IMG/VR virus record: IMGVR_UViG_3300036832_001810 | Span: 1-63,568 of that record | Source: a virus | Taxonomy: Duplodnaviria > Caudoviricetes | DNA length: 63,568 bases | Direction: 5' to 3' (one strand) | Made by a program: the position numbers and the translations under genes | Part shown: positions 1 through 63,568 of the stretch, piece after piece | How the letters are laid out: the number at the start of each line of letters is the position of its first letter | How positions within the stretch are numbered: the stretch's first letter is position 1 | The notes under the pieces: model-generated | Seen by the model: the letters and a program-made list of their open reading frames with translations, nothing else | Told to the model about the DNA's origin: nothing | The model's database searches: none

Positions 1-448
1 CCCGCGTCTGTTGGCGCCGCCGCAGCCGTGCCTCGGCCCGGCGCCGCGTGAACGCGTCCTCGCGCCCCGCCGTCACACGCAGGCGCAGCGCGCACGCGGG
101 CAGGCGTCCGAAGGAGCCGCCCGCCTGGGGGCCGCCCTTGCGCGGCCCGCGTATTGCGTTGACCAGATCGCGCACCGTGCTACCCGGTCCCGCCGCCTTC
201 AGTGCCGCCTTCACCTTCGCCGCCTCGACTGCCGCCCTGGGCGGCCGCCCGGCCGCGCCCCTGGCCACCTCCTCCGGGCTCTTGCCCTGGTTGAGTTCGC
301 GCTTCCAGCGTTTCATGGCGCCTACCCCCAAACCGGCCCAGCAGGCGCAGGCCTGGAAGAGGGCCGGGGTGGGGTTCGGGGTTGCGGCCAGCTTCCGGGC
401 TGACTCCAGGCGCCTGGCGTAAGTTTCGCTGTCGTGGCGATTCGGCAT
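1..448 (-). CDS. Hypothetical protein, runs off the left edge (MPNRHDSETYARRLESARKLAA...)
   Basis: Own translation: ATG at 448, open to position 1, preceded by an AT-rich intergenic region. Confidence 0.5.
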   Translation of the reverse strand, partial: MPNRHDSETYARRLESARKLAATPNPTPALFQACACWAGLGVGAMKRWKRELNQGKSPEEVARGAAGRPPRAAVEAAKVKAALKAAGPGSTVRDLVNAIRGPRKGGPQAGGSFGRLPACALRLRVTAGREDAFTRRRAEARLRRRQQTR

Positions 449-692
449 ATCAACCTGACTCTGTGCATGAATTGCAAGTTACGGGAGTATTGCAAAATCT
501 TTTGTAGGTAAATTACGCAAAATACGAGTTTTATTCGTCATTTTCCCGAGAAGTCGCTGCGCTATCCTTCCGTTGGACCTTGTCCCTCAATCACTTGGGC
601 GCCTCGGAAATGGCTTAGCTCGTTCGAGTCAGGCGGTTTTCTTAGGGCGATTCCCGCGTGCGGAAAGGCCCAGAAAGAGAAGGAAATCGCGC

Positions 693-1235
693 ATGCCACT
701 TGCCATGATCAAGTTTCTCAGCCGCCCCGGAGAGCCCGGCTCGCCCGACAACACCCTGCCCGGCGTGGAATTGCCGGTGGACCCCGGCTACGGGGTGCCG
801 GAAGGCGGAATCCCGATGCCTCCGATCCACATCCCGCCGTTGCCCGGAATCTGGCCGCCGGCCGGTATCGTGAGTCCCCCGATTCACTATCCGCCGGTAG
901 CCGTCTCGCCGCCGATCTTTATTCCCGATCCGCCCCCGGAAGTCGGCGGCGGCCCGGTCCAGCCTCCTCCCACCGTCGGCGGTGGTCCTGCCCAGCCTCC
1001 CGGTTTGCATCCTGGCGGCGGTCCCATGCCGGGACGCCCTCCGCATGTCGGCGGCGGGCCACTGCCGCCGGTCGGCGTCTATCCGCCGCTCCCGCCTTCG
1101 GCCGGCATCGAGGGCAAGGTGGCGATCCTGGTCTGGGTGATTGGCGTCGGCTATCGCTGGTTTGTGGTGGACACCGGCCTGTCGGCGGGGACGCCGCTGC
1201 CGCCCGTGCCGCCCACCGCGCAGCCTAAGAAGTAG
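693..1235 (+). CDS. Proline-rich protein with a hydrophobic C-terminal segment
   Basis: AAGGA RBS before ATG 693; PDNTLP/PPI/GGGP repeats; VAILVWVIGVGYRWFVV segment. Confidence 0.7.
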   Translation: MPLAMIKFLSRPGEPGSPDNTLPGVELPVDPGYGVPEGGIPMPPIHIPPLPGIWPPAGIVSPPIHYPPVAVSPPIFIPDPPPEVGGGPVQPPPTVGGGPAQPPGLHPGGGPMPGRPPHVGGGPLPPVGVYPPLPPSAGIEGKVAILVWVIGVGYRWFVVDTGLSAGTPLPPVPPTAQPKK

Positions 1236-1244
1236 TCGTCTCAG

Positions 1245-1433
1245 TTAGAGGTTGCTTTGCACCGGCCGCACGCTCTCCCCATAAGGCGACGGGCACTGGG
1301 CGTGCTGCCGGTCGATGCGCGTGAAGAAATATTCGCCCGCCAGGGTCACCACGCGCAATAAGCCGCACTTCTCGCAGGTCTCGACCACTGCAATCGGGCT
1401 ATTGGCGGTGGGGGTCCAGTCGTGATTGGTCAT
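1245..1433 (-). CDS. Small Cys/His protein
   Basis: ATGA overlap with the upstream gene; HxW...CxxC. Confidence 0.55.
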   Translation of the reverse strand: MTNHDWTPTANSPIAVVETCEKCGLLRVVTLAGEYFFTRIDRQHAQCPSPYGESVRPVQSNL

Positions 1434-2167
1434 AGGTAGTTTCTCTCGTCGTCTTCCTCTTCCTCGGGGTCCTCGGTGTAGTCTTCTTCTTCTTCTTCTT
1501 CTTCTTCCGGGTCCTCGTCGTCTTCCTCGGGTTCGTCCTCGTCGTCATCCGGTCCCTCGCCGATGCCATAGCCGCCCGCCCCGTATGCGTCGTAATTGGT
1601 GGCGTCGCCGCCGTAGGCGTCCATGATGAGGGCGGGCCTCCGCTGGCGCGCGGGCCGGTACGCCGGCAATAGTTCGTCGTCTTCGATGGGGTCGAAGGGC
1701 TTGTTGTGGAAGCGCGCATGGCAGCGGCGGCAGACTGCCTTCAGTTCCCAGAGAAATTCGTTGCCGAGGTGCTCGTAGGTGAGGTGGTGGGCCTGGCTCG
1801 CTTTGCGCCGGGCGCAGCCTTCGCATTTGTAGCGCGCGCGCTGCAGTACCAGCCGGCGCTTGGCCGCCCACTCGGGGCTTTGCATGTAGGCGTCATAGCG
1901 TGCGCGCCAGGCGGCGTCTTCGCGCGCGCGGATCATTTGGCGTCCGGCCGCCGCTTCGTTCCAGCGCGCCATATCGGCGGCATGCCTCTGGCGGCTGTCG
2001 GCCACCTGCCGGCACATGACGCAGGTGACGCTCGCGCCCGCGCGCGCCGGCTGGCCGGGAGTGAACTCGATGCGCTTGCCGCAGAGCAGCTTGGCCGGGT
2101 CGTCGGGATCGATGGCGTGAACTTTGCCCTTGCCGTACTGGTGATCGTGGGCCTGCCAGAGCATCAT
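1430..2167 (-). CDS. HNH endonuclease-like protein with acidic C-terminal tail
   Basis: RYKCEGC...HHLTYE...VCRRCH HNH/Zn pattern; D/E-rich last ~40 aa. Confidence 0.7.
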   Translation of the reverse strand: MMLWQAHDHQYGKGKVHAIDPDDPAKLLCGKRIEFTPGQPARAGASVTCVMCRQVADSRQRHAADMARWNEAAAGRQMIRAREDAAWRARYDAYMQSPEWAAKRRLVLQRARYKCEGCARRKASQAHHLTYEHLGNEFLWELKAVCRRCHARFHNKPFDPIEDDELLPAYRPARQRRPALIMDAYGGDATNYDAYGAGGYGIGEGPDDDEDEPEEDDEDPEEEEEEEEDYTEDPEEEEDDERNYL

Positions 2168-2850
2168 GCTGCCCGCCTTTTGTACCTGCGCCGGTTGGGG
2201 CTCTGTCCCCAGTGGCCGAAGCGCAGGCCCTCTTCCGGGTACTCGCCTAGCTCGCTGAAGGGGACCTCGGGCGCGATCCGCCGGACCAGGTGCTCGGCAT
2301 AGTCCTGGGCGGCCAGCGCCAGGCGGCCCTGGCGTTCGGTCTCCCGGTTGGCGAGCAGCATGCGCGTTTCGCGCGCGCTCAGCATCAGGTCGGGGTTGCC
2401 GGCGCGCGCCAGGGCGCGTTCCTTGGCCAGGCGCTGCTCATGGGTGGCGCGCGTCACCAGCCCCAGCTCGTAGGCTTCGCGTGCCCGCTGGGCGCGCCAT
2501 TCGGCCCGGCGCCGCTGATATTCCTCTTCTTCACGGGCGAGGCGCGCGCGCTCTTCTTCCCGGCGGGCCTCGCGGGCCAGGCGCTCGCGCTCGCGCTGCG
2601 CCTGCTTGGAGTTTTCGACTCGCTTCCGGTATTCCTCATACTCGCGCCGCTCGCGCTCGCGCCGCGCCTGCTTGGAGCTTTCGACCCGCTTCCGGTATTC
2701 CTCATACTCGCGCCGGGCGCGCTCGCGCGCCGGCTGCACGCGCTCCAGGTAGCCGGCCCAGGCGTCGGCTTCGAGGCGCTGGCCTTCCTCGGTGAGCCGC
2801 CGCGCCTCTGCCAGGCGCTCTTCGACCCGGTCGCTTTCTTCGCGGGTCAC
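2164..2850 (-). CDS. Coiled-coil hypothetical protein
   Basis: R/E-rich ORF in an overlapping gene chain. Confidence 0.6.
   Translation of the reverse strand: MTREESDRVEERLAEARRLTEEGQRLEADAWAGYLERVQPARERARREYEEYRKRVESSKQARRERERREYEEYRKRVENSKQAQRERERLAREARREEERARLAREEEEYQRRRAEWRAQRAREAYELGLVTRATHEQRLAKERALARAGNPDLMLSARETRMLLANRETERQGRLALAAQDYAEHLVRRIAPEVPFSELGEYPEEGLRFGHWGQSPNRRRYKRRAA
2583..2714. repeat. Two near-identical 66-bp tandem units (REYEEYRKRVExSKQAxRERER)
   Basis: Direct comparison of 2583-2648 with 2649-2714. Confidence 0.85.
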
Positions 2851-3242
2851 GCCGGCTTTTTGTTGACTTCCCTCTCGTCAACAACCTCCTGGCGCCCGTC
2901 GTGCAGGCCCTGGTAGTAGAGCACCACGCTGAAGATCTCGCTCATCACGATCTGCACCTGGAGGGTGTGGTTGTCGTGAATCGCGCGCGCCACGGCGTCC
3001 TCTTTGGCCTCGGGGTGCGCCTTCAGGTACTCCTGGTAGCGCCGTTCGGCGTTGACCAGGGCGCTCTCGGTGTAGACGTTCAGTTCCTCGGTCAAGGCGT
3101 CCAGCTCGGCCGGGCTCCAGTTGCAGAGCAGCGGGAACAGGTCTTCGACCGAGCCTGCCTCGAAGCATTGCGCCAGGCGCGGGCCGACCGGGGCCTTCTC
3201 GTAATTGCTCGCGGGCGGCGGCGGTAGAAAAGTCTCTTCCAT
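2847..3242 (-). CDS. Hypothetical protein
   Basis: GGAGG RBS; stop overlaps the next start. Confidence 0.6.
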   Translation of the reverse strand: MEETFLPPPPASNYEKAPVGPRLAQCFEAGSVEDLFPLLCNWSPAELDALTEELNVYTESALVNAERRYQEYLKAHPEAKEDAVARAIHDNHTLQVQIVMSEIFSVVLYYQGLHDGRQEVVDEREVNKKPA

Positions 3243-3243
3243 C

Positions 3244-3513
3244 TCAATCCTCCTCCTCGGGGATGCGCCACATGAAAACGGGTGTACCCTCGCCCACCCA
3301 GGCGCCCTCGGTGTTGAATTCGAAATATTCGCGGGCGGTGTCCTCGTCCATGCCCTGCGCCATCAGAATCTCAATGCACTTCTCGGCGTCGTAGACCACG
3401 TAGTCGCCGCGCCCCGGTGTGTAGGCGTGGCCGATGATCGCGTCGTCGAAGCCGTCGGCGACGAGTACCTCGCCCTCGAAGTGCTCGTCGAGCCAGTCTC
3501 TGGCTTTACTCAT
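3244..3513 (-). CDS. Conserved small phage protein
   Basis: ADGFDDAIIG...VVYD...EYFEFN..GAWVGE.TP motif, recalled as common in phages. Confidence 0.75.
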   Translation of the reverse strand: MSKARDWLDEHFEGEVLVADGFDDAIIGHAYTPGRGDYVVYDAEKCIEILMAQGMDEDTAREYFEFNTEGAWVGEGTPVFMWRIPEEED

Positions 3514-3791
3514 GCGGCCTCGCTGTTGTGCAGGATCAACTGGTATTCGAACAGGCCGCGCTCGGGAGCCCCCACGCGGCGGCGGTTGACGGTGTGGCTG
3601 CCGAAGCGCGCTTTGCGGAAGTCGCGCAGCCGCGCCGAGATGCTTTGCGGCGGGTCGCCGGTCAGGCTGGCGATCTCGAACAGGGTGCGCCAGGCCCCGT
3701 CTTTCATCACCTTCCGTACCCGGTCCAGTTGCGCACGCAGCCGGTCGTGATCGAGGTCGGCTTCGTAGGTAGCTCCGCTGAAGTGCGTCAT
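3510..3791 (-). CDS. Small winged-HTH-like phage protein
   Basis: ATG 3791 (ATGA overlap); WRTLFEIA...SISARLRDFRK. Confidence 0.65.
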   Translation of the reverse strand: MTHFSGATYEADLDHDRLRAQLDRVRKVMKDGAWRTLFEIASLTGDPPQSISARLRDFRKARFGSHTVNRRRVGAPERGLFEYQLILHNSEAA

Positions 3792-4613
3792 GGCCGGAAG
3801 TCCTGTTGGTTGCCGTCGCGGTAGTAGTCGGGCGGCGGCCCCACGGCCGCGCACTGGCGCAGGGTCTGATCGACCACCTGTTTGACTCTGCGCTCGGGCT
3901 CGGGCGCGTGCCAGTCGAGCAGTTGGGCGATCTTGTCGAAGCCCTCGGCCTTGAGCTTCTGCCGGCGCGCGTGTTCGAAGAGGGTGAGCGAGGAGGCTTT
4001 CATATGGTTTCCTCTCCGGCGGCCTCAAACATCTGGATCAGCGGCGCCGCCCAGATCAGGTATCCGTGAAGGTCGATCAAGCTCTCGCACCAGACGTACT
4101 CGATGGCGCTATTCAGCGTCAGCACGCAGATGAAACGGTATCCGTCTTCGCGCTCGTTCGGCCCGTAAATTTCGATGCCGTTTATGTCGGTGTCCCCAAA
4201 GGACAGGCACATTCCGCGAACAAACCCGTAGTCGTGCAGGTCGTCGGCATCTTTGTCGTCATTGGGAGCGACCGGGCTCTTGATCGATATGAGTTTCCCG
4301 TGAGAGAAGGCCAGGTCGTTCATGGCGCCACCTCCTCGGCCACCGGCAGCCGGAAGATCTCGACCGTCCAGGCGGTGAGCGGCCGGTTGGGTTCGCCGTC
4401 GTGGCGCCGGCCGAACTCCTGGCGGTAGCAGGCGAAGGCGGCTTCGACGGTAGGGAAGCGCAGCGCGCGCGCCTCGTCGGGGGTGGTGACCAACAGGCCC
4501 CCGTCGTAGCCTTCGGGGTGGATGTAGGTCGGGTCGTAGAGTTCCACATACTGGCCGTCGAATTCGGTCGGCTCGCCAGTGCGGGTTTCGATCAGGCGGA
4601 TTACATAACTCAT
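3788..4613 (-). other. Three small coupled ORFs (3788-4003, 4000-4323, 4320-4613)
   Basis: Chain of ATGA stop/start overlaps with RBSs. Confidence 0.6.
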
Positions 4614-4614
4614 G

Positions 4615-7125
4615 TCAGTCCTCGTCGTCTTTGTACTGTTGGGGTGGGGAGATGCGCAGGTCGTTGGGCGTGATCCCGTAGACCCGTGGGGGTTTGCCGG
4701 CGTGGTGATTGCGCGGCCTTTCGATACGGAACAGGTGGGGTCGGAGGCTCAGGCGCTTCGACATCCAATTGGGCGGCATGGGCCGCTGCTCCTGTTTCTT
4801 GCACCAGGCCCCGTAAGCCGTCATCAGCTCGGGGAGAGCGCAACTGAAAGCCTGGAATGGGCCAAGCGTGCAGCAGTCGTGAAAGAAATCGTCGAGGCCG
4901 TCGGCGGCGATATCTTCTTGGCGCAGCGTTTGTACGTTGCGCTCTACGTCGAGCGGTCGCATCAATCCCTCCTTTTCGCGGCGCAGCGCGCCCTCGATGA
5001 ACCAGGTCGTAATCTGGTCGCCTTCAGCGGCGCACAGCTCCTCGGCCAGGCGCTTGTTCATGCGCTCGGTGGAGATTTGCACCGCAAAGTGGATGGGGTG
5101 CAGGCGCCGCAGGAAGGCGTCGTCCTCGGTGTCGATGCGCGGTACTTCGTTGGTTTCGAGAAAGATCTTGGCGGTGGGCGTGAAGGTGATCGAGTCGCGG
5201 AATTTCAGATTGGCCGAGACCGTGCCCACGCCCTGGGTGAGGATCTTGAGTAGGGCCTCGTCGAACTTCTGGCCGGCCGGCGGCTCGCTCGAAATTACCA
5301 GGCGCGCGCCGCGCGTGGTGGCCAGCTCCATGCGCCGGTTGCTGTCGCCGACCGTGCGGGCGTTGGTCAATACGTTGGCGCTGATGCGCTGGGCGCAGGT
5401 GCCGAGGATGGTTTCGAGGATGGCGAGCACGGTGGATTTGCCGTTGTTGCCGGTCTTGCCGTAGAGGCAGAAGAAGACTTTCTCCGACACGTCGCCGGTC
5501 ATGGCATAGCCAAAGACCTTCTGCAGGTAGTCGATCATGCGCTCAGCCTTTTCGATGGCCTCTTGCCCGGCGTCGGGGCCGCCGCCCATCAGCTCGTCGA
5601 GCGTTTCCAGAAAGCGCCGGGGCGGGCCGAGCGCGGGGTCGTAGCGGTGCGGGACGATGCGCGTGAAGTAGTCTTCGCGCTTGGACGGGCGCAGTTGTCC
5701 GGTGTTGAGGTCGAACGTGCCGTTCAACAGCGGGATCAGGCGCGGATGGTTGTCGAGCGCCTCGACCGGGATCGCCGCCATGCGCCGCGCGGCTTTGATC
5801 ATATTCTCCAGGCCGGCCATGTTGCGGGTCTTGTGCCCGTGTTTCCAGAGGCCCTCGTCGTTTTTGGCGGTCGCCTGGTTCTGGGTCAGTTGCATGGCGT
5901 CGCGCGCGTAGCGGTAGACCGTGCAGTCGTCGGTGTCGGGCACCCAGTACGCGTCGTTCCAGGCGAGCCAGCCGAGCGCGGCGCAATAGCGCAGGTTCCC
6001 CTTGGCGAACGCGAGCAGGCGCTGGCCGTTGCCGGTGTCGTTGCGCTCGAAGCGCGTCAGGTCGGACTCGTCGGTGTCGCTCGTGGCGGGCGGCGCCGCT
6101 GGCGGCCGGCCGTTGATCTCTCTCCCGTTGACGGGCGCTTTGCTGCGCGCGGTGGCGTCATGCGGATCGCCGAGCGGGCTGTCTTTGGCGATGGCCAGGA
6201 ACTCCTCGAAGCTGTGACCCAGCTCATCCCAGTCCCAGAGGTCGCCTGACTCGGGCAGGCCGGGGAGCGTGACCACGCGCGCGGGCACGCCGGCCGCCAC
6301 CAGGGCGCCCGCGTTCTTCTTCCCGCAGCCCGCGCCCACGGCGTCGTTGTCGCAAGCCACGTAGACCACTTCCGCGCCCTGGAAGCGCTCTGCGTATTGG
6401 TTATTCCAGCTCTTCTCGCCGTTCGGCAGGCAGGTGACCGCCACCGGCCAGCCGCTTTGTTTGACGCGGTCGCGCGCCTTCTCGCCGTTGGCCAGGATGA
6501 TCACGCCGTGCGCCTGGGCGGCGGCGACAACCTCGGGCTCGTGGTAGAGCGCGGTCAGCTTGTCCTTGCTGAGGTGGCGCGCCCAGCCTTTATTGGGGCC
6601 GGGTTCAAACCAGAGCATCTGTTTGTCGCCTGGTTTGTCGAGGTTATCGAAGCGCACCTTGATACGCTCGCCATAGACGTAGAGCGCGCGCGGCTGCCAG
6701 TTGCCGCCGCCGGTCTTCTTGGCCAGCCAGGCGTGGCCCTCTTCGATGTTTTTGGCGAGCAGGCGCAGCCGCCAGGCTTCGTTCGTGATTTCGGTGGGCG
6801 GCTTAAAGGGCAGCTTCCAGGGCGAATCGACGGCGCGGCCGATCACGTCGTAGATGTACTGCCAGGCCTCCTCGCCCTGCAGGTTGTAGCGCTGTTCCAC
6901 CCACTGGTACATGCCCCAGCCCTTGCCGCCGCAGCGGGTGTGGCAGCAGGCTACACCCTCGCGGTTGTTGATCGAAAGCGCGCGCGGGTTTTTGCCGTCG
7001 TGCATCACGCAGCGCGATTCCATCTGGTCGCCGCCGATAGCGCGCGCGTCGGGGCACTCGTGCTTGAAGAAGCGCTCGCTTTCGGCGATGGTCGGCTGGA
7101 AATTGCCCGGCGAGAAGGCGCTCAT
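4615..7125 (-). CDS. DNA primase-helicase (Zn finger + TOPRIM + D5/P4-type SF3 helicase)
   Basis: CxxH..CxxxC N-terminus; NGEKA and DND TOPRIM motifs; NDTGNGQR D5_N; GKTGNNGKS Walker A; P4-primase-like C-terminus. Confidence 0.9.
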   Translation of the reverse strand: MSAFSPGNFQPTIAESERFFKHECPDARAIGGDQMESRCVMHDGKNPRALSINNREGVACCHTRCGGKGWGMYQWVEQRYNLQGEEAWQYIYDVIGRAVDSPWKLPFKPPTEITNEAWRLRLLAKNIEEGHAWLAKKTGGGNWQPRALYVYGERIKVRFDNLDKPGDKQMLWFEPGPNKGWARHLSKDKLTALYHEPEVVAAAQAHGVIILANGEKARDRVKQSGWPVAVTCLPNGEKSWNNQYAERFQGAEVVYVACDNDAVGAGCGKKNAGALVAAGVPARVVTLPGLPESGDLWDWDELGHSFEEFLAIAKDSPLGDPHDATARSKAPVNGREINGRPPAAPPATSDTDESDLTRFERNDTGNGQRLLAFAKGNLRYCAALGWLAWNDAYWVPDTDDCTVYRYARDAMQLTQNQATAKNDEGLWKHGHKTRNMAGLENMIKAARRMAAIPVEALDNHPRLIPLLNGTFDLNTGQLRPSKREDYFTRIVPHRYDPALGPPRRFLETLDELMGGGPDAGQEAIEKAERMIDYLQKVFGYAMTGDVSEKVFFCLYGKTGNNGKSTVLAILETILGTCAQRISANVLTNARTVGDSNRRMELATTRGARLVISSEPPAGQKFDEALLKILTQGVGTVSANLKFRDSITFTPTAKIFLETNEVPRIDTEDDAFLRRLHPIHFAVQISTERMNKRLAEELCAAEGDQITTWFIEGALRREKEGLMRPLDVERNVQTLRQEDIAADGLDDFFHDCCTLGPFQAFSCALPELMTAYGAWCKKQEQRPMPPNWMSKRLSLRPHLFRIERPRNHHAGKPPRVYGITPNDLRISPPQQYKDDED

Positions 7126-7135
7126 GGCCGGCCCC

Positions 7136-7888
7136 TCAGACGTTCATGTCCTGCTGGTTTTCGCTGCCGGGCATGTAGTCGTCGGTTTCGATGTCGAGCG
7201 GCTTGAGCAGGTTGGCCATATGCTGGGCGAAGGGCTCCATCAGCTTCTTCTCCTCGTCCTTGAGGCGCGGGCCGCTACTGAAGACGATGCGCGCGTAATT
7301 GATGCCCTCGTTGTTCTGCGCGCGCTCCAGGCTCAGGTTGGTGACGATGCCCCAGTGCGGCGTGCGCTGACTGAGCAGGCGCATGAAATACTGGCGCGCG
7401 TTTTTGAGCGAGGTGGGCGGGACGTTGACCAGGTTGGGCACGATCTCGCCCTCGCGCAGAAACAGGATCTGGCGAATTTGTTTACAGGCCTGGCCGCGCC
7501 CGCCCTTGGGGTCCGAGCCGAATTGCGAGAGCGGGCACTGCTCGCAATCGCCGCCGGGATCGCCGTGTCCCCAAAAGCCGTCCACGCTCCTGCAGTCGGG
7601 CACCTTGTTGCCGCCGCCCTCGCCGAAGGCGGCCTTATGGTAGAGGCGCGCGTCGCGCCAGGCCACCATGAAGCCGGTGACGGATTTGACGCTGGTCGAG
7701 CCATCGAGCGTGGCCAGCTCGAAGGAAAGGGCGCCGCCAGTCGGCACCTGCAGGCGGTCGAGCTGGGTGACCTCGATGCCGCGCGGTCCCATGTTGGTGG
7801 CGCTCAGCTTCAAAATTTCGTCGTGCATGGCGGCGCTGATGATGGGGAAGCGCTCGGTCAGCGTCATGACTTCGGTGTTCTTTTCCAT
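7136..7888 (-). CDS. Putative ssDNA-binding/replication accessory protein
   Basis: PDCRS.DG...C..CP..QFGS...G.GQACK motif; lies between helicase and primase; acidic end. Confidence 0.55.
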   Translation of the reverse strand: MEKNTEVMTLTERFPIISAAMHDEILKLSATNMGPRGIEVTQLDRLQVPTGGALSFELATLDGSTSVKSVTGFMVAWRDARLYHKAAFGEGGGNKVPDCRSVDGFWGHGDPGGDCEQCPLSQFGSDPKGGRGQACKQIRQILFLREGEIVPNLVNVPPTSLKNARQYFMRLLSQRTPHWGIVTNLSLERAQNNEGINYARIVFSSGPRLKDEEKKLMEPFAQHMANLLKPLDIETDDYMPGSENQQDMNV

Positions 7889-7951
7889 TGGGGACGTGCT
7901 CCTTTACGCCGTGCTCTTATGGCGCGGCGGTGGTTTGGGGTGGTTGCGGTT

Positions 7952-8449
7952 TTACGAGGCCGTTTTGCGGCCTTGCAGTTTCCAGTCGGGCTCTACGTTG
8001 AGGACCTGGGCGACGTTGGGAGGCAGGAAATCGGCGACCGTTTTGCCTTCGTTGATGATCTCCTCGGCGTGCTCGTCCTCGATATTTCGGACCCAGGCTG
8101 AGAGGGTGTGGGCGTTGTAGTTGGGCTCGACGAAGTGGCCGAGGCCGGCGGCTTGGAGGGCTTGGCAGACGCGCGCCCGGTCGCCCGCGATTTTGGGGCG
8201 CGCCCATAATTCGCGGCGCAGAAAGATGCTCACCCCCTCAATCGAGATGGAGCGGATGTTGTGGCTTTCGAAGTACTGCATCAGGCGCGGGGTGAGGCGC
8301 TCGACTTCGACCTCCATGGCCTTGAGGCGCTGGTTGAGCTGGCGGCGCTCGTCGATCAGCTCGGCGAAGCGCGCGAAGTCGCGGAAGGCGCTGGTATTGG
8401 GGTCGCTCAGGACCAGGTCGGGTTCGGGGATGGCGGTGGTATCGGACAT
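7952..8449 (-). CDS. Replication-cluster coiled-coil protein
   Basis: Helical ORF between helicase and putative SSB. Confidence 0.65.
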   Translation of the reverse strand: MSDTTAIPEPDLVLSDPNTSAFRDFARFAELIDERRQLNQRLKAMEVEVERLTPRLMQYFESHNIRSISIEGVSIFLRRELWARPKIAGDRARVCQALQAAGLGHFVEPNYNAHTLSAWVRNIEDEHAEEIINEGKTVADFLPPNVAQVLNVEPDWKLQGRKTAS

Positions 8450-9864
8450 CGTTTTAGTTGCCTCATCACGGTCTCGACCAGATCCCAGCGCCGCTCGATG
8501 GCGCGCAGCACGATCTCGTCGATAGTGTGTTTCACGAGCAGGTGATAGTAGACGACCGGGCGCGACTGGCCCGGCCGGTGGATGCGCTTGCGGGATTGCA
8601 GATAATTGCCCAGGCGGAAGCCGGTCGAGTAGTAGCAGGCGTAGCGCGCTTGGGTGAAGTCCTGGCCCTCGCCGGCCGCCTGGATCTGGGCGATCAGGAC
8701 GGCGCCTTTACTGGCCTTCCATTCGGCCACCTGGTGGATGCGTCCGCTGCATTCGAAGTAGGGGCGCTCCAGTTTTTCGCAGACGCGGGCGATCACGTCG
8801 AGGTCGGCGTGAAAGAGCGCGAAGACGACCACCGATTCGGCGGGGTTCACGTCTTCGAGCCAGTCGGCGAGCAGCTCCTCTTTGGCCGTGTCGATCTGAT
8901 GCTCGTTGCCCTGGTCGTCTTTGAGCGTGCCGCCGGTCAATTGCTGCAGGCGCAGCAAAAGCACCATGGCGTTGGCCACGGTGATCTGATCCTCGGGGCC
9001 GTCGAGCCAGGTAATGAAGTCTTTTTCGAGGTCCTCGTAGATGCGCCGCGCCTTGGGCGAGAGTGTGCAGAAGAGCGGCTGGTCCATCTCCTCGGGCAGG
9101 TCGAGCACGTCCTTGGCTTCGACGCGGAAGGCGATGGAGTAGAACTTCTGCTTGAGGTCGTCGAGGTCGCGCCACTCTTTCACCACGCGGTTCTCGAAGC
9201 CGCCGAAGATGGCATAGCGGGTCTTGAAGCCGGTGTAGGTGGGGTCGTAGATCGAGCGGTCGAGGAAGCGGTACTGCGCCCAGATGTCGTGCGGCGAGTG
9301 CGGAAAGGGCGTGCCGCTCAGGCCCAGGCGCTTCTGCGCGCGCAGCGCGAGCTTGCCGAGGAAGCGCGAGGCCTTGCCGGAGGCCGATTTAATTCTGTGA
9401 ATTTCATCAGCGATGATCAGCCCCCACACGTTGGTGAGCGCGAACGAGGCGAAGGGCTCCAGCCAAACGGATTCAAAATTTATCGCGATCACCGCCGTGC
9501 GCCGCGCCTGGCGGGCCTGGGCCAGGGTGTCGCGCGCGATCAGGGCCTTTCTGTCGGTGCCGCGCACGCGGTCATCGAGACCGCAGAAGACGTAGTCGAA
9601 GCTCGCGTGCAGCTTGAGCTGCGCCTCCCAGACCTCGACCACGCGCAGCGGGCACAGGATCAGGATCGCCGTTGGCGAGAGCGCGCCGGCCAGGTCGAGC
9701 GCCACCTTGCTCTTGCCGGTGCCCATGTCCATGGCCAGCATGGCGCCTTGCAGGCCCGCGAGCCAGAGCTTCCAGACAAACCAGTAAGCCGCGAGCTGAT
9801 GGCTCCACGCCGGGCGTTTTTCGCGGGGGATGGCGGGATAGACTTCACCTATCAGCGTAGACAT
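8407..9864 (-). CDS. SNF2-family helicase
   Basis: MDMGTGKS, IIADEIH, LSGTP, QS..RIHRPGQ motifs. Confidence 0.92.
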   Translation of the reverse strand: MSTLIGEVYPAIPREKRPAWSHQLAAYWFVWKLWLAGLQGAMLAMDMGTGKSKVALDLAGALSPTAILILCPLRVVEVWEAQLKLHASFDYVFCGLDDRVRGTDRKALIARDTLAQARQARRTAVIAINFESVWLEPFASFALTNVWGLIIADEIHRIKSASGKASRFLGKLALRAQKRLGLSGTPFPHSPHDIWAQYRFLDRSIYDPTYTGFKTRYAIFGGFENRVVKEWRDLDDLKQKFYSIAFRVEAKDVLDLPEEMDQPLFCTLSPKARRIYEDLEKDFITWLDGPEDQITVANAMVLLLRLQQLTGGTLKDDQGNEHQIDTAKEELLADWLEDVNPAESVVVFALFHADLDVIARVCEKLERPYFECSGRIHQVAEWKASKGAVLIAQIQAAGEGQDFTQARYACYYSTGFRLGNYLQSRKRIHRPGQSRPVVYYHLLVKHTIDEIVLRAIERRWDLVETVMRQLKRCPIPPPSPNPTWS

Positions 9865-10019
9865 AACTCGCTTGCAGTCCGCGTCCGGCTTGCTTTCGCG
9901 ACCGCCGTACCGGGCCGATGATCATCGCATTTACAGCTACCAGAGAAGTTTCGATTTTCTGCCCGCTCGGGAAGGAAGTCAATAGTCAAGTTACAGGTCC
10001 GGCATATATAGCACAAACC

Positions 10020-10220
10020 CTTTATTTTCAATCCGTTGAATAACTCTTGCATTACTCATTTTTCGCTCATTTTGAGTAATTCGAGTAATATCAACTTTTT
10101 GAGTAATACTCTCAATTCTTGCAATTCGCTCACTCTTTGCAATTCTTGCAAATCTCGCATAACTAGTAATTCGAGCATTTACCAAACGGGGTAACTTGCG
10201 CGCGGCGGGTTTGTATAATC
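10020..10220. promoter_or_regulatory. AT-rich divergent control region with repeated GAGTAAT / TTGCAATTC boxes
   Basis: Lies between the leftward replication and rightward virion blocks; perfect TATAAT at 10214-10219. Confidence 0.65.
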
Positions 10221-10251
10221 GGACTACCGAATCGAGCCGGAGAAAGGTGCC

Positions 10252-10404
10252 ATGAATAAGCAGCGGCGCAAGGCCAAGGTCGCCAAGGTGATGGGCGAAT
10301 TCCAGCGCGGAACCCTGCATAGCGGGAGCAAGAAGGGTCCCAAGGTGTCCAATCCGAAGCAGGCCATTGCGATTGCGCTCGATTCTGCCCGCCGGGAGGA
10401 GTAG
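10252..10404 (+). CDS. Small basic protein, DUF6496-like (50 aa, below the ORF-track cutoff)
   Basis: KVAKVMGEFQRGTLHSGSKKGPKVSNPKQAIAIAL; AAAGG RBS. Confidence 0.8.
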   Translation: MNKQRRKAKVAKVMGEFQRGTLHSGSKKGPKVSNPKQAIAIALDSARREE

Positions 10405-11085
10405 ATGTTTCCGACCTTCGATATTGCGGAGATCGCCGAAGAGGCCGCCGAACGCGCGGGAATCGATTTCCGCGCGGGCTACGCGCTGCGCACGGCGCGC
10501 CGCTCTATCGAACTGCTCAGTATCGAGTGGGGCAACCGGGGGCTGAATCTGTGGACGGTGGAGGCCGACGAGGTGCCGCTCGTGCCGGGGGTGGATGAAT
10601 ACTTCCTCGATACCGACACGATTGATCTTTTGGAGCACAACCTGCGCACCTACGATCAGGACCTGCGGCCGACCGATTTTCCCTTGGCGCGCCTGTCGAT
10701 GAGCGAGTTTGCGGTGATCCCGTCGAAAACCAACCAGGGCCGGCCCACCTCGATCCACATCAAGCGCAAGATCACGCCCAGCTTTTTACTTTGGCCGGTG
10801 CCGCCCAATCCGCCAAACGCCACTTATTCTGTGGTCTATCTGCGCATGCGGCGCATGGCGAGCGTAGGGCAGGGAGGCACCGGAGAACCCGAGCTGCCCT
10901 TCCGGTTCGTTCCGGCCATGGTGGCCGGCGTGGCCTACTATCTGGCCGCCAAGAGCAAGGACCCCGACGCGCAGCAGCGCGTGCCCATGCTCAAGGCCGC
11001 CTACGAGGAGCAGTTTACTCTGGCGAGCGACGAGGATCGCGACCGCGCGCCGGTGCGCTGGGTGCCCTGGAGTTATTTGTACTGA
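10405..11085 (+). CDS. Head-tail adaptor/neck protein
   Basis: EIAEEAAERAG...TARRS...EWGNRGLNLWT, GRP, LPFRFVPAMVAGVAYYLA; typical of this podovirus group. Confidence 0.75.
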   Translation: MFPTFDIAEIAEEAAERAGIDFRAGYALRTARRSIELLSIEWGNRGLNLWTVEADEVPLVPGVDEYFLDTDTIDLLEHNLRTYDQDLRPTDFPLARLSMSEFAVIPSKTNQGRPTSIHIKRKITPSFLLWPVPPNPPNATYSVVYLRMRRMASVGQGGTGEPELPFRFVPAMVAGVAYYLAAKSKDPDAQQRVPMLKAAYEEQFTLASDEDRDRAPVRWVPWSYLY

Positions 11086-11396
11086 TGCCTGCCTCGGCCA
11101 AATTCGCGACCGGCAAGTATGCGCTCGGCATCTGCGATGTCTGCGGCGTGCGCTTCATGCTTGCCGAGCTGCGCGGCACCACCGTGCGCGGGCGGCGCAC
11201 CGGCATCCTCTCCTGTCCAACCTGCTGGGACCTGGACCATCCGCAGAATTTCCTGCCCGAGGCGGTCACGGTGGATGGCGAGGCCTTGCGCGTGGCGCGG
11301 CCCGAGACTTACGACACGAGCCGTTGGATGTGGGTCATGGCTCAGACCGGCAGCGCGGTCGGGCAGTTCTCCGTGGGAGACGTGGAGGTGGCATGA
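11085..11396 (+). CDS. Conserved Zn-finger virion-module protein
   Basis: FATGKYALGICDVCG...CPTCWDLDHPQ...ALR.ARP; TGATG overlap. Confidence 0.75.
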   Translation: MPASAKFATGKYALGICDVCGVRFMLAELRGTTVRGRRTGILSCPTCWDLDHPQNFLPEAVTVDGEALRVARPETYDTSRWMWVMAQTGSAVGQFSVGDVEVA

Positions 11397-13315
11397 GCGA
11401 CAACAATTTCATTACGGTGGCGTCGCACCGGCGCGCCTTTCCGAAACGCAAGTTCGCCGAGGAGGGTCCGGCGCGCATGGCCGACGGCGGGCTCAACGAT
11501 CTGCCCACGCGCGACCAGTCGCCGGACCAGCAGCGCGCCGCGCGGATCGCGGCCTATGGCTTCGACCCGCTGGAGAGCATGACCGTACCTACGCGCGCGG
11601 CGCAAATGGCCGCGCCCCCGCCGGTGCCGACTTTGCCGTCGGCCGCTCCCGCGCCGGTGAGCGGCGCGCCCATGGTGGCTCCCGCGCCCGCCGCGTCCGC
11701 TCCGGCGGTAACACCGGCGCCGCCCGCGCCTGCCGCCTCGGCTCCGGCGCCGGCCCGAGGCGGCGTCATGGCGGGCGCTTCGCCGGCCACGGCGGCCAAC
11801 GCTCCCGCGCAACAGCAGGCCTCGAACTCGCCGGCCGCCGCGCCGGGGATCGACTGGAAGCAGGTCGCGCTCGCGGCCGGGTCGGGCGCTACCGGCGGCG
11901 CGCCCACCTCGGCCCTGGGCGCCGCCATGGGCAGCCTGGCCAAGCAGTATATGAAGAGCCGCCAGGGCGACAGTGCCGTCACTTCGCCCGGCAAAGTGGC
12001 CGACCGCCGGGGGACGAATTTTAATTTCGGCGACGACGATCAGACCGTCGATCCGAATGAACCGAATCTGATGCGCCCCGCCGGGGGCTATCGGGAAGGG
12101 GGCACCGTGATCGAGGACACCGAGGGCGACAGCCCGCGAGCCAAATTCGAGGACCGCGAGCGCCAATGGGGCGACGTGGGTGAGCCGATCCGAAAAGCCG
12201 ATGGAGGGAGCATGACACCGACAACGAATAATCAACGCGGTTTTCGCGGACGCGGGATGCGGCCGGCGGCGGGTGGGCCGCCCCCGGCAGCTCCGGCGGC
12301 GCCAGTAGGCGGTTCCGGGGCCAGTTTTGGCGCGCCGCCGAATCCGCAGGCGACCTTGCAGGGGATCGCCCCTGGCGGCCCGCCTCCCAGTTTTGGCGCG
12401 CCGCCTCCCGGCGGCATGCCTTCGCAGCAGGCCGCCATGCAGGCCATGCAGGCCCGCTTGGGCGCGCTGTCTCCGGGTGGACCGCCTCCGGGTGGACCGG
12501 GGCTGGGCGCGATGTCGTCCGGCCCGCCTCCGGGTGGACCGCCCGCGCAGAGCTTTGGTGCTCCTCCTCCCGGTGGACCGCCTCCCGGCCCGCCGCCTGG
12601 TATGGGCGGAATGATGGCTGGTATGGGAGGGCCGCCTCCTGGCCCTCCTCCGGGCGGGCCGCCGATGGGCTCTAGCCTCGGTGCTCTGGCGCCAGGCGCC
12701 GCGCCTCCCGGCGGGCCTCCTCCCGCCGCCAGCCTCGGCGCCATGACGCCGGGTGCCGTGCCTCCGGGCGGTGGTCAGCTCCCTCCGGCGGTCTTGCAGC
12801 AGCTCGCCATGCAGCAGGCCGCGCAACAGGGCCGGCCGCCGGGCATGAAGCGCGGCGGCAAGGTCGCGGCCGAGGAAGCGGCCGAGGGCGAGCCGCCCAA
12901 GAAGAGCCGCAAGTTCGGCGCCAAAGAAGAGGCTGCCGAGGAGCTGCCGCCGCCGCTCGCCAAAGCCAAAGGCGGCAGTATCAAGCGCCGCCGTCCGGCG
13001 GGCAGCAAGAAAGCGGCCAAGGCCAAGCCGCCGGTGCCGATGGTGACCGACGAGGATATGGATACGCCACCGCCGCCGTCGGCGCCCGCGATGGCCGGGC
13101 CGCCGCCTGTTCCCGCACCCATGGGCGCGCCACCGCCCGGTATGAAGGAGGGCGGGGAAGTCGCAGCCTGCGACAAGATGGCGGCCGGCGGGGTGGCCAA
13201 GCTGCGGCGCGGCTTCCCCAAGACCATCGGCAAAGCCAAGAAATTCGCCACCGGCGGCAGCGTGCGCGGCTGCGGCGCGGCCACTAAGGGCAAGGGCTTC
13301 TCGGGAATCTACTGA
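11393..13315 (+). CDS. Low-complexity Pro/Gly/Ala-rich virion-associated protein with repeated xxxGG motifs
   Basis: GGAGG RBS; C-terminal GGSVRGCGAATKGKGFSG motif. Confidence 0.65.
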   Translation: MSDNNFITVASHRRAFPKRKFAEEGPARMADGGLNDLPTRDQSPDQQRAARIAAYGFDPLESMTVPTRAAQMAAPPPVPTLPSAAPAPVSGAPMVAPAPAASAPAVTPAPPAPAASAPAPARGGVMAGASPATAANAPAQQQASNSPAAAPGIDWKQVALAAGSGATGGAPTSALGAAMGSLAKQYMKSRQGDSAVTSPGKVADRRGTNFNFGDDDQTVDPNEPNLMRPAGGYREGGTVIEDTEGDSPRAKFEDRERQWGDVGEPIRKADGGSMTPTTNNQRGFRGRGMRPAAGGPPPAAPAAPVGGSGASFGAPPNPQATLQGIAPGGPPPSFGAPPPGGMPSQQAAMQAMQARLGALSPGGPPPGGPGLGAMSSGPPPGGPPAQSFGAPPPGGPPPGPPPGMGGMMAGMGGPPPGPPPGGPPMGSSLGALAPGAAPPGGPPPAASLGAMTPGAVPPGGGQLPPAVLQQLAMQQAAQQGRPPGMKRGGKVAAEEAAEGEPPKKSRKFGAKEEAAEELPPPLAKAKGGSIKRRRPAGSKKAAKAKPPVPMVTDEDMDTPPPPSAPAMAGPPPVPAPMGAPPPGMKEGGEVAACDKMAAGGVAKLRRGFPKTIGKAKKFATGGSVRGCGAATKGKGFSGIY

Positions 13316-13950
13316 TGAATTACGTGGAGCTGCGCGCGGCCATTCAGGAGTATTCGGAAAACTTCGAGGCCAGTTTTGTGGATAACGTGGATACGTTCAT
13401 TCAACTGGCCGAGAGCCGCCTGATGCTGCGCGTACGCCTTCCTAATTTCCGCAAGGAGGCGAGCGGCTCGCTCGCTTCCGGCGTCAACCAGTTGGCCATG
13501 CCGAGCGATTTCCTGTCGCCAGATTCGGTGCTCGCCACGGGCGTGAGTAGCGCCTGGCAGGGCCTTCTACTCAATAAAGATCCCGAGTTCATCCGCGAAT
13601 GTTACCCGGCGGGCAGCCCGGCTGGGCAACTGCGCTTTTACGCCATGACCAACGAAGCCGATATGCTCTTCGGCCCGGCGCCCGATGAGGACTACACGCT
13701 CGACCTGGCCTACTACTACCAGCCGCCTTCGATCATCGTCACCGGCACGAGCTGGCTGGGCGACCACTTCGCGCACGCCCTGGTGAGCGGCTCTTTGGTC
13801 GAGGCCTGCACCTACATGAAGACCGAGGACAACCTCTATCAGCGTTACGACCAGGCCTTCGAAAAGGACCTGGCCATGGATCAGCAGTACGCCAAGGGCC
13901 GGACTAAGAAGGACACCTATCAGGAGCCGGATGTGAGGGTCCGAGTATGA
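13315..13950 (+). CDS. Head-tail adaptor-like protein
   Basis: MNY.EL..AIQEY.EN...FIQLAE.R; PAPD..Y...L.YYY.P.SI. Confidence 0.75.
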   Translation: MNYVELRAAIQEYSENFEASFVDNVDTFIQLAESRLMLRVRLPNFRKEASGSLASGVNQLAMPSDFLSPDSVLATGVSSAWQGLLLNKDPEFIRECYPAGSPAGQLRFYAMTNEADMLFGPAPDEDYTLDLAYYYQPPSIIVTGTSWLGDHFAHALVSGSLVEACTYMKTEDNLYQRYDQAFEKDLAMDQQYAKGRTKKDTYQEPDVRVRV

Positions 13951-14372
13951 TCGCGGGCTCAGTTCTGTGCTCCAGCTTCAAGCAGGAAACCCTGCTCGCG
14001 ATCCACGATTTCATGAACGATCAGTTCAAGCTCGCGCTCTATACGTCGGCAGCTACGATTGGCCCGGATACCACGATTTATGTGCCGGACGGCGAAGCGG
14101 TGGCCAATGGCTACACGGCGGGCGGCCAGGTATTGACGGCGCCCCAGGTCCTGCTCGATCCGGGCTCGCGCACGGCCTTTGCGACCTTCGCCGATCCGGT
14201 GTGGAGCGGCTCGCAGATCACCGCCCGAGGCGCCCTGCTCTACAACCACACCAAGCAGCAGCGCGCCGTCGCGGTGCTCGATTTCGGTTCCGACCAGACC
14301 AGCAACCTGGGGGTATTTCACGTTCTATTTCCGCCGCCGGGAGTCAGCACGGCGTTGATCCGGTTTCTATGA
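13947..14372 (+). CDS. Conserved tail-module protein
   Basis: CSSFKQE.L.AIHDF..D.FKLALYTS; ITARGALLYN; AVAVLDFG.D. Confidence 0.75.
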   Translation: MIAGSVLCSSFKQETLLAIHDFMNDQFKLALYTSAATIGPDTTIYVPDGEAVANGYTAGGQVLTAPQVLLDPGSRTAFATFADPVWSGSQITARGALLYNHTKQQRAVAVLDFGSDQTSNLGVFHVLFPPPGVSTALIRFL

Positions 14373-14575
14373 ACGACCCGAACGCCATCATTTCCGTGGT
14401 CGCCCCGGTCTACACGCCGAGCCTGATGGGCATGACCGGCCAGGTGACGGTGGCCAGCCTGTGGCAGGAAGTGCGGCCGCCTTCCCGCCGTTGGCGCACG
14501 CGGCCGGTGGCGCGCGCTGCCTGGCGGCTGGTCCCGCCGCCCGCGCGCATCGAGGTTACGAAGAGTAACAGGTAG
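14369..14575 (+). CDS. Small tail-module protein
   Basis: ATGA overlap; TGQVTV..LW motif. Confidence 0.5.
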   Translation: MNDPNAIISVVAPVYTPSLMGMTGQVTVASLWQEVRPPSRRWRTRPVARAAWRLVPPPARIEVTKSNR

Positions 14576-14579
14576 GATT

Positions 14580-16019
14580 ATGCCGTCCACTTACACCACC
14601 AACCTGGGCCTGGAGAAACCGGCGACCGGCGAGCAGGCCGGCACCTGGGGCGTCACCGCCAACAGCAGCTACGACTTTCTGGATAAGGCAACCGACGGCA
14701 ACATCCCGATTGCGCTCTCGGCTTCCGGCTACACGCTCTTGACCAGCCAGGGCGTGGACAGCATCGGGCGCAACAAGGTCATCGTTTTTACCGGCGCGCT
14801 CACGCAGGACGCGAGCATCACGGTTTCTCCCAATACGGCGCAAAAGCTCTACTTCATTGTTAACCAGACCACTGGCGGCTTTGGCTTAGTGGTCTCGCAG
14901 GGCACGGGAGCGAACTATCGCATTGCGCCCGGCAAAAGCGCCATCGTGTACGCCAACGGCGCCGGCAACGCGGCCGGCGTTTTCGGTGTGTTGGCGAATT
15001 TCCAGTGCGATACGCTGCTCGCGGCCACATCGGCGACTATCAATGGTCTGACCGCCACCGGATCGACCTCGTTTACCGGGGCGGCCGTCTTTTCGGGCGG
15101 GGTGACGATCTCCCCGAGCCTGGCGCTCAATCTGGGCTCTGACGCCAGCTACGACATGTACTACCGCAACGCGAGCGGCCAGATGGCGCGCCTGCCGCTG
15201 GGCGCGTCGGGCCAGATTCTGGAGGCCACCGCGAGCGGGCCACAGTGGGCCACGGTCAGCCTGGGGCTCAGTACGGGCATGCCGGTGGGGGGTGCGCAGA
15301 ACAACAAAGTGCTCTGGTCGGACGCCTCATCGAATTTGCAGACCAACGTCAATTTCGGTTTTGTGCTGGGCGTTGGCCTGTCCATTGGGCCTACGACGCC
15401 GCAGCATCCGATCCATGTCGGCGGCAGCGGCTTTCCTGCGGAGATCTGGGTGGACGATGTCAGCGGCAACACCAAGCGCTTGGTGTGTGCGACCGGCAAT
15501 AGGATGCGCGCCTATTTCGGCGTGAATGGGTCGCCAGAGTCGGGCGGCGATGCGGGCAGCAACCCGATCATCGGGAGCCTGAACGATGCGGGCAGTTCAG
15601 GCTGGACGCACTTTATCGCCTCTCGCATTAACGGCCATGTAGTGCTCGGCGGTTCCGTCGATGTGGGCGGCATCGTCAATATCGTCAACGGTGGACAGGC
15701 GCTCAACGCGCCGATGCTGGTTACGCGCGCTCCATCGGGACAGACCGGCGATTTGCAGCAGTGGCAGAATTCCACCGCGACCACCCTGGCGCATCTCGAT
15801 TCTCAGGGCAACCTGTACGTGCAAGGCATGACGGTGGCGGGCAGTCTTTCCGTGGCTGGGGCGTTCAATCCCGGCAGCGTGGATACGCCAGGCGCAATTG
15901 TGGGTTTCTCTTATTCCGTGTACAACCCGGCGGGGACGAAGCATGACGGCTACACCGGGCCGGTTTCGACGCCGAGCGGTACGGTCAACTGCATCAAGGG
16001 CATCATTGTCCTGAATTGA
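14580..16019 (+). CDS. Tail fibre/appendage protein
   Basis: MPSTYT.NLGLEKPATGEQAGTWG..N anchor motif; G/S/T-rich beta body. Confidence 0.75.
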   Translation: MPSTYTTNLGLEKPATGEQAGTWGVTANSSYDFLDKATDGNIPIALSASGYTLLTSQGVDSIGRNKVIVFTGALTQDASITVSPNTAQKLYFIVNQTTGGFGLVVSQGTGANYRIAPGKSAIVYANGAGNAAGVFGVLANFQCDTLLAATSATINGLTATGSTSFTGAAVFSGGVTISPSLALNLGSDASYDMYYRNASGQMARLPLGASGQILEATASGPQWATVSLGLSTGMPVGGAQNNKVLWSDASSNLQTNVNFGFVLGVGLSIGPTTPQHPIHVGGSGFPAEIWVDDVSGNTKRLVCATGNRMRAYFGVNGSPESGGDAGSNPIIGSLNDAGSSGWTHFIASRINGHVVLGGSVDVGGIVNIVNGGQALNAPMLVTRAPSGQTGDLQQWQNSTATTLAHLDSQGNLYVQGMTVAGSLSVAGAFNPGSVDTPGAIVGFSYSVYNPAGTKHDGYTGPVSTPSGTVNCIKGIIVLN

Positions 16020-16026
16020 TACCCCT

Positions 16027-19000
16027 ATGACGACGATTCAAGACTTCCTTCCCTATGCCGATGGATCACCCGCCAGCGGGCGGCTGGTGATCTATTGGAA
16101 GTCCTTCGTCGTCTCCAGCGTGACCGTGGCGGGCGGCGAGCTGGAATTTGAGATCGTCAACGGCAACGTCACGCTCTCGCTCTATTCAAACGCCAATGCG
16201 CTGCCGACCGGCAGCTACTATAACGCCAAGTACGAACTGGAGAATGGCGCCGTCTACGTGGAGCAATGGATCGTTCCGAATACGCCCACGGCCACTCTGG
16301 GCCAGGTGCGCGTCTCCTTCCCGCCGTCGCCTTCGGTGATTATCTCCCCGCTGCAGCTTTCCTCGCTCGGCGGCCAGCCCGGCATGTTCCTCATGTGGGA
16401 TGGCAATAAGTGGGTGCCCGGCTACCCGAGCACCTTCAACATGAACCCGAATTACATCAGCGTGGCGGCCGGGGGCTCGGGCACGGATGTCAATATCGTG
16501 GGCTCGCCGGTAGCTTTGGGCAACCTGGTCACGATCAACGTGCCCGATGCCAGCGCGACCGCGCGCGGCGTGGTCACCACGGCGGCGCAGACCTTCGCCG
16601 GCGCCAAGACCTTTACCGGCAATGTAAGTATGGGCAACCTGACGGTCACGGGCACCGTGACCCTGCCGCCCAACTCCTATGTGCCGGTGGCCCGCCGGGT
16701 GATCGCCGGCACGGGGATGACGGGCGGCGGCGCGCTCACCGCCGATGTGACCTTGAATGCGCCCGTGATGATCGCATCGGGAAGCGGGCACGCGGCGGGC
16801 ATCGCGCCTGATCCCGGTGCGACTGCAGGCGCGACGCGCTTCTTGCGTGAGGACGCGACCTGGGCGGTCATCAATGCGAGTTCCATCGGCGTTGTGCCGA
16901 CTACGCGCCAGGTGCTGGCTGGTCCCGGTCTTTCTGGCGGCGGCTCGCTCGCGACCGACGTGACGCTCTCCGCGCCGGTGATGGTGGCATCGGGAGCTTC
17001 GCATGCGGCCGGCCTCGCGCCTGATCCTGGCGTAACCGCAGGCGTAACCCGCTATCTGCGCGAGGACGGCACCTGGGCGGTGCCGCCGGGTGGCACCAAC
17101 AGCCCGCTGACCACCAAGGGCGACCTCTACGTCTACACCACCATCAACGCGCGCCTGCCCGTTGGCTCTGACGGCTATGTGTTGACGGCCGATTCCACGC
17201 AGGCCTCCGGCATGAAGTGGGCGGTTGCGGCTGGCGGTTTCGTTGACCCGACGACTACCAAGGGCGACTTGATTGCACGCGGCGCGGCCGCACCGGCCAC
17301 CCGGTTGCCGGTCGGCACCGATGGCCTGGTGTTGACGGCCGACAGCACGCAGCCGCTCGGCGTGAGGTGGGTCGCGGTGGGTGGCGGCGCAGGCAATGTA
17401 ACGACCGTTTTCGGGCGCACTGGCGCGGTGGTTCAGGTCACCGGCGACTACACGGCGGCGCAGGTCACCAACGCGGTGGACACGACGCAGGCTTATGCCA
17501 ATCCCGCGTGGCTCATCTCTCTCGCCTGGAGCAAGATCACCGGCGCACCGGCGACGGGGGTCAGTACTGTATTCGGGCGCAGCGGCGCGGTGGTGGCTGC
17601 GGTGGGCGATTATACGGCGGCGCAGGTAACCAACGCCGTCGATACCACACAGACCTATCCCAACCCAGCCTGGATTCCGAGCTATGCGTGGAGCAAGATC
17701 ACCGGCGCACCCGCGACCGTGCCGCCCACCCGTCAGATACTCGCGGGCGCGGGCCTCAGTGGCGGCGGTGCCCTGAGCGCGGATGTAACTCTTGCGGCAG
17801 TTCCGATGGGCGCGAGCGGCGCGTCGCACGCGGCGGGCATGGTGCCCGATCCCGGTGCCACAGCGGGCACAACCCGCTTCCTGCGCGAGGACGCGAGCTG
17901 GGCGGTGCCTGCGGGTGGGGCCGGGTCGCAGACGCCCTGGTTGAGCAACATCGATGGCGGCTTATTTAATCTCTCTCGCGTTTCTTACGTAGCGATTACG
18001 ACAGGTACGGCCACTACACCTGGAGGAGCGCCTGCGCTTTATATGGGCCGTTATGACAATTCCAAGCTGGAAGGGATGCTAGCTGTTTCTGCTGCGGCAA
18101 ATGCTATAGCGACAGGATCAATCGCGGGAGATTTTGTCATTCGCGCAAATCAGCCTGGCAACAACTTGTGGTTTGCCACTCCTGATGGAACGGGCCGGAT
18201 GGTGTTGACGAATTCTGGGAACATCGGCATCGGCACGGCGTCTCCCCAGAATCTTCTGTCCGTTTATTCTTCTTCTTCCAGCGTTCCCGCCAACGCAAGC
18301 GTGACCTCAGATGGAGTCTATGGTCAATTGATTGTGGCTGGTTACGGCACTTCAACTCTTGGAGGGATTCTCACCGGAGTCTCAGCGAGGGGCACGAGTG
18401 CTGCACCCACAGCAACTCAAGCGGGTGACATCATACTGCTCGTTCAGGGTAACGGATATTCGAATGCGGTTGCGACTGCGGGAAGCATACGTATTTCTGC
18501 TGAATCTGCCTGGGCCACCAACAACACTCCCGGTTTTATCAGCTTTTGGACCAATCCTGCTAATGGTGGGGTAGAGCGCATGCGGATCACATCGGCGGGG
18601 CTGGTGGGAATCGGAACGGCTTCGCCGGCACTTCCTTTACACATAGTAAGCTCCGGTTATGATCAAGCTATCTTTGAAGGATCAACAAGTACTGGGGCTG
18701 GACTTACAATTAAATCTGCAGTACATCAATTTGATATTCTGACTGATGTTAATAGTTCATTATTTATTTATGACCGTACATCGAACGCATATCGTCTTTA
18801 TATAGATTCTACTGGTAGGGTTGGCATAGGAACATCCGGTCCAGTAACCAAACTGTCCGTAGTATCAAGTTCCAGCATCGATGGTGTGACCGTCTCCAGC
18901 GTGGATCGAGCCAGCGTCTGGTTCACGACGACGGGCGCAAATAACCGGAGCTGGCTGCTGCAAAACGCGGTTGCGGCGGGCGATGATTTCCAGTTCCTGG

Positions 19001-19743
19001 CGTCCACCGCACCAGGGGGCACACCATCGACTATGGTGATGACGCTGAAGGCTGGCGGCAATGTCGGCATCGGGACTACAGTTGTCCCAGTTCGTTTTGC
19101 TTTAAGTGCTAATGGTAATAACGTAGTATATACTTCCATACCAACAAATTCAGTAGCCTTCTTTGGTGGCTTATATTCATCCGCCAGTGATACTATACCC
19201 GCTGCTCTAATCAATATTGGTATTGATCACAATATGGACTATGGAGCTTTCATCGGTTCCATGTATTTTTCTAATAGTCAGGCTGGTTGCGTAATTGGAT
19301 CACGCCATGCGGCAGGCCACCAACCAACAGTCTATGTTCGTAATTTCCAGGTTGGTATTAATAAAGCTATAGCAGCCTATGCGCTTGATGTATCAGGTGA
19401 CTGCAATATCACCGGCACATACCGCCAGAACGGTGTGCCGATCTCGACGGGCGGTGGGGCCATCACCACGCAGAACACCAATCCGGGAACAACATTGGGG
19501 GGCACCTATCAGAACACCACCGGCAAGCCGGTCTTCCACACGGTGACCGTCGCTATGCTAAGTACCTCTGGCGCTCTGACCGCAGTCACGGATTCATCGA
19601 GCGCCCCCTCGACAACCGTCGCGAACGCAACCACCTCTTCTGGAAGCGCCATCAACGTACCCATCTCATTTTGGGTTTTGCCTAACAACTATTACAGAGT
19701 TACGTCAGGCGGAACCCTCCAGTATTGGACGCAGTGGTCTTAA
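16027..19743 (+). CDS. Long modular tail fibre / receptor-binding protein
   Basis: Internal repeats (GGGxLxADVTL...TRFLRED x3, TTKGDL x2, VFGRxGAV x2), multiple GxVGIGT units. Confidence 0.85.
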   Translation: MTTIQDFLPYADGSPASGRLVIYWKSFVVSSVTVAGGELEFEIVNGNVTLSLYSNANALPTGSYYNAKYELENGAVYVEQWIVPNTPTATLGQVRVSFPPSPSVIISPLQLSSLGGQPGMFLMWDGNKWVPGYPSTFNMNPNYISVAAGGSGTDVNIVGSPVALGNLVTINVPDASATARGVVTTAAQTFAGAKTFTGNVSMGNLTVTGTVTLPPNSYVPVARRVIAGTGMTGGGALTADVTLNAPVMIASGSGHAAGIAPDPGATAGATRFLREDATWAVINASSIGVVPTTRQVLAGPGLSGGGSLATDVTLSAPVMVASGASHAAGLAPDPGVTAGVTRYLREDGTWAVPPGGTNSPLTTKGDLYVYTTINARLPVGSDGYVLTADSTQASGMKWAVAAGGFVDPTTTKGDLIARGAAAPATRLPVGTDGLVLTADSTQPLGVRWVAVGGGAGNVTTVFGRTGAVVQVTGDYTAAQVTNAVDTTQAYANPAWLISLAWSKITGAPATGVSTVFGRSGAVVAAVGDYTAAQVTNAVDTTQTYPNPAWIPSYAWSKITGAPATVPPTRQILAGAGLSGGGALSADVTLAAVPMGASGASHAAGMVPDPGATAGTTRFLREDASWAVPAGGAGSQTPWLSNIDGGLFNLSRVSYVAITTGTATTPGGAPALYMGRYDNSKLEGMLAVSAAANAIATGSIAGDFVIRANQPGNNLWFATPDGTGRMVLTNSGNIGIGTASPQNLLSVYSSSSSVPANASVTSDGVYGQLIVAGYGTSTLGGILTGVSARGTSAAPTATQAGDIILLVQGNGYSNAVATAGSIRISAESAWATNNTPGFISFWTNPANGGVERMRITSAGLVGIGTASPALPLHIVSSGYDQAIFEGSTSTGAGLTIKSAVHQFDILTDVNSSLFIYDRTSNAYRLYIDSTGRVGIGTSGPVTKLSVVSSSSIDGVTVSSVDRASVWFTTTGANNRSWLLQNAVAAGDDFQFLASTAPGGTPSTMVMTLKAGGNVGIGTTVVPVRFALSANGNNVVYTSIPTNSVAFFGGLYSSASDTIPAALINIGIDHNMDYGAFIGSMYFSNSQAGCVIGSRHAAGHQPTVYVRNFQVGINKAIAAYALDVSGDCNITGTYRQNGVPISTGGGAITTQNTNPGTTLGGTYQNTTGKPVFHTVTVAMLSTSGALTAVTDSSSAPSTTVANATTSSGSAINVPISFWVLPNNYYRVTSGGTLQYWTQWS

Positions 19744-19752
19744 AGGAGACTT

Positions 19753-20040
19753 ATGACTTACGAAGAATCGGCAGCATTGATGGTCGATCCTGAATTCCGT
19801 GGGCGTGTTAAGGTGGCGTGCCTGAAGTACGCGGACTCCATCATCGGTGAGCCCACGGGCACCCCGGCTCACAACACGCGCCTCAAATGGGCCCAGTTCT
19901 GCGTCCAACAACCGGACCAAACGGCAATGCAGGTACAGCCTCCCACCGTGATGGACGCGGAGGTCCAGGCCGATGGAGCCGATATCACCGATGTGGCCCT
20001 ACAGGCCTCTGTCGAAGTGACCGTCAACAAAATGATGTAA
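19753..20040 (+). CDS. Hypothetical protein (fibre-associated)
   Basis: AAGGAG RBS; follows the fibre gene. Confidence 0.7.
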   Translation: MTYEESAALMVDPEFRGRVKVACLKYADSIIGEPTGTPAHNTRLKWAQFCVQQPDQTAMQVQPPTVMDAEVQADGADITDVALQASVEVTVNKMM

Positions 20041-20053
20041 GGAGAGGAGAGCG

Positions 20054-20443
20054 ATGACCCTGAACTTGAATATTCAGCAACGAATCAACCTGGTCCTGCT
20101 TACCGGAGCGCAGCGCGGTAACGTCGCCGAGATGCGCCTGTTCTGGGGCCTGCAGGACCGGCTGCAGTTGAGCGACGAGGAGAAGGCGAGCATCGACTAC
20201 CAGACCGTGCTCGATCAGGGCAGCGGCATGGAGGTCCCGCGCTGGAACCATTTCAAAGCGCGCGATTGCGCACCGCTGGCGTTTGAGCTGACGGAGAGCG
20301 AGGGGCAGCGCCTGCGCCGCATGCTCGACGAGTGGCCACACTTTCTGGCCGCCGTGGACCGGGTGTGGATCGAGCCTCTGATGGACCAACTGCCGGTGCC
20401 GGCGGCGATGCCGGCGGCTGCGGCCGGCGGCCTGCGCATGTAG
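20054..20443 (+). CDS. Hypothetical protein (possible fibre chaperone)
   Basis: GAGGAG RBS; position after the fibre gene. Confidence 0.65.
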   Translation: MTLNLNIQQRINLVLLTGAQRGNVAEMRLFWGLQDRLQLSDEEKASIDYQTVLDQGSGMEVPRWNHFKARDCAPLAFELTESEGQRLRRMLDEWPHFLAAVDRVWIEPLMDQLPVPAAMPAAAAGGLRM

Positions 20444-20445
20444 TT

Positions 20446-20631
20446 ATGGTGACCGAACGCAAGATCGAAATAGCGGCGCGCGATTGCCCGTGCCGCTGCG
20501 GCTGGCCGAGACGGTATCTCGCGCGCCTGGTCGTGCAGGCTCGCGGTAAGACGCAGCAGCGCCTGCTCTCGCTTTGCGAATTTCACGGGGCGGTCTTTGC
20601 GGCGCGCCATGGGATGGAGCTGCCCGCATGA
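20446..20631 (+). CDS. Small Cys-containing protein
   Basis: Fills the gap; ATGA overlap with the next gene. Confidence 0.45.
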   Translation: MVTERKIEIAARDCPCRCGWPRRYLARLVVQARGKTQQRLLSLCEFHGAVFAARHGMELPA

Positions 20632-22514
20632 TTCAGAAGCTCAATTTTCGGCCGGGGGTGGTGCGCGAGCTGACCGACTACGCCAATAGTGGTGGCTGGT
20701 ACGACGCGGACAAGATCCGTTTCCGCGCCGGTTTCCCCGAGAAGATCGGCGGCTGGGAAGCGGTCTCTCGCCAGACCTACCAGGGAAGCTGCCGCTGCCT
20801 GCACCAGTGGTCGAGCGTCGAGTTCGACCGCTATATCGCGCTCGGCACCAATGAGAAGCTGTATATCTACTGGGGCAACAATTATTACGACATCACGCCG
20901 GTGCGCGCGGTAATTACGCTGGGCGCCGATCCCTTCCAGACCGACGGCACCGATACCCTGCTGGTCGCCTGTCCCAATCACGGGATGAAAACCGCTGGTG
21001 ATTTTGTGACTTTCTCGGGCGCGACCACGAGTGTGGGCGCGATTACCCCCGCCCAGTTGAACCAGCAATACCAGGTGGTTTCCATCGTGGACGCGAACAG
21101 CTTCACGATCACCGCGCCGGGCGTGGTGGGCTCTGGCGTCCATGGCGGCGGCCCTAGTGTGACGGCGACCTTTCAGGTCCCGGTAGGCCTGGACAACGCG
21201 GTGGTCGGCACCGGCTGGGGGATTCCGCCGTGGGGCGGCAAGAACAGTACGCTGGCTCCCGCCAACTACTCGGGCTGGGGCTCCAGCTTCAACCCGCTCC
21301 TGCTCTACCCGGTGGGTTTCGACGTGTCCCAATTGAGGCTCTGGGACATGGATAATTTTGGCGAAGATTTGGTCGCGAATATTCGCCAAGGCCCCATCTA
21401 TTACTGGCACCAGGCGACCACCGTGGGCCAGCCCGCCGTGCCGCTCAACCAGGCGATCACGGTGGGCGGCGTCACCTTCACTCCCAACCAGGTGCCGAAT
21501 TTCGCGGCCCAGGTCCTGGTCTCGCCCAACGACCGCCACCTGATCGCGTTCGGCTGCGACGACGTGGGCGCGACCGAGCCCGACCCTTTGCTGGTGCGCT
21601 GGTCGAACGAAGAAGACGCCTACGACTGGGAGCCGCGCCGCGACAACTCGGCGGGCGGCCAGCGCCTCTCGCTCGGTTCGTACATCATCTGCGCCCTGCG
21701 CACCCGCCAGGAGATCCTGGTCTGGACCGATCTCGGGCTATGGAGCATGCGCTACATCGGCACGCCCTACATCTTCGGCTTCGACGTGGTGGCCGAGGGC
21801 CTCTCCATCATCGGCCCCAACACGGCGGTCAACGCGGGCAACCTCCTGTTCTGGATGGATCGCGGGATCTTCTACGCCTACACGGGCCAGGTGCAGGAGC
21901 TGCCCTGCACGGTCAAGGACTATATCTTCAGCGATCTCAATTACACCCAGCAATACAAGATCTGTAGCGGCCACAACCACTCTTTCAGTGAAGTGATCTG
22001 GTTCTATTGCTCGTCCGCGAGCGACGAGATCGACCGCTACGTGATCTATAACTACGTGGACCAGAACTGGTCGATAGGTCAGCTAGAGCGCACCGCCTGG
22101 CTCGACATGGGCCGCTCGGCCTACCCGGTGGCGGCCAGCAAGACTTCGCACCTGCTCTACTACCATGAGCTGGGAGACGACAACGACGGCGCCGCCCTGC
22201 CGGCTTATGTGGAGTCGAGCGACCTCGATCAGGAGGGCGGCGACCACTTCCTGTTCCTGGGCCGCATGATCCCCGATGTGCAGTTCCGGGGCAGCTCGTC
22301 GAGCCAGACTGTGGGCGTCAGCGTCCTCAAGCGTAACGCGGCCTTGGGCAATAAGGAAGTGGCGGCGCGCTTTACGGTGACGCCCGCAAGCGAGCAGGCC
22401 TTCATCCGCGTGCGCGCGCGGCAGCTTTCGCTGCGCATCGAGAGCAATGATGTGGGGGTCGGCTGGCGCCTGGGCGCGCTGCGCGCCGACCTGCAACCGG
22501 ACGGGAAGAGGTAA
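20628..22514 (+). CDS. Tail nozzle / DNA-stabilisation protein (podovirus)
   Basis: KLNFRPG..RE.T.YA..GGWYD.DKIRFR.GFPEKIGGW start; WRLG..R.D.QPDGKR end. Confidence 0.8.
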   Translation: MIQKLNFRPGVVRELTDYANSGGWYDADKIRFRAGFPEKIGGWEAVSRQTYQGSCRCLHQWSSVEFDRYIALGTNEKLYIYWGNNYYDITPVRAVITLGADPFQTDGTDTLLVACPNHGMKTAGDFVTFSGATTSVGAITPAQLNQQYQVVSIVDANSFTITAPGVVGSGVHGGGPSVTATFQVPVGLDNAVVGTGWGIPPWGGKNSTLAPANYSGWGSSFNPLLLYPVGFDVSQLRLWDMDNFGEDLVANIRQGPIYYWHQATTVGQPAVPLNQAITVGGVTFTPNQVPNFAAQVLVSPNDRHLIAFGCDDVGATEPDPLLVRWSNEEDAYDWEPRRDNSAGGQRLSLGSYIICALRTRQEILVWTDLGLWSMRYIGTPYIFGFDVVAEGLSIIGPNTAVNAGNLLFWMDRGIFYAYTGQVQELPCTVKDYIFSDLNYTQQYKICSGHNHSFSEVIWFYCSSASDEIDRYVIYNYVDQNWSIGQLERTAWLDMGRSAYPVAASKTSHLLYYHELGDDNDGAALPAYVESSDLDQEGGDHFLFLGRMIPDVQFRGSSSSQTVGVSVLKRNAALGNKEVAARFTVTPASEQAFIRVRARQLSLRIESNDVGVGWRLGALRADLQPDGKR

Positions 22515-22515
22515 C

Positions 22516-22764
22516 ATGGCAAGACAAGTTAGACAGAGACTGCCCGATCCGCCGCCGACTTACGATCAGGCTTACATCGCGGCTTTGGCGCGCAGCGTGG
22601 ACAGTTACATGAACCAGGCGCAGGCTCTGGCGGAAGTGATCGCGGCGCGCTTTATCATGACCGACCCGCCGACCACCACGGTGGGCATGCCGGTGGGCAC
22701 GCTGTATCTGACCACGGTCAGCGGCGTGCCGGTATTGAGCATCGTACAGGAGACCGATCCATAG
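22516..22764 (+). CDS. Small conserved tail protein
   Basis: RLPDPPPTYDQ motif directly after the nozzle gene; GAGG RBS. Confidence 0.65.
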   Translation: MARQVRQRLPDPPPTYDQAYIAALARSVDSYMNQAQALAEVIAARFIMTDPPTTTVGMPVGTLYLTTVSGVPVLSIVQETDP

Positions 22765-22775
22765 GAGGCTGACTC

Positions 22776-23615
22776 ATGATGAACCCGATTCGTAACATCG
22801 AGCGCATGGTGGGGCCAGGCGGCCCCGAGCGCGCCTTGAATCTGCCCACGCAGGGCGGCAGCCACAGCTTTAGCGCCGGGCGCCACGAGCCGCACAACTA
22901 CCCGGTGCATCGCATGACCGTAGTCCACGTCGGTATGCCCAAGGAGGCCGCGCTGCCCAAGACCAAGACCTTGGCCAAGACCGGCCTCTTCGGCATGCAG
23001 GAGGGCGGCGAGGTGGATAGTGAGACGGACACGCCCGACGCGGGCGATCTCAAGGACTCGCCCGACAACCTGTCGCCGCGCGACGCCCAGATGCAGCAGG
23101 TGGTGATCGAGGCCATGGCGGCTTTGCGCGGGGAAAATCCCGATGCCAAGCGCGCCATCCAGCGCTTCATCGACCTGTTCGGCGAGGACCAGTTCCGCGA
23201 GCTGCGTCAGATGGTGCTGGCCCAGCCCAAGGGCGACGAGGAAGAGGGCGACCCCAACGAGAGCGAGCCCGACCAGGACGAGGACGATGCGCCCCCGCCC
23301 CAACCGCAGCCGACGCCGCCGCCGGCCGCTGGCGGCATGCAGGTGGGCGGCCTGCTGCGCGGGCCGGGCTCGGGGCAGAGCGACGAGATCGAGGCGGCTA
23401 CGCCGGGCGGGCGCAGGGTGCTGTTGAGCGATGGCGAGTACGTGATCGACGCGCCCACCGTGGCCGTGCTCGGCGACGGCTCGACCGACGCCGGGGCGCG
23501 GCGCCTGGATGCCTTCCGCAAGGAAGTGCGGCGCCAGGCCTACGGCCATGACAAGCAGGCCAAGGCGATGAAGAAAGGCGGCAAGCTGGCGCTGCTGCAG
23601 GCGTTGAACCAGTGA
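22776..23615 (+). CDS. Putative internal virion protein with GPGSGQSD/LSDGEYVI domain
   Basis: GPG.G.SD.I.A...LSDGEYVI.A..V..LGDGS..AGA..L motif. Confidence 0.7.
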   Translation: MMNPIRNIERMVGPGGPERALNLPTQGGSHSFSAGRHEPHNYPVHRMTVVHVGMPKEAALPKTKTLAKTGLFGMQEGGEVDSETDTPDAGDLKDSPDNLSPRDAQMQQVVIEAMAALRGENPDAKRAIQRFIDLFGEDQFRELRQMVLAQPKGDEEEGDPNESEPDQDEDDAPPPQPQPTPPPAAGGMQVGGLLRGPGSGQSDEIEAATPGGRRVLLSDGEYVIDAPTVAVLGDGSTDAGARRLDAFRKEVRRQAYGHDKQAKAMKKGGKLALLQALNQ

Positions 23616-23809
23616 ACCTGGATTACCTGTTGAGCCGGGCTCTGGAGGAGCATTTGATGGTGCTGATGGACGGAATCCACCGGGGCGTGCCCGAGGATTA
23701 TGCCGCCTACCGCGAGCTGGTGGGCGAAATTCGTGGTATACGTTTTGCAATAGCTCGCCTGACCGACCTGCGCCAGCAGGCCGGCCAAGATGGGGATGAA
23801 ATCGCATGA
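23612..23809 (+). CDS. Small conserved head-module protein
   Basis: DYAAYRELVGEIRGI motif upstream of the GroES-like gene. Confidence 0.7.
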   Translation: MNLDYLLSRALEEHLMVLMDGIHRGVPEDYAAYRELVGEIRGIRFAIARLTDLRQQAGQDGDEIA

Positions 23810-24159
23810 CAGCGACGCGCGACGAAGTGTTATCGGTGATTCAGCCGGTCGGGTATCACCTGTTGATCCGGCTGCTCTCCCTGGACGAAAAGACCAAGGG
23901 CGGGATTTACCGGCCGGCTGGAACGCAGCAGGCCGAACAGATGGCGACGCAGTTGGGCGAAGTGATTGAGATGGGCGCGAGCGCCTACGCGGACGCGGAG
24001 AAATTCCCCGATGGGCCGTGGTGTGGGCCGGGCGACCACATCATGATGCGCTCTTACTCCGGCACCTCGTTCAAAATCGACGAGCAGGAATATCGGTTGA
24101 TCAACGATGATACGGTAGAGGCGGTCGTCAGGCAGCCCGAGCGTATCTCGCGGGTATAG
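23806..24159 (+). CDS. groES: Phage co-chaperonin, GroES-like
   Basis: PVGYHLLI...EKTKGGI...G..AY.D..KFP.GPWC..GD...YSG...YRLINDD.VEAVV. Confidence 0.85.
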   Translation: MTATRDEVLSVIQPVGYHLLIRLLSLDEKTKGGIYRPAGTQQAEQMATQLGEVIEMGASAYADAEKFPDGPWCGPGDHIMMRSYSGTSFKIDEQEYRLINDDTVEAVVRQPERISRV

Positions 24160-24162
24160 GTT

Positions 24163-25137
24163 ATGGCAGAAGACAAAGACACCATGGCACCGGAAGCCGA
24201 CCGGATCGAAATTGAGATCGAGCCCGAGAACGAGGAGCAGAAGCCGCGCCTGCGCACCGGCGACACCAGCAACCTGGACGTGCGCGACGAGGAGATCTCG
24301 GGCTACGGCAAGGGCGTACAGGACCGCATCAAGAAGCTGCGCTTCGCCTTCCACGAGGAGCGCCGCCAGCGCGAGCAGAAGGAGCGCGACCTGGCCGCCG
24401 CCAACGACTACGCGCAGCGCGTCTTTCGCGAGAACGCAGCGCTCAAAAAGAACGTGCGCGCGAGCGAGCAGGCGGTGGTCCATCAGGCGCTCTCGCGCGC
24501 CGACGCCGAGATCGCGCAGGCCAAGGCCAAGACGCGCGCCGCGCACGAGAGCGGGGTCGCCGACGACATCGTGACCTCGACCGAGGAGCTGGCGCGCGCC
24601 GTGGCCGAGAAGGACCGCTTGAGCATGCTCAAGGAGCCGCCGGCCGAGGAGGCGCAGGCCGCCGAGCCGCCCCGGCCGGCGCCCGAGCCCGACGCCCACA
24701 CCAAGCAATGGTTCGCCAAAAACACCTGGTACGGCAAGCCGGGGGAAGAGGAGCGCTCCGCGTTCGCCATGGGCGTGCATAATAAGCTAGTGGCCCAGGG
24801 CATCAGCGCGGCGAGCAACCCGGAAGTTTACTGGCGCACGATTGACGAGCGCCTGGCCGCGATCTTTCCCGACAAGCATTCGAACGGCAACGGCGACGGC
24901 GCCGAGGAGGGCGAAGGCCCGCGCGAAGCGCCGCGCCGCGAGGAAAGGGAATTCACCAGCTCCCGTCCGCTGGCAGTGGCGGGCGGTACGCGTAGCAATA
25001 CCGGAGCTACGCCCGCTGGCCGCACCCGCGTGATCCGGTTATCAGAGTCGCAGGTGCGGCTGGCGCGCCGCCTGGGCTTGACGCCCGAGCAATACGCGCA
25101 GCAGGTCGCGCTCGAAAGTGAGGCTGCCAGTGCCTGA
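24163..25137 (+). CDS. Capsid scaffolding protein
   Basis: Acidic coiled coil; C-terminal RLSESQVRLARRLGLTPEQYA; upstream of the capsid gene. Confidence 0.75.
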   Translation: MAEDKDTMAPEADRIEIEIEPENEEQKPRLRTGDTSNLDVRDEEISGYGKGVQDRIKKLRFAFHEERRQREQKERDLAAANDYAQRVFRENAALKKNVRASEQAVVHQALSRADAEIAQAKAKTRAAHESGVADDIVTSTEELARAVAEKDRLSMLKEPPAEEAQAAEPPRPAPEPDAHTKQWFAKNTWYGKPGEEERSAFAMGVHNKLVAQGISAASNPEVYWRTIDERLAAIFPDKHSNGNGDGAEEGEGPREAPRREEREFTSSRPLAVAGGTRSNTGATPAGRTRVIRLSESQVRLARRLGLTPEQYAQQVALESEAASA

Positions 25138-25630
25138 AATCAGAACACCGCGTGAGGACCAGACCCGCGCTTCGGAGGCGCGGCCGGCGGCGTGGATGCC
25201 GTCGAATTCACTGCCCGATCCGCATCAACGGCCAGGGAAGAAATTCCGCTGGATTCGCACGTCGGCTGCCGGGCAGTCCGACGCCACCAATGTGTCGCGC
25301 CGGCTCAGGGAAGGATGGGTCCCGGTCAAGGCCGTGGACTATCCCGAGCTGCACATCATGACGGATCGCGACAGCCGCTTCCCCGACTCCATCGAGGTCG
25401 GCGGCCTTTTGCTGTGTACCACGCCCGAGGAAAACGTGCGGGCGCGCAACGAGTACTACCGCACGCAGACGATCAACCAGATGCAGGCGGTGGACTCGCA
25501 ACTCATGGCCGAGGAAGATCCCCGGCTACGCACCATGTATCGGAAGGTGAACTCGAAGACCCGCTTTGGACCGGATGCCCGCAGGGACCCGACCCAGGGC
25601 GCGCAATTGCCCTCGCTCGCGAAGCCGTAA
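25130..25630 (+). CDS. Conserved head-module protein
   Basis: GTG 25130 after GAGG; RWIR...G..D..NV..RLREGW.PV; IEVGGLLL. Confidence 0.75.
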   Translation: MPEIRTPREDQTRASEARPAAWMPSNSLPDPHQRPGKKFRWIRTSAAGQSDATNVSRRLREGWVPVKAVDYPELHIMTDRDSRFPDSIEVGGLLLCTTPEENVRARNEYYRTQTINQMQAVDSQLMAEEDPRLRTMYRKVNSKTRFGPDARRDPTQGAQLPSLAKP

Positions 25631-25746
25631 CTGCACCTTCGCGCTCACAGGCAAGCCAAACACCGACGAGTTCGCCGCGCGGACTGCACAGGATGCGAGA
25701 CCCGCGTGCCCTTCAACCATGTCTTCAAAGACGAGGGAGGAATTTC

Positions 25747-26343
25747 ATGGCGCAAACCGCCAGTCCCTACGGCTTGAGGCCGGTGCAGTTGCTCGGAGGT
25801 CTCCCCTTTGCCGGGGCGATTCGTTCCTTCCCGATGACTCTGAACTCGGCCAAGGCCTTTTTCTTCGGTGATCCGGTGGCCCTGGTCGGTGGGCAGCCCA
25901 CGGTGCTGACCGGGAGCCCGATCACCACCGTGAACGCGAACTCGCCCGTTGGCGTGTTCATGGGCTGCGAATGGCAGGACCCGGTTCGCGGCTTTCTCAA
26001 CGCGCAGTCCTTTCCGGCCAATGGCATCAGTAGCGGTGCCACCAAGGTCAAATTCAAAATCCTCGACTGCCCGACCTGTGTCTTCATGGTCCAGGCCAAC
26101 GGGTCAGTCCCGGCCGCCTCGCTCGGCTTGAACACCGATATCCTCGGTTTCGGCACGGGCAACGCGGCCACCGGCAACAGCCTGGTCGTCGCCGATGCGG
26201 CGGCGGCGGTGACCGCGACCCTGGCGCTCAAGATCATCGGCTTTGTGGACCAGCCCGGCAGTCAGGTCGGCGATCCCTTCACCGATCTATTGGTCATCTG
26301 GAACCAGAACGTCCACCGCTGGGTGGCGCAGGCGGGCTTCTAA
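25747..26343 (+). CDS. Putative capsid decoration/minor capsid protein
   Basis: GGAGG RBS; PYGLRPV, GVFMGC, F.VQA motifs; adjacent to the capsid gene. Confidence 0.7.
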   Translation: MAQTASPYGLRPVQLLGGLPFAGAIRSFPMTLNSAKAFFFGDPVALVGGQPTVLTGSPITTVNANSPVGVFMGCEWQDPVRGFLNAQSFPANGISSGATKVKFKILDCPTCVFMVQANGSVPAASLGLNTDILGFGTGNAATGNSLVVADAAAAVTATLALKIIGFVDQPGSQVGDPFTDLLVIWNQNVHRWVAQAGF

Positions 26344-26355
26344 GGAGATTCAATC

Positions 26356-27267
26356 ATGGCGATTTCAAGAGCACAACTACTCAAAGAATTGATGCCCGGA
26401 TTGAACGCTCTGTTCGGGCTCGAATACAAGCGCTATGCCGAAGAGCACAAGGAAATCTTCGCGATTGAAAATTCCGAGCGCTCCTTCGAAGAGGAAGTGA
26501 AAATCACCGGCTTCGGCCCGGCTCCGGTCAAGCCCGAGGGCGAGGCGATTCACTACGACGATGCGCAAGAGTCCTACGTGGCTCGCTATACGCACCAGAC
26601 CATCGCGGTCGGCTTCTCGATCACCGAGGAGGCCGTGGAGGACAACCTCTACGACTCGCTCTCGGCGCGCTACACCAAGGCCCTCGCCCGTTCGATGGCC
26701 CACACCAAGCAGACCAAGGGCGCGGCGATTCTCAACCAGTCCTTCGATCCGCTCTACCCGATGGGCGACGGCGTCAGCCTCTGCTCCACCGCGCACCCCT
26801 TGGTTATGGGCGGCGTGCAGAACGCCAACACGCCGGCCACCCCCGCCGATTTGAACGAGACCTCGCTCGAAGCGGCGGCCACCACCATCGCGCTCTGGGT
26901 GGATGATCGCGGCCTGCTGGTCGCGGCCAAGCCGCGCAAATTGATCATCCCGGCTGGCCTGGTCTTTACGGCGACGCGCGTCCTGCGCTCGCAGTACCGC
27001 CCCGGCACCGCCGATAACGATGTCAATGCGCTGTACACCAACGGGACCATTCCCGACGGGTACTTCGTCAATCACTACCTGACCGATCCCGATGCCTGGT
27101 GGATCATCACCGACATCCCCAACGGCCTGAAACATTTTGTGCGCGTGCCGCTCAAGACCGACAACGACGGGGATTTCGACACGGGTAACGTCAGGTACAA
27201 AGCGCGCGAGAGATACTCCTTCGGAGCCAGCGACCCCCTTGGCGTCTACGGCTCGCCGGGAGCATAA
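26356..27267 (+). CDS. Major capsid protein (Mu gpT-like, HTVC010P-like group)
   Basis: MAISRAQLLKELMPGLNALFGLEY ... GDFDTGNVRYKARERYSFG.SDPLG.YGSPGA. Confidence 0.92.
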   Translation: MAISRAQLLKELMPGLNALFGLEYKRYAEEHKEIFAIENSERSFEEEVKITGFGPAPVKPEGEAIHYDDAQESYVARYTHQTIAVGFSITEEAVEDNLYDSLSARYTKALARSMAHTKQTKGAAILNQSFDPLYPMGDGVSLCSTAHPLVMGGVQNANTPATPADLNETSLEAAATTIALWVDDRGLLVAAKPRKLIIPAGLVFTATRVLRSQYRPGTADNDVNALYTNGTIPDGYFVNHYLTDPDAWWIITDIPNGLKHFVRVPLKTDNDGDFDTGNVRYKARERYSFGASDPLGVYGSPGA

Positions 27268-27359
27268 TAAACCGTCAGCTCATCGATTTGTCTTATCCAT
27301 TGGGTTCGGCGCCGGGTGGCCGTGGCTGCTTTCTAAAATTCCGGGGGAGGAAGTTTGGA

Positions 27360-27392
27360 GGGCAGTCGCGGCGGCCCGGCCCGTTTTTTTTT
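27360..27392 (+). terminator. Possible intrinsic terminator after the capsid gene
   Basis: GC-rich imperfect hairpin followed by a T9 run, between convergent genes. Confidence 0.45.
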
Positions 27393-27735
27393 AGCGCGCG
27401 CGTTTGGACGGCGGCGCGGCGGGTTTGTGGTGTCCGGGGTTGTGCGCGGGCTTCTGGTGCGTAGCCGGCTTGTCGTCGGCCTTATCGTGGGCCTTATTGT
27501 GGGCCTTATCGTGGGCCGGCTTATCCTGCGCGGCCGGCTTGTCGGGCGGCTTGAAGAGTTTCGGCTCTGGCCTGGGCTCCTCCTCTTCGGGGCTCGCGGC
27601 GGGCTCCTCCGGGGGAGCGTCCGCGTAGCCCTGGCGCACCAGCGCGTCGATCTCGCCGGGCGCGCCCTCGAACTCCTCGCCGATCTGGTAGGCCCTGCCG
27701 TCGTGGACGAAGGCCTTCTTGAGCGTGACCGTCAT
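27391..27735 (-). CDS. Small protein, paralog 2 (VTLKKAFVHDGRAY..GEEFEG) with repetitive tail
   Basis: ATGA overlap; DKPAH/DKAH repeats. Confidence 0.7.
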   Translation of the reverse strand: MTVTLKKAFVHDGRAYQIGEEFEGAPGEIDALVRQGYADAPPEEPAASPEEEEPRPEPKLFKPPDKPAAQDKPAHDKAHNKAHDKADDKPATHQKPAHNPGHHKPAAPPSKRAR

Positions 27736-27890
27736 TGCGTTTCCTCTGCCGCCGCCTCCGGGGCGGGAGCGTCGGCGTAGCCCTGGCGCACCAGGTCGTC
27801 GATCTCGTCGGGCATGCCCTCGAATTCCTCGCCGGCCTGATAGGCCCGGCCGTCGTGGATGAAACCTTTTTTGAGCGTGACTTTTTTCAT
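27732..27890 (-). CDS. Small protein, paralog 1 (52 aa, not in the ORF track)
   Basis: MKKVTLKKGFIHDGRAYQAGEEFEGMPDEIDDLVRQGYADAP...; ATGA overlaps at both ends. Confidence 0.75.
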   Translation of the reverse strand: MKKVTLKKGFIHDGRAYQAGEEFEGMPDEIDDLVRQGYADAPAPEAAAEETQ

Positions 27891-30457
27891 TGCGGGAACT
27901 CCTCTGCCGGCGCCTCGGGGGCGGCCGGCAATTGTGCGTTGCGGTCGGACTCCTTCTCCTGCATCTGGACCAGGTGGCCGAGCGCGGTCTGGCGTTCGGC
28001 CGATTGGAGCTTGGCGTGGCCGAGCTGGTGGGTGAGGCCGGCGGTGCGCTCGCGGCTACTGGCCTCGGCCTGGTCGGCGCCGGTCGTGATCAAGGCGCGC
28101 GTCTGGTCGCCCTGGATCTTGGCGGCGGTGCGGCGCTCCTCGCTCTGCAGTTTGGCCTGGTCGCCCTGCGCCTTCTGCGCCAGCTTCTGCTGCTCCAGTT
28201 GCAGCTTCTGCGCGTCGTTCTGCGCCTTCTGCTGGTTCGACTGCTGCTTCAACTGCAGCTCCTGCTGCTGCAACTGCACCATCGGGTCCTGCTGCTGCTG
28301 CTGTTGCTGCTGGGCCTGGGCCTGCGCCTGGTTCTGCTGGAGGAGCTTCTGGCCGGCCTGCGCCTGGATGCCGCTCAACTGCTCCTCGATCTCGGGCGGC
28401 AGTTTGGTGCCGCTCGCCGGCAGGGGCACGCCGATCTGCTGCTCGATGCTCTTGCGGTACTGGTAGGCCAGGTGCTCGGCGATGTGCGCCTGACTCGCGC
28501 TCATTACGCTCGCCGCGAGCGGCGTTTGCGCCAGGCCCTGCTGGATCTTGGGGTCCTGCATGAAGCTCTGGTGGCACTGCAGGTGGGCGTCGTGGTCCTG
28601 CCACTCGAAGGCCTTCACCGGCTTCGAGGTCAGGATGTTCATGTTCTCGGTCACCGGGTCGGCGGGGTCGATGTCGCCCTTGTCGGGCACGATCTGCTCA
28701 CAGTTGTCGATACCCAGGACTTCGAGCATGGAGCGGTGCAACAGCGGCAGGTTATAGAGCTGGGGCGCGGTGGCGCTCAATTGCAAAGCCGCCTGGTATT
28801 CCATGACGCGCTGCGCCATGGTGGCGCTCGCCGGGTCACTGATCGGCACTATCGAGACCTGCTGGCCGTAGTCCTCTTCCTTGGCCGAGCGCGGCGCGTT
28901 GACCGGGTCGTAGTCGTATTCGGGCGGCGTGCAGTCCCTGACGATCTCGGCCAGGATGCTCAGCTCCCGGCCGAGCGCGGTGTGCAGGCGCGCCTGGACG
29001 GCGGTAATCACCTCAGTCGCGCGCTCGATCAGGGCGAGCATGGTGCCGACCGGCGCGTTCTGAGAGGAACTATTGATATCGAGGTCAGCAATCGAGGCGA
29101 AGGATTTCCCCTCGCTGACCAGGAGCTGGAGTAACTGGAAGAGGACCGCCGAGGGCTCTTTGTAGGGCAAAGGAAAGACGCTGTCGGCGATCTTACTGGT
29201 GCTGATATCCACGTCGCGCCACTCACCCGGCATGATCGGATCGCTGTCGCCTTTGATCCGCATGCCGCGTGTTTTGAGGCCGCCCGGCAGGTTGGCGAGC
29301 GTGCCCGCGTCCACGAGCTGGCGCAGGATCGAGGTGGTTCCCTTACCGATGCCGCCGATCAGGTGGATCAGCCCCAGGCCATAGGCGCCCTTCCAGGGCA
29401 CATACCGATAGTGGGTGAAGTAGGGGATCTTGGTCTTGCCGGGGTCGTCCTTGCGCCAGTTGCGGCGGATCGCGAGCACCTCGTTACTCGCCTGCTCGAT
29501 GGTGACGATATAGGGATAGCTCTCGTCCCCGTCGTCCAGTTCGTCGAAGTGCAGGTCGGCGTGGATCTCGCGCAGGGTCAATAGCTCGTTGCGCGAGTAA
29601 CTGGGCTGCACGCCGCTCACGCGCGCCACCTTCTCGTCCACGCGGTTCAATTCGACCGGGGTCTCGTGCAGGTAGACATCCTGGCGGTAGAAGCCGCGCC
29701 CCTGCAGTTTGATGACATCGCTATACGCCTGCTTGAGGATGTGGCAGTAGCGCGGGCAGGTTTCGAGCGAGGGAAACCCGTAGGGCATGACGAAGTCGCT
29801 CGCCGGCACAAACTGCGCCACGGGGCGCCCGAGGAGCGGGTCGAAGTAAGTCTTGCGGAAGGCACTGCCATCCACCGGGAGGGCGAAGAGTAACTGCTCG
29901 GTCTCATCCCGGTACTCCGGCATCTTCTCGCCCAGCCAGTGGTTGAGGTCGTCTTTGACGCGCCCGGCCTGCTGCAATTTGAGGTGCGTGGCCTCGCCGA
30001 TCACCTTGACGTTGGCCGGACCCTCGGGCGGGAAGAGCTTGGTGATCGACTTCGATTGAAAGCGGACAGCGGCCTCCAGAATCATCGGATGCACCACGCC
30101 GCAGGCGCCGGGCCACGGGATAGTCCGGTCCTCGATCTTGATGCCCAGTAAATCCAGACCACTAGCCAATGCGCTTTCCCAGTCCTTGCGGCTGTTGAGA
30201 TCGTCCTCGACCGCGAAGCGCAGGTCGTTCGCCAGCGTTTGCAGGGTCTGCCGGGGCAGATAGTCGGCCAGGTTGGCGTCGTGGGGCGCGTCGATGGCGC
30301 CCGCGTCTTCACTGCCGTAGTGGATCTCCACGCCGCCGTCGTCCATCTCGATAACCTGGCCCTCGGCGGGGTCGGGCCGGTAATCGAGCAGGGATAATCC
30401 GCCCGGAAAGCCTGCGTCATTGGGCAGCGCGCGGTCGATCATCGATAGCCTCTCCAC
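27887..30457 (-). CDS. Portal protein (P22-like podovirus type) with Gln-rich C-terminal extension
   Basis: PWPGACGVVHP..LEAAVRFQ; GLGLIHLIGG; LRQLVDAGTLANLPGGLK; LPYKEPS; APVGT.LAL.ER. Confidence 0.9.
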   Translation of the reverse strand: MERLSMIDRALPNDAGFPGGLSLLDYRPDPAEGQVIEMDDGGVEIHYGSEDAGAIDAPHDANLADYLPRQTLQTLANDLRFAVEDDLNSRKDWESALASGLDLLGIKIEDRTIPWPGACGVVHPMILEAAVRFQSKSITKLFPPEGPANVKVIGEATHLKLQQAGRVKDDLNHWLGEKMPEYRDETEQLLFALPVDGSAFRKTYFDPLLGRPVAQFVPASDFVMPYGFPSLETCPRYCHILKQAYSDVIKLQGRGFYRQDVYLHETPVELNRVDEKVARVSGVQPSYSRNELLTLREIHADLHFDELDDGDESYPYIVTIEQASNEVLAIRRNWRKDDPGKTKIPYFTHYRYVPWKGAYGLGLIHLIGGIGKGTTSILRQLVDAGTLANLPGGLKTRGMRIKGDSDPIMPGEWRDVDISTSKIADSVFPLPYKEPSAVLFQLLQLLVSEGKSFASIADLDINSSSQNAPVGTMLALIERATEVITAVQARLHTALGRELSILAEIVRDCTPPEYDYDPVNAPRSAKEEDYGQQVSIVPISDPASATMAQRVMEYQAALQLSATAPQLYNLPLLHRSMLEVLGIDNCEQIVPDKGDIDPADPVTENMNILTSKPVKAFEWQDHDAHLQCHQSFMQDPKIQQGLAQTPLAASVMSASQAHIAEHLAYQYRKSIEQQIGVPLPASGTKLPPEIEEQLSGIQAQAGQKLLQQNQAQAQAQQQQQQQQDPMVQLQQQELQLKQQSNQQKAQNDAQKLQLEQQKLAQKAQGDQAKLQSEERRTAAKIQGDQTRALITTGADQAEASSRERTAGLTHQLGHAKLQSAERQTALGHLVQMQEKESDRNAQLPAAPEAPAEEFPQ

Positions 30458-30804
30458 TGAGCCGCGCCACGGAATCTGCTGCCTCGGGTAAGTGCCGGGG
30501 CATGTGCTTCGGGTGCGTGTTCAAATTCTCTCACGCGCTTCCGCGCTTTGGGAATTGTCGGCCGCGTCACGATTGCGCGGCGGAAATAAATTACGGCGCG
30601 GGTTCTGTCATAGAGCGACCAGAGCGTCGTTTTTGCGATACTCTTTTTTCCAATTTTCGCTTGTAATTGAGTAACAGCCTGCGTTACTCTCCTGAAAGTA
30701 ACCCACCACGACCCCGAGCACATCCCCAGGCCGCAAAAAGCCGGGTAGCGAATCGAGGCGCGATGGTAACTACCAAAGCTACACAAAAGGGGGAGTTACT
30801 ATCC

Positions 30805-31113
30805 ATGCCGACCCGTAGGCCGACAAACTCATCCACGCGCAGGAAGCGCAAGCCAGTCAAAAGTGAGCCCCGCTGGAAAGTGCCCACCGACGAGAAGCTC
30901 CGCGTGCCGTTTTTCTGGAAGGTCCAGGAGGTGGCGAAGGCGTTGCGCAAACACCCGACCACGGTAGTACGCCACTTCCGGGGGCGCGCCGGCGTCTTAG
31001 AGCCGCCGCGCGGCGAGTCGCAGAAGAGCATGCTGATCAGTCAGCAGGCGCTCTTCGAATATCTGGTCGAGAGCGGGATCGATCCGGCGGTGGTCGGTGT
31101 CAGCGCCGCTTAG
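30805..31113 (+). CDS. HTH DNA-binding protein
   Basis: GGGAG RBS, ATG 30805; VQEVAKALRKHPTTVVRHF helix-turn-helix. Confidence 0.6.
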   Translation: MPTRRPTNSSTRRKRKPVKSEPRWKVPTDEKLRVPFFWKVQEVAKALRKHPTTVVRHFRGRAGVLEPPRGESQKSMLISQQALFEYLVESGIDPAVVGVSAA

Positions 31114-32027
31114 GCCGGTATTGATCGGGCGTTGCACGCATTGCGGCAGCGACCTGGCGGCCATCATGGATGCGCGCCTGAGCGTGCATACGGCGGTCGA
31201 ATTCCTGCGCGGCAATTCGCACCAGGAGCGCACCATCATGCCCAACCTCACCTACGAGGCGGGCGTGCTCGACGCGCTCGACTGGGTCCTGGGCCTGGAC
31301 GCCGAGGGCCTCTTCCAAAAACATCTCGACAGCCTGGCCAGCGTGCGCGAGCGGATACTGGCGCTGCGCTAAGGAGCGGAGGGAACCATGCAGCCACAAA
31401 ACGCGGGCGAGGTTCGCCCCACGCAGAATGAGATCGAGCGCGCGCATGACGTGTTGGCCCAACTGCTCATTCTGCAGATTTTGCCGGACGACGACCAGAG
31501 CGACCTGACGATGGCGGCCCGCGTCTTGTGCTGGGTGCTCGGCCACGGCGTCGAGTTCGCGGAACTCCTCACCCACTCCGAGGCCATCTTGAATGGCGAG
31601 GGTGTCAGAATCGGGAGCCGCATCAATGCCAACTGATACCTACCTGCGCTGCCCGCGCTGCGGCGACGTGCTGCCGCCGGTCGCGCCTGGCGGCCGCTCG
31701 AAGCATCCCCTGGCGCCCTTGGTCACGAAATGCGCGAAGTGCCTCAACGCGGCCTACATGGCGGCCATGCTGGCGCGCGAGAGCGAGCTGTTCGAAGACC
31801 TGCGTATGGTCAAGGTCGAGCTGGCCCCGGACCTGAGGCGCCGCCAGCACATCGTGCTCCTGGGCGACCGCGAGATCGCCTACTGCGGCATCCGCCCGAT
31901 CCAGGTCCTGCGCAGGCGGCAGCGCATCCTGTTGTCGGCCCTGCCGCCCGATACCTGCGATGCCTGTCAGGACGGCTGGAAGAAAACCGTCGAAGCATTT
32001 CTGAAACGCAAGGAGGGACCCGTATGA
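31097..32027 (+). other. Three small ORFs (31097-31372, 31388-31636, 31626-32027)
   Basis: Co-oriented chain; first two share L.WVLG; third has CxxC pairs. Confidence 0.55.
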
Positions 32028-32161
32028 TCACCCTGAAATTGATCCTGATGATTTTGGCTCTGGTCTGTCTGTTTCTGGCCGCTGTCAGCGCGGTGGTGCC
32101 GCGCATCAATCTGCTTGCTCTCGGCCTGGCCCTGTGGCTGTTGGCCGTCATGATCTCGTAG
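32024..32161 (+). CDS. Small two-helix membrane protein (45 aa)
   Basis: AGGAGG RBS; MITLKLILMILALVCLFLAAV...NLLALGLALWLLAVMIS. Confidence 0.65.
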   Translation: MITLKLILMILALVCLFLAAVSAVVPRINLLALGLALWLLAVMIS

Positions 32162-32170
32162 GGGAGGAGC

Positions 32171-32635
32171 ATGGCGCGCAACACGCTGTACATGGGTGCG
32201 ACCGAGATTACTCCTGTCCGCACCCAGGGGGAGATTATCGCGCTCTTGGTGCGCCACGGCGCGCGCCAGGTGGCCCTCGATTACGATGCGGCCGGCAAGG
32301 CTATTGGCCTGCATTTCATGATGCAGGTACAGAGTATACCCATGGTCTACCGCCTGCCGGTCAGGATGGAGGGCGTCTACAAAAAGATCCACGGGGCGCG
32401 CAAGCAGTGGGTCAGTGGCGGCGAGGCGCGCGACCGGGAGCAGGCCGAGCGCGTCGCCTGGCGGCAGCTTTTGCGCTGGCTCGAAGCCCAGTTCGCCATG
32501 GCCGACCTGGGCATGGTCAAACCTGACGAGGTGCTCTTGCCCTATCTGACCGAGCCCGGTGGCCGGACGATTTACGAGTACTTTGTGGAACAAGGTTATA
32601 AGGCGCTGCCCGCGCCCGGAGGTAACGGACAATGA
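32171..32635 (+). CDS. Conserved phage hypothetical protein
   Basis: GGAGGAG RBS; EQAERVAWRQLLRWLEAQ...EVLLPY motif. Confidence 0.75.
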   Translation: MARNTLYMGATEITPVRTQGEIIALLVRHGARQVALDYDAAGKAIGLHFMMQVQSIPMVYRLPVRMEGVYKKIHGARKQWVSGGEARDREQAERVAWRQLLRWLEAQFAMADLGMVKPDEVLLPYLTEPGGRTIYEYFVEQGYKALPAPGGNGQ

Positions 32636-32865
32636 CGTACCGCGCGGTGTTGGTCGATCCCTGGGTGAAGGCCGGGAGGCCGGTGCAGATCTTCGGCAAC
32701 CACTACGTGGAGATCATGCGCTGGTCGCGCGAGGTGCTCAAGACGGCGGGCGAGGGCGCGGTGGTGAATGTCTACCAGACCATGGAGCAGCACATCGCCA
32801 TCCTTCCTAAGCCCAAGGCCGAGCCCGGTCCCCAACCGGAAGAGATCAAGGAGACGACGATATGA
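32632..32865 (+). CDS. Hypothetical protein
   Basis: ATGA overlaps on both sides. Confidence 0.6.
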   Translation: MTYRAVLVDPWVKAGRPVQIFGNHYVEIMRWSREVLKTAGEGAVVNVYQTMEQHIAILPKPKAEPGPQPEEIKETTI

Positions 32866-33545
32866 CGACGACCGAAATGAGAACCGATGGATCGCCCTTG
32901 CGGGTGGAGCTTGGCCCCTTGCCGCCGCGCATGCGCGACCTGGTGATCTTCAGGGGGTTCCCCACCCCGTGGTTCGTCCAGTGGATCAATGGCGAGCCCG
33001 AGTTCCGCCTGGTGGATTCAAGGAAGTGGGTGCGCGCCGTCAAAGAGAAACTGTGCTGGGTCTGTGGCCAGCGCCTGGGCACGTACCTGGCCTTCACGGT
33101 GGGACCAATGTGCTTGGTCACCGGCACCTCTAGCGAACCGCCCGCGCATTTTGTGTGCGCCACCTGGAGCGCCAAGAACTGTCCCTTCCTGAACCGGCCG
33201 CAGATGGTGCGCCGCGAGAACGACCTGCCCCAGGAGGCTATCGACCCGCCCGGCTTCGGCATCCCGCGCAACCCTGGCGCCACGGCGGTCTACACCGTGC
33301 GCGGCTATCAGATCTTCCATGACGACCACGGCCGGCCGCTAATTCACATGAGCGAGGAGTGGGAGAGCTGCGACTGGTATCGCGAGGGCCGCAAGGCGAC
33401 CATGGCGGAAGTCATGGAGAGCACGCGCACGGGCCTGCCGTTTCTGTTCGAGATGGCCGAGAAGCAAGGGCCGGAAGCGGTCGCCGAATTGGAGAAGCAG
33501 GTCCGGGCCTTCGAGCGGCTGGTGGAGAAAAGTTTTGAGAGGTAA
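32862..33545 (+). CDS. Conserved Cys/His phage protein
   Basis: RGFP.PWFV; LCWVCG..L; EPP.H..CA..S...CPFL. Confidence 0.7.
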   Translation: MTTTEMRTDGSPLRVELGPLPPRMRDLVIFRGFPTPWFVQWINGEPEFRLVDSRKWVRAVKEKLCWVCGQRLGTYLAFTVGPMCLVTGTSSEPPAHFVCATWSAKNCPFLNRPQMVRRENDLPQEAIDPPGFGIPRNPGATAVYTVRGYQIFHDDHGRPLIHMSEEWESCDWYREGRKATMAEVMESTRTGLPFLFEMAEKQGPEAVAELEKQVRAFERLVEKSFER

Positions 33546-33553
33546 GGCCGCCT

Positions 33554-34318
33554 ATGCCTGTGGAATCGGGAATCGGTTATTGCGAATCATCCGGCCGCAA
33601 GGAGGACGCCTACCAGGCGCTGTTGACCTATCATGTCCCGATCACGGCGAATGTCATGCGGCGCTGGCCGTACAGCGGTTTTTGCTACTACCTGATCGAC
33701 TGCAATGCCGGGACTGGGATTATTCCCGACAGCACCAAGCCGGGCTCGCCGTTGGTAGCGCTCGAAGTGTTCCGGCGGCTGGGATTGATGACGGCCAACC
33801 GCCGCCTGATGCCGCCCTTCATCTTGCATTTGATCGAACGTAGCCGCCATAACGCCGGGCTGCTCAAAGAACGGGTGGACGCCTTCCGTCCGCAGATGCC
33901 TCCCGATTGTTTTTGCGCCCTGCATGTGGCCGACAACGCGCACACCGTGCCCATGGTCTGCGCGCAGATGGGTAGCGCCGCTCATGGGTTGCTCTATCAG
34001 GACGCCACTTGCGTGCCCAACTGGATGATGTTGCGCGCCGCCAACCAGGCCTGCCCCCGGCTTGACCACCTGGTGTGGATTAACCCGGTAGGCATCCGCC
34101 GCAGCCGTTGCCATGGTAAGCCGTCGCTGTTGGAGGGTATGCGGCTGAGCGGCAAGCAGCGCTGGCTGGCGCTGGAGCCGGACCTGGAGAGCCGCTTGCG
34201 CAGTAGCTTCCTGTTGGGCACCAATGCCCCGGATAGCACCTTGAAGGAGTGGCGGAAGTATCGATGGTGGGACGTGCGCGGCAGAGAGGGCCGCGCCATC
34301 TTGGAACAACTTAAATAA
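33554..34318 (+). CDS. TcmP-like (three-Cys-motif partner, SAM-methyltransferase-like fold) protein
   Basis: YYLIDCNAGTG...GSPLVAL...LIE..., H.AD.; resemblance by recall. Confidence 0.5.
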   Translation: MPVESGIGYCESSGRKEDAYQALLTYHVPITANVMRRWPYSGFCYYLIDCNAGTGIIPDSTKPGSPLVALEVFRRLGLMTANRRLMPPFILHLIERSRHNAGLLKERVDAFRPQMPPDCFCALHVADNAHTVPMVCAQMGSAAHGLLYQDATCVPNWMMLRAANQACPRLDHLVWINPVGIRRSRCHGKPSLLEGMRLSGKQRWLALEPDLESRLRSSFLLGTNAPDSTLKEWRKYRWWDVRGREGRAILEQLK

Positions 34319-34335
34319 GCGAAAGGAGCAAGCCT

Positions 34336-35313
34336 ATGGTAGCAAATTTGTATCGCATCCCGAAGCCGCAAACCGTGAACGAAAAGAAAACCAAAACCGC
34401 CCTGGAGGTCATGCTGGTCACGCCCGAGTTGCTAGGGAAGTGGAGGTCACCGCCGTTCCAGCGTCCGGTGCGGCAGAACGAAAAGGTGAGGGCGCTGGCG
34501 GAACAGATGAAGCTGGAGGACGGGATCTGGCCGGGTATCATCACGCTCGGCGTGTTGAATGGCGAGACCTATATCATCGACGGCCAGCATCGCAAGGAAT
34601 CCTTCCTGCTTTCCGGCTTGAAGGAAGGCCTGATCAACGCCTGTATCCACTACTTCCAAAGTATGGCCGAGATGGGCGAGGAATTCGTCAAGCTCAACAG
34701 CCAGCTCGCCCGCATGCGGCCCGATGACATTCTGCGCGGCCTGGAAGACTCAATCCCCGGCCTGAAGCGAATCCGCATGACCTGCCCCTTCGTCGGCTAT
34801 GATTTCATTCGCCGCAACACGGCGACGGCCCCCATGGTCGGCATGTCGGTCACCATCCGCGCCTGGTGCGGCAGCACGACCGAGGTTCCGAGCCCGAACC
34901 ACGGCGGCATGTCGGCGGCGGGCATGGCAGAGACCATGGACGACAGTGAGTACGACAGCCTGATCCAGTTCCTGACCATGGCGAACACCGCCTTCGGGCG
35001 CGATCCGCAATACGGGCGTTTGTGGAGCGGCTTGAACCTGATCATTTGCATGTGGATGTACCGCCGCCTGGTGCTCAATCCGCCCTCGTCGCCCAACTCG
35101 CGCTCGCAGCAGCTCACCAAGGACATGTTTAAGAAGTGTCTGATGAGCGTGAGCGCCAGTTCCGATTACGTAGACTGGCTCCTGGGCCGGAACATCGGCG
35201 AGCGCGATAGGGCTCCGGCCTATGCCCGCCTTAAATCTATCTTCGCCAAACGGCTGGCGCAGGAGGTGGGGCATAAAGTCAGTTTGCCGCAGCCTGCCTG
35301 GAGCAGCCGGTAA
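34336..35313 (+). CDS. ParB/Srx-superfamily DGQHR-motif protein
   Basis: FQRP..., YIIDGQHR, F.KLN motifs; AAGGAG RBS. Confidence 0.75.
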   Translation: MVANLYRIPKPQTVNEKKTKTALEVMLVTPELLGKWRSPPFQRPVRQNEKVRALAEQMKLEDGIWPGIITLGVLNGETYIIDGQHRKESFLLSGLKEGLINACIHYFQSMAEMGEEFVKLNSQLARMRPDDILRGLEDSIPGLKRIRMTCPFVGYDFIRRNTATAPMVGMSVTIRAWCGSTTEVPSPNHGGMSAAGMAETMDDSEYDSLIQFLTMANTAFGRDPQYGRLWSGLNLIICMWMYRRLVLNPPSSPNSRSQQLTKDMFKKCLMSVSASSDYVDWLLGRNIGERDRAPAYARLKSIFAKRLAQEVGHKVSLPQPAWSSR

Positions 35314-35404
35314 AGAAATCCGCCGGCCCAGCGTGGGGATATAAGGGGATGTCGCGTCTACGCCGCGCTAGGATGGGCGCTCCCGCCGGCAAAAAAGGGG
35401 CGAG

Positions 35405-35686
35405 ATGAGAATGAAAAATGGTGTGTCCGATGATCTGTTGATCACCGATCTAGTTAAGCGTGCGGTCACCATGGCCGTGCCGGAAGTGATCGCCGCGCTT
35501 GCGCACCAGCAGAAGCCGGCAGCCCGCCTTTTATCAATCGATGAAGCCGCCGCCTACATTGGTGCTTCCAGGCGACAAATGCAAGAAATGCTGCACACCG
35601 GAGAAATTCCGAAAGTTGGTCGTGGTCGCCTGGTGCGCGTAGACCGTCGCGACCTGGAATTCTGGATCGAGCAAAATAAACGTTGA
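35405..35686 (+). CDS. xis: Excisionase-like HTH protein
   Basis: RLLSIDEAAAYIG.S...GEIP...GR.VRV.R.DL..WI; directly upstream of the integrase. Confidence 0.8.
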   Translation: MRMKNGVSDDLLITDLVKRAVTMAVPEVIAALAHQQKPAARLLSIDEAAAYIGASRRQMQEMLHTGEIPKVGRGRLVRVDRRDLEFWIEQNKR

Positions 35687-35712
35687 CGCGCACTGGATTT
35701 TTCAGTTACACT
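35683..35712 (+). promoter_or_regulatory. Candidate sigma70 promoter for the integrase (near-leaderless)
   Basis: TTGACG-N18-TACACT, 10 nt before ATG 35723. Confidence 0.5.
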
Positions 35713-35722
35713 CAACTCCTCC

Positions 35723-36823
35723 ATGACGAAAAAAGAAAAGTATCTGTATCGACGCGGCGAGATGTGGTGGGTGAAGATCCCAAGAGGGCCAGGGCTGCGG
35801 CCCTTGTTTGAGTCCACCGGCATCCGGGCGGATGAGAAGAACCCGGACAAGGTGCCCGAAGCGGCGAAGGAATTTCGCGACAGCAAGCTGGTGCAGAAGC
35901 ATCGCAACGAAATGCGAACGACCGGCAATCAGACGGCGACTTGCGGCGAGCTGCTCGATGACCTCATCGCCAGATGGGAAGCGAACGGCAAAGAGTCCTC
36001 GTGCTACTCGCTGAAGAAAGTGGTTGAAGCGCACCTGCGCCCCTCGTTCGGCTCCATTCGCGTGGCACGTCTGACGACTGCGATGCTGGAGGCGTACCGG
36101 ACGAAGCGAGGGAAGATGGGACGCAGCGGCGGGACCATCAACCGCGAGCTGGCCTACTTCCGTATCGCGCTCAAGGACGGCCAGAAAACCACGCCGCCGA
36201 AGGTCCTGGCAATCCCGCACTTCCCGATGGTCAGCGAGGTGGACAACGTCCGCACGGGGTTTCTGAAGCGCGAGGACTACGAGACGCTGTTGTTTGAGCT
36301 GCCAGCCGAAGTGCAGCCCGCGCTAGTGATCGGCTATCACGTTGGCATGCGCTTCACCGAAATCACCAAGCTGACCTGGAAGCACATTCGGCCAGACCGC
36401 AAATTCATCCAGCTTGGCAACCCGGATGTAAAGAACCGTCAGGGCAGACTGATCCCAATCTATGGCGACATGAAGATTGTGATTGAGGAGCTGTGGCGGC
36501 AACACCAAGAGCAATACCGGGACTGCCCCTGGGTCCTGCATCGCAACGGCGTTCGCATCGCGAGCTTCAAGGGCGCCTGGGAGCAGGCGACGATCCGCGC
36601 GGAAGTCGCCAGCCTTCTCTTCCATGACCTGCGCCGCAGCGCCGCGCGCAACATGCAGCAAGCCGGCATCCCGCGCTCCACCATCATGAAGATCATGGGC
36701 CACAAAACGGAATCGATGTTTATCCGCTATCAGATCGTGGACGAGGAAGACATCGCCGCCGCAGGCGAGAAGATGGAAGCGGCAACGCCGACTGTGGTGT
36801 CCATCAACAGCAAGCGAGCCTGA
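35723..36823 (+). CDS. int: Tyrosine integrase
   Basis: GMRFTEI, K, FHDLRRS, GHKT...RY catalytic motifs; TINREL. Confidence 0.95.
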   Translation: MTKKEKYLYRRGEMWWVKIPRGPGLRPLFESTGIRADEKNPDKVPEAAKEFRDSKLVQKHRNEMRTTGNQTATCGELLDDLIARWEANGKESSCYSLKKVVEAHLRPSFGSIRVARLTTAMLEAYRTKRGKMGRSGGTINRELAYFRIALKDGQKTTPPKVLAIPHFPMVSEVDNVRTGFLKREDYETLLFELPAEVQPALVIGYHVGMRFTEITKLTWKHIRPDRKFIQLGNPDVKNRQGRLIPIYGDMKIVIEELWRQHQEQYRDCPWVLHRNGVRIASFKGAWEQATIRAEVASLLFHDLRRSAARNMQQAGIPRSTIMKIMGHKTESMFIRYQIVDEEDIAAAGEKMEAATPTVVSINSKRA

Positions 36824-36845
36824 ATTATTTTCATCCGTTCAAAGG

Positions 36846-36882
36846 GAGCCAGCGCCGCGAAGGCACTGGCTCTTTTTCTTTT
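36846..36882 (+). terminator. Intrinsic terminator between int and the tRNA
   Basis: GAGCCAG...CTGGCTC hairpin followed by TTTTTCTTTT. Confidence 0.8.
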
Positions 36883-36968
36883 GGTGCGGGCGAGAGGGCT
36901 TGAACCTCCACGGCCTTTCGGCCACCAGATCCTAAGTCTGGCGCGTCTGCCAATTTCGCCACGCCCGC
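36882..36968 (-). tRNA. tRNA-Leu, anticodon TAG, complete with encoded CCA
   Basis: GCGGGCG acceptor stem, TGGCGAAATTGGCAGACGC D arm, CCAGA-CTTAGGA-TCTGG anticodon arm, long variable arm, GTTCAAG T loop, ACCA end. Confidence 0.95.
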
Positions 36969-36983
36969 ATTGTAACCGCCCAC

Positions 36984-37178
36984 TTTGGTTACAAAATTGG
37001 TTACAATCACCGTGTAACTTGTTGATTCTAAAGGTAATTCAACTGGAACCTAAATCCGAAATACCGCAACGCAGCATAGCGCAACACAGCGCAAAATAAG
37101 GGTGTTAGGCGTTTCCGTGAAGACGTAAAAACGCACCTCAGCGCATCATTTGGTTACAAAATTGGTTACAAGGTTACA
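36984..37178. mobile_element. attP-like site: arm repeats, IHF box and tRNA-Leu anticodon-like core
   Basis: Exact 23-bp repeat TTTGGTTACAAAATTGGTTACAA at 36984-37006 and 37149-37171; AATCAACAAGTTA (minus, 37015-37027) fits WATCAANNNNTTR; core GGATTTAGGTTCCAG (minus, 37043-37057). Confidence 0.8.
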
Positions 37179-37232
37179 GGCCGATTTTGGCCTGTTTTTG
37201 GATAAAAAGTCCACCGCGTCTGCCGGTTCTTT

Positions 37233-37499
37233 CTAGCCCCTCGGCGCGAAGTAAACCGACACGGGTCCGGCGGTGTCGCTACTGATCCAGACGTTCTGCG
37301 AGAGCGGCATGCCGGGCAGGTACATGCCCGCCGGCACGACGAAGCTCGTGGCGTTCGCGCCCGCGTTCGACTGGTCGCTGATGTAGAGTTTGCCGGCGCC
37401 GTTCAGGACGTAGACGATGTAGTGCCCGGCGCTGGGCGGCGTGAGCTGCACGGGCGTGTTGACCGCGAGCGTGACCGTGTTGAACATGCCAAGAGCCAT
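37233..37499 (-). CDS. Small beta-rich protein, possibly virion-associated
   Basis: ORF composition only. Confidence 0.55.
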   Translation of the reverse strand: MALGMFNTVTLAVNTPVQLTPPSAGHYIVYVLNGAGKLYISDQSNAGANATSFVVPAGMYLPGMPLSQNVWISSDTAGPVSVYFAPRG

Positions 37500-37511
37500 G
37501 CGAGCAGCATA

Positions 37512-37745
37512 TCACCCGTGGCGCGCGACCGCCGCATTGGTGAAGAAGACGACCGCATCCAGATGCGTGAGCGCGGTCGAGCGCTCACTGCAGGAGGGGC
37601 AGTTGGCGACGATCAGCTTGGCGAGATCGAGCGCGCCGGTGCGGATTTTCTGGTAGCGTTCGACCTGGTCGCCTTGGGGCGCGTGGTAGGTAAAGCGCTC
37701 CTCCAGGCCTTCCATTGTGGTCTTGTCCTGAGCGTCCAGTGGCAT
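37512..37745 (-). CDS. Acb2/Tad1-like helical hairpin protein (candidate nucleotide-signal sponge)
   Basis: RFTYHAP...Q..RY..IR..A..LA..I...CP...ERS.ALT.L......NAAVAR; GGAGG RBS. Confidence 0.65.
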   Translation of the reverse strand: MPLDAQDKTTMEGLEERFTYHAPQGDQVERYQKIRTGALDLAKLIVANCPSCSERSTALTHLDAVVFFTNAAVARHG

Positions 37746-37799
37746 GCCTCCATCCTACTCCCGAACGCGGTATGATCGCGCATGAGGGGAGGGCCTCTA

Positions 37800-38321
37800 A
37801 TGGCAGCTAACAGCACTACCGCGAACGAGGAAATGGCTCTAGCCGCACCGTCCAACGGTCCCGCGCAGCGGGCGATCACGGATTCGAGCGCGCTGGTCGA
37901 TAATGACGGCGTCCTGGGCACGCGCTTCAGTGGCCCGATTCTGAGCGGCGCACCGAACAAGCCGGGTCTCGCCGGCATCGCCATGCTGCACAAGCGCGTC
38001 AAGATCACGGCCTCGCTGGGCGCGTTCAGCGGCATCCCGCTGGTCTTCCCGGCGTCGAGCGTCCTCACTACCCTGGTCGTGCAGTTGCAGCAGACCTTCA
38101 ACGGGACCCTGCCGAAATTCAACCTGGGGACCACCCCCGGCGGCCTCGATGTGGCAACCATCGATCTGAGCGTGGCGCCCACCCAGGTCTTCAATAACCT
38201 GACCACCATCCTGGGGAGTAACTGGACGATCTACGCGAGCCTGGTCAATGGCGCCTCGACTTTGGGCAAGGCCACGATCTTGATCTCCTATTCGGTGCCG
38301 GCGATCACCGTCACTACCTAA
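37800..38321 (+). CDS. Putative virion protein (T.FSGP motif)
   Basis: GGGAGG RBS; TRFSGPI.S motif, recalled as following the capsid gene in related phages. Confidence 0.55.
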   Translation: MAANSTTANEEMALAAPSNGPAQRAITDSSALVDNDGVLGTRFSGPILSGAPNKPGLAGIAMLHKRVKITASLGAFSGIPLVFPASSVLTTLVVQLQQTFNGTLPKFNLGTTPGGLDVATIDLSVAPTQVFNNLTTILGSNWTIYASLVNGASTLGKATILISYSVPAITVTT

Positions 38322-38326
38322 GCTCT

Positions 38327-38929
38327 ATGCCCGAGACCGAAGCGAACGACGCGCCCAAACAGAAGGGGCCGCAATACAACACCCCCTTCCGCTCGCGCAG
38401 AGAGGTGCGTACTTCGAAGCTCACCGTAGATCAGCCGCTGACCTCCCACCAGCGGGGCTTCGCCGCGAGCGTGGCCAGCGGCAAGAGCCAGACGAAGGCT
38501 ATGGACGAGAATTACAAAGTCCACCCCACGCGCTTTCGCGACCGCACCACGCTGCAAGGCTCGGAGACGGCGCGCAAGCCGCACGTCGCGCGCGAGATCC
38601 GCGAGCTGACCTGGCTCTCCTGCCCCAACATGGACGACGTGCGCGGCATGCGCGGCCATGCCCTGCGCGTACTCTTCGATCTCAGCCAGTACGCCATCAG
38701 CGAGGACATCCGCATGCGCTGCGCGCTCTCGCTTCTGCAGATCTCTGAGACCACGCACCTCGCCGCCAACCCCAAGCTCGAAGCCAAGGACCAGGACGCG
38801 GTGCTCGGCCTCCTGCGCGGCTTCTATAACAAGATCCAGGTCGAAGCCAAGGAGCTGCCCGCCGCCAACGAGCTGCTGCTCGAAGAAGAGCCGGCCATCG
38901 ACATCAAGACCGTCGGCGACGAGGAGTAG
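38327..38929 (+). CDS. Hypothetical protein (small terminase not excluded)
   Basis: 200-aa ORF with helical core and acidic end; no diagnostic motif. Confidence 0.55.
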   Translation: MPETEANDAPKQKGPQYNTPFRSRREVRTSKLTVDQPLTSHQRGFAASVASGKSQTKAMDENYKVHPTRFRDRTTLQGSETARKPHVAREIRELTWLSCPNMDDVRGMRGHALRVLFDLSQYAISEDIRMRCALSLLQISETTHLAANPKLEAKDQDAVLGLLRGFYNKIQVEAKELPAANELLLEEEPAIDIKTVGDEE

Positions 38930-38977
38930 CCTGCGCAAAATGCGCGAATTGCAAAGAGTCGGCTAAAATAGGGGTGG

Positions 38978-39172
38978 ATGACCGACTTCGAAAAAGAAGA
39001 ATTCTGGAAAAGCCTTGGGCGCTTATATGATGCCGCCGAGAAGACCCGCGCCGCCGCCGAGCAACTACGCCTGATCTCGGAGTCCCACGAGAAGCGGCTC
39101 GACCGGATCGAAGTCGTACAGCAGTGGCTGGCCGAGAAGGAACGCAACCGCGAGAAGGAAGGCGGCCGATGA
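38978..39172 (+). CDS. Small coiled-coil protein, possibly leaderless
   Basis: TAAAAT 8 nt upstream of ATG; ATGA overlap downstream. Confidence 0.6.
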   Translation: MTDFEKEEFWKSLGRLYDAAEKTRAAAEQLRLISESHEKRLDRIEVVQQWLAEKERNREKEGGR

Positions 39173-39324
39173 CTGACCTTCAGCTCTACCTCGCCGTTGG
39201 CCTGCCCTCTGCTATGGCGCTGGTCGGCATCCTGGTCAACGTCGGCTATTTCGTCGTGCTCAATGGCCGCCTGACGCGGGTCGAGGATAAGCTCGACAGA
39301 TTTCTGGCTGGAGCAAGAAGATGA
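39169..39324 (+). CDS. Small single-TM + coiled-coil protein, paralog A
   Basis: MTDLQLYLAVGLP... Confidence 0.7.
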   Translation: MTDLQLYLAVGLPSAMALVGILVNVGYFVVLNGRLTRVEDKLDRFLAGARR

Positions 39325-39494
39325 GCAACATCCAACTCTGGATCGCCGTCGGGCTGCCGATCATCGCCGTGCTGACCGCACTGGTGATCAGCCTGTTTCA
39401 GATCTCAGGCATTCGCGAAGATATCCGCGAGATTCGCGGCGACATCAAACTTCTGACCGGCAAGGTCTACGAGATGATGGGGCAGAAGCCGTGA
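39321..39494 (+). CDS. Small single-TM + coiled-coil protein, paralog B (57 aa, not in the ORF track)
   Basis: MSNIQLWIAVGLPIIAVLTALVISLFQISGIREDIREIRGDIKLLTGKVYEMMGQKP. Confidence 0.7.
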   Translation: MSNIQLWIAVGLPIIAVLTALVISLFQISGIREDIREIRGDIKLLTGKVYEMMGQKP

Positions 39495-39739
39495 ATATGT
39501 TTATCGTCATTCCCGCTGGCGCGGCTCTCTGGGTCCTGGTAAGCGGTATCGGTGACCTACCAGCCAACGAGCCGTTCTTTTCAAGCGTCGGCAAATTCCT
39601 TTTGCATGAGTTTCCTGGACTGACCGCCCGGCTTACGGGCTTCCTCGCCCTGGTCTGGTTCGGGACTTATGGTCTGTACCTCGTCCTCCACGGACTCGAA
39701 ATTCTCTTCCCTATCCTGGCTGCGCACCACCCGCTTTAG
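39491..39739 (+). CDS. Small membrane protein
   Basis: GTGA overlap; two hydrophobic segments. Confidence 0.55.
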   Translation: MNMFIVIPAGAALWVLVSGIGDLPANEPFFSSVGKFLLHEFPGLTARLTGFLALVWFGTYGLYLVLHGLEILFPILAAHHPL

Positions 39740-42700
39740 CGCGGCGGGTTGGGCCGGTTGTAGTAAGCCTGGCTGAACGGGTCCCAGGTGGGCTCGGGCT
39801 TGGGCACTGCGGGCACCAGGCTGTCCTTGTCCGGCGACAGCTTCATGCCCTCGGGCGCGATGTGCTTGGCGGCCTGCCCGGCGACTATGGTCTGGATGAT
39901 CTCCTTCCACTGACGCTCGTTCGCGGGCGACATATCTAACCCCGCCGCCTCGGCCATGCGCTCCATGCCGAGCAGCTCGACGGTCTTGCGCAGAGTGGGC
40001 ACCACGATGGTCTGGCCGACGAAGGGTACAGGCGTCAGCTCCTTCGCCGCCACTCCGATACCACGCAGAGTCTTGGCGGTGGGGCTTAGGTTCTTGTTGA
40101 TCAGCTCCCGCCCGGTGTAGTCCTGGTTGCTCGCCATGCGCGGCGCGGCGCGAAACCCAAAAGCCATCTTGTTGGCCATAAAACGCAAAGTGCCGACGGG
40201 GGCGCCATAGTCGTGGATATCCGTGCCCAGGGTCACGGCGTCGCCGGGCGCGCCTTTGAAGAACACGTTTTGGTAGATCTTGCGCCCCATCGAGTCTTCG
40301 CCCATGTAGACCTCAAACGGCCGGTCGGAGAACTGGTGGGTGTACATCAAGCTGGCCGCCTGCGTCGAGGCCAGGCCGTAGGCCGTCGCCTTGAGCCAGA
40401 AGGCGCGCTGCGCTCGCGCGGCCGGCGAACCGGCGAAGCGCTCGCGCATGGCTTGGGCGCCCGTGTAGCCGGCCTGGCGCGGGTCCCACATATTTTTGAC
40501 GCTCTGCACGTTGCTGTAGAGCCAGTCGGGGGCGAGAAACAGAAGGCGCGCGGTCTCCACGCTAGAGCGGTTCCAACCCAGGTTTTCCCAGTGCAGGCCG
40601 CCGTAGGTGGAGTTGACCTGGTGAGCGATGGAGCGCAGCGCCTGGGTGCGCTCGAAGGGCGTGGCGTTGGGGTTTTTGGCGAGCCAGGCGTCGCGCTTCA
40701 TGGCGTAATCGGCGACCTTGTACTGGCGCTGCACGCGGTCGAAGGTGAGCTTGGTGATGCCCTCGGCGAGCTGGTTGACCTGGCGCGGGCCGGGCACCTT
40801 GTTGATGATGTCGGTCCAGCTCGGCGTGGCGCTGGGGCGCAGGTTCTTGAAGGCCTCGTAAGTCTCGCCCTGCACCGAGGTGGTGCCGCCGTGCTTGATG
40901 AACTCCCGCTCGTCGGCCAGCGCCGTCGGGCTCCAATCGTTCCTGATGGCTTTGAGGAGCACCTGGGGAGCGCGGAAACCTGTGTTGGCGATGGCCATGT
41001 GGGTCTCCGCACCCAGGTGGAAGAGAGAGACCGACAGCTCGATGGCCTTGCTCTTGCGTTGCAGGTCGCGGATCTTCTGGGTAAGCTTGCTCGGGTAGTA
41101 GGGATCGGTTACCGGCTTCATAGCCTCGCCGATGAACTGGGGCACGTAGTAGCCGTAGTCGAGGGAATGCGCCACACCCGCCTGGTCGGTGTACGCGCCC
41201 GTCTTGTGGAAGAGCCGGGTATGCGGGGCGAGCACGTCCCAACCGCGCCCTATGCTGTCGCGGTTCGCCGCCCACTTGCCGATGCCGAGTTTGCCGAGCT
41301 GGTCGGCGAGCAGGCGCGTGGCGCGCGCGGTGGCGAATTTCTTGGCGTGGATGTTGAAGGCGTCGAACGCGTTCATGGTGCGCAGCTCGTTGCCGGCCGC
41401 GACCGCATCGAGCATGGTCGGGTAGTAGCGCTCCTGGCCGAACGCGAAGTTCTTGCCGATGTCGCCACTGGCGCGCGACTTGTCGGATAGCGGCAGGTCG
41501 CCTTCCTTGAAGAACATGTGCGGCACGTACTCGTGCGGGTCGATGGAGCTATCGAGGAAGCCGCGCGCCCGGCCCTCGGCGAGCGACTGGCTGGCGATGG
41601 CGGTGAGCGCCGTGTCGGCGCGCTGCATGGCGGGCGTGGGGTTGAGCGCGCGGTCGATCACCGGCTTGAGGTTGTTCAAAAACTTCTGCGTCTTGGCGAG
41701 CTGCGCCGGGTCGGTGGGCATGTTGGCGTGCGTGCCGTTGCGCCAGTCGAGCAGCTCCTGCGGCTTGTTGCGGAAGTCGCGCATCAAAGAGAGCGCTTCC
41801 TGGTCGAGCTTGTTGGGCAGGGTTTTGCGCAGCTCGTGGATCTGCTGGTTGACCGACGCCACCCAACTGTCGCGCTCGCTCGTGAAATACTGCAGGAACT
41901 GCTTGCCCGCCTCCTTCAATAGGGGCGGCGTGGTCGCCCGTTTGAGCGCGGCGAGCGCCTGCTGGCGCTGATCCCATACCTGTCTCGCCTCCTGCATCTG
42001 CGCGGTCACCTTGTCGAAGACCGGCTGCAGGGCGCCGAACAGGCTGCCCATGTAGGTGCTGCCTTGGGCAGTTGCCTCGGGCTCGGCTCCGGCTGGCGGC
42101 AGGTCCTCCACGTTCACGCCAGAGGTCGCCTCGGGGAGGGGCGGCGTGGGCGCCTCGGGGGTCGCTGGTGCCTCGGGGGTCGCTGGCGCCTCGGGGGCAG
42201 GAGCTTCGGCGGTGGCTTCCGGCTTAGGTGCCTCCGGCGCGGCAGCTTCCGGCGTCGCCGGCTCTTCGCCCAGGCTGGCATCCGAGAACTGGCGCAAGTC
42301 CGGTACCTGCACGATCCCCTTCTCGTCGAAGGCCCCCTGCTCGATCTGGTGTTTGATCGCCGCCTTGACCAGGTTGCCGTGCTCGCGCACGGATTTCTCG
42401 TCCAGGCCGGTGGCGTCCATCACAAATTTGAGATAACCCGCGTCGTTCTTACTGGGCGTTTTCTGCGCCGTGATGTACGCTGCCTTATCGATGTCGCTGT
42501 CGAACTGGGGAGTATAGCGGTCGGGGCCATAGCCGAAGCTGGGCTTGGCCCCACGCAAGTTCTTGGGCAGTTTGGGCAGCTCTTCCGGCTCGGGCGGCGC
42601 CATGGCCTCGCGCCCGGCCTTGAGGCGCTCGTTCTCGGCGCGCAGGGCTTCGAGCTGGGCGGCCGTGTCACTCGTTGCAGCAGGCGCTTCATTTGTTGCA

Positions 42701-44160
42701 GTCGCGGGCTCATTTGTTACAACAGCAGGTTCATTTGTTGCAGCGGGTGCTTCCGTCGTTGCAGCCGCTTCCGTGACAGGTGCAACCGTGCTCTTAGGCA
42801 CGACGACAATCTTGCTGTTGTCGCCTTCGCCGGTGAGGACCGTGGTCTGGTCCGGCCCCACCGGCTCGCCCGCGAACTGCGCCAGGTGGGGCGCATGCTC
42901 GCCCTCGACCACGGCGCCGTCGGCGGTCGTGGCGCGCACCTTGCCTTCGACCGGCGGCTCGGGCGCGGCTGGCTGAGCCGGTGTCGTCTGCTGGCCCGCC
43001 GCCGCCTGGGCGCGGGCTTCGAGCACCGGCGCGATCTTGGCCTTGAGCGCGGCCAGACCCTCGACTGAATAGTGCCCCGCGATCAGCCCGGTCAGGTCGC
43101 CAGCCAGGCTCGCGTACTCCTTGGGCAGGCCGAGCCGCGCGAGGCCCGCCTCGACCGCCTGTTGCGAGCCGACGCCGGTGGCCAGCGCCGTCGTGGTCAC
43201 GAGCGGCGCAGCCCCGAACGCGCCCAACATGAGTGGCGTGGCCACTCCCATGGCTCCCGCCGCCACGTCGTGAACGGCCCCGGCCGCCTGGCGCACGGCG
43301 GGCTCCTGCTGGGCCAGGTCGGCATAGCCGGTCTGATCGCCACCAGCGAGCTTAGCGAGCGCGCCCACCAGCTTCTTCTTGTCGGGGATGGTGGCCAGGC
43401 TTTCCACGCCCTGCGCCCCCTGGCCCACGCCTGCGCCCATGGTATGGATCAGCTTGTCGCCCAATTGGCTCATCAGACCGCCGCTCTCGGGCTGGGGCTG
43501 TTGCACCGACTGTTCCCAGGGCACAGGCAATGGCTTGATCGGCGCGGCCCCCGCCGGCAGCGGGCCGAGCTGCTCCATGCCGGGCACCACGCCGGGGATC
43601 GAGCCCACGCGCGGCGCCGGGGCGGCCGATTGCTGCGGCGGGGCCATCTCTTCCAGGTCCGAATCCTTGACCGAGGTGTCGTACTGCGGCCCCGAGGCGA
43701 CCTCTTCCAAGTCGTCGTCTTTGGGGCCGAGCGCGTTCAGGCGCTTCATGCCGCGCGCCACGTAGTTGCGCGTCTCCTTGTAAGGCACGCGCCCGTGCCA
43801 GGTGTCGAAGCGGGTCTCCCCCGCGTTATAGGCGGCCAGCACCTTCTGCGGATCGCCCCCGTATTTCTGGTTGAGGTACTGCAGGTAGCGCGTGCCGGCG
43901 TCGATGTTCTGCGCCGGGTCGCGCGGGTTGGTGGCGCCGTAGCTTTTGGCGGTGGCGGGCATGAGCTGCATCACGCCCATGGCGCCCTTGGGCGAGCGTG
44001 CACTGGGGTCGTAGTTGCTCTCGATCCCGGCCACGGTGTGGACCAGGGCCGGGTCTACGCCGTACTTGCTCGCGGCCTGGTCGAGCAGGGCCGGGATGTC
44101 GGGCTCGGGATCATCATTGAACGGCATTTTCTTTGCGGTGCCAGACGTTGCCGTTGGCAT
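39736..44160 (-). CDS. Large ejection (internal virion) protein with N-terminal lytic transglycosylase (SLT) domain; start may be 44127
   Basis: IESNY...A.SPKGAMGVMQLMP.TA, LAAYNAG, ETRNYV motifs; last gene of the ejection operon. Confidence 0.85.
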   Translation of the reverse strand: MPTATSGTAKKMPFNDDPEPDIPALLDQAASKYGVDPALVHTVAGIESNYDPSARSPKGAMGVMQLMPATAKSYGATNPRDPAQNIDAGTRYLQYLNQKYGGDPQKVLAAYNAGETRFDTWHGRVPYKETRNYVARGMKRLNALGPKDDDLEEVASGPQYDTSVKDSDLEEMAPPQQSAAPAPRVGSIPGVVPGMEQLGPLPAGAAPIKPLPVPWEQSVQQPQPESGGLMSQLGDKLIHTMGAGVGQGAQGVESLATIPDKKKLVGALAKLAGGDQTGYADLAQQEPAVRQAAGAVHDVAAGAMGVATPLMLGAFGAAPLVTTTALATGVGSQQAVEAGLARLGLPKEYASLAGDLTGLIAGHYSVEGLAALKAKIAPVLEARAQAAAGQQTTPAQPAAPEPPVEGKVRATTADGAVVEGEHAPHLAQFAGEPVGPDQTTVLTGEGDNSKIVVVPKSTVAPVTEAAATTEAPAATNEPAVVTNEPATATNEAPAATSDTAAQLEALRAENERLKAGREAMAPPEPEELPKLPKNLRGAKPSFGYGPDRYTPQFDSDIDKAAYITAQKTPSKNDAGYLKFVMDATGLDEKSVREHGNLVKAAIKHQIEQGAFDEKGIVQVPDLRQFSDASLGEEPATPEAAAPEAPKPEATAEAPAPEAPATPEAPATPEAPTPPLPEATSGVNVEDLPPAGAEPEATAQGSTYMGSLFGALQPVFDKVTAQMQEARQVWDQRQQALAALKRATTPPLLKEAGKQFLQYFTSERDSWVASVNQQIHELRKTLPNKLDQEALSLMRDFRNKPQELLDWRNGTHANMPTDPAQLAKTQKFLNNLKPVIDRALNPTPAMQRADTALTAIASQSLAEGRARGFLDSSIDPHEYVPHMFFKEGDLPLSDKSRASGDIGKNFAFGQERYYPTMLDAVAAGNELRTMNAFDAFNIHAKKFATARATRLLADQLGKLGIGKWAANRDSIGRGWDVLAPHTRLFHKTGAYTDQAGVAHSLDYGYYVPQFIGEAMKPVTDPYYPSKLTQKIRDLQRKSKAIELSVSLFHLGAETHMAIANTGFRAPQVLLKAIRNDWSPTALADEREFIKHGGTTSVQGETYEAFKNLRPSATPSWTDIINKVPGPRQVNQLAEGITKLTFDRVQRQYKVADYAMKRDAWLAKNPNATPFERTQALRSIAHQVNSTYGGLHWENLGWNRSSVETARLLFLAPDWLYSNVQSVKNMWDPRQAGYTGAQAMRERFAGSPAARAQRAFWLKATAYGLASTQAASLMYTHQFSDRPFEVYMGEDSMGRKIYQNVFFKGAPGDAVTLGTDIHDYGAPVGTLRFMANKMAFGFRAAPRMASNQDYTGRELINKNLSPTAKTLRGIGVAAKELTPVPFVGQTIVVPTLRKTVELLGMERMAEAAGLDMSPANERQWKEIIQTIVAGQAAKHIAPEGMKLSPDKDSLVPAVPKPEPTWDPFSQAYYNRPNPPR

Positions 44161-46309
44161 CCTTCCACCAGATGTCGCCGGTCACCTTGTTGCGGAGGGG
44201 CTGAGAGCCGGCCGGCCGCGTGGCCATCTGCGCCGGGACCAGCGGCACGCCCGGCGTGCCGGGCGCGGCCCACCCGGCGGGAGCTTTTGCCGGGGCTCCC
44301 GACCGCTGCGGAGGAGTTCCACCCGGCTGCGTAGGCTGTGGCTGCTGCGGTGCGGGCTGCTGTTGCGGCTGCGGCTGCGTGGCCTGCGGCTGCTTCGGCG
44401 CCGAAGTGGGCGCGGGCTTGAGCGCCGGGTTCTTGGCCATACCCTCGGCGGTGGGCTGGAAGTGCCGCCCGATCAGGGCGTTACTTACGTCCTTGGGCAC
44501 GATGGCGGCGCGGATACGGTTATGCACGCGCTCACGCTCGGCATCGCCGTTCGGGTTGGCGACGCCAAAGTGCGGATGATCTTTGTAGAGATCCGGGTCC
44601 ATGACGTGCTCGGCGGCGCGCTCCTTGGCGACCTGATAGAGCTGGGAAGGGGTCTTGATGTCGTTGCCGGCCGCATCCTTCACCGGCCATCCGTTGGCAT
44701 CGTAGTAAGTGTTGCCTACTTTGGCGACCTTGCCCAGCTCGTCGGTGATCATGGACAGGCCTGCCGTGCGCCGGTCGGCGTCGGTCCATTTGCGCTCGCC
44801 GCCGGGAGCAGCCGCCTTGTCGTCCACGCGCCGCTGGTGGGCGAGGGTCGCCGCCGCCACGCGCTGCTGGTTCTCGACGTTGTTTTTGTAGTCGAACAGG
44901 GCGCGCGCCACCTGGTCGCGATGGTCCTCTTTGACGGCCGCGAGGTCGGTGTCGAAGCTAGTCTTGTTGTCGAGGAAGTTCTGGCTGGCATTCACCACCT
45001 TCGGATCGTCGTCACTGAGCCCGGCGAGCGCGGCTTCGAGGTTCATGTGCTTCTGCCCGGCGGCGATGCTCTGCTTGGTGACCTGGTCTTGGACCTGGGT
45101 CTGGGCCTTCTGATAGCCATCGGCTTTCTTCTGGATGGTGTCGGTCACTTTATAGAGGTGCTGCAGGTTGGCGTTGCGCTCGGCCTGCTTCTGGCGCTCG
45201 GCGGTATTCATGATCGAGGCCGTCTCCGCGCCCACGCGCTGCTTGTAGGTCGCGAGCTTCTCGGCCAGCGAGGCCTGGGTGCGCAGCCGGGCTAGCTCCA
45301 ACTGGCGCATCTGCTCCTTCTGCTGGTCGGCCCAGGAGAGCGTGCCCACGGCGGCCTGGCCGGCGGCCTGGCCGAAGTAGTGCGACGGGCTCGCCGCCAG
45401 ACGCGCGCCCCACTCGATCAGGGCGCGCTGCCAGGTTGGCTTCGCCTTCAGCGCCTGGTCGTGCAGGTATTGGGACTGCTGGTCGTAGGCGCTGGTATCG
45501 GGGGCGCCGCCTGAAAGCCGCTCAGCCAGGTCGGTGTATTTGGCGACGTTCTCGGGCGAGGTCACATCCTCGGGCTTTTGAGCAACCAGGCCCTCGTAGC
45601 GGTCCTTTTCCTCCAGCTCGCTCGATACGTCGGGCGCCTGCGGCACGGCCGGCAGGGGCAGGTTGCGGCCGTAGACATCCTGGCCGCCCGCGCCAGGGGC
45701 GAAGGGCTGCATGGGCTGGAAGCGCGGATCGCTGTAGCGCACGGCGGGCACATTCTTGACCGAGTAGAGCTGGGCGAGCGCCTGGTCACGCGTGGGATTG
45801 CGCCGCATCGGCAGGTTGGCCAGATCCACATTGGCTAGATCCGCGTTGGCGCTGTCGCCGTCGTTACCGTCATTGCCGTCACTGCCGTCGCTGCCGTCGT
45901 CCGCATAGTCCTCGTCATCGTCGCCGACCGGGCCGCCGCGCGCCATCCGCCCCGGCATCCGTAGCTGGGCCGGAGGAGTGCCGGGCGCGGGGGAGCCCAG
46001 GCCGCCCGAGCCGCCGCCGGTGAGATTGACCGGCGGCATGCCGGGAGGCGTCGCCTGCGTGGGCACGGACCCCGGAGGAAGGCCGTGTGCTGGCGGCATG
46101 CGCGCTTGCAGGGAGCGGATCAGGTCCTGCGAGACCGAGGACTGCGGAGCCTGGGCCTGCGCGGCCCCCGAGCGCAGTTTCTGGCGGCGCGCAATCTCGG
46201 CAACCACGAGATAGGGCGGCACGACTCCGCTCGGGTTCTGCGCCTGCATGCCCAGCCACTGGTCGGGCATCTCTTTGAGATCGTTGGCGACCTGAATCAA
46301 GTCGGGCAT
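44114..46309 (-). CDS. Ejection (internal virion) protein
   Basis: N-terminal L..MPDQ.L...PPYLV..EI.RR motif, MARGG, amphipathic A/G segment; AAGGA RBS. Confidence 0.65.
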   Translation of the reverse strand: MPDLIQVANDLKEMPDQWLGMQAQNPSGVVPPYLVVAEIARRQKLRSGAAQAQAPQSSVSQDLIRSLQARMPPAHGLPPGSVPTQATPPGMPPVNLTGGGSGGLGSPAPGTPPAQLRMPGRMARGGPVGDDDEDYADDGSDGSDGNDGNDGDSANADLANVDLANLPMRRNPTRDQALAQLYSVKNVPAVRYSDPRFQPMQPFAPGAGGQDVYGRNLPLPAVPQAPDVSSELEEKDRYEGLVAQKPEDVTSPENVAKYTDLAERLSGGAPDTSAYDQQSQYLHDQALKAKPTWQRALIEWGARLAASPSHYFGQAAGQAAVGTLSWADQQKEQMRQLELARLRTQASLAEKLATYKQRVGAETASIMNTAERQKQAERNANLQHLYKVTDTIQKKADGYQKAQTQVQDQVTKQSIAAGQKHMNLEAALAGLSDDDPKVVNASQNFLDNKTSFDTDLAAVKEDHRDQVARALFDYKNNVENQQRVAAATLAHQRRVDDKAAAPGGERKWTDADRRTAGLSMITDELGKVAKVGNTYYDANGWPVKDAAGNDIKTPSQLYQVAKERAAEHVMDPDLYKDHPHFGVANPNGDAERERVHNRIRAAIVPKDVSNALIGRHFQPTAEGMAKNPALKPAPTSAPKQPQATQPQPQQQPAPQQPQPTQPGGTPPQRSGAPAKAPAGWAAPGTPGVPLVPAQMATRPAGSQPLRNKVTGDIWWKDANGNVWHRKENAVQ

Positions 46310-46318
46310 CGGGCTTCC

Positions 46319-48364
46319 TTACGCGGCCTTTTGAAACGCGGTCAGGCCGCTGGTGTAATTGGGGCGCTTGGGGCGCGGGGTCTTGAGGCCGCCGTCGATG
46401 GCCATCAGGCCGCCCTTCTTCGCGCCCCCGGCGAAGGCGCCCAAGCCGGCCGCCGCGCCGCCCACGATCATGTTGAAGACGTTGGGGCCGGGGGTGTTCT
46501 GGTACTGCACGCCCTGCTGGCTCGACTGCGTGCCGCCCTGCGCGGGCAGCTTGGTCGCGAGGTTGGCCAGCCAGTCGATGGACTGGTAGGGGAAGTTCTG
46601 CTGATACTGCCAGTATTGGTAGGCGCGGTTGGCGGCATCCTGGTCGTAGCCCTGCTGCATGCCCGCCGCCTGGCCCATCGCACCCGTGGCCGCCAGGTCG
46701 TTGCCGAAGCCCTGCTGCTGCCAGTTGCCGTAGAGCTGGTTCTGGTTACCCATGAAGTTCAGGTAGTTCAGGTTCATGCCCTGCTGCGCCTGCTGCGCCT
46801 GGTTCTGGGCGACCTGCGACTGCAGGTTGAGCCCGGCGCCGTACTGGTTGGCCTGCGACTGCATATTCTGCGCGTTCAGGCCCAGGTTCTGGGTCTGCAT
46901 GCCGCTCTGCAGGTTGCCCTGGTACTGCGTGCCGAGCGCGCCGTACATGCGCTGGAGCTGCGCCTGCTGCGCCTGCTGGTTGGCGAGCTGGGCCTGCATC
47001 TGTTGCCCCGCGTTAAAAGTCGAGCCCTGGAAGCCCAGGTTAGTGGCGTTCAAACCGGCCTGCAGGTTGGCCTGCTGGTTGAGTTGCTGCGCCTGCAGGT
47101 TCTGCGTGTTGTTGAACTCGCCGGTGTTGATACCCGCCTGCTGGTTGGCGAGCTGCTGGTTGTAGGCCATCTGCTGGTTCGAAATCTGCGCCTGCTGGCC
47201 GAGCGTGGCGCCGAGCTGCTGCGTGCCCAAAAGCGCCTGCAGGTTCTGGCCGCCCACGGTGAGCCCGGCCTGCTGGTTGGCGAGCGCCGCCTGCAGGTAG
47301 CTACTGGTGCCCAGGCCCTGGGTCGCGAGCGCGGCCTGCTGGTTGGCGAGCGCGGTCTGCATCTGCGCCTGCTGGTTGGCGAGGCCCGCCTGCATCCCGG
47401 TCTGCACGTTGAACTGCTGGCCCTGCAGGCCCAAGCCCTGCTCGGTATTGAACTGCTGCGTACCCTGCTGGTAGGCGCCCTGCAGGCCCTGCGCCTCGAT
47501 GTTCTGCAGTTGCAGGTTCTTGTTGCGTTCGGCTTCCGCATCCTGCACCGCCTGGCGCGTGCCGCCGAACGCGCCCGCCTGCGCCGCCTGGGCGTGCTGC
47601 TGGGTCTGCTGCGCCGCATAGTCGGCGTTGACGTTGGCCTTCTGCGCGTCGAGCACCTGCTGCGTGTAGGGCGACATGTACTGCTGCGCGGTGCCGGGCG
47701 CGGTCCACGATTGCGTGCCCACGGTGCCGGTCTGTACCGCCAGGGGCGCCGCCGCGATCTGGTAGCTCGACAGGCCGCCCGGCGCCTGTACCTGCTGCGG
47801 CCCGGCCATCTGGTAGTTCTGCAGGTTGGGGCCGGTGATCTGCGGCAGCCCCGAGATGCGGTCGTAGCTCACGCCCTGCGGGGCCTGCACCTGCTGCACC
47901 TGGGTCTGGTAGTCGCTGGCACTGCCGCCCACGCCCGTGCCCGGCTGCACCTGCATGCCGGGGCCGCCGCCGTTATAGCCGGCGAAGGGATCGGTCATCT
48001 GAAAACCGGGGACCTGGAACTGCTGCGGGGTGTAGTTGGGATTGAAGTTGATGGTGTTGGGGTTCGTGATCCCGGCCGAGGCCTGCTGCGCGAAGGCGTT
48101 GGCGTTGCCCATCACGCCCGAGAAGTTGGGCTGGCCGCTCGCCAGGCCGCCCGCCTGCGAGAGGTAGGCCAGCATGGCCGGCGACATGGGCGCGGTCAAC
48201 CCGGCGCCGCCGCCCGGATACTGCGGCGTGTCGAGGAAGTTGCCGCCCGGCCAGATCAGGCCGGTGCCCGCCCCCATGATCCCGCCCCAGTATTGCTGCT
48301 GCTGCGTGCTCGGGATATTCTGCGAAGTCGAATTACTGTTGCTGGTAGTGGTGGTGGTCGGCAC
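46319..48364 (-). CDS. Gln-rich ejection/DNA-pilot protein
   Basis: GTG 48364 after GAGGAG; YMSPY.QQV.D, GAFGG.R, ANQQA repeats, C-terminal G/A membrane-like segment. Confidence 0.75.
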   Translation of the reverse strand: MPTTTTTSNSNSTSQNIPSTQQQQYWGGIMGAGTGLIWPGGNFLDTPQYPGGGAGLTAPMSPAMLAYLSQAGGLASGQPNFSGVMGNANAFAQQASAGITNPNTINFNPNYTPQQFQVPGFQMTDPFAGYNGGGPGMQVQPGTGVGGSASDYQTQVQQVQAPQGVSYDRISGLPQITGPNLQNYQMAGPQQVQAPGGLSSYQIAAAPLAVQTGTVGTQSWTAPGTAQQYMSPYTQQVLDAQKANVNADYAAQQTQQHAQAAQAGAFGGTRQAVQDAEAERNKNLQLQNIEAQGLQGAYQQGTQQFNTEQGLGLQGQQFNVQTGMQAGLANQQAQMQTALANQQAALATQGLGTSSYLQAALANQQAGLTVGGQNLQALLGTQQLGATLGQQAQISNQQMAYNQQLANQQAGINTGEFNNTQNLQAQQLNQQANLQAGLNATNLGFQGSTFNAGQQMQAQLANQQAQQAQLQRMYGALGTQYQGNLQSGMQTQNLGLNAQNMQSQANQYGAGLNLQSQVAQNQAQQAQQGMNLNYLNFMGNQNQLYGNWQQQGFGNDLAATGAMGQAAGMQQGYDQDAANRAYQYWQYQQNFPYQSIDWLANLATKLPAQGGTQSSQQGVQYQNTPGPNVFNMIVGGAAAGLGAFAGGAKKGGLMAIDGGLKTPRPKRPNYTSGLTAFQKAA

Positions 48365-48809
48365 TGCCGGTCTCCTCGTTAGCCCACGTAACAGGCAGAC
48401 CGTAGTGGTGGCGGCGATACGTCCGCAGCCAGCCCATACGGCCAGTGACATTCATACGCGTGCAGCCGCTCGCTTGCGCGAACTGGCCGAGGTTGTGCGC
48501 GGCGGATTCCGCCCACGTTTCCACATGGCGGCCGACCAGGAGATCCACCTTGAGGAGTTTCCCCGTCGGCGTGGCCACAATTGTTGTCACGATAACACTG
48601 GAGAGGCGCGAGGGGAATAGGGGGTCGGGAGAGACCCATACGTCCTTGGTCCCGGCGAGCAGGGCGCAACGCAGGTTGGCAAGCGCCACGCCCTGGCGCG
48701 GATGGTTTTTCTTGAGCTGGAAGGCGGCCTCGACCTCGGGCCAGTGGAAATGAACCGCCCAGCGGTCGAGCCGGGACACGGTCGTCGAAGGAAGGGTGCG
48801 CGCTGCCAT
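48333..48809 (-). CDS. GNAT-like virion assembly protein preceding the ejection genes
   Basis: AAGGA RBS, ATG 48809; FA...GC..M.V.GR.GWLR motif. Confidence 0.65.
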   Translation of the reverse strand: MAARTLPSTTVSRLDRWAVHFHWPEVEAAFQLKKNHPRQGVALANLRCALLAGTKDVWVSPDPLFPSRLSSVIVTTIVATPTGKLLKVDLLVGRHVETWAESAAHNLGQFAQASGCTRMNVTGRMGWLRTYRRHHYGLPVTWANEETGSADHHHYQQQ

Positions 48810-48833
48810 CCGTCCTTCAGAGTACCGCCAGGA

Positions 48834-48895
48834 GCCAGCCGCCGCTAACACCCCATGACGAGAGAAAACGGCGGCCGGCGTAGGTTCGACCCTAC
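48834..48895 (-). ncRNA. Candidate structured sRNA / 5' leader with antisense loop
   Basis: Hairpin GUAGG/CCUAC, then 11-bp stem GCCGGCCGCCG/CGGCGGCUGGC with 24-nt loop; extended -10 TGtTACACT at 48910-48902. Confidence 0.55.
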
Positions 48896-48983
48896 GGCTT
48901 CAGTGTAACATGCGCGAATTACAAGAATTACTCGAAATACTTAGCTAACTCCTTACTCCCGGCTATGTTACCCCTGGGATACG

Positions 48984-50534
48984 GTGCCCAAATCGAAGCC
49001 CAGCCCGCAGGAGGAGATCGAGTTTTTCGAGAAGTATTTCCGTCACCTGGCGCCGCGCGAGCAGGCGGCCACGCGCCGCGCCATGGCGCAGCTTTTAGGC
49101 GACCCGGAGGGCATCGACAACGTGGAGGAGGCGCGCGAGCGCTTCCTGCCTTTTGTGCGCCACGTCTGGCCCGAGTTCATCGCCGGGCGGCACCACCAGG
49201 TGATGGCCGAGACCTTCGAGCGGATCGCGCGCGGCATGCTCAAGCGCGTGATCATCAACATGGCGCCGCGCCATACGAAAAGCGAGTTCACGAGCTACCT
49301 GCTGCCCGCCTGGTTCTTGGGCAAGCACCCCCGGACCAAGATCCTCGAAGGCTCGCACAAGGTGGAACTGAGCGCGGGCTTCGGCCGCAAGATGCGCAAC
49401 CTGATTGCGTCAGAGCGCTACCAGGAGGTCTTTCCCGGCGTCACGCTTTCGAAGGACAGTAAGGCGACCCATCGCTGGGCGACCCAGCAGGGCGGCGAGT
49501 TCTTCGCCATCGGCACCACCGGCGGCGCGGCCGGGCGCGGCGGCGACCTGGTGATCATCGACGACCCGCACAGTGAGCAGGACGTGCTCAAGAACGCCAA
49601 CGCCAATTTCGACAAGGTGTGGAACTGGTATCTGGCCGGGCCGCGCCAGCGCCTGCAGCCCAGTGCCGCCATCCTCATTGTCATGACCCGGTGGGGTGAA
49701 CGCGATTTGACCGGGATGCTCCTGCAGCAGGCGATTGAGGAGGAGGATGGCGAGCAGTGGGAGGTGATCGAGCTACCCGCTATTCTACCCTCGGGGGAAA
49801 GCCTGTGGCCGGAGTACTGGCCGATTGAGGAGCTGGAACGCACGCGCGCCACGCTCCCGATCTCGCGCTGGGAGGCGCAGTACCAGCAGCACCCGACGAG
49901 CGAGGAGGGCGCCCTCATCAAGCGCGAGTGGTGGCAGGACTGGCGCGAGAGCAACCCGCCCGCCTGCGAGTTCATCGTGCAGAGCTGGGACACGGCCTTT
50001 AGCGAAAAGGCGGTAAGCAATCGCAGCGCCTGCATCACCTGGGGCCTCTTTCGCTACCGCAACGCGGGCGACCCGCCGCGCATCGTGACCGGCATCATGC
50101 TGCTCGACGCCTGGGCCGGCCGCCTCAACTTTCCCGAGCTGAAGCAACAGGCGCGCCGCCTCTACGAGCAGTGGACGCCCGACTGCCTGCTGGTCGAGGG
50201 GCGCGCCACCGGCAAACCCCTGCAGCAGGAGCTGTGGAAGATGGGTATCCCGGTCAGTGACACGGTGCCGGTGCGCGGCTCGGACAAAATCGTCCGCACC
50301 AACGCGGTCGCCGACCTGTTCAGTACGGGCACCGTGTGGGCGCCGCTCGGCCGGCGCTGGGTCGAAGAGGTGCGCGAGGAGATGGCCTGCTTCCCGAACG
50401 GCAACGCCGACGACCTGCACGATGCCGCCGTCCACGGCCTCCTGCGCCTGCGCCAGGGCGGCCTGATCCGCATTGCGTCGGACGAAAGCGAGGAGCAGGA
50501 CCACGAGCCGCGCGCGGCCAGAGCCTACTACTAA
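48984..50534 (+). CDS. terL: Terminase large subunit
   Basis: IINMAPRHTKSE Walker A, IIDDPH, IVMTRW, QSWDTAF, FPNG..DD..D nuclease motifs. Confidence 0.95.
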   Translation: MPKSKPSPQEEIEFFEKYFRHLAPREQAATRRAMAQLLGDPEGIDNVEEARERFLPFVRHVWPEFIAGRHHQVMAETFERIARGMLKRVIINMAPRHTKSEFTSYLLPAWFLGKHPRTKILEGSHKVELSAGFGRKMRNLIASERYQEVFPGVTLSKDSKATHRWATQQGGEFFAIGTTGGAAGRGGDLVIIDDPHSEQDVLKNANANFDKVWNWYLAGPRQRLQPSAAILIVMTRWGERDLTGMLLQQAIEEEDGEQWEVIELPAILPSGESLWPEYWPIEELERTRATLPISRWEAQYQQHPTSEEGALIKREWWQDWRESNPPACEFIVQSWDTAFSEKAVSNRSACITWGLFRYRNAGDPPRIVTGIMLLDAWAGRLNFPELKQQARRLYEQWTPDCLLVEGRATGKPLQQELWKMGIPVSDTVPVRGSDKIVRTNAVADLFSTGTVWAPLGRRWVEEVREEMACFPNGNADDLHDAAVHGLLRLRQGGLIRIASDESEEQDHEPRAARAYY

Positions 50535-52957
50535 CCCCGGTTCACCCGGCCCAAGCGCTGCTCGACGTAGATCTTGCGGCCCTCCTCATCACGCAGGCTG
50601 CCGTCGGGGTCGATAGCGAGCGCCATGCGCAGGTCACGGTTATCCATCCTGCCGAACAGGAAGCCGGCAAAGCGCCCGCTCTGTTCGAGGAAATCCGCCG
50701 TGCCGGTGCCGGCGATCAGGATGGTCGCGCCGTTCATGGCGTCCGCGAGCGAGCTGTAGATGCCTTCGAATTGCGCCTGGCGCTTGGCCGTCACGCGCGA
50801 CTTGGGGCAGTTGAGCACCACACGGTCGCCGGGCTGCAAGTCGGTCACGGGGATCGGCATTCAGGTTCTGCCTTCGTCGCGCACGGTTCTCACGTACGCG
50901 CACTCCCGCCAGTCCACCGGCAGGCCCTCGATCTCCATGTAGCAGGGCGCGTGGCGATTGATCAGGAGCGCGCACTGATTGCCAGTGGTCGCAATCAGGA
51001 GGAAGGGCAATGCCGCGTCCGGCAGGCGCGAGCGGTGCATGTGATAGCCGTAGAAAGGGCAATTATTGCTCATACCTTGGGCGGCCCCTGCATCGCCTTG
51101 ACCATCTCGGCTTTGGCGCGCGCCATCTGCTCGGGGTCGCGCGGATCGTCAAGCATGATGATGGCGGTGGCGTAGCGCCGCAGGCGATCCGGCACCCAGT
51201 AATTGGACGGGACGATCATGATCAGGGGTTTATCCATCAACATGGCCGCGCCCACCTGCAAGGCAAGGATCGCATTGACGCCGGTCTTGTCCATGATAGC
51301 CACGCACCACCGGCTTTGGCTGAGCCGTTCCAGGTTGTCGGCTTGGCCTTCGAAGAATTGCTGGAGTTCGGCTTCGTCGGCGTCCGAAAACATCTGCATT
51401 CTCATGCGGGTTCGCCTTTCTCGATCTCGTAGTGGCCGCCGTTCATGACCTCGATCCACGGGCCGACCGGCTGGTTCTCGACGGCCTCGCGGCGCAGCAG
51501 CATGACGATCCTGCCATCGCGCTTATCGATCTGCAGCGGATAGCGCGCAAAGTGCGGTTTGTCGTCGAAGGCGACCGCAATCGAGCGCTGATTCGCGGAA
51601 CAGATCAGGACCTCGGCGAGCGCGAAGCGATCCTCGCCGTGGACCGAGACCTTGACCTGGTCGCCTGCGGCTATCGGCATTTGGACTCCTGAAAGCGGAC
51701 CAGGCCCTTCAATTCGGCGACCCATAGCGGCAAGGTTTGCTCCCGGTCCCGGTTGTAGAATCCCCGGCAAACGGCGCTGGTTTTGGTGCCGATAGTGTCG
51801 TGGCAAACGATGCACGTCTGTTCTTCGATGGCTCCGCGCCGCATCTCTTCGAGCCTTGCCAGCGGGATGACTTCCTGATCCGGCCGGAAGATGCACGTCT
51901 TGCACTGGCGCGCCATCACGTAGATGTGGCCGTCGCGGAACACGTTGAAGCGGCGGCGGCTCACCGCAGCTCCACAAAGGGCACCAGGTAGAGCCGGTGC
52001 CCATAGTGTTTGGCCGTGAACATCGCGCAGCCCGGCTGGTGAATCCAATAGAACTCGTCGCACGACCGGCAATAGTCCATGGCGGTGTGGTGACCGCAAC
52101 AGCCGCACGCACCGTGCAGGTGGGCAAGCTGGATCAGTTCTTGAACGGCGGCGTTATCGAGCAGAGGCATTTATTCTCCCGCCTTGGTCTCGGCGGCTAC
52201 TCCGGCCGCGATGAATTTGTACAGCCGGATCTTCTTGCCGGAGCGCGCGGCTTGCTCTTCCATCTGGGGGAGCAGCTTGGCCAGGCGGTCGAGATGGTAG
52301 TCCATGGCGGCGAGCGGGACCAGCCCCGCCGGCACCAGGCCCTGCTTGAGTCCGATACGGCCCGAGCCGGCCTCATCCTCGCCGATCCAGGCGTAGAGCG
52401 CAAGCGGCATCATCTCTCCCTCCCGTGTTTGCGCCGGTGCTGCGCCATATTGCCCGCGCCCCGGCAGGTGAACGCGCAGGCGGTGCCATCAGCGAGCAGA
52501 AGGCCGCACGGCCCCTGCCAGGAGCGGTTCATGCGCTTGATAGTCTTCTGGCCGTTCTTGCGCGCCGCCTCCTGCGCCGCCGCCGTCACAAAAAGCGGAG
52601 GCTTACCTGGAATCGTGTAGTGACCGTGGATCACGACTTGGCCTCCTGCGGGCTGCACACCGGGCAAAAGCGAATCTCGGCGTCGTCGCTCAGCTTGATC
52701 AGTTTCCCGCCGTCACACCACGGGCAGACCTCATCGGCCTTGAGCAGCGGAACCACGTAGCTCGGCGTCTCGGCGGCCTCGAAATAGAACGGCACGTTGT
52801 GGCCAAGGCGCGGCCCCAGGATCTGCACGCCCTCGCGCGTGCCGTAGATGGTCGCCACCGGCTCGCCGTTGCGCCATACCTCGACGATGGTCTCCCCGGC
52901 GCGGTCGGGGCGGTGATGCGGCCGGGCGCGCAGGCGCAGCTCGCTGCGTTCGCTCAT
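50531..52957 (-). other. Chain of about nine small leftward ORFs (e.g. 50531-50860, 50861-51073, 51961-52170, 52171-52413, 52631-52957)
   Basis: Abutting/overlapping ORFs with RBSs; several Cys-rich; no functions recognised. Confidence 0.6.
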
Positions 52958-53349
52958 GACAACTCCCTCCACGCCGTCTTCCAATCCTGAATAGCGCTGC
53001 GCCAGGCTTCGCCCAGCGCGCGCAGGGCAAAGCGCAGCACGTTCGCGGGCTGCGCCACCTCGCGGATCATGCGCGCGTGCTGGCGCTCGGCTTCGGTCCA
53101 GGTTGAGCAGCGGTCGCACTCCCAGCCGCGCTCGCCGCTCCAGAAGACCATGGTCTCAAACAGGATCGGCGGCCCCTCGCGGTCGAAGTTGTAATCGATG
53201 CCGAGAAAGATCGTGCTCACCTCGCAGAGATCAAGCACACTGGTGAGCGCCACGCGCCGGTCGCTGTGCTCGAAAGTCCGCGCCCAGGTGAGCAGATCCG
53301 GCTCGGGCACGGGCGTCTGGCCGATCAGGACGTAGTTCAGCAGGCTCAT
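52954..53349 (-). CDS. Conserved phage hypothetical protein
   Basis: VSTIFLGID.NF...PILFETMVF...TW.EA...H motif. Confidence 0.75.
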   Translation of the reverse strand: MSLLNYVLIGQTPVPEPDLLTWARTFEHSDRRVALTSVLDLCEVSTIFLGIDYNFDREGPPILFETMVFWSGERGWECDRCSTWTEAERQHARMIREVAQPANVLRFALRALGEAWRSAIQDWKTAWRELS

Positions 53350-54278
53350 GCGATCCGCACCTCGGCCTCGCGCGGCGGGGCCTGCTTGCCCTTGGTGCCG
53401 CGCACCACGGCCGGCGTCCAGACGAGCTGCTTGTATTTGCCGAACAGGCCGCGCCCCTCGCGGTAGTCGCGGAAGTGGCCCCGGCAGATGTGCAGGGCTT
53501 TGGCCACGCCCACCTGGTCGCTTTTGCCCTCGTGGCGCAGGATCTGTTTCAGCGGCTCGATGATCAGGGTCTTATAGCGCGTCGGCCAGCGCCCGGTCTT
53601 GGCGTGCTGCTTCTTGGCCAGGGCCTTGGGCACCTGGTTCTCCTCGATGACCACATTCTTGCAATGGAGGAACGAGACCGCGAGTAACGTGGGATGGAAG
53701 AAAGTCATCAGGCCTTTCATCACCTCGGCGTCCTCATTGCGGGCGAAGCCCTGCATCCAGGGCCGGTCCAAACAACGGCCGTCGGCGTCCACGCAGAAGA
53801 ACACGCTGCCATGCGGGCCGGTCGGGTGGTCGCCCTTGCTCATCCCATACTCGATGAACAGCTCGCACCACAAGACCCACTTAGTGCCCGGCGGCAGCTC
53901 GCCCTCACCCGTGACGAGCGCCGGATCAAGCGCGTGGATCAAGGTGCCCAGCTTGCCGTTACAGCCGATCAGCCGGGCGATGTCGGTGTCGCCTTTTTCC
54001 TTGGAATGAATGCGCGTGGCCAGGCGGTGCTCGGCCCAGAAGGCGGGCCAGGGCGGCGCCAGGTTGGGGAAGTCGTGCTTGAGGTCCCAGCGTTCCTGGT
54101 CACTGCCGAAATAGTAATAGTCGCTGACGTTGTCAATCAGTAAGACCGGCAGCTCCGGGTTCTCGATCAGGGGCATCAGGTTCTGCACCTGCTTGGCCCA
54201 GGCGCTCTCATACTCGGGCGCGATCCAGACCGGCATCTGGAAGGCGCGGTCCTTGCGGAGAGTGTCGATCAACCTCAT
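53346..54278 (-). CDS. Conserved phage protein with H.CRGHFR motif
   Basis: ATG 54278 (ATGA overlap, AGGGAG RBS); LHICRGHFRDY...LFGK...W.P...RG. Confidence 0.75.
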   Translation of the reverse strand: MRLIDTLRKDRAFQMPVWIAPEYESAWAKQVQNLMPLIENPELPVLLIDNVSDYYYFGSDQERWDLKHDFPNLAPPWPAFWAEHRLATRIHSKEKGDTDIARLIGCNGKLGTLIHALDPALVTGEGELPPGTKWVLWCELFIEYGMSKGDHPTGPHGSVFFCVDADGRCLDRPWMQGFARNEDAEVMKGLMTFFHPTLLAVSFLHCKNVVIEENQVPKALAKKQHAKTGRWPTRYKTLIIEPLKQILRHEGKSDQVGVAKALHICRGHFRDYREGRGLFGKYKQLVWTPAVVRGTKGKQAPPREAEVRIA

Positions 54279-54592
54279 GCCGCGCTGGCTCCCTTGGCCG
54301 CCTTGACCAAGGTCAAACCGTAGGCCGTGGGATCGAACCAATGCGTCAGAGGCGCGCTGAAGTTTTTGCGCGAGATCTCGGCGGTCAGAAAGTCGTCGTG
54401 CGCGCGGCGGCCCTTGGTCGTGATGTGAAAGCCCCGGCCCGGACGGTAGACGACATACTCGCGCTTCAGCATCGAACCGAAGGGGCGCTGGTCGAACTTC
54501 TGGGCCTCTTCGATAGTCATGTGGAAGGTGTTGGGCTGGTCGGCAAAGGTCGCGAGCATGTTGTATTGCAGGGAGGATAACTGGATCGTCAT
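54275..54592 (-). CDS. Hypothetical protein, possibly winged helix
   Basis: ATGA overlaps; FHITTKGR. Confidence 0.6.
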   Translation of the reverse strand: MTIQLSSLQYNMLATFADQPNTFHMTIEEAQKFDQRPFGSMLKREYVVYRPGRGFHITTKGRRAHDDFLTAEISRKNFSAPLTHWFDPTAYGLTLVKAAKGASAA

Positions 54593-55194
54593 AGGGTAGC
54601 TACTCCATTTACCTTAGCCTGATGCGGGACACGCATCGCGGCTTGCCGGGCGCTTTTCTGAGCCTTCGTCATGTTGCCCCAACGCTTGAGCTGCGCCTGG
54701 CGCATCGTCTCCAGCCATTCGGCATGCTTCGGACTGCGCTTGTCGCGCGGGTGGAGCTTCAGGCGCTCGGAAAGCGTGAGCTTGTTGTCGAGCGCCATCT
54801 TGACGGTCGGCTGTCGCTTGGTCTTGGCCCAGCGCGCTTTCTGCGCGGCGCTGATGACTTCGCGGCCCTCGGGACTGGCGTGGCGTTTCTTCTTACGGCT
54901 TGTGCGCATGCTTAAGCGCCGCTTGACCTCAATCGAGCGCTCCTCGGGCGACATCTTGTCCCAGTAATTATTTTTGGCATAGCCCTTGCGCTGCTTCTTG
55001 ACGGGCGCCGGTTCTAGCGCCGCCATCGGTCGCTCGATGCGCAGGGGCAGGGAAGCCCCACCGGCGCGCCGCTCTAGCGCGGCGAGCTTGAGGCGCTGCT
55101 CAGCCAGTTCGGTCTGGACCCAGGCTTCGGTGCTTTCGAGCCCCTGGATCGACTGGCGCAGACCCAATAAGTAAATCTGTTCGTCTTTGGTCAC
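54589..55194 (-). CDS. Basic protein with NUMOD3-like DNA-binding motifs
   Basis: GAGGAG RBS; SPEGREVISAAQKARWAK. Confidence 0.6.
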   Translation of the reverse strand: MTKDEQIYLLGLRQSIQGLESTEAWVQTELAEQRLKLAALERRAGGASLPLRIERPMAALEPAPVKKQRKGYAKNNYWDKMSPEERSIEVKRRLSMRTSRKKKRHASPEGREVISAAQKARWAKTKRQPTVKMALDNKLTLSERLKLHPRDKRSPKHAEWLETMRQAQLKRWGNMTKAQKSARQAAMRVPHQAKVNGVATL

Positions 55195-55315
55195 GCGAGA
55201 ATATCTCCTCTTTGCAATTCTTGAATTTAAAATAAACCGAACTATATGCCTATTGCTTGCATCTTAGCAATCTGTTTGAGGACAATGCCCTTTAAAATGC
55301 GTTGCGATTCGCACG

Positions 55316-55642
55316 CTATTTGGCATTTAATTCTTTCGAGCCAGTGCGGCGCAGAACGGTGCGTCCGCGCGGCTCGGGTTTGTGGAAGGGGCAGCCGGGG
55401 CGATGACCGAAGCTGGTCCCGTTCTTGCCGGCGCGCGCCTCGGCCCGCTTCAAGGTCATCTTGCCGCAGGGACAACGCTCTTTGTCCTTGTGCCGGCGCG
55501 TACTGAGCTTCTGGACCTTCATCATGAAGGCGCGGCGCTCGGCGGGCGTCTTGTCCTTCCAGCGCAGCTTGCCCAGGGCCACGGCGGCGGCGTTCTTCTC
55601 TTCGGGCTTGTTTTCACTCACTGGCGTTTCCTTTCTCGGCAA
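55316..55642 (-). CDS. Small basic protein
   Basis: KNAAAVALGK...T.AER motif; CPCG. Confidence 0.55.
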   Translation of the reverse strand: MPRKETPVSENKPEEKNAAAVALGKLRWKDKTPAERRAFMMKVQKLSTRRHKDKERCPCGKMTLKRAEARAGKNGTSFGHRPGCPFHKPEPRGRTVLRRTGSKELNAK

Positions 55643-55978
55643 TTACTTCGCCTCCACCTTGACCAGGGCCTTGAGAACGTCCTCGGTGTATTCGATGTCG
55701 CCCTCCCAGAACTGAATCAGCACATCCCGGTTCTGATCGACCCACTTGGTCAGCCTGGCTAGATCCGTCGCGGACAAGTCTCCGTGGAGGACCCTGATTT
55801 CCGGCCGGATGGCTACGACCACCCATTCTTCCGGCAAGGTCTTGGGGCTGGGTGAAACCTTTACCCGCACGTCGTGCCTGGCGTTGCCACGGGGCGAAAT
55901 CCACACCACAAAAGGCAGCCCGGTCAGTCGCGGTGACAGGTTCGACATAAGAAACAGATCCTCTTCCGTCTTGAGCAT
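55643..55978 (-). CDS. DUF4160-like protein
   Basis: AAGGAG RBS; MSNL.P..TGLP.VVWIS....RH..RVKV; W...N...L...W. Confidence 0.55.
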   Translation of the reverse strand: MLKTEEDLFLMSNLSPRLTGLPFVVWISPRGNARHDVRVKVSPSPKTLPEEWVVVAIRPEIRVLHGDLSATDLARLTKWVDQNRDVLIQFWEGDIEYTEDVLKALVKVEAK

Positions 55979-56008
55979 TCGGTGTTGACTCCTTTTGCTT
56001 CTGTCTCC

Positions 56009-56037
56009 AATTTAACAAATCCGCTTGTTGTTGTCAA
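56009..56037 (-). promoter_or_regulatory. Sigma70-type early promoter P1
   Basis: TTGACA-ACAACAAGCGGATTTGT(17)-TAAATT. Confidence 0.8.
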
Positions 56038-56387
56038 GGACGGTCGCCTTTCTGTTCCTTCACCCACTCCATCAGCGACTCGGCGTCGCAGGTGTCGATG
56101 ATGTCGTCCAGGCCGTCCAGATCGCCCTTGCCGATATACAACTCAATCACGCGCAGAGCGTTATCCAGCGTGCAGCGCGCGGTGATGGCCTTGTCGATCA
56201 GCCCTTGCAGGCCCAGCAGGTCGCCGCCTTCCAGGCAGAGTTGGCACTCGTACCGCTGCCTTTTCTCTGAGAAAGCGATCACCGTGGTGACATGCGGCGG
56301 GTCCTGGTGCGGCTTGTCGTGCTCCGCGCCGCAGCACTGGCAGTAGGTCCCGGCAATCAGCCTGGTTTTCGGTTTGGTTCTGGTCAT
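56034..56387 (-). CDS. Hypothetical Zn-binding protein (follows HH1)
   Basis: AAGGA RBS; CxxC pairs. Confidence 0.7.
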   Translation of the reverse strand: MTRTKPKTRLIAGTYCQCCGAEHDKPHQDPPHVTTVIAFSEKRQRYECQLCLEGGDLLGLQGLIDKAITARCTLDNALRVIELYIGKGDLDGLDDIIDTCDAESLMEWVKEQKGDRP

Positions 56388-56408
56388 GGGGTACTGGGAT
56401 TCCTTGGG

Positions 56409-56460
56409 TCCCGACGCCTCACGGCGTTTCGCTAGACTTTCACTAGCTCGTCAGGGGGTT
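56409..56460 (-). ncRNA. Hammerhead ribozyme type I, HH1 (predicted cut 56413/56412)
   Basis: CCCC-CUGACGA-GCUAG UGAAAGU CUAGC-GAAA-CGCC GUGA GGCG-UC^GGGA. Confidence 0.9.
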
Positions 56461-56464
56461 AGGG

Positions 56465-57049
56465 TTATTCCTCCTCCTCGCTGGCAATCTGGAGAGTTGA
56501 GTGCAGGACGCTGCACTCGTTGCAGAACAGGGAAAGCGCCCCATGGACCGCGCAGTAAAAGGCGCGCAGACCGGCCTCCGGGTGGCATTCGCTCATCATC
56601 TCCACGGGATGAGGATCGTCGGGATGGTCCGGGCATTGCAGCTCCTCGTCGAGCACCTCGCGCACTACGGGCAGGGCGGTCTCCAGCGGGTTGGCGCACA
56701 AGGGGCAGTTGGCATCGTTGAGTTTGCCCTGGGCGTCGATCCTGGCCTCGACCTTCATCTCATCCGCCGAGAATGCGCTGACGATCTCGATCACCGTAAC
56801 CGGATTGATCTGGTAACTGCGGGCGACCTCGACAATGCCCTGGGCGATCTGCGGGCTATTCGCAATCGCCTGCGCGATTGCCTCGCGGTCGGTCGCGTCG
56901 CGCCCGGCCTCGCTCAACTCGCGTGAGATCCGCTTCACATTGGCGGCCATCTTCAACGCTATCGCGCGTGCGATGGCCGCAATTCTTTCTTCCGGCTCGC
57001 CGTACTTCTCCGCGAGCGCTTTGACTTTGGCTTCATCTAACACAGTCAT
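56465..57049 (-). CDS. Hypothetical protein with C-terminal Cys/His cluster (follows HH2)
   Basis: AAAGGA RBS; sole ORF between HH2 and HH1. Confidence 0.7.
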   Translation of the reverse strand: MTVLDEAKVKALAEKYGEPEERIAAIARAIALKMAANVKRISRELSEAGRDATDREAIAQAIANSPQIAQGIVEVARSYQINPVTVIEIVSAFSADEMKVEARIDAQGKLNDANCPLCANPLETALPVVREVLDEELQCPDHPDDPHPVEMMSECHPEAGLRAFYCAVHGALSLFCNECSVLHSTLQIASEEEE

Positions 57050-57071
57050 GGGGTACTGGGATTCCTTTCTC

Positions 57072-57134
57072 TCCCGACGCCGTCGCTTCCCAGCGGGGCG
57101 TTTCGCCGGACTCTCACCGGCTCGTCAGGGGGAT
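57072..57134 (-). ncRNA. Hammerhead ribozyme type I, HH2 (cut 57076/57075)
   Basis: CCCC-CUGACGA-GCCGG UGAGAGU CCGGC-GAAA-CGCC..CGCU GGGA AGCG..GGCG-UC^GGGA. Confidence 0.9.
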
Positions 57135-58157
57135 ATGGCCTTTCTCCTTGGCGCGACGCTCGATCAGATGCTCGATGCCGTCGGCCAACTGCGCCACGCG
57201 GTTGGCCTCGCGCACGATCTCGGCTGGATCGACCGCGCCGGGGCGCGCGTCCTGGTAGGCGAAGTCGGTCCAGATCTTCAGGCGGCCCACGGCCTCGTCC
57301 AGGCGCCGCACCTGGGAGCGGATCAGCTTCTCGGTGGTGGTCATGAGGCAACTCCCTTGCGTTTCTCGAAGTCCGGGGCGGTAGAGTTCTCCGGCGGGCA
57401 ACCCTCGTTCCACTCCTGCTCGACTTCGCCCATGCCCAGGTTGTAGACGATGGCCCCGCTGGCCAGGAGCGCATAGAACGTGCGCTCCACGCTCCACAGG
57501 GCAGTGAGCGCGTTCTTCAGGCTCCGGCCCTCGTAAATGGGGTACTGCGGATGACGGTCGTCCGTCACCCGCACGTAGTATTTCTTCATGCGGCCTCCTT
57601 GCGGCGTTTCAGGTTGGGGTTCTTGAGCGCGATCTCGGTGCCGAACTCGCAGCCGATGCCCCGGCGATACCACTCGGGCTTGGTCACGTCCTTAGCGGCT
57701 TTCTTGTTCTGCTGGCGCAGCCACGCGGGCGGCTTGGTGGCGAACGTCATCACGCCCAGGTAGCCCTCGCTCTCGAAGTAGCCCTGGACGAAAGCCCAGC
57801 CGATGCCGTTCATGGTGATGTAGATGCGGTCGCCTACCTTGGGCAACGGGAAGTCGCCGCTCCACTTGAGCAGATTGCCGTCGTCCTCGCGGTAGGTGGG
57901 GAAGACCGCGTCGTCGAGCTTGCGCGGCTTACTCATCTCGCCGGTCGCTACCGGCTCGGGAATAAAGAAGCGCTCCTTCATGCGTGGACGACCTCCCAGG
58001 CACTGAAGCCCGTCACAAAGCGGCTGGTCACTTCGAGCACGTAGGCGGCCTGGCCATCGGCGGCCGTCTGCCGCGCGAAGGTGATGGCCTCGGCTTCGGT
58101 GTCGAAGGCCGAACGCTTCACGTTCTGGTCAACGACGACGTAGGTAATGGTTGTCAT
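57114..58157 (-). other. Four coupled small ORFs (57978-58157, 57586-57981, 57341-57589, 57114-57344)
   Basis: ATGA overlaps; first start lies directly after the HH3 leader. Confidence 0.65.
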
Positions 58158-58177
58158 GGGGTTGGGATTCCTTTGGG

Positions 58178-58230
58178 TCCCGACGCCTCGCGGCGTTTCG
58201 CCCGACTTGCACGGGCTCGTCAGGGGGTTA
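58178..58230 (-). ncRNA. Hammerhead ribozyme type I, HH3 (cut 58182/58181)
   Basis: UAACCCC-CUGACGA-GCCCG UGCAAGU CGGGC-GAAA-CGCC GCGA GGCG-UC^GGGA. Confidence 0.9.
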
Positions 58231-59059
58231 TCGGTCCCGGTGCTGTTCCTCCCCGTCGCGGGTCGCGCAATCGTTCCAGGGCCGACCGCACTCGCAGATC
58301 TCGGGATTCTCGGGCTCGACCTCAATGACCTCGGCGGTGTAGCAGCCCTCGCCGCCACGGTCCTCCACATCCTCAGAGGTCAGCCCAAGGTCTTCCAGAT
58401 TGCGCTCCTCGGCCCAGTGATCCGCGAAGGCCTGCGCCTCGGCCTCGGTATCGAATGCCTGTGGGAAAGTGCCGCAAGCCTCGCTTCCGTTGTCCCAGTT
58501 CACGTAGTACGGCATCAGAGTAATCCCTTCCGGCCTTCCGGCGAATTCGCATAGGCGTCGTCGCCCGACTCCAGGCGCTGCGCCTCGGTGTCGAGGTTCT
58601 TCAGCATCTGGCTCATGGCCTCGCGCAGCCGCTCGATGGCCTCCACCGTAGTGGCGCTATTGGCGGCGATGGTCAGGGGCGCGAACCAGCGCTGTACCTC
58701 GCGCATCAGCTCGGCGCGGTCACTGCGCCCGTCGAACATGCGTAGCGCGGCGCCCTGGATGCCGGCCTCGCGCAGCATCGTCTTGAACATGTGCTCGTAG
58801 TTGGGGGTGATGGTGATGTGTTCCATGGCTAGTTCACCGCCTTCTTCTGGCCCAGGCCCTTGCGGATGATCTCTTTGGGCGCGGCGTGGCGCGGGTAGTT
58901 GAGGCTGCCCATGCCGTCCACCGTGGTCATGTTGTGCGCGATGTAGGCCAGATACTCCTTGGGGCGGTAGCTCAGCTTCAGGGCCTCGGCCAGCGTGTCG
59001 CCCTTGGCCCAGCAGCCGTTCGAGCCAATGACCAGGATCTTCAGGTCTGTGATCTTCAT
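58228..59059 (-). other. Three small ORFs (58829-59059, 58515-58826, 58228-58515)
   Basis: Abutting ORFs between HH4 and HH3; the last is very acidic. Confidence 0.65.
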
Positions 59060-59082
59060 GGGGTGTTACTCCTTGGGATGAT

Positions 59083-59145
59083 TCCCGACGCGCCGTCTCT
59101 CGACGGGGCGTTTCGCCCGACTCTCACGGGCTCGTCAGGGGGTTA
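59083..59145 (-). ncRNA. Hammerhead ribozyme type I, HH4 (cut 59087/59086)
   Basis: UAACCCC-CUGACGA-GCCCG UGAGAGU CGGGC-GAAA-CGC.CCGUC GAGA GACGG.GCG-UC^GGGA. Confidence 0.9.
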
Positions 59146-60043
59146 GTCGCCCAGGTACACGGGCTGGTAGTTTTCGAGCGAGTCCACCCAGACGTGCTTG
59201 ACGCCTTCCTCGGCAGCCATGGCGTAGGCTGCGCTCGACGGCGTCCAGTGGACCGTGCCGTCGGTCGAGTAGTAGTCGCCCCAACCAAAGCCGGAGTAAT
59301 AGAACAGGCCGGGGAAGGGGTTGAGCGTGCGCGCCGGGGTGCGCAGCGTGTCGGTGGCGGAATAGATTTTGTTTTGCGCCATCCTAGTCGCCCTCCTCTA
59401 ATTGGTGATGGCCCTCGATCACGCCGATCACCTCGTAGGCGACGCCTTCCTTGTAGCGCGGCGGTTTCGCGCTCTGCTCGTCGATGGCTTTCAGCTTGGC
59501 GTCGTAGGCCGTGGGCGCTTCCAGGCGGTTCACGTAGGCGAAGTGATCGTCCAGGTACAGACTGATTACGGTGTAGGGTTTCACTTACCTGCCTCCTCTC
59601 CCAGCACGCGGCCCGTGACCCGCACGGCGTAGGGGTCGATAGCGCGAATCATGGTGCAGGCATGAAGCGATTCGGACGGCACGCCCAAGGCGCGCACCTT
59701 CTCTCCGTCCAGCTTGAGATGGTCGGAGCCCGTGCGGACGGCGTAGCCGCACTCGGTCAGGTGGCCGTAGGCGGTGGCAAAAGCCTCCTCGCGTGTGGCC
59801 GCTTCAATCACGAGGACACGCGGATAGGTGTGGGCGTAAGGCGTGTCCTGGTACGTCACTTTCCATTTCGTCATGGGGTTACTCTTTCTCCTGTTCTTTG
59901 GCGCAGGCCTCGCAGCCAATGCGCTTGTCGATGTAAAGCTGCTGGGTCTTGACTTCATCCGCCGTGCGCGTCAGCTTGTGGCCGCAGTCGAGCAGAATGC
60001 GGTACTCGCGCCCGAAGCGGGTCATGCGAACGATTGTGCTCAT
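59143..60043 (-). other. Four small ORFs (59879-60043, 59581-59874, 59384-59584, 59143-59382)
   Basis: Abutting chain; 59879-60043 (54 aa, own translation) starts 9 nt after the P2 -10 box. Confidence 0.6.
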
Positions 60044-60052
60044 CGAAATTCC

Positions 60053-60081
60053 ATTCTAGCAAATGCGCTTTTTGTTGTCAA
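60053..60081 (-). promoter_or_regulatory. Sigma70-type early promoter P2
   Basis: TTGACA-ACAAAAAGCGCATTTGC(17)-TAGAAT. Confidence 0.85.
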
Positions 60082-60112
60082 GCAGGAGGGGTGAAATCCC
60101 CTCCGCTCGCGC

Positions 60113-60412
60113 TTAGTAGCGCGCCGCCAGTCGCGGCACAAAGTGGCCTTCGAGCTTGCCCGTGTCGCGGTTGAGGTGGCGGCGGATACCAAACACGTCG
60201 TGCGCGAGGTTGCTGTCATCCGTCGCCAGCAACCGTTCCAGGTCCAGGGCGCAGCCGTTGGCATGGCACGCGGTCAGGTCCATCAGGATGGTTGATTGCG
60301 GGTAGTCAACGTGCAGCCGCCGCGCCAGCGCCGCCGCGCGTGCGGTAATCTCGCCGATCAGCGCGTAGTCGCTCGCGCTCACGGTCCAGTTGATCTGAGA
60401 CTTGTCTGTCAT
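60113..60412 (-). CDS. DUF6874-like phage protein (follows HH5)
   Basis: MDLTACHANGC.LDLERLL..DD.N.AHDV.GI.RHLNR.TGKL...FVPR; AAAGGA RBS. Confidence 0.7.
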   Translation of the reverse strand: MTDKSQINWTVSASDYALIGEITARAAALARRLHVDYPQSTILMDLTACHANGCALDLERLLATDDSNLAHDVFGIRRHLNRDTGKLEGHFVPRLAARY

Positions 60413-60432
60413 TGGGTTGGGATTCCTTTCAG

Positions 60433-60496
60433 TCCCGACGCCAACGCCTCCCGGCGTGAGCGTTTCGGCCGACTTGCACGGCCTCATCAGGGGGTT
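60433..60496 (-). ncRNA. Hammerhead ribozyme type I, HH5 (cut 60437/60436)
   Basis: AACCCC-CUGAUGA-GGCCG UGCAAGU CGGCC-GAAA-CGC..ACGCC GGGA GGCGU..GCG-UC^GGGA. Confidence 0.9.
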
Positions 60497-60862
60497 CTAC
60501 TTGCCGGTGATCGCGGCGCAGGCGTCCTTCACGGCGCTGCCCAAGGCGCGGGTCGAAGACGACGTAATCATGTCGCCTTCTTTGTTGAAGACGGCCATCT
60601 TGTTGTCGCGGCGCAGATAGCCCTTGCCGCCCTCGTGATCGAGCGTGACGACGTAATCCGCGCGGTCGCGGTTGTTGGTCACAATCACGGCGGGGCAGCT
60701 TGCGCCGAATGTCTTGTAGATCTCGGCGGTCTGCGGTCGCGCTCCACCGGCGCGGCCTACCATCTGCCAGGACGTAGAGTCGGTGATGAAGACGCGTGGC
60801 TTATCCTGGGCGGAAAGGCCGGCGACGGCAATCAATGCGGTAAGCGTCAGTTGCTTTGTCAT
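60497..60862 (-). CDS. Secreted small protein with signal peptide (follows HH6)
   Basis: MTKQLTLTALIAVAGLSA signal; GGARPQTAEI.KTF...CP...ADYVV.LDHEGGKG. Confidence 0.75.
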   Translation of the reverse strand: MTKQLTLTALIAVAGLSAQDKPRVFITDSTSWQMVGRAGGARPQTAEIYKTFGASCPAVIVTNNRDRADYVVTLDHEGGKGYLRRDNKMAVFNKEGDMITSSSTRALGSAVKDACAAITGK

Positions 60863-60883
60863 GGGGTTGTTGGGATTCCTTGG

Positions 60884-60936
60884 TCCCGACGCCTCGCGGC
60901 GTTTCGCCCAACTTTCATGGGCTCGTCAGGGGGTTA
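60884..60936 (-). ncRNA. Hammerhead ribozyme type I, HH6 (cut 60888/60887)
   Basis: UAACCCC-CUGACGA-GCCCA UGAAAGU UGGGC-GAAA-CGCC GCGA GGCG-UC^GGGA. Confidence 0.9.
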
Positions 60937-61050
60937 CCAGCTCCAGGCCCACTTCACCAGCAGGGTTGCGCCGACAATTACGGCGGCTAAGAACGCGAGA
61001 TAGCCTACGGTGACAATGAGGCATCCGCAGCCGTCGTCGGACTGACTCAT
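60934..61050 (-). CDS. Small single-TM protein (38 aa)
   Basis: ATGA overlap, AAGGA RBS; GCGCLIVTVGYLAFLAAVIVGATLLVKW. Confidence 0.55.
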   Translation of the reverse strand: MSQSDDGCGCLIVTVGYLAFLAAVIVGATLLVKWAWSW

Positions 61051-61763
61051 GCCGCGTCCTTGCCTTTCTCCTCGCGCTCCTGTTCCAGGTTGCGGAGGAA
61101 GCCCTTGACGCCGCGCTCGGAACTGTCGATCAGGTCGTAGGCCAGGATCAGGTCGCGGCACACCTCGAAGGCGCGGTCGAGGATGTAGCTGTCGTCGCCC
61201 AACTCCCACTTGAGCAGGCCGGACGTGCGGGCGTGGCAAGTATTGTCCCGATCCTCGACGTACTTGCGAACGGTGTGCATCAGGGCGAACGACTCCATGC
61301 CCCGGTAGTGATCCTTGGCGAGCACGCGGAAAGCGCCGTCGATAGAGCCGTCGTGATAGCTCGTAATCTCCTCGTAGCGCTTGTCGTGGCGCTTCTCGGG
61401 GTTGCTGGTCACCTTGCGCTCACTGCGCGAGTACCAGCGGGTCTTGCCCTCCTTGAATTTCACGCTGAAGGCGAAGTCCAGGTCGGCCTTCGACGGGATG
61501 CCGCCCGTGATGGCGTAGCGTGCGTCATTGCGCAGGTCCTGGTCGGTCAGCATGGCCTGGGCAAGCGAGAACAGGTAATCAGCCATGCGCTGAATGGAGA
61601 TCGGCATGGCGGGAGAATGCGCGGTCATGCCGTCGCCGTAGGTGTCGTAGACGCGCATGTGCTCGTTGACGGCGCAGAAACCGACGCCGTGGAAATTGTT
61701 GTCGTAGGTGTAAGCCACCTTGTCCGGCGAAGCGATGCTCGCGAAACGGTGCGTTCGACTCAT
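61047..61763 (-). CDS. Hypothetical protein (follows HH7)
   Basis: GGAG RBS; 238-aa ORF. Confidence 0.7.
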   Translation of the reverse strand: MSRTHRFASIASPDKVAYTYDNNFHGVGFCAVNEHMRVYDTYGDGMTAHSPAMPISIQRMADYLFSLAQAMLTDQDLRNDARYAITGGIPSKADLDFAFSVKFKEGKTRWYSRSERKVTSNPEKRHDKRYEEITSYHDGSIDGAFRVLAKDHYRGMESFALMHTVRKYVEDRDNTCHARTSGLLKWELGDDSYILDRAFEVCRDLILAYDLIDSSERGVKGFLRNLEQEREEKGKDAA

Positions 61764-61787
61764 GGGGTGTTACTCCAGTGGGAAATA

Positions 61788-61850
61788 TCCCGACGCGCCA
61801 TCTCTCGACGGTGCGTTTCGCCCGACTTGCACGGGCTCATCAGGGGGTTA
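61788..61850 (-). ncRNA. Hammerhead ribozyme type I, HH7 (cut 61792/61791)
   Basis: UAACCCC-CUGAUGA-GCCCG UGCAAGU CGGGC-GAAA-CGC A CCGUC GAGA GAUGG C GCG-UC^GGGA. Confidence 0.9.
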
Positions 61851-62081
61851 GGCGCTCGGCACGATCTCGAATTGCTGGCCAGCGGAATTCTCCAGCCGCC
61901 CGTTGGGCATCTTCGAGAGCGTGAATCTCGCCCGGAAGCGGGAGTCCGGCGCGCAGTTGTCCAGGTGGATCGCGGCGTCGCTTTCGGCGGTCACGTAGTA
62001 GCGCAGGCCCTGGCCGGTGTTGGGCACCGGCGCGTTGGGCGTCACGGTGCGGATGCGGATGATTTTGGTCGGCGTCTTCAT
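61848..62081 (-). CDS. Hypothetical protein
   Basis: GGAG RBS; stop abuts HH7. Confidence 0.65.
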   Translation of the reverse strand: MKTPTKIIRIRTVTPNAPVPNTGQGLRYYVTAESDAAIHLDNCAPDSRFRARFTLSKMPNGRLENSAGQQFEIVPSA

Positions 62082-62100
62082 GGTTTCTCCGTTGGGTTGT

Positions 62101-62118
62101 GGGGGCCTTGCGGCCCCC
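62101..62118 (-). promoter_or_regulatory. Intergenic GNRA hairpin GGGGGCC-GCAA-GGCCCCC without U-tract
   Basis: Perfect 7-bp stem after TAACCCC, between two co-oriented genes. Confidence 0.6.
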
Positions 62119-62126
62119 GGTTGGGG

Positions 62127-62963
62127 TTAGCTCAGGAGCTTGCGCATCTCCTCGGCCAGGGTCCAGAGGGCCTTGTTGAGCTTGGTGTTCTCGCTGATGC
62201 CTTCGACCGGGCGGGTGCGCAGTCTACGCCGCGTCTCCGCGTTGCGGCCCCGGATGCCGCCATTGAGCAGCGCTTCCTGGGTGCGGTTGAAGGTGTTCCA
62301 GAGCGTGGGCGTATTGTCCTCGACGCGGCGCGGCGTCAGGACCTGTTGGGGCGTGATGGGCGCCTCGCCCTCGTCGTAGCGAAGCTGGAGCGCGGCGGTG
62401 GCGAAGACCTCGGCCTGGGGCGCTTCGAGGCGCAGCGCCTGGAAGCTCTGCACGCTGTCGATCACCTTGGGCATCTGGTCGATCACCTCGAACGAAGCCT
62501 CGATCACGCCATCCGCGTCGCCCCGGTGCGGGACGCTGATGTGGTTGACCACGCCGTCGCCGACCACCATGCCGTTGGTGCAGACGAGGCGAAACAGGCC
62601 GCTATCGAGCTTGTAGCTACTCATGCCGTCGTGCGAGTTGGTCAGGACCAGCTCGGGGTAGACCACGCCCAACTGGCGGGTCAGAGGCTGATCGCCCTGG
62701 CGCATGTCGCGGAAGCGGATCAGGTGTTTGGTGAAGTCGCCCTTCCCGGCGATCCGGGTGCGGGACTGCATGGCTTGGACGGGCTGGAAGCCTTCCTCGC
62801 GCATGCGCTCGACCACGGCGATGGTGGGGATGAACGCGTACTTCTCGCTCATCTTGTGCCATGGCTCCATGGCGAACACGCTCGGGGCATAAGCCCGGAG
62901 CTGATCGTTGGTCAGCGCCGTCATGGAACGGACACTGTGACGCATTTGGGTAGCGATGTTCAT
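62127..62963 (-). CDS. DUF932/DUF945-family protein
   Basis: APSVFA..., Y.FIPT, FTKH.IRFR, NSHDG.SSY....G.FRLVCTNG, RR.ED...LW..FN..QE, N.KLNKALW. Confidence 0.85.
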   Translation of the reverse strand: MNIATQMRHSVRSMTALTNDQLRAYAPSVFAMEPWHKMSEKYAFIPTIAVVERMREEGFQPVQAMQSRTRIAGKGDFTKHLIRFRDMRQGDQPLTRQLGVVYPELVLTNSHDGMSSYKLDSGLFRLVCTNGMVVGDGVVNHISVPHRGDADGVIEASFEVIDQMPKVIDSVQSFQALRLEAPQAEVFATAALQLRYDEGEAPITPQQVLTPRRVEDNTPTLWNTFNRTQEALLNGGIRGRNAETRRRLRTRPVEGISENTKLNKALWTLAEEMRKLLS

Positions 62964-63023
62964 GGGATGTTTTTCTCTCTCTCTCTCGTTTCGTTTGGCG
63001 GCGTTTCTTGCGCCGTTGAACCT

Positions 63024-63052
63024 AGACTAGCAAATCCGGTTTTTGTTGTCAA
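63024..63052 (-). promoter_or_regulatory. Sigma70-type early promoter P3
   Basis: TTGACA-ACAAAAACCGGATTTGC(17)-TAGTCT. Confidence 0.8.
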
Positions 63053-63081
63053 TAGGACTTGGGGTGAAACGGTTCTTTTTC

Positions 63082-63153
63082 TCCCAAATTGCGGCGCAAT
63101 TCGCGCAATCGCCGCAATTTTCGCCCAACTTTCATGGGCTCGTCAGGGGGTTA
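63082..63153 (-). ncRNA. Hammerhead ribozyme type I variant, HH8 (UUU triplet; cut 63086/63085)
   Basis: UAACCCC-CUGACGA-GCCCA UGAAAGU UGGGC-GAAA-AUUGCGGCG...CGCCGCAAU-UU^GGGA. Confidence 0.8.
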
Positions 63154-63568
63154 GCGGCTCGACATGGCGACAATGTAGCCCACGAAGCCAGCGAACGCGC
63201 TGTACGCAGCGCAGTCGAATGCCCAATAGTCGCGCGGCAGGAAAACCGCAACTATCAGGGAGGTGATCCATAGCCATATGCAAGCGGAGGCGATAGAGTC
63301 GCGGATCATGAGCGTTCCTCCTCCCGCTCCGGCGCCAGCTCGCCAGCGTGAACGCGGCCGTAGCAGCCGCAGTCCATGGCCTCCGGGTGACCGCAGGCGA
63401 CATAGCGCCCGTCGGTCACCCAGGCCTGATGGGTGTAGTCGAACCACGCGCCCTGGCTCATAGCGAGGCCAGCCTTTCCAGGTTGCGCGGCAGTTGGCCC
63501 GTACGCTTGGCGGCGTTGATGCGGTTCTGAAAGGCCTGGACAGCAGCCTTCAGGCGAACCTGCTCGGT
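63151..63568 (-). other. Small ORFs 63151-63309 (membrane), 63306-63461, and the 3' end of an ORF entering from the right edge (stop 63458)
   Basis: Own translation; ATGA overlaps. Confidence 0.55.

Follow-up and report, generated by a model that had tools for sequence, protein, structure and literature searches.

A 17-nt anticodon-arm mimic and a spare tRNA-Leu(UAG) gene suggest tRNA-dependent lysogeny in a phage predicted to infect Acidobacteriota

How might a temperate phage integrate into a host tRNA gene when its attachment site appears to copy the anticodon arm of that tRNA and nothing else, and why should a complete tRNA gene with the same anticodon lie a short distance away in the phage genome? 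Islands normally restore the tRNA gene that they split, as stated in the excerpted text of the Islander paper. The question is raised by a viral sequence of 63,568 bp, referred to here as the window, which is the whole of one IMG/VR virus record (linear, with a completeness rating of 99%). To the left of its integrase region lie genes for a primase, a helicase, a tail-fibre-like protein, a virion structural protein and a portal, and to the right are those for a 1474-aa internal-virion/transglycosylase protein and TerL (large terminase). Since phage genes are present on both sides, the region represents the free-phage (attP) form and not a prophage end; the idea of a prophage in its integrated state, bordered by host DNA, was discarded on the same grounds, as structural and packaging genes flank the integrase region on both sides. 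The window is the genome of a free temperate phage, and its host is predicted to be a lineage of the Terriglobia (Acidobacteriota). Two samples from public runs, X1 and X2, also contain the phage or a variant of it, in attP form. A search of a phage collection returned matches at the level of the tRNA only (78-81% identity) and no relatives.

Read along the plus strand, the integration module consists of an Xis-like ORF, a tyrosine integrase gene, a terminator hairpin, the complete tRNA-Leu(TAG) gene and an attP-like region. The first four of these are as follows.

35405-35686, plus strand: ORF of 93 aa with an HTH_17 domain (PF12728, E = 1.3e-12, 48.2 bits), candidate excisionase/recombination directionality factor
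35723-36823, plus strand: P0001, a tyrosine integrase of 366 aa built in three domains like lambda Int (PF00589, E = 1.4e-18)
36841-36877, no strand assigned: hairpin between the converging integrase and tRNA genes, likely a shared terminator (16-nt arms, 81% complementary, 5-nt loop, T run on the plus strand)
36882-36968, minus strand: complete tRNA-Leu(TAG) with encoded CCA (ARAGORN; Rfam RF00005, 54.9 bits, E = 7e-11)

The 93-aa ORF is a candidate Xis on account of its HTH_17 domain and its place directly upstream of the integrase gene, and the hairpin is likely to terminate both the integrase and the tRNA transcripts. The integrase ORF is intact, and P0002 (91%) and P0003 (52%) were identified as sequence relatives of its product. 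An AlphaFold2 model, based on an alignment of 44 sequences, has a mean pLDDT of 87.7. Its N-terminal block (residues 8-60, pLDDT 82-93) folds as a three-strand sheet (strands 8-11, 14-19 and 28-35) and a helix (46-60), and the core-binding and catalytic domains come after it. Full-length lambda integrase ranks first among its fold matches (1z1g_B, 360 aligned columns, E = 2.9e-8). Pfam assigned no arm-domain family to the N-terminus, where a sub-threshold SAM-like match was the only one. As modelled, the build of the protein fits an arm-binding (lambda-type, heterobivalent) integrase. The likeness to the lambda attP/Int structures (1z1g, 1z1b, 5j0n) includes the N-terminal domain as well as an arm-flanked core with an IHF-consensus site between core and arm, although the sequence identity of lambda Int to the phage integrase is 15-19%.

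Beyond the tRNA gene is a non-coding stretch of 264 bp (36969-37232) that contains every GGTTACA motif of the window. Its features, with distances counted from the first base of the anticodon loop in the mimic, are listed below.

36971-36977, minus strand: inverted GGTTACA unit a short way upstream of the 5′ end of the tRNA (motif match)
36984-37006, minus strand: putative P′ arm, in which two arm-type units (TGTAACC as read on the tRNA-sense strand) stand in tandem at +49/+61 from the loop start (exact 23-nt repeat)
37015-37027, minus strand: match to the IHF consensus between core and P′ arm (1 match in 3.6 kb against 0.04 expected; a consensus match only)
37041-37057, minus strand: predicted attP common core, 17 nt, identical to a host tRNA-Leu(TAG) anticodon arm (loop at 37054-37048)
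37149-37178, minus strand: putative P arm, a tandem pair and a third TGTAACC unit at -116, -104 and -124 from the loop start (repeats, motif and spacing)
37176-37195, plus strand: hairpin resembling a terminator, on the outer border of the P arm (8-pair stem and T run; weak, as shuffles gave 1.3 such sites per region)

A sequence-only reading of the locus had described two exact GGTTACA-containing repeats of 23 bp, an IHF box next to them, an isolated anticodon stem-loop and a complete tRNA about 75 bp away, and all four are present. The repeat, TTTGGTTACAAAATTGGTTACAA, occurs at 36984-37006 and 37149-37171 with 100% identity between its copies, and the third unit of the P arm follows at 37172-37178. 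All six GGTTACA matches in the 63.5-kb window fall within 36971-37178; shuffled windows held a mean of 2.05, and the 3 of 100 shuffles that reached six had them scattered and not clustered. The IHF query, WATCAANNNNTTR, which we take to be the consensus motif, gave its one match at 37015-37027 on the minus strand. By analogy with characterised systems, the TGTAACC repeats are inferred to be arm-type sites bound by the integrase. Judged from the sequence, arm-type units lie on both sides of the core, as they do in the sites of lambda-type integrases.

The mimic itself, GGATTTAGGTTCCAG, occupies 37057-37043 on the minus strand. The 17-nt core into which it extends comprises the loop TTTAGGT (7 nt), preceded by 3 nt of the 5′ stem and followed by the 3′ stem TCCAG (5 nt) and a further TT. 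Since Rfam recognised no tRNA-like match in 36500-37500 at E <= 10 other than the complete tRNA, the mimic is an isolated arm. Identity between phage and host tRNA stops 14 nt after the loop start, and past the 17 nt the phage sequence has no resemblance to a tRNA. In a canonical tRNA-restoring attP, the core would continue directly into the rest of the tRNA, from the crossover as far as its 3′ end; no such segment follows the core here.

The identity of the predicted target was sought in the Terriglobia, a class chosen because the only integrase relative found in a scan of species genomes belonged to a Terriglobia metagenome-assembled genome (MAG). The sequence-only reading had suggested that bacterial tRNA-Leu(TAG) genes be searched for the mimic, and this search was productive: in 401 genomes of the class the 15-mer was found exactly in 28, at 29 places, as against 3 places for the reversed control (as read from the table). 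At all 12 fetched loci, which hold 13 genes, the 15-mer is the anticodon arm of a tRNA-Leu(TAG). Identity reaches 17 nt in 4 of these 13 tRNAs (L017, L023, L024 and L025) and in that of genome G312. When the 142-nt stretch between the two repeats was compared with nine distinct Terriglobia tRNA-Leu(TAG) sequences, the longest exact match was likewise 17 nt, a length reached by none of 1000 shuffles of the stretch (maximum 12). The core thus amounts to a concrete host prediction, namely Terriglobia lineages whose tRNA-Leu(UAG) reads CTGGATTTAGGTTCCAGTT.

How widespread such targets are was estimated from 151 sampled Terriglobia genomes, a set that includes the unpublished genomes G076, G098 and G107, on which no claim rests. 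The target type CTGGATTTAGGT is present in 10 of them. A pattern for the 5′ half of tRNA-Leu(TAG) was matched in 136 of the 151, once in 126 and twice in 10. The gene is single copy in four of five candidate hosts, many of the genomes being incomplete MAGs. The fifth, MAG G202, has a second tRNA-Leu(TAG) gene upstream of a trigger-factor gene, so that certain hosts might cope with loss of the target. Most of the candidate hosts are MAGs, and for each of them the role of host is a prediction. A search of the five for TerL gave a single match, a TerL of 31% identity on a different contig of G312, which is uninformative.

Where strand exchange would take place can be judged from related integrases. 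Depending on the subfamily, the site within a tRNA gene that an integrase prefers is reportedly the anticodon loop, the T loop or the 3′ end (Williams 2002). Soil metagenomes and Terriglobia often contain relatives of the phage integrase (30-47% identity), and at E <= 1e-40 one is present in 25 of 401 Terriglobia genomes. A tRNA-Leu gene adjoins the relative's integrase gene in 6 of 12 metagenome or genome loci and in 14 of 28 genome loci, the latter count leaving aside two more loci, which belong to the unpublished genomes G255 and G098. Twelve loci were searched for a duplicate of the tRNA 3′ half, which four of them contain; it is absent from the fetched DNA of the other eight (L063, L064, L066, L068, L069, L059, L004 and L005), whose elements may exceed that DNA. 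Four relatives could be delimited at both ends: L002 (in G001), within tRNA-Leu(CAG), and those of G312 (TAG), G320 (CAG) and G385 (TAA). In all four, the attL/attR direct repeat starts 0-2 nt ahead of the anticodon loop, extending over 55-64 nt through the 3′ end of the tRNA. As read from their sequences, these are canonical elements, with exchange in the anticodon loop and a rebuilt tRNA gene.

The same four elements offer a gauge for the attP-like region of the phage. In every one of them, tandem pairs of a short, element-specific repeat flank the core on both sides, and their units TGTTAACGG, TGTACTTG and TGTGCGGA resemble the TGTAACCAA of the window when read on the tRNA-sense strand. With the first loop base as origin, L002 and G312 have their upstream pair at -116/-104 and G320 has it at -144/-133, while G385 has one shared unit at -81. 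The upstream units of the window lie at -124/-116/-104 from the loop of the mimic, and the pair among them matches that of L002 and G312; the -116 spacing is not universal, since it differs in two of the four relatives (G320 and G385). This agreement in spacing does not depend on the sequence match and puts the crossover within the mimic. The P′ pair, at +49/+61 here, stands at +112 to +173 in the relatives. Compared with L002 and G312, its distance from the core is shorter by 63-83 nt, as would be expected if the tRNA 3′ half is simply absent. The nearer pair also implies that the geometry of the intasome differs from that of the characterised canonical elements. The phage and the canonical Terriglobia elements therefore share an integrase family (33-44% identity), a crossover predicted at the start of the anticodon loop and tandem arm pairs on both sides, whereas the canonical elements have the whole tRNA 3′ half, a rebuilt gene and P′ pairs beyond the tRNA end, with no further complete tRNA. 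One integrase family of the phylum would include both canonical att sites and ones that break the tRNA.

The canonical relatives also invite a different reading of the window, according to which its attP would be canonical as well: the crossover would fall in the anticodon loop of the phage's own tRNA-Leu(TAG), the hosts would be those with the same arm in their tRNA-Leu(TAG), two whole genes would be left after integration, and the mimic would be a relic or a coincidence. The converging order of integrase and tRNA genes, as found in the integrated elements of G312, G320 and G385, is in keeping with this, and so is the wealth of possible targets, for the 5′ half of the phage tRNA is of the commonest type in the 151 Terriglobia genomes. 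When distances are taken from the loop of the phage tRNA, however, both pairs (about -56/-68 and -221/-233) come to lie on the same side, and the integrase side has no arm unit, whereas all four relatives have pairs on both sides. The 17-nt match of the mimic to another tRNA type and the -116/-104 spacing would then be an unexplained double coincidence, and we consider a canonical attP of this kind quite improbable.

With the mimic as core, the course of integration can be outlined. A lambda-like tyrosine integrase would bind the tandem arm-type repeats on either side of the 17-bp core, which copies the anticodon arm alone of the host tRNA-Leu(UAG) gene, and strand exchange would occur within the 7-nt anticodon loop. 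Because attP lacks the variable arm, the T arm and the acceptor 3′ strand, the host tRNA gene would be split and not rebuilt; given the predicted attB, the common core is too short to restore it. Recombination of attP with attB in the loop was simulated for four candidate hosts, and in all four attL held the phage tRNA as its only tRNA (ARAGORN) and attR held none. After integration, the phage tRNA-Leu(UAG) would be placed immediately downstream of the promoter and orphaned 5′ half of the host tRNA gene, and would be the only remaining decoder of CUA codons. By the standard rules, decoding of CUA requires tRNA-Leu(UAG), and a host that loses this tRNA should therefore suffer harm unless the phage copy stands in for it. 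On these grounds the attP of the phage probably works by tRNA-dependent lysogeny, with the anticodon-arm mimic as its core.

The phage tRNA, whose anticodon arm reads CCAGA-CTTAGGA-TCTGG, is the only tRNA found by ARAGORN and Rfam in the 63.5-kb window. It starts 74 nt past the end of the mimic and 86 nt downstream of the start of the core loop, and is co-oriented with the mimic. Compared with the 17-nt core, it differs at 6 of 17 positions, including 2 of the 7 in the loop, both of these at the loop ends. The sequence-only reading had regarded this tRNA as recoded, and that description is weak: its D-arm and anticodon arm are identical to those of the commonest natural type in Terriglobia. 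The 5′ half, from the D-arm to the anticodon loop (22 nt), is that of the commonest tRNA-Leu(TAG) type in the 151 genomes sampled, and the 3′ anticodon stem is shared by the 14 Terriglobia tRNA-Leu(TAG) genes compared, which have the same anticodon arm and are identical to the phage tRNA at 69-76 of 87 nt. The identity to the commonest natural type points to a natural allele from another lineage, and the phage tRNA would differ from the target by reason of this different origin. Mis-assembly at the tRNA was considered and rejected. Logan contigs break at 36933/36951 inside the gene, where the tRNA is common to many soil bacteria, and the break is unrelated to integration; the acceptor strands, GCGGGCG and CGCCCGC, lie on separate contigs and pair perfectly across it, their stem is of a type unlike that of the host, and contig depths on either side are similar (14 and 11.7 in X1).

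It is conceivable that the mimic does serve as core while the phage tRNA is ordinary cargo, of use in lytic translation or against tRNA-targeting defence and unneeded for survival of the lysogen. Phage tRNAs are common and other roles have been proposed for them (PMC10865867, as excerpted), two tRNA-Leu(TAG) genes are present in one MAG among the candidate hosts, and a promoter scan of the phage tRNA was negative. These points have to be set against the position of the gene: a single tRNA in 63.5 kb has the same anticodon as the predicted target, lies 86 nt from the core loop start and shares its orientation. The target, moreover, is single copy in 126 of the 136 matching genomes, and it is general knowledge that CUA needs tRNA-Leu(UAG). 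A cargo role of this sort seems to us unlikely, and substitution for the split host gene is the preferred account of the phage tRNA.

How a substitute tRNA might be expressed is suggested by its surroundings. The promoter scan detected no sigma-70-like promoter for the phage tRNA, although the promoters of the phylum may not fit the consensus, and in the same region there is no minus-strand terminator between the core and the tRNA. As the spare tRNA lies so close to the core loop start and is co-oriented with the target, it is reasonable to suppose that read-through from the host tRNA promoter would express it after integration. A bolder version, which we put forward tentatively and regard as possible but doubtful, has two parts: that the spare tRNA lacks a promoter of its own and is made only after integration, from behind the host promoter and the orphaned 5′ half, and that the mismatches in its arm protect it from self-targeting. 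If the first were true, the rescue tRNA would be switched on by the very event that destroys the host gene. If the second were true, the integrase would be kept from treating the phage's own tRNA as another attB, one standing in direct repeat with attP; this is made plausible by the excerpted text of PMC10865867, where attP-attB mismatches are said to be strongly deleterious to integrases of this kind and where it is speculated that a phage tRNA may serve as a secondary attB.

The novelty implied by the sequence-only reading has to be given up, for Guerrero-Bustamante & Hatfull had already described the strategy under the name of tRNA-dependent lysogeny (mBio 2024, PMC10865867). According to the available excerpts of that paper, the core sequences of 8-17 bp lie in host tRNA genes, no tRNA is rebuilt and the cognate phage tRNA is required for survival of the lysogen, and related integrases have canonical cores of 33-52 bp. 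Putative arm-type pairs around the core are also reported there. The phages named there are Fionnbharth (K4), LeBron and Cluster L, Cain (K6) and Gaia (X); the LeBron core is 17 bp long, and Gaia targets a tRNA-Leu and has a tRNA-Leu-CAA downstream of its integrase gene. Lj965 of Lactobacillus johnsonii is mentioned in the same excerpts as a possible case outside the Actinobacteria, and excerpts of a further paper (PMC12429752) describe the mechanism for Sinorhizobium prophages resembling a Mesorhizobium phage. As far as these excerpts allow a comparison, the actinobacteriophage systems and the phage of the window have in common a tyrosine integrase with arm-type pairs, an attB in a host tRNA gene (predicted in the present case), a short core (8-17 bp there and 17 bp here), a phage tRNA with the anticodon of the target, and integrase relatives that use long canonical cores. 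They differ in their hosts, which are Actinobacteria there and predicted Acidobacteriota here, with tRNA-Leu(UAG) as the target, and in the kind of evidence, which is experimental there and drawn from sequence here. In Fionnbharth, moreover, the tRNA lies elsewhere in the genome and has its own demonstrated promoter (PMC10865867, as excerpted), whereas the spare tRNA of the window is next to the core. In lambda, by the same excerpts, attB is outside tRNA genes and no tRNA is carried.

The locus is very probably a clear new example of a strategy published in 2024 and not a new principle. A search of the literature for Acidobacteria prophage integrases together with tRNA-Leu gave no match, and no case from Acidobacteria was among the matches listed for tRNA-dependent lysogeny, to the extent that those sources were accessible; this is the first probable case we have found of tRNA-dependent lysogeny in a phage predicted to infect Acidobacteriota. 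It would extend the strategy to an uncultivated soil phage, experiments having so far been confined to actinobacteriophages. For annotation pipelines, the implication is that a lone phage tRNA beside an integrase gene can be a lysogeny gene, and that an attB may be found from a very short match to an anticodon arm if this is located through the geometry of the arm sites.

The sequence-only reading had also proposed that the host tRNA is split and that the phage copy takes its place. The identity of the core, the spacing of the arms, the loop crossover of the relatives and the simulated recombination all speak for this part of the proposal. Junctions are another matter: no attL or attR junction of the phage was found in species-representative genomes (best integrase 44%), in IMG/VR or among Logan contigs, and scans of IMG/VR with the integrase, the 23-nt repeat and the core plus P′ flank gave no match each; since no junction was found, we infer both integration and its site. 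Among the rows listed, the Logan contigs of X1 and X2 have no joint or loose end at the core and run through it in the attP form, which is uninformative about integration. X4 and most of the Logan contigs found are tRNA-Leu genes from other organisms.

The failure to find a lysogen or a junction in the collections searched would also be understandable if the attP-like module were inactive, either as a leftover in a non-integrating phage or because another site is used. An exact 23-nt repeat in the arms and an exact 17-nt match to the genes of living hosts are hard to reconcile with such decay, as are an intact integrase ORF with a confident model, the presence of an Xis-like ORF and the conservation of the core in a relative from another sample; an inactive module is accordingly very improbable in our estimation. 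The relative in question is a contig of 189 nt from a third sample, which keeps the layout of tRNA, P′ arm and core. All six of its listed differences from the window fall outside 37041-37057, and one of the six lengthens the identity to the host tRNA by one base.

The 5′ half of tRNA-Leu(TAG) is found as 40-nt direct repeats, with copies lying 12-30 kb apart, in three genomes of the Terriglobia, which are listed here by genome and contig with the fetched loci in brackets.

Paired copies of the tRNA-Leu(TAG) 5′ half
G044:C11 (L085/L086), 40-nt 5′-half repeat pair
G008:C4 (L087/L088), 40-nt 5′-half repeat pair
G065:C9 (L090/L089), 40-nt 5′-half repeat pair

The repeat extends from tRNA position 1 to one base beyond the anticodon loop, and in all three pairs the downstream copy is the whole tRNA gene and the upstream copy is a fragment. 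These loci look like putative mirror-type elements, wherein crossover would take place within the same loop and the 5′ half of the tRNA, not the 3′ half, would be restored.

A tRNA-like fragment is also encountered in the window, about 170 nt upstream of the attP common core, and resembles the D-arm and anticodon arm of a tRNA-Leu:

37195-37224, minus strand, tRNA-Leu D-arm and anticodon arm look-alike

It includes GGCAGACGCG, which agrees with both the phage and the host tRNAs over 10 nt, followed by GTGGA-CTTTTTA-TCCAA, and it is identical at 15 of 18 positions to 36934-36951 within the phage tRNA. The fragment may be a leftover of a tRNA 5′ half or a chance match, about 0.1 matches of this kind being expected by chance in the 700-nt region concerned (an estimate).

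In G051:C2 (L020/L061), two complete tRNA-Leu(TAG) genes carrying the same anticodon arm as the core (6194-6280 and 7042-7128) are separated by 848 bp and lie inside a 105-nt repeat of 91% identity; this pair could be the scar of an element or a tandem duplication. The second tRNA-Leu(TAG) of the candidate-host metagenome-assembled genome G202 (contig C98; L062, 5090-5171) has the loop CTTAGGA and is positioned immediately 5′ of a trigger-factor-like ORF, and represents either contamination of the assembly or a real second gene.

In several Terriglobia genomes tRNA-Leu(TAG) stands back to back with tRNA-Lys(TTT) (L036 in G001:C2, L018, L019 and L059). In G001:C2 and at L034, tRNA-Lys rather than tRNA-Leu is the neighbour of an integrase belonging to the family of the window's tyrosine integrase (P0001). 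Two public relatives, P0002 and P0003, are 91% and 52% identical to P0001 and are encoded on short contigs of 1353 and 2672 nt, respectively; closer relatives of the window's phage have therefore already been sequenced.

The G+C content at 18001-20000 is 0.52, versus 0.60-0.69 in the rest of the window. The drop falls in the 3′ part of a tail-fibre-like ORF of 1238 amino acids (16027-19743), a pattern typical of an exchanged receptor-binding module. A further ORF is located two genes upstream of int:

34336-35313, plus strand, ORF of 325 amino acids

Its product matches GmrSD_N, the N-domain of a restriction endonuclease, below threshold (18.4 bits versus a cutoff of 33.2; E = 0.0026), and it is a possible candidate for a defence or moron gene adjoining the integration module.

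What the first reader, a model, noticed from the sequence alone, without database searches (positions are those of the whole stretch)
48834..48910. Structured RNA whose loop is antisense to the start-codon region of the ribozyme-led genes
Seen: on the minus strand an extended -10 (TGtTACACT) predicts a start near 48895, at the first base of a hairpin. An 11-bp stem follows (one G-U that would be an A-C mismatch on the plus strand, favouring minus) with the 24-nt loop UUUUCUCUCGUCAUGGGGUGUUAG. This loop is complementary to UAACACCCCAUGA (13 nt; genes after HH4 and HH7), ACCCCAUGACGA (12 nt; gene at 59874), ACCCCAUGAC (10 nt; genes after HH1, HH2, HH3, HH6) and 9/10 for the HH5 gene. Inference: a trans-acting antisense RNA, or the leader of the late ejection operon, could silence all early cassettes through their shared start region. 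This would explain why that sequence is conserved into codon 2.
Basis: partly seen in the sequence, partly recalled or inferred. Interest (0 to 1): 0.82.

Follow-up and report, generated by a model that had tools for sequence, protein, structure and literature searches.

The report
Conserved anti-start-codon RNA hairpin in phage
A conserved RNA hairpin at the head of a phage's virion-protein operon carries nine bases that mirror the start-codon signature of its early genes, so it may switch those genes off by base pairing, though this has not been tested.

Summary
On the minus strand there is an extended -10 (48910-48902), a 5'-terminal hairpin (48895-48880), and an 11-bp stem with one G-U and a 24-nt loop (48879-48834). 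The loop matches seven early-gene start regions over 13, 13, 12, 10, 10, 10 and 10 nt.

New evidence: the element recurs at the same place (opposite strand, upstream of the large terminase gene) in three other lineages. The 9-mer UCAUGGGGU is the only long invariant block of that intergenic region. The stem keeps pairing through three two-sided changes and three wobble pairs that work only on the minus strand.

In the one other complete relative, all 11 CCCCAUGA gene starts, whether ribozyme-led or promoter-led, fall within the top 14 predicted partners. Three more distant relatives lack hairpin, motif and ribozymes together.

No terminator follows the hairpin, so it is an operon leader, not a discrete small RNA.

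Caveats: no RNA data exist; the loop is probably partly closed; duplex energy alone does not separate targets from background; other hammerhead-cassette phages have repeated start modules with no inverted copy in the fragments held.

Best reading: a multi-target anti-start leader RNA (confidence about 0.4). It is a new variant of phage antisense control.

The parts
48902..48910 (-). Extended -10 promoter element TGtTACACT; predicted start near 48895
   Evidence: Sequence. The same TGnTAnAnT element sits 3-6 nt before the first hairpin in G001 (TGgTAGAAT), L001/L002/L090 (TGcTATACT) and L180 (TGcTATATT). It is the only such pattern in DNA outside my crude gene map below 51 kb. The consensus scan did not call it because the -35 is poor.
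48880..48895 (-). Hairpin 1 at the predicted 5' end (GUAGG / GUCGAA / CCUAC)
   Evidence: Every lineage has a hairpin at this place, but of different sequence.
48834..48879 (-). Hairpin 2: 11-bp stem (one G-U) and 24-nt loop 48845-48868
   Evidence: A covariance model built from window + G001 finds it again in L001/L002/L090 (23.7 bits, E 0.021) and L180 (20.8 bits, E 0.1), with no better hit among 25 sources, 344,090 bases. Pair tally.
48850..48858 (-). Invariant loop core UCAUGGGGU, the complement of ACCCCAUGA
   Evidence: It is the only long invariant block in the four-lineage alignment of the intergenic region. Predicted cost of opening it is about 5.5 kcal/mol.
48333..48809 (-). First ORF of the operon (158 aa from ATG 48809), 24 nt after hairpin 2
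   Evidence: 42% identical over 150 aa to the first ORF of L001. G001 and L180 have something different at this place. No PHROG hit.
39736..48451 (-). Conserved downstream genes: 710 aa, 731 aa and 1474 aa (N-terminal transglycosylase; internal virion / ejection type)
   Evidence: PHROG matches for the 1474-aa protein. The ~700-aa and ~730-aa proteins are conserved in G001, L001 and L180.
48984..50534 (+). Large terminase subunit, transcribed away from the hairpin; a lone plus-strand gene
   Evidence: phrog_38, E 9.5e-92. Used to find relatives.
56383..56392 (-). Predicted target: start of the 117-aa ORF (10 nt match)
   Evidence: Rank 1 in the accessibility-aware scan.
57045..57054 (-). Predicted target: start of the 194-aa ORF (10 nt)
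   Evidence: Not scored, because the method kept a different, buried duplex for that stretch.
58153..58162 (-). Predicted target: start of the 59-aa ORF (10 nt)
   Evidence: Rank 3.
59056..59068 (-). Predicted target: start of the 76-aa ORF (13 nt)
   Evidence: Rank 5.
59868..59879 (-). Predicted target: start of the 97-aa ORF (12 nt). Not ribozyme-led; it follows the stop codon of the ORF before it.
   Evidence: Rank 4.
60858..60867 (-). Predicted target: start of the 121-aa ORF (10 nt)
   Evidence: Rank 7.
61760..61772 (-). Predicted target: start of the 238-aa ORF (13 nt)
   Evidence: Rank 6.
56426..61843 (-). Span holding seven hammerhead cores (56426-56454, 57100-57128, 58195-58223, 59110-59138, 60462-60490, 60901-60929, 61815-61843). 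The 5' core strand AACCCCCUGAYGAG could also pair with the loop: 12 bp with one mismatch.
   Evidence: Core pattern hits; sequences; loop-core duplexes of -24.4 to -24.8 kcal/mol before accessibility. Rfam gives only one weak hit: RF00008, 26.8 bits against a gathering score of 48.5.

Best explanation
The element is the structured 5' leader of the minus-strand operon for internal-virion (ejection) proteins. It is probably transcribed from an extended -10 promoter, starting near 48895. Its second stem-loop displays UCAUGGGGU, the exact complement of (A)CCCCAUGA. That motif is the signature over the start codon of the first cistron of each early mRNA unit, whether the unit is released by a hammerhead ribozyme or made from its own promoter.

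Proposed mechanism (inferred, not shown): once the operon is transcribed, the leader, or a stable 5' fragment of it, pairs with those start regions. Contact begins at UCAU/AUGA in the apical loop and spreads into GGGG/CCCC by displacing weak U-G pairs. This covers the start codon, blocks 30S binding and so shuts off synthesis of 7-10 early proteins together.

Shown here: the anatomy, its conservation, the strand bias, the complementarity and its co-occurrence with the targets.
Inferred: transcription, pairing in the cell, and the sign of the effect.
For: 1. Anatomy as described.

2. Four lineages carry the same layout between the terminase gene and the conserved ~700-aa / ~730-aa genes: extended -10, a hairpin at the 5' end, then a GC stem with a pyrimidine-tract + UCAUGGGGU loop. 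The lineages are the window, G001 (terminase 84% identical), L001/L002/L090 (77%) and L180 (77%).

3. TCATGGGGT is the only long invariant block in an intergenic alignment with 52% mean column identity.

4. In the model-fitted alignment, the 7 outer stem pairs are standard pairs in 28 of 28 cells. There are two-sided changes at pairs 2, 5 and 10. G-U or U-G wobbles occur at three different pairs in three lineages, and each would be A-C on the plus strand.

5. The minus strand folds 10.8-19.7 kcal/mol better than the plus strand in all four lineages. Among 400 random 144-nt genome segments the mean difference is +3.1 (sd 8.8), and 0.75% reach -19.7.

6. Predicted targets are open, costing 0.2-3.4 kcal/mol to unfold.

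7. Accessibility-aware ranking. Window: exact-motif early starts take ranks 1 and 3-7 of 2124 sites, and near-motif starts take ranks 8 and 11. G001: ranks 1-14 are 11 exact-motif starts, 2 near-motif starts and 1 hammerhead core.

8. In G001, 5 of the 11 motif starts follow sigma-70-type promoters and not ribozymes. The motif is therefore kept independently of the ribozyme module.

9. Distant relatives G003-G005 (terminase 62-65% identical) lack the hairpin, have only 1-2 CCCCATGA copies each, and have 0 hammerhead cores.

10. The plus-strand ATG in the loop opens no conserved ORF. Read by eye it is 16 aa in L001 and 3 codons in L180; by script it is 17 aa in the window and 120 aa at low GC3 in G001. 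It has no Shine-Dalgarno sequence.
Against: - There are no expression data of any kind.
- Duplex energy alone does not single out the targets. Unrelated sites score -24 to -27 kcal/mol, the same as the targets.
- The loop core costs about 5.5 kcal/mol to open, because the pyrimidine tract pairs with GGGG in the minimum-energy folds of all four lineages.
- The absolute stability of the region is ordinary for this genome: 38.6% of random segments fold as well. The z-score against shuffles is only -2.05.
- Rank 2 in the window scan is a non-early site, the start of the 1238-aa ORF at 16027.
- The co-occurrence test rests on 2 complete genomes that are close kin, against 3 distant ones, so it is confounded with phylogeny. 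The L001-type and L180 contigs are too short to show their early genes.
- Repeated start-region modules exist in other hammerhead-cassette phages with every copy on one strand: 5 of 5 in G006 and 9 of 9 in G007, records estimated 41% and 10% complete.
- C-rich ACACC(C)AUG contexts recur in unrelated ribozyme-led cassettes, so the target motif may be kept for a reason of its own.
- One regulator against 7-11 abundant early mRNAs needs favourable stoichiometry.
Confidence: 0.4

Rival explanations
1. The pairing is real but acts the other way, or both ways. Abundant early mRNAs bind the loop of the nascent late leader. This delays, destabilises or unlocks expression of the virion-protein operon, so the two sets of RNAs titrate each other.
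For: It rests on the same complementarity and conservation. The hairpin lies 11-24 nt before the first start codon. In G001 and L001 no Shine-Dalgarno sequence lies between them, so the leader structure could govern translation of the first gene. With 7-11 target species against one leader, stoichiometry favours control of the leader.
Against: The first gene after the hairpin is not the same in all lineages. No alternative structure that would link loop pairing to the downstream start was found. A terminator-like alternative appears only in L180.
Confidence: 0.15
2. It is a cis-acting leader structure with no RNA-RNA partner, serving as a 5' stabiliser, a pause or antitermination signal, or an operator for an RNA-binding protein. 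The likeness to the start motif is then inherited from an inverted copy of the early 5'-UTR module, or reflects what a protein recognises.
For: Two hairpins lie directly after a promoter, one of them at the very 5' end. A conserved pyrimidine tract partly closes the loop, which an antisense role does not require. Repeated start modules exist elsewhere without a known antisense copy.
Against: A conserved 9-mer that happens to be the exact reverse complement of the genome's most repeated start signature is very unlikely by accident. A decaying relic would not stay invariant while its flanks and stem change. The spacing between the two hairpins ranges from 0 to 23 nt, which fits poorly with a rigid two-hairpin device.
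Confidence: 0.25
3. The site works as DNA or on the plus strand. Options are a double-stranded ACCCCATGA site for a DNA-binding protein that also sits on the early gene starts, a packaging or cruciform signal beside the terminase gene, or part of the terminase mRNA leader.
For: On double-stranded DNA the loop core and the targets are the same site. The element lies about 105 nt from the terminase start. The arms are near-palindromic, so the plus strand also scores 22.6 bits with the model.
Against: - Wobble pairs in three lineages and the large fold asymmetry favour a minus-strand RNA.
- In the targets the motif always sits in register on a start codon, at variable distance from promoters, which points to RNA.
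- There is no plus-strand gene or promoter upstream that would transcribe the hairpin.
- The plus-strand mini-ORF is not conserved.
Confidence: 0.12
4. It is a chance or neutral inverted copy with no function.
For: The genome is GC-rich and folds strongly everywhere. Only four lineages are available.
Against: The core is invariant while 48% of intergenic columns differ. Pairing is maintained through two-sided changes. A promoter element is conserved beside it.
Confidence: 0.05

Closest known systems
c4 antisense RNA of phages P1 and P7 (immI region)
   Same: It is a phage-encoded RNA that blocks translation by pairing around a ribosome binding site, with the complementary bases thought to sit in loops of a structured RNA (review PMC12197685, passages read).
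   Different: c4 acts on one operon (ant) and serves immunity. Here one loop matches 7-11 dispersed first cistrons. The RNA heads a virion-protein operon, and no link to an antirepressor is seen. From recall: c4 is cut out of its own target transcript. Whether this leader is processed is unknown.
Multi-target bacterial small RNAs with one conserved seed, e.g. GcvB
   Same: One short conserved region pairs with many mRNAs (abstract of PMC9299463 seen in the listing). From recall: the GcvB seed is G/U-rich and its sites are C/A-rich elements at translation starts, much like GGGGUGU against ACACCCC here.
   Different: GcvB is a host gene with its own terminator and depends on Hfq. This element has no terminator, belongs to a phage, and its targets are the phage's own early genes.
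T4 RegA translational repressor (recalled, not looked up)
   Same: The logic is the same: many early mRNAs share a start-region signature that one late-acting factor recognises to shut them off together.
   Different: RegA is a protein. Here the proposed factor is an RNA loop, and recognition would be by Watson-Crick pairing.
Clustered hammerhead ribozymes flanking genes in prophages
   Same: The target side matches Perreault et al. 2011 (PMC3088659, passages read): several hammerheads flanking single genes or short blocks in prophage transcripts, thought to cut long RNAs into gene-length mRNAs.
   Different: The passages read mention no antisense partner or shared start-codon signature. The ribozymes here have helix I open and only about 3 bp long, and they fall below Rfam's threshold.
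P22 sar, lambda OOP and aQ antisense RNAs
   Same: They are small phage RNAs that lower expression of phage genes by pairing (PMC12197685).
   Different: Each has a single target. OOP and aQ are listed there as cis-encoded, overlapping their targets, and sar as trans-acting. This element lies 7-13 kb from its predicted targets and matches them only over 9-13 nt.

Membership tests
Loop-presented antisense regulatory RNA (c4-like / trans-acting sRNA) | An RNA is made from the stated strand | not testable with these tools
   Only a predicted extended -10, conserved in four lineages. No RNA run is listed for this DNA.
Loop-presented antisense regulatory RNA (c4-like / trans-acting sRNA) | The complementary bases sit in a hairpin loop | tested here: met
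   The core lies inside the loop of an 11-bp stem in the folds of all four lineages, though it is partly closed by weak pyrimidine-GGGG pairs.
Loop-presented antisense regulatory RNA (c4-like / trans-acting sRNA) | Complementarity covers the ribosome binding site or start codon of the target mRNAs | tested here: met
   9-13 nt centred on the AUG of 7 ORFs in the window and 11 in G001. These rank top once accessibility is included.
Loop-presented antisense regulatory RNA (c4-like / trans-acting sRNA) | Regulator and targets are kept together in relatives | tested here: inconclusive
   Both present in 2 of 2 complete genomes with the hairpin and both absent in 3 of 3 distant relatives. The L001-type and L180 contigs show the loop but do not reach the early genes.
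Loop-presented antisense regulatory RNA (c4-like / trans-acting sRNA) | Pairing-dependent repression | not testable with these tools
   This needs reporter, toeprint or gel-shift assays with compensatory mutations.
Discrete small RNA gene | Its own terminator after the structured part | tested here: not met
   No terminator-like site directly after hairpin 2 in the window, G001, L001 or L180. A weak one lies inside the first ORF at 48775-48758.
Any Rfam family | A match to a curated covariance model | tested here: not met
   No hit at 48.8-48.9 kb at gathering score or at E up to 5.
Hammerhead ribozyme (for the hairpin itself) | CUGANGA core, helix II, GAAA, and a cleavage triplet | tested here: not met
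   The plus strand reads ACCCCAUGACGAGAGAAAAC: A in place of core C3, and no helix II. No Rfam hit.
Upstream small ORF / leader peptide on the plus strand | A conserved reading frame with a ribosome binding site | tested here: not met
   By script, 17 aa in the window and 120 aa at GC3 0.51 in G001. Read by eye, 16 aa in L001 and 3 codons in L180. No Shine-Dalgarno sequence upstream.
Two-hairpin antitermination RNA of the HK022 put type (recalled) | Two stem-loops at fixed short spacing just after a promoter | tested here: inconclusive
   Two hairpins follow the promoter in all lineages, but the spacing is 0 nt (window), 1 nt (G001) and 23 nt (L001). No model of put was available to compare.

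The most novel reading that the evidence does not exclude
The leader hairpin is the hub of an RNA-only early-to-late switch. One loop masks the start codons of every first cistron of the early regulon. The same bases also pair with the 5' core strand of the hammerheads (AACCCCCUGAYGAG, 12 bp with one mismatch). It would therefore block both translation and ribozyme processing, while the early mRNAs in turn hold back the late leader. This would be an RNA counterpart of T4 RegA built into a mutual toggle.
Probability: 0.15. Interest if true: 0.85.

Novelty: new variant of a known kind. Interest (0 to 1): 0.6.

Why it matters
Phage antisense RNAs described so far act on one gene or one operon. 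A leader-embedded loop that recognises a shared start-codon signature on 7-11 separate early messages would show that a phage can run a timed, regulon-wide translational shut-off with nine bases of RNA.

It would also give a reason for the odd CCCC spacer before the AUG of these genes. And it would link, for the first time, the widespread hammerhead gene cassettes of prophages to a dedicated regulator.

The idea is directly testable with short synthetic RNAs and compensatory mutations. It also makes a sequence prediction for relatives whose early regions are not yet assembled.

Tried and rejected
- Rfam at gathering and at E up to 5: nothing at the locus.
- GenBank phages, distant DNA search: only a 110-nt terminase match to phage DSL-LC04, which has a different gene order.
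- Duplex-only scan with the full loop: targets are not separated from background.
- Counting perfect matches of 10 nt or more against shuffled loops and random 24-mers: not discriminating.
- Plus-strand leader peptide: rejected, not conserved.
- Minus-strand start at the loop AUG: rejected. It stops after 3 codons in the window, is out of frame in L001 and is in frame only in G001.
- Terminator or attenuator: no U-tract after the stem. An alternative terminator-like fold appears only in L180.
- tRNA-like 3' end / attachment site for hairpin 1: considered because of a GGTTCGA-like loop on the plus strand, then dropped, because hairpin 1 differs in sequence in every lineage.
- Pairing of the start motif with 16S rRNA: considered from recall only. 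The host is unknown, so it was not tested.
- Widening the comparative set:
  - Terminase searches of viral, metagenome and genome collections.
  - Ribozyme, start-motif and promoter patterns.
  - The 278-aa early protein.
  - These gave G001 plus fragments only. G009 has the terminase gene cut at the contig end. Hits outside G001 looked like chance or unrelated promoters.
- Sequencing runs: no RNA holder listed.
- MAFFT alignment of the four hairpins misaligned the stems, so I used a model-fitted alignment instead, which leans towards the structure.
- A weak model hit in L184 lies in coding sequence and was dismissed.
- Literature: searches listed no paper describing an antisense partner of hammerhead cassettes or a multi-target anti-start RNA in a phage. 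Only listings, one set of passages from each of two papers, and one abstract were seen. Supplements were closed.
Full report
WHAT THE WINDOW IS. The window is a whole virus record of 63,568 bp, estimated 99% complete, with 64% G+C. It carries an integrase next to a tRNA-Leu gene, primase and helicase genes, a portal gene and a large terminase gene. No phage RNA polymerase was found among the proteins scanned. The finding lies in a 175-bp gap between two genes read in opposite directions. One is the large terminase gene (48984-50534, plus strand, phrog_38, E 9.5e-92). The other heads a minus-strand operon: a 158-aa ORF (48809-48333), then proteins of 710, 731 and 1474 aa, the last with an N-terminal transglycosylase domain typical of internal virion or ejection proteins.

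THE OBSERVATION.
- TGtTACACT lies at 48910-48902.
- Seven bases later, at 48895, a small hairpin begins (GUAGG / GUCGAA / CCUAC, to 48880).
- It runs straight into an 11-bp stem (48879-48869 with 48844-48834) that has one G-U pair.
- The stem encloses the 24-nt loop UUUUCUCUCGUCAUGGGGUGUUAG (48868-48845).

Perfect complementarity to the loop is 13 nt at 59056-59068 and 61760-61772, 12 nt at 59868-59879, and 10 nt at 56383, 57045, 58153 and 60858. The match is 9 of 10 at 60409. Each of the seven exact sites has its ATG at the head of an ORF of 59-238 aa with GC3 0.79-0.95.

The 9-mer ACCCCATGA occurs exactly eight times: seven on the minus strand at these starts, and once on the plus strand in this loop. 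With one mismatch allowed the count is 28, against 10.5 +/- 3.4 in shuffles.

Seven hammerhead cores lie on the minus strand at 56426-61843, each about 25-45 nt before a motif start. Rfam reports only one of them, and weakly (26.8 bits against a gathering score of 48.5).

RELATIVES. Terminase searches and a ribozyme pattern gave three further lineages that share the gene order:
- G001, a complete 66,378-bp record with terminase 84% identical.
- L001/L002/L090, 77% identical, contigs of 12 kb or less.
- L180, 77% identical, 8.4 kb.

All three have, on the strand opposite the terminase gene, an extended -10 (TGgTAGAAT, TGcTATACT, TGcTATATT). A hairpin starts 3-6 nt after it. Then comes a GC-rich stem whose loop holds a pyrimidine tract followed by UCAUGGGGU.

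In a four-way alignment of the intergenic region (52% mean column identity), TCATGGGGT is the only long invariant block. A covariance model built from the window and G001 alone recovers the L001-type hairpin (23.7 bits, E 0.021) and the L180 hairpin (20.8 bits, E 0.1). Nothing scores better among 25 sources totalling 344,090 bases.

In the model-fitted alignment the seven outer pairs are standard pairs in 28 of 28 cells. Pairs 2, 5 and 10 show changes on both sides. Pairs 4 (window), 5 (G001) and 7 (L180) are G-U or U-G wobbles, which would be A-C mismatches on the plus strand. That alignment leans towards the structure by construction.

The ~700-aa and ~730-aa proteins downstream are conserved in all four lineages. 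The first small ORF is shared only by the window and L001 (42% identity).

WHICH STRAND. For the same 144-nt segments, the minus strand folds better than the plus strand in every lineage.

| Lineage | Minus strand (kcal/mol) | Plus strand (kcal/mol) |
|---|---|---|
| Window | -56.7 | -37.0 |
| G001 | -50.8 | -40.0 |
| L001 | -62.8 | -50.6 |
| L180 | -66.3 | -48.0 |

For 400 random segments of the window the difference averages +3.1 (sd 8.8), and only 0.75% reach -19.7. The absolute stability is not unusual, however: 38.6% of random segments fold as well. The 108-nt leader has z = -2.05 against shuffles.

The TGnTAnAnT pattern occurs nowhere else in DNA outside my rough gene map below 51 kb. 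The consensus promoter scan calls nothing on either strand, because the -35 is poor.

The plus-strand ATG in the loop has no Shine-Dalgarno sequence and opens unrelated mini-ORFs of 17 aa, 120 aa at low GC3, 16 aa and 3 codons. I conclude that a minus-strand RNA is the functional form. This is an inference from sequence only.

LEADER OR SMALL RNA. No terminator-like site follows hairpin 2 in any lineage. The first start codon follows after 24 nt (window), 11 nt (G001) and 13 nt (L001). The element is therefore a leader of the operon, unless it is cut out later. No terminator separates the early genes from the far end of the terminase gene either, so read-through transcripts could also carry the hairpin.

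THE TARGETS. In G001 the motif CCCCATGA heads 11 minus-strand ORFs of 48-277 aa. Six follow hammerheads. Five follow copies of a sigma-70-type promoter that has a conserved GTTTCACCCCAAG element upstream. So the start signature is kept independently of the ribozyme. It marks the first cistron of each early mRNA unit: AAGGA, 3-6 nt, CCCC, AUG, A.

In the window, opening the 9-nt target costs 0.2-3.4 kcal/mol in 78-104-nt contexts. Opening the loop core costs about 5.5 kcal/mol in both leaders, because the pyrimidine tract pairs weakly with GGGG. That leaves CGUCAU (window, G001), UCAU (L001) or UUCGUC (L180) as the apical loop.

With duplex energy alone the test fails: unrelated purine-rich sites score -24 to -27 kcal/mol, like the targets.

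With opening energies added, the window scan gives 2124 distinct sites with a duplex of -12 or better, on both strands. After the trivial self-complement, it places exact-motif early starts at ranks 1, 3, 4, 5, 6 and 7. Near-motif starts (54589, 62960) come at ranks 8 and 11, and the 9-of-10 site at rank 40. Rank 2 is the start of a 1238-aa plus-strand ORF at 16027. The site at 57046 was not scored, because the method keeps only the best raw duplex per stretch.

In G001, ranks 1-14 are all in the early region: 11 exact starts, 2 near-motif starts and 1 hammerhead core.

The loop can also pair with the ribozymes' 5' core strand, 12 bp with one mismatch.

CO-OCCURRENCE. Three more distant relatives (G003-G005, terminase 62-65% identical, two of them complete) have no hairpin before the terminase gene. 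They carry 1-2 copies of CCCCATGA and no hammerhead core. So hairpin, start signature and ribozymes go together in 2 of 2 complete genomes and are missing together in 3 of 3. The two groups are also the two phylogenetic groups, however. The L001-type and L180 contigs stop before their early regions, and G009 is cut inside its terminase gene.

EVIDENCE THAT CUTS THE OTHER WAY. The hammerhead subtype seen here, CCCCUGAYGAG...CGAAAC...GUCGGG, is common. The pattern matched in 97 stretches of viral contigs, and my own scan of those loci found 108 matches. Several of those phages have their own repeated start modules, with every copy on one strand of the incomplete records held:
- AAGGATCATG, 5 of 5 copies on one strand in G006 (record 41% complete).
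- CCAGAAGGAG, 9 of 9 copies on one strand in G007 (10% complete).

C-rich ACACC(C)AUG contexts also recur in unrelated cassettes. The shared start region could therefore be explained by spread and homogenisation of a 5'-UTR module, or by some intrinsic role of the C-rich spacer, without any antisense RNA.

What that does not explain is a nine-base reverse complement of the signature held invariant in a hairpin loop in four lineages, while its flanks and stem change.

MECHANISM AND RIVALS. The best reading is a leader-embedded anti-start RNA. It would be made when the virion-protein operon is transcribed. It would touch the early start regions through UCAU/AUGA, extend into GGGG/CCCC, and cover the start codon, lowering translation of 7-10 early proteins at once (confidence 0.4).

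The same pairing could instead, or also, let abundant early mRNAs control the late leader (0.15). A purely cis-acting leader structure or protein operator (0.25), a DNA-level or plus-strand role (0.12) and no function (0.05) remain possible.

COMPARISON WITH WHAT IS KNOWN.
- The closest described system is the c4 RNA of P1 and P7. Its loops are thought to pair around the ribosome binding site of ant mRNA (PMC12197685, passages). It has one target operon.
- In logic the element resembles multi-target seed RNAs such as GcvB (abstract of PMC9299463; seed details recalled) and the T4 RegA protein (recalled).
- Clustered hammerheads flanking prophage genes are known (PMC3088659, passages). No antisense partner is mentioned in the passages read.
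- Three literature searches listed nothing like this arrangement.

I file it as a new variant of phage antisense control, not as a member of any named family. It has no Rfam match, and transcription and repression could not be tested.

LIMITS. There are no RNA data. The host is unknown. There are only four lineages, two of them complete. Supplements of the papers were not available.

Noticed in passing
window 56426-61843 (-), and a degenerate copy near 63120-63151 (-): Seven hammerhead cores, each directly after the stop codon of the gene before it. Helices II and III are closed and helix I is open and only about 3 bp (CCC/GGG). Rfam reports one of them, at 26.8 bits against a gathering score of 48.5. 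An eighth copy near 63143 has CGAAAA in place of CGAAAC and no helix III. The same subtype pattern matched in 97 stretches of viral contigs.
   Followed up: partly
window 63059-63069 (-), upstream of the TTGACA promoter read by eye; five copies in G001: A conserved GTTTCACCCCAAG element sits just upstream of the -35 of sigma-70-type early promoters. In G001 the promoter spacer is also conserved, which suggests an operator. Similar TTTCACCCCAA-TTGACA arrangements appear in a few unrelated GC-rich viral contigs (L275, L294, L298).
   Followed up: partly
window 16016-16037 (+): The start of a 1238-aa ORF (ATG at 16027) reads UACCCCUAUGACGACG, a near copy of the early start signature with one extra base. 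It ranks second among predicted partners of the loop. It may be chance or an additional target.
   Followed up: no
window 35723-36968: An integrase gene (35723-36823, +) lies next to a tRNA-Leu gene (36882-36968, -), so the phage is probably temperate. The attachment site was not looked for.
   Followed up: no
window 48984-50534 (+): The large terminase gene is a lone plus-strand gene between minus-strand modules. It starts with GTG and has a weak or absent Shine-Dalgarno sequence in the window and L001. No small terminase gene precedes it, and no terminator separates it from the converging early genes.
   Followed up: partly
window 48758-48775 (-): A terminator-like hairpin with a weak U tail lies 30 nt inside the first ORF of the operon. 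If it were used, it would give an RNA of about 140 nt. It was not found at the matching place in the relatives.
   Followed up: partly
window 48333-48451: The 158-aa ORF and the called start of the 710-aa ORF overlap by 119 nt. Homology to the relatives begins at about residue 30-44 of the 710-aa ORF, so its true start is probably further downstream.
   Followed up: no
G001 (reverse-complement coordinates 62440-62520, - strand): Upstream of the first early gene there are short repeats, GGGGGCTCAT twice and GGGGGTTCA twice (one copy extended to GGGGGTTCAAAAGTT). One of them contains CUCAUGGGGG, which resembles the loop core. Meaning unknown.
   Followed up: no
L335 (G007) 2993-6457 and L383 (G006): Other phage fragments carry arrays of 4-5 hammerheads, each followed by a lineage-specific repeated start module (CCAGAAGGAG nine times; AAGGATCATG five times). 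Repeated 5'-UTR modules therefore seem to be a general trait of hammerhead gene cassettes.
   Followed up: partly

What the first reader, a model, noticed from the sequence alone, without database searches (positions are those of the whole stretch)
56385..63153. Eight hammerhead ribozymes punctuate the phage early operon at gene junctions
Seen: eight copies on the coding (minus) strand within 6.8 kb, each with the hammerhead core CUGA(C/U)GA ... GAAA ... UH. Stem II covaries (GCUAG/CUAGC, GCCGG/CCGGC, GCCCG/CGGGC, GGCCG/CGGCC, GCCCA/UGGGC), loop II is always U-GNRA-GU, and stem III varies in length but always pairs. Each sits at the end of one gene, and seven are followed within about 25-30 nt by an SD and ATG. 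Established: this is type I hammerhead topology, which cleaves to give 5'-OH and 2',3'-cyclic phosphate ends. Inference: a protein-free mRNA processing system that cuts the early polycistron into separately stabilised, separately translated units. Isolated phage-associated hammerheads are known, but I do not recall a systematic gene-punctuating array like this. Caveat: stem I is only about 3 bp (CCC/GGG).
Basis: partly seen in the sequence, partly recalled or inferred. Interest (0 to 1): 0.95.

Follow-up and report, generated by a model that had tools for sequence, protein, structure and literature searches.

The report
Hammerhead ribozyme array in a phage
Eight self-cutting RNA motifs (hammerhead ribozymes) sit just after stop codons in a block of small phage genes and probably chop long messages into gene-sized pieces, an arrangement already described for prophages in 2011.

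Summary
A core pattern finds 8 matches, all on the minus strand between 56.4 and 63.2 kb, against 0.01 expected by chance. All eight carry the full hammerhead core, G10.1-C11.1, A15.1-U16.1 and H17 (C in 7, U in 1). Loop II is always U-GNRA-GU. Stems II and III show compensatory changes. Stem I is only CCC/GGG and never varies in the window, but it covaries in a model-fitted alignment of 98 distinct relatives.

Seven copies are followed 24-28 nt later by an AUG. The eighth sits upstream of a sigma-70-like promoter.

Rfam's curated models do not reach their gathering scores on any window copy.

The window is a whole temperate-phage record. Related uncultured phage records carry similar arrays of 9, 9, 8 and 6 copies.

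The most likely function is co-transcriptional self-cleavage. It would leave the ribozyme on the 3' end of the upstream mRNA and a 5'-OH hairpin leader on the downstream one. Cleavage itself was not tested.

The idea is not new: Perreault et al. 2011 described and tested clustered prophage hammerheads. I rate this a new, unusually dense member of a known kind.

The parts
63082..63152 (-). HH8. Type I hammerhead with a 10-bp stem III and H17 = U. Predicted cut between 63086 and 63085. It follows the TAA of ORF 63309-63151 and lies upstream of promoter P1; no AUG within 60 nt.
   Evidence: (67.3 bits)
61788..61849 (-). HH7. Predicted cut 61792|61791. Follows the TAA of the 77-aa ORF; AUG of the 238-aa ORF 28 nt after the cut.
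   Evidence: (82.2 bits)
60884..60935 (-). HH6. Predicted cut 60888|60887. Follows the TAA of the 38-aa ORF; AUG 25 nt after the cut.
   Evidence: (75.6 bits)
60433..60496 (-). HH5. Predicted cut 60437|60436. Follows the TAG of the 121-aa ORF; AUG of the DUF6874 gene 24 nt after the cut.
   Evidence: (75.7 bits)
59083..59144 (-). HH4. Predicted cut 59087|59086. Follows the TAA of the 79-aa ORF; AUG 27 nt after the cut.
   Evidence: (83.5 bits)
58178..58229 (-). HH3. Predicted cut 58182|58181. Follows the TAA of the 95-aa ORF; AUG 24 nt after the cut.
   Evidence: (76.0 bits)
57072..57134 (-). HH2. Predicted cut 57076|57075. ORF 57344-57114 runs into it and stops at a UGA in loop II; AUG 26 nt after the cut.
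   Evidence: (80.8 bits)
56409..56460 (-). HH1. Predicted cut 56413|56412. Lies 10 nt after the TAA of the 194-aa ORF; AUG 25 nt after the cut.
   Evidence: (72.8 bits)
56396..56412 (-). Example of the GGGA...UCCC hairpin at the very 5' end of the predicted 3' product. It reuses the 3' strand of stem I. The equivalents are at 61780-61791, 60872-60887, 60419-60436, 59075-59086, 58164-58181 and 57058-57075.
   Evidence: this hairpin is in the MFE fold of 7 of 7 products; shuffled controls also pair the first bases in 62% of cases on average.
63024..63052 (-). P1, promoter-like TTGACA-N17-TAGTCT, preceded by TTTCACCCC. Its -10 element was too weak for the consensus scan; it was found by likeness to P2 and P3.
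   Evidence: not listed
60053..60081 (-). P2, promoter-like TTGACA-N17-TAGAAT with TG (11 of 12 matches).
56009..56037 (-). P3, promoter-like TTGACA-N17-TAAATT with TG (10 of 12 matches), just downstream of the array.
59872..59881 (-). Gene junction without a hammerhead that reads TAACCCCATG. This equals the two CCCC flanks of a cassette fused together (an 'empty site').

Best explanation

Proposed mechanism, all inferred from here on:
- Each ribozyme folds as it leaves RNA polymerase and cuts after H17.
- Because stem I is the open stem, the whole ribozyme stays on the upstream mRNA as a structured 3' end with a 2',3'-cyclic phosphate, a few bases past an intact stop codon.
- The downstream mRNA starts with 5'-OH-GGGA.
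- Once the 3-bp stem I falls apart, GGGA pairs with a nearby UCCC. This forms a hairpin at the first base of the new mRNA, just ahead of the Shine-Dalgarno sequence and AUG.
- The result is gene-sized or few-gene mRNAs with standard ends, much like the engineered RiboJ insulator.
- HH8, and two equivalent copies in a related phage, instead cut read-through transcripts just upstream of a promoter.

Shown here: the motifs, their covariation, their positions and their conservation as arrays. Not shown: cleavage, the RNA ends and any effect on stability or translation.
For: Motif and chance:
- 8 matches against 0.01 expected, all on the coding strand.
- The core, G10.1-C11.1, C2.1-G1.1, A15.1-U16.1 and H17 are intact in 8 of 8. 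This meets the acceptance rules quoted from Perreault 2011.

Structure:
- 98.1% of cells are paired. 8 of 13 pairs changed on both sides, and 0 of 500 shuffles reached this. Slid controls pair 28-46% of cells.
- G-U pairs in stem III fit an RNA of this strand.
- In 98 distinct relatives aligned to my model, all three stem I pairs show both-side changes. The pair next to the core reads CG 70, UA 11, GC 7, AU 6.
- A 3-bp stem I is the commonest class among parsed relatives, 35 of 75.

Position:
- Every copy is at a gene end, and the AUG lies 24-28 nt after the cut in 7 of 8.

Conservation as a system:
- A related 66-kb phage record has 9 copies in 6.5 kb, although gene order is shuffled.
- Unrelated-looking records with 46% and 69% GC have 6 copies in 3.2 kb and 8 in 3.4 kb, with the same stop codon, ribozyme, leader, SD, AUG layout.
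- Locus L059 has 9 copies.

Downstream hairpin:
- It is in the MFE fold of 7 of 7 window products.
- In G007 the hairpin partner changes with stem I: GGUGG pairs with CCACC.

Other:
- The scan found no intrinsic-terminator-like site on the minus strand inside the array.
- Precedent: clustered prophage hammerheads cleave in vitro and in E. coli. RiboJ is a hammerhead plus a downstream hairpin.
Against: - No window copy reaches an Rfam gathering score. The best is 26.8 bits against 48.5, and only as a Hammerhead_3 alignment. Only 4 of 8 copies appear at all at E up to 10.
- Among about 40 related copies in six loci, only one passes Hammerhead_1 (36.2 against 34 bits).
- Stem I is 3 bp and invariant in the window, so the window itself gives no covariation for it.
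- In 5 of 7 precursor MFE folds the GGGA/UCCC hairpin replaces stem I.
- RNAalifold pairs core bases CCUGAC with GUCGGG instead of drawing a plain stem I. Competing folds could therefore slow or block cleavage.
- The 5'-hairpin statistic is weak: 27 of 31 products pair their first bases, but shuffles do so in 62% of cases on average, and the AT-rich array G006 mostly lacks the hairpin.
- HH8 has the poorer UUU cleavage triplet.
- No RNA data exist for this phage.
- The alignment used for stem I covariation (A2) was fitted to the model and so leans towards it.
Confidence: 0.75

Rival explanations
1. The elements are intergenic structured repeats that keep a hammerhead-like shape but do not cleave to a useful extent. 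They would act as folded 3' stabilisers, protein-binding sites or DNA-level recombination linkers between gene cassettes.
For: - Stem I is only 3 bp and competes with the downstream hairpin.
- Rfam models fail to reach their gathering scores.
- Gene order between the window and G001 is shuffled around the repeats.
- An 'empty' junction TAACCCCATG exists, and all TAACCCC and CCCCATG words on the minus strand lie in the array region.
- Two G001 copies carry a U15.1-A16.1 swap, which I recall as inactivating in minimal ribozymes.
Against: - All catalytic-core positions are intact in 8 of 8 copies while the stems drift with compensation. This is hard to explain without selection for catalysis.
- The same core is kept in arrays at 46%, 64% and 69% GC.
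- Published clustered prophage hammerheads do cleave.
- The title of Tabler et al. 1994 states that a three-nucleotide helix I suffices for full activity. I saw only the title, in a reference list; the paper is not held.
Confidence: 0.08
2. Cleavage is real, but its main purpose is RNA joining or mobility. Every copy has the same stem I and cleavage-site sequence, so any 5'-OH GGGA end can re-pair with any ribozyme-bearing 3' end. That would allow ribozyme- or RtcB-mediated circularisation or re-assortment of gene-sized RNAs.
For: - CCC/GGG and GUC|GGGA are invariant across 7 of 8 copies in the window and 6 of 9 in G001, while stems II and III vary.
- Hammerhead cleavage is chemically reversible (established knowledge).
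- Perreault 2011 raised spliced or circular products as a possibility.
Against: - Perreault 2011 report that they could not detect spliced or circular products.
- A 3-bp stem I and the competing 5' hairpin favour product release over re-ligation.
- The invariance of stem I is also explained by the three-way constraint among CCC, GGGA and UCCC.
Confidence: 0.05
3. Cleavage is real but mainly lowers or uncouples expression. It would serve as the 3'-end maker in a region without terminators. It would expose some fragments to decay, setting different levels for neighbouring genes, rather than stabilising each unit.
For: - The scan found no terminator-like site on the minus strand inside the array.
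- HH8 and two G001 copies sit just upstream of promoters with no gene start after them.
- The review PMC6765202 says processing could give transcripts of different stability or translation efficiency.
Against: - The conserved leader with hairpin, SD and AUG after 7 of 8 copies points to a role in starting the downstream message, not only in ending the upstream one.
- This rival overlaps the best explanation and differs mainly in the sign of the effect.
Confidence: 0.1

Closest known systems
Clustered prophage hammerhead ribozymes (Perreault et al. 2011, PMC3088659; sections 6 and 13 and matched passages read)
   Same: Several hammerheads flank single genes or short blocks of mostly hypothetical genes in a temperate phage. 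The authors proposed processing of long phage transcripts into gene- or operon-length mRNAs. Their examples lie near anti-restriction-type early genes (ardA); here the neighbours include DUF932.
   Different: The tested published cases were triple arrangements. Here there are 8 copies in 6.8 kb, with relatives carrying 9, 9, 8 and 6. I could not see their Figure 3 or supplements, so I do not know their largest cluster. I saw no mention, in the parts I read, of the standard leader with a 5'-terminal hairpin, the placement upstream of promoters or the uniform 3-bp stem I.
Rfam Hammerhead_1 (RF00163), type I hammerhead
   Same: Same core, same open stem I topology. One related array copy passes its threshold.
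   Different: The window copies score below threshold. I infer this is because stem I is 3 bp and stem III is long and variable.
RiboJ synthetic insulator (sTRSV hammerhead plus a 23-nt hairpin; passages of PMC8794103)
   Same: Self-cleavage removes upstream RNA and leaves a short hairpin at the new 5' end just ahead of the ribosome-binding site.
   Different: RiboJ is an engineered part built from a plant satellite ribozyme. Here the design is natural, repeated eight times, and the hairpin reuses one strand of stem I.
Type I hammerheads in 5' UTRs of fungal and plant RNA viruses (PMC13725137, abstract read)
   Same: A type I hammerhead lies directly upstream of an open reading frame, and self-cleavage is tied to translation initiation.
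   Different: Those are eukaryotic RNA viruses using cap-independent translation. This is a DNA phage with Shine-Dalgarno-led genes.

Membership tests
Hammerhead ribozyme | Conserved core C3 U4 G5 A6 N7 G8 A9, G12 A13 A14, A15.1-U16.1, H17 | tested here: met
   8 of 8 copies. N7 is C in 6 and U in 2; H17 is C in 7 and U in 1. Criteria as quoted.
Hammerhead ribozyme | Three helices around the core with no mispair next to it (10.1-11.1, 1.1-2.1, 15.1-16.1) | tested here: met
   G-C, C-G and A-U in 8 of 8 copies; 98.1% of all stem cells are paired.
Hammerhead ribozyme | Helices supported by compensatory changes | tested here: met
   In the window, 4 of 5 pairs of stem II and 4 of 5 of stem III changed on both sides; stem I is invariant. 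In 98 distinct relatives, 12 of 13 pairs, including all 3 of stem I, changed on both sides. That alignment was fitted to the model.
Hammerhead ribozyme, type I | Stem I open; stems II and III closed by loops | tested here: met
   Stem III is capped by GNRA loops in 7 of 8 copies.
Hammerhead ribozyme (Rfam RF00163 / RF00008 / RF02276) | Score at or above the curated gathering threshold | tested here: not met
   No window copy at gathering. The best is 26.8 bits against 48.5. One related copy in G007 passes RF00163, 36.2 against 34 bits.
Hammerhead ribozyme | Site-specific self-cleavage giving 5'-OH and 2',3'-cyclic phosphate ends | not testable with these tools
   No RNA run was listed; needs bench work.
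Hammerhead ribozyme (fast natural forms) | Tertiary contact between loop II and stem I | tested here: inconclusive
   Loop II U-GNRA-GU is conserved, and A or AA precedes stem I, but no pairing partner could be assigned.
Clustered prophage hammerheads (Perreault 2011) | Several hammerheads flanking genes or short gene blocks in a (pro)phage | tested here: met
   The 8 copies delimit blocks of 1-5 ORFs, the longest crossing promoter P2. The record carries an integrase, terminase, primase and helicase.

The most novel reading that the evidence does not exclude
The repeated unit is not just a ribozyme. It is a portable intergenic cassette, from CCCC through the ribozyme, GGGA hairpin leader and SD to CCCC-AUG. 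At the RNA level it would work as a one-way switch: stem I before the cut, a 5'-terminal hairpin after it. At the DNA level it would spread and be lost by recombination between its short direct repeats, shuffling early genes between phages. Because all cut sites and stem I strands are identical, cut RNAs could also be rejoined into circles or new combinations.
Probability: 0.12. Interest if true: 0.75.

Novelty: new member of a known kind. Interest (0 to 1): 0.5.

Why it matters
The role of bacterial and phage hammerheads is still called largely elusive in a 2019 review (passages of PMC6765202). Dense arrays like this one, with a uniform ribozyme-leader design kept across phages of very different base composition, are good material for testing one question. 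Does self-cleavage set the ends, stability and translation of phage messages, as the engineered RiboJ part does?

The arrays also show that the curated Rfam models miss most of this short-stem-I subfamily: 0 of 8 copies here reach a gathering score, and 1 of about 40 in related loci. Phage hammerheads are therefore probably under-counted.

Tried and rejected
- Type III reading of HH2. Rfam Hammerhead_3 scored 26.8 bits at E = 0.023 and pairs upstream coding sequence as stem III. Rejected: it is below threshold, fits one copy only, and the type I fold is shared by all eight.
- Other weak Rfam hits (mir-434, pRNA, S15 leader, Twister-sister, adapt33; E 0.34-7.9). Taken as chance.
- Link to DUF932. 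45 of 46 viral loci encoding a relative of the DUF932 protein have no model hit at E up to 0.01. The one with hits is G001. The array is therefore not tied to that gene.
- Strict lineage pattern in bacterial genomes: 0 matches. The general loop-II pattern gave 51 stretches in many phyla, each with a single match. My simple parser closed only 75 of 103 distinct pattern hits as type I hammerheads; the other 28 were left unparsed and may differ in topology or have mismatches.
- RNA evidence: no RNA holder was listed for the region, and read laying was therefore not used.
- The 5'-hairpin statistic proved weak against shuffles, so it is used only as supporting detail.
- Phage collection search: only short matches. 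One of them led to a single hammerhead in cultured Ralstonia phage C22. No cultured phage with an array was found in that search.
- Searches for later papers on phage hammerhead arrays found nothing beyond Perreault 2011 and reviews.

Full report
**What is there.** The window is a complete IMG/VR virus record of 63,568 bases (CheckV 99%).
- It is a temperate tailed phage. It carries an integrase (35723-36823, +) next to a tRNA (36885-36968, -), a large terminase (48984-50534, +), a major-head-like protein, a 1474-aa virion protein with a transglycosylase domain, and a helicase (8407-9864, -) and primase (4615-7125, -).
- The minus-strand stretch from 63.5 down to about 53 kb is packed with small ORFs of high third-position GC.
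- Of the ten largest ORFs between 56.0 and 63.0 kb, only two have a family above Pfam's own cut-off: DUF932 (62127-62963) and DUF6874 (60113-60412). Seven have none at all in Pfam, and eight have none in PHROGs.

**The observation.** The core pattern CTGAYGAG-N13-19-CGAAA occurs 8 times, always on the minus strand, between 56427 and 63146. Shuffles gave 0.01 on average, and none of 100 reached 8.
- Read on the coding strand, each copy runs in this order:
  - (UA)A-CCCC, then CUGAYGA;
  - a 5-bp stem II capped by U-GNRA-GU;
  - GAAA, then a stem III of 5 to about 11 pairs, capped by a GNRA loop in 7 of 8 copies;
  - U-H, the cut site, then GGGA.
- On the eight copies, 98.1% of stem cells pair. 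8 of 13 pairs show changes on both sides, and no shuffle of 500 reaches any of the five measures. Sliding the partners drops pairing to 28-46%.
- Stem I is three invariant C-G pairs.
- A covariance model built from the eight copies scores them at 67-83 bits. Nothing else in the genome scores above 13.9 bits.

**Negative and awkward results.**
- Rfam's curated models find no hammerhead at their gathering scores.
- In E-value mode only 4 of 8 copies appear. They appear as partial Hammerhead_3 alignments of 17.6-26.8 bits against a threshold of 48.5.
- In six related loci holding about 40 copies, just one reaches the Hammerhead_1 threshold, 36.2 against 34 bits.
- RNAalifold on the eight copies recovers stems II and III. 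In place of stem I it pairs core bases CCUGAC with GUCGGG.
- In 5 of 7 thermodynamic folds of the uncut region, a downstream GGGA/UCCC hairpin takes the 3' strand of stem I.
- These programs cannot score the hammerhead's tertiary core. Competing folds nonetheless remain a real concern for activity.

**Is the 3-bp stem I credible?** The loop-II subtype is widespread. There are 53 stretches in viral contigs, 51 in bacterial and archaeal genome contigs, and 34 metagenome stretches with the CCC flank.
- My simple parser closed 75 of 103 distinct hits as type I hammerheads. Stem I is 3 bp in 35 of them, 4 bp in 6 and 5 bp in 26.
- Stem I takes many sequences, including CCT/AGG, ACCTA/TAGGT, TCCA/TGGA and GCGGA/TCCGC.
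- In 98 distinct sequences aligned to the model, all three stem I pairs show compensatory changes. The pair next to the core reads CG 70, UA 11, GC 7, AU 6. Overall pairing is 98.9%, against 31-45% when the partners are slid.
- That alignment is fitted to the model and leans its way.
- A 1994 paper title states that a three-nucleotide helix I suffices for full activity. I saw only the title in a reference list, and the paper is not held.

**Context in the window.**
- Five copies begin 4 nt after a TAA. One follows TAG-AA and one follows TAA plus 10 nt. HH2 holds the UGA stop of ORF 57344-57114 in its loop II.
- Seven copies are followed by an AUG 24-28 nt after the cut.
- In all seven, the predicted 3' product begins with a GGGA-N4-10-UCCC hairpin. 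The AAGGA(A/G) Shine-Dalgarno lies in its loop or just after it, followed in 6 of 7 by CCCC-AUG.
- The region is not one operon. Three near-identical promoter-like sites (TTGACAACAA.AA....ATTTG.TA...) lie at 63052, 60081 and 56037.
- HH8 lies upstream of the first promoter and has no gene start after it.
- The scan found no terminator-like site on the minus strand inside the array.

**Relatives.**
- G001, a 66-kb virus record, shares the DUF932 protein at 90% identity. It has 9 model hits in 6.5 kb.
  - Six are close to the window's design, and two of these are again followed by TTTCACCCC-TTGACA promoters.
  - Three are variants with a U inserted after A9, and two of those also carry U15.1-A16.1.
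  - Twelve window proteins have relatives in G001, but their order within and between ribozyme-bounded blocks differs.
- The other 45 DUF932-encoding viral loci have no hit.
- Arrays also occur in records that look unrelated:
  - G006 has 46% GC and 6 copies in 3.2 kb.
  - G007 has 69% GC and 8 copies in 3.4 kb.
  - Locus L059 has 9 copies, 8 of them within 3.3 kb.
  - A metagenome contig has 4.
- By eye in the printed G006 and G007 sequences, a stop codon abuts or closely precedes stem I in most copies. A conserved leader with a strong SD and a start codon follows.
- In G007 the two copies whose stem I is CCACC/GGUGG also have CCACC ahead of the SD, so the 5' hairpin covaries with stem I.
- As a bare statistic the 5' hairpin is weak. 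27 of 31 products pair their first bases, shuffles do so in 62% of cases on average, and the AT-rich G006 mostly does not.

**Mechanism proposed.** See Best explanation for the steps.
- Type I topology keeps the stop codon and the whole ribozyme on the upstream fragment. That fragment therefore ends in a compact structure with a cyclic phosphate.
- The downstream fragment starts with 5'-OH. From established knowledge of RNase E, RppH and RNase J, such an end does not stimulate 5'-end-dependent decay.
- A short stem I, together with a competing hairpin, would favour product release over re-ligation.
- This copies the logic of the engineered RiboJ insulator, a hammerhead plus a hairpin ahead of the RBS.
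- All of this is inferred; no RNA run could be listed.

**Known or new.**
- Perreault et al. [quoted passage not shown] They proposed processing of long phage transcripts. They showed cleavage of three tandem arrangements in vitro and of the A. tumefaciens one in E. coli. They did not detect spliced or circular products.
- A 2019 review repeats the processing idea and calls the biology largely elusive.
- Type II hammerheads near phage-like genes were shown to be active in Desulfovibrio cells in 2021.
- Type I hammerheads in the 5' UTRs of RNA viruses were tied to translation initiation in 2026 (abstract only).
- What this case may add:
  - the number and density of copies;
  - the uniform ribozyme-leader cassette with a hairpin that reuses stem I;
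  - the copies placed just upstream of promoters;
  - the 'empty' junction TAACCCCATG at 59881-59872, which hints at gain and loss of cassettes;
  - the poor sensitivity of the Rfam models for this subfamily.
- I could not see Perreault's figures or supplements, so some of these points may already be in print.

Noticed in passing
window 59872-59881 (-): A gene junction without a ribozyme reads TAACCCCATG, the fused flanks of a cassette. All 8 TAACCCC and all 7 CCCCATG words on the minus strand lie between 56.4 and 63.2 kb. This suggests cassette gain or loss between short direct repeats.
   Followed up: partly
window 62095-62129 (-): After the DUF932 gene, TAACCCC is followed not by a hammerhead but by a GNRA-capped hairpin, GGGGGCC-GCAA-GGCCCCC, and then the next gene's SD and AUG. 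It may be a different 3'-end or processing element, or a cassette remnant.
   Followed up: no
window 63052, 60081, 56037 (-): Three near-identical promoter-like sites share about 25 bases beyond the -35 hexamer, and two are preceded by TTTCACCCC. The same ribozyme, TTTCACCCC, TTGACA order occurs twice in G001. TTTCACCCC may be a regulator site.
   Followed up: partly
window 57114-57134 (-): ORF 57344-57114 reads through stem I and the core of HH2 and stops at a UGA in loop II. A translating ribosome would therefore unfold this ribozyme.
   Followed up: no
L077 (G001) 5965-6019, 6313-6378, 6892-6945: Three variant hammerheads have a U inserted after A9. Two of them also have U15.1-A16.1 in place of the normally required A15.1-U16.1. 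They are either decayed copies or natural core variants worth testing.
   Followed up: no
L059 5977-12695; L199 (G007) 2990-6427; L198 (G006) 24035-27249 in record coordinates; L203 6584-9841: Other uncultured phage or metagenome contigs carry dense arrays of the same kind: 9, 8, 6 and 4 copies.
   Followed up: partly
L234 8823-8878 (Ralstonia phage C22, OR538033.1): A cultured phage has one hammerhead of this subfamily (65 bits, stem I CCG/CGG). It starts at the last bases of CDS C22_00044 and is not annotated in the record.
   Followed up: partly
window 36885-36968 (-) and 35723-36823 (+): A tRNA with a long variable arm (54.9 bits) sits 60 bases from the integrase gene. It may mark the attachment site.
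   Followed up: no
L012, L013, L021-L026 and similar viral loci: In a large CCU/AGG subgroup of this hammerhead family, the 3' strand of stem I (AGGA) looks like the Shine-Dalgarno sequence itself. Cleavage would then free the SD at the very 5' end.
   Followed up: no
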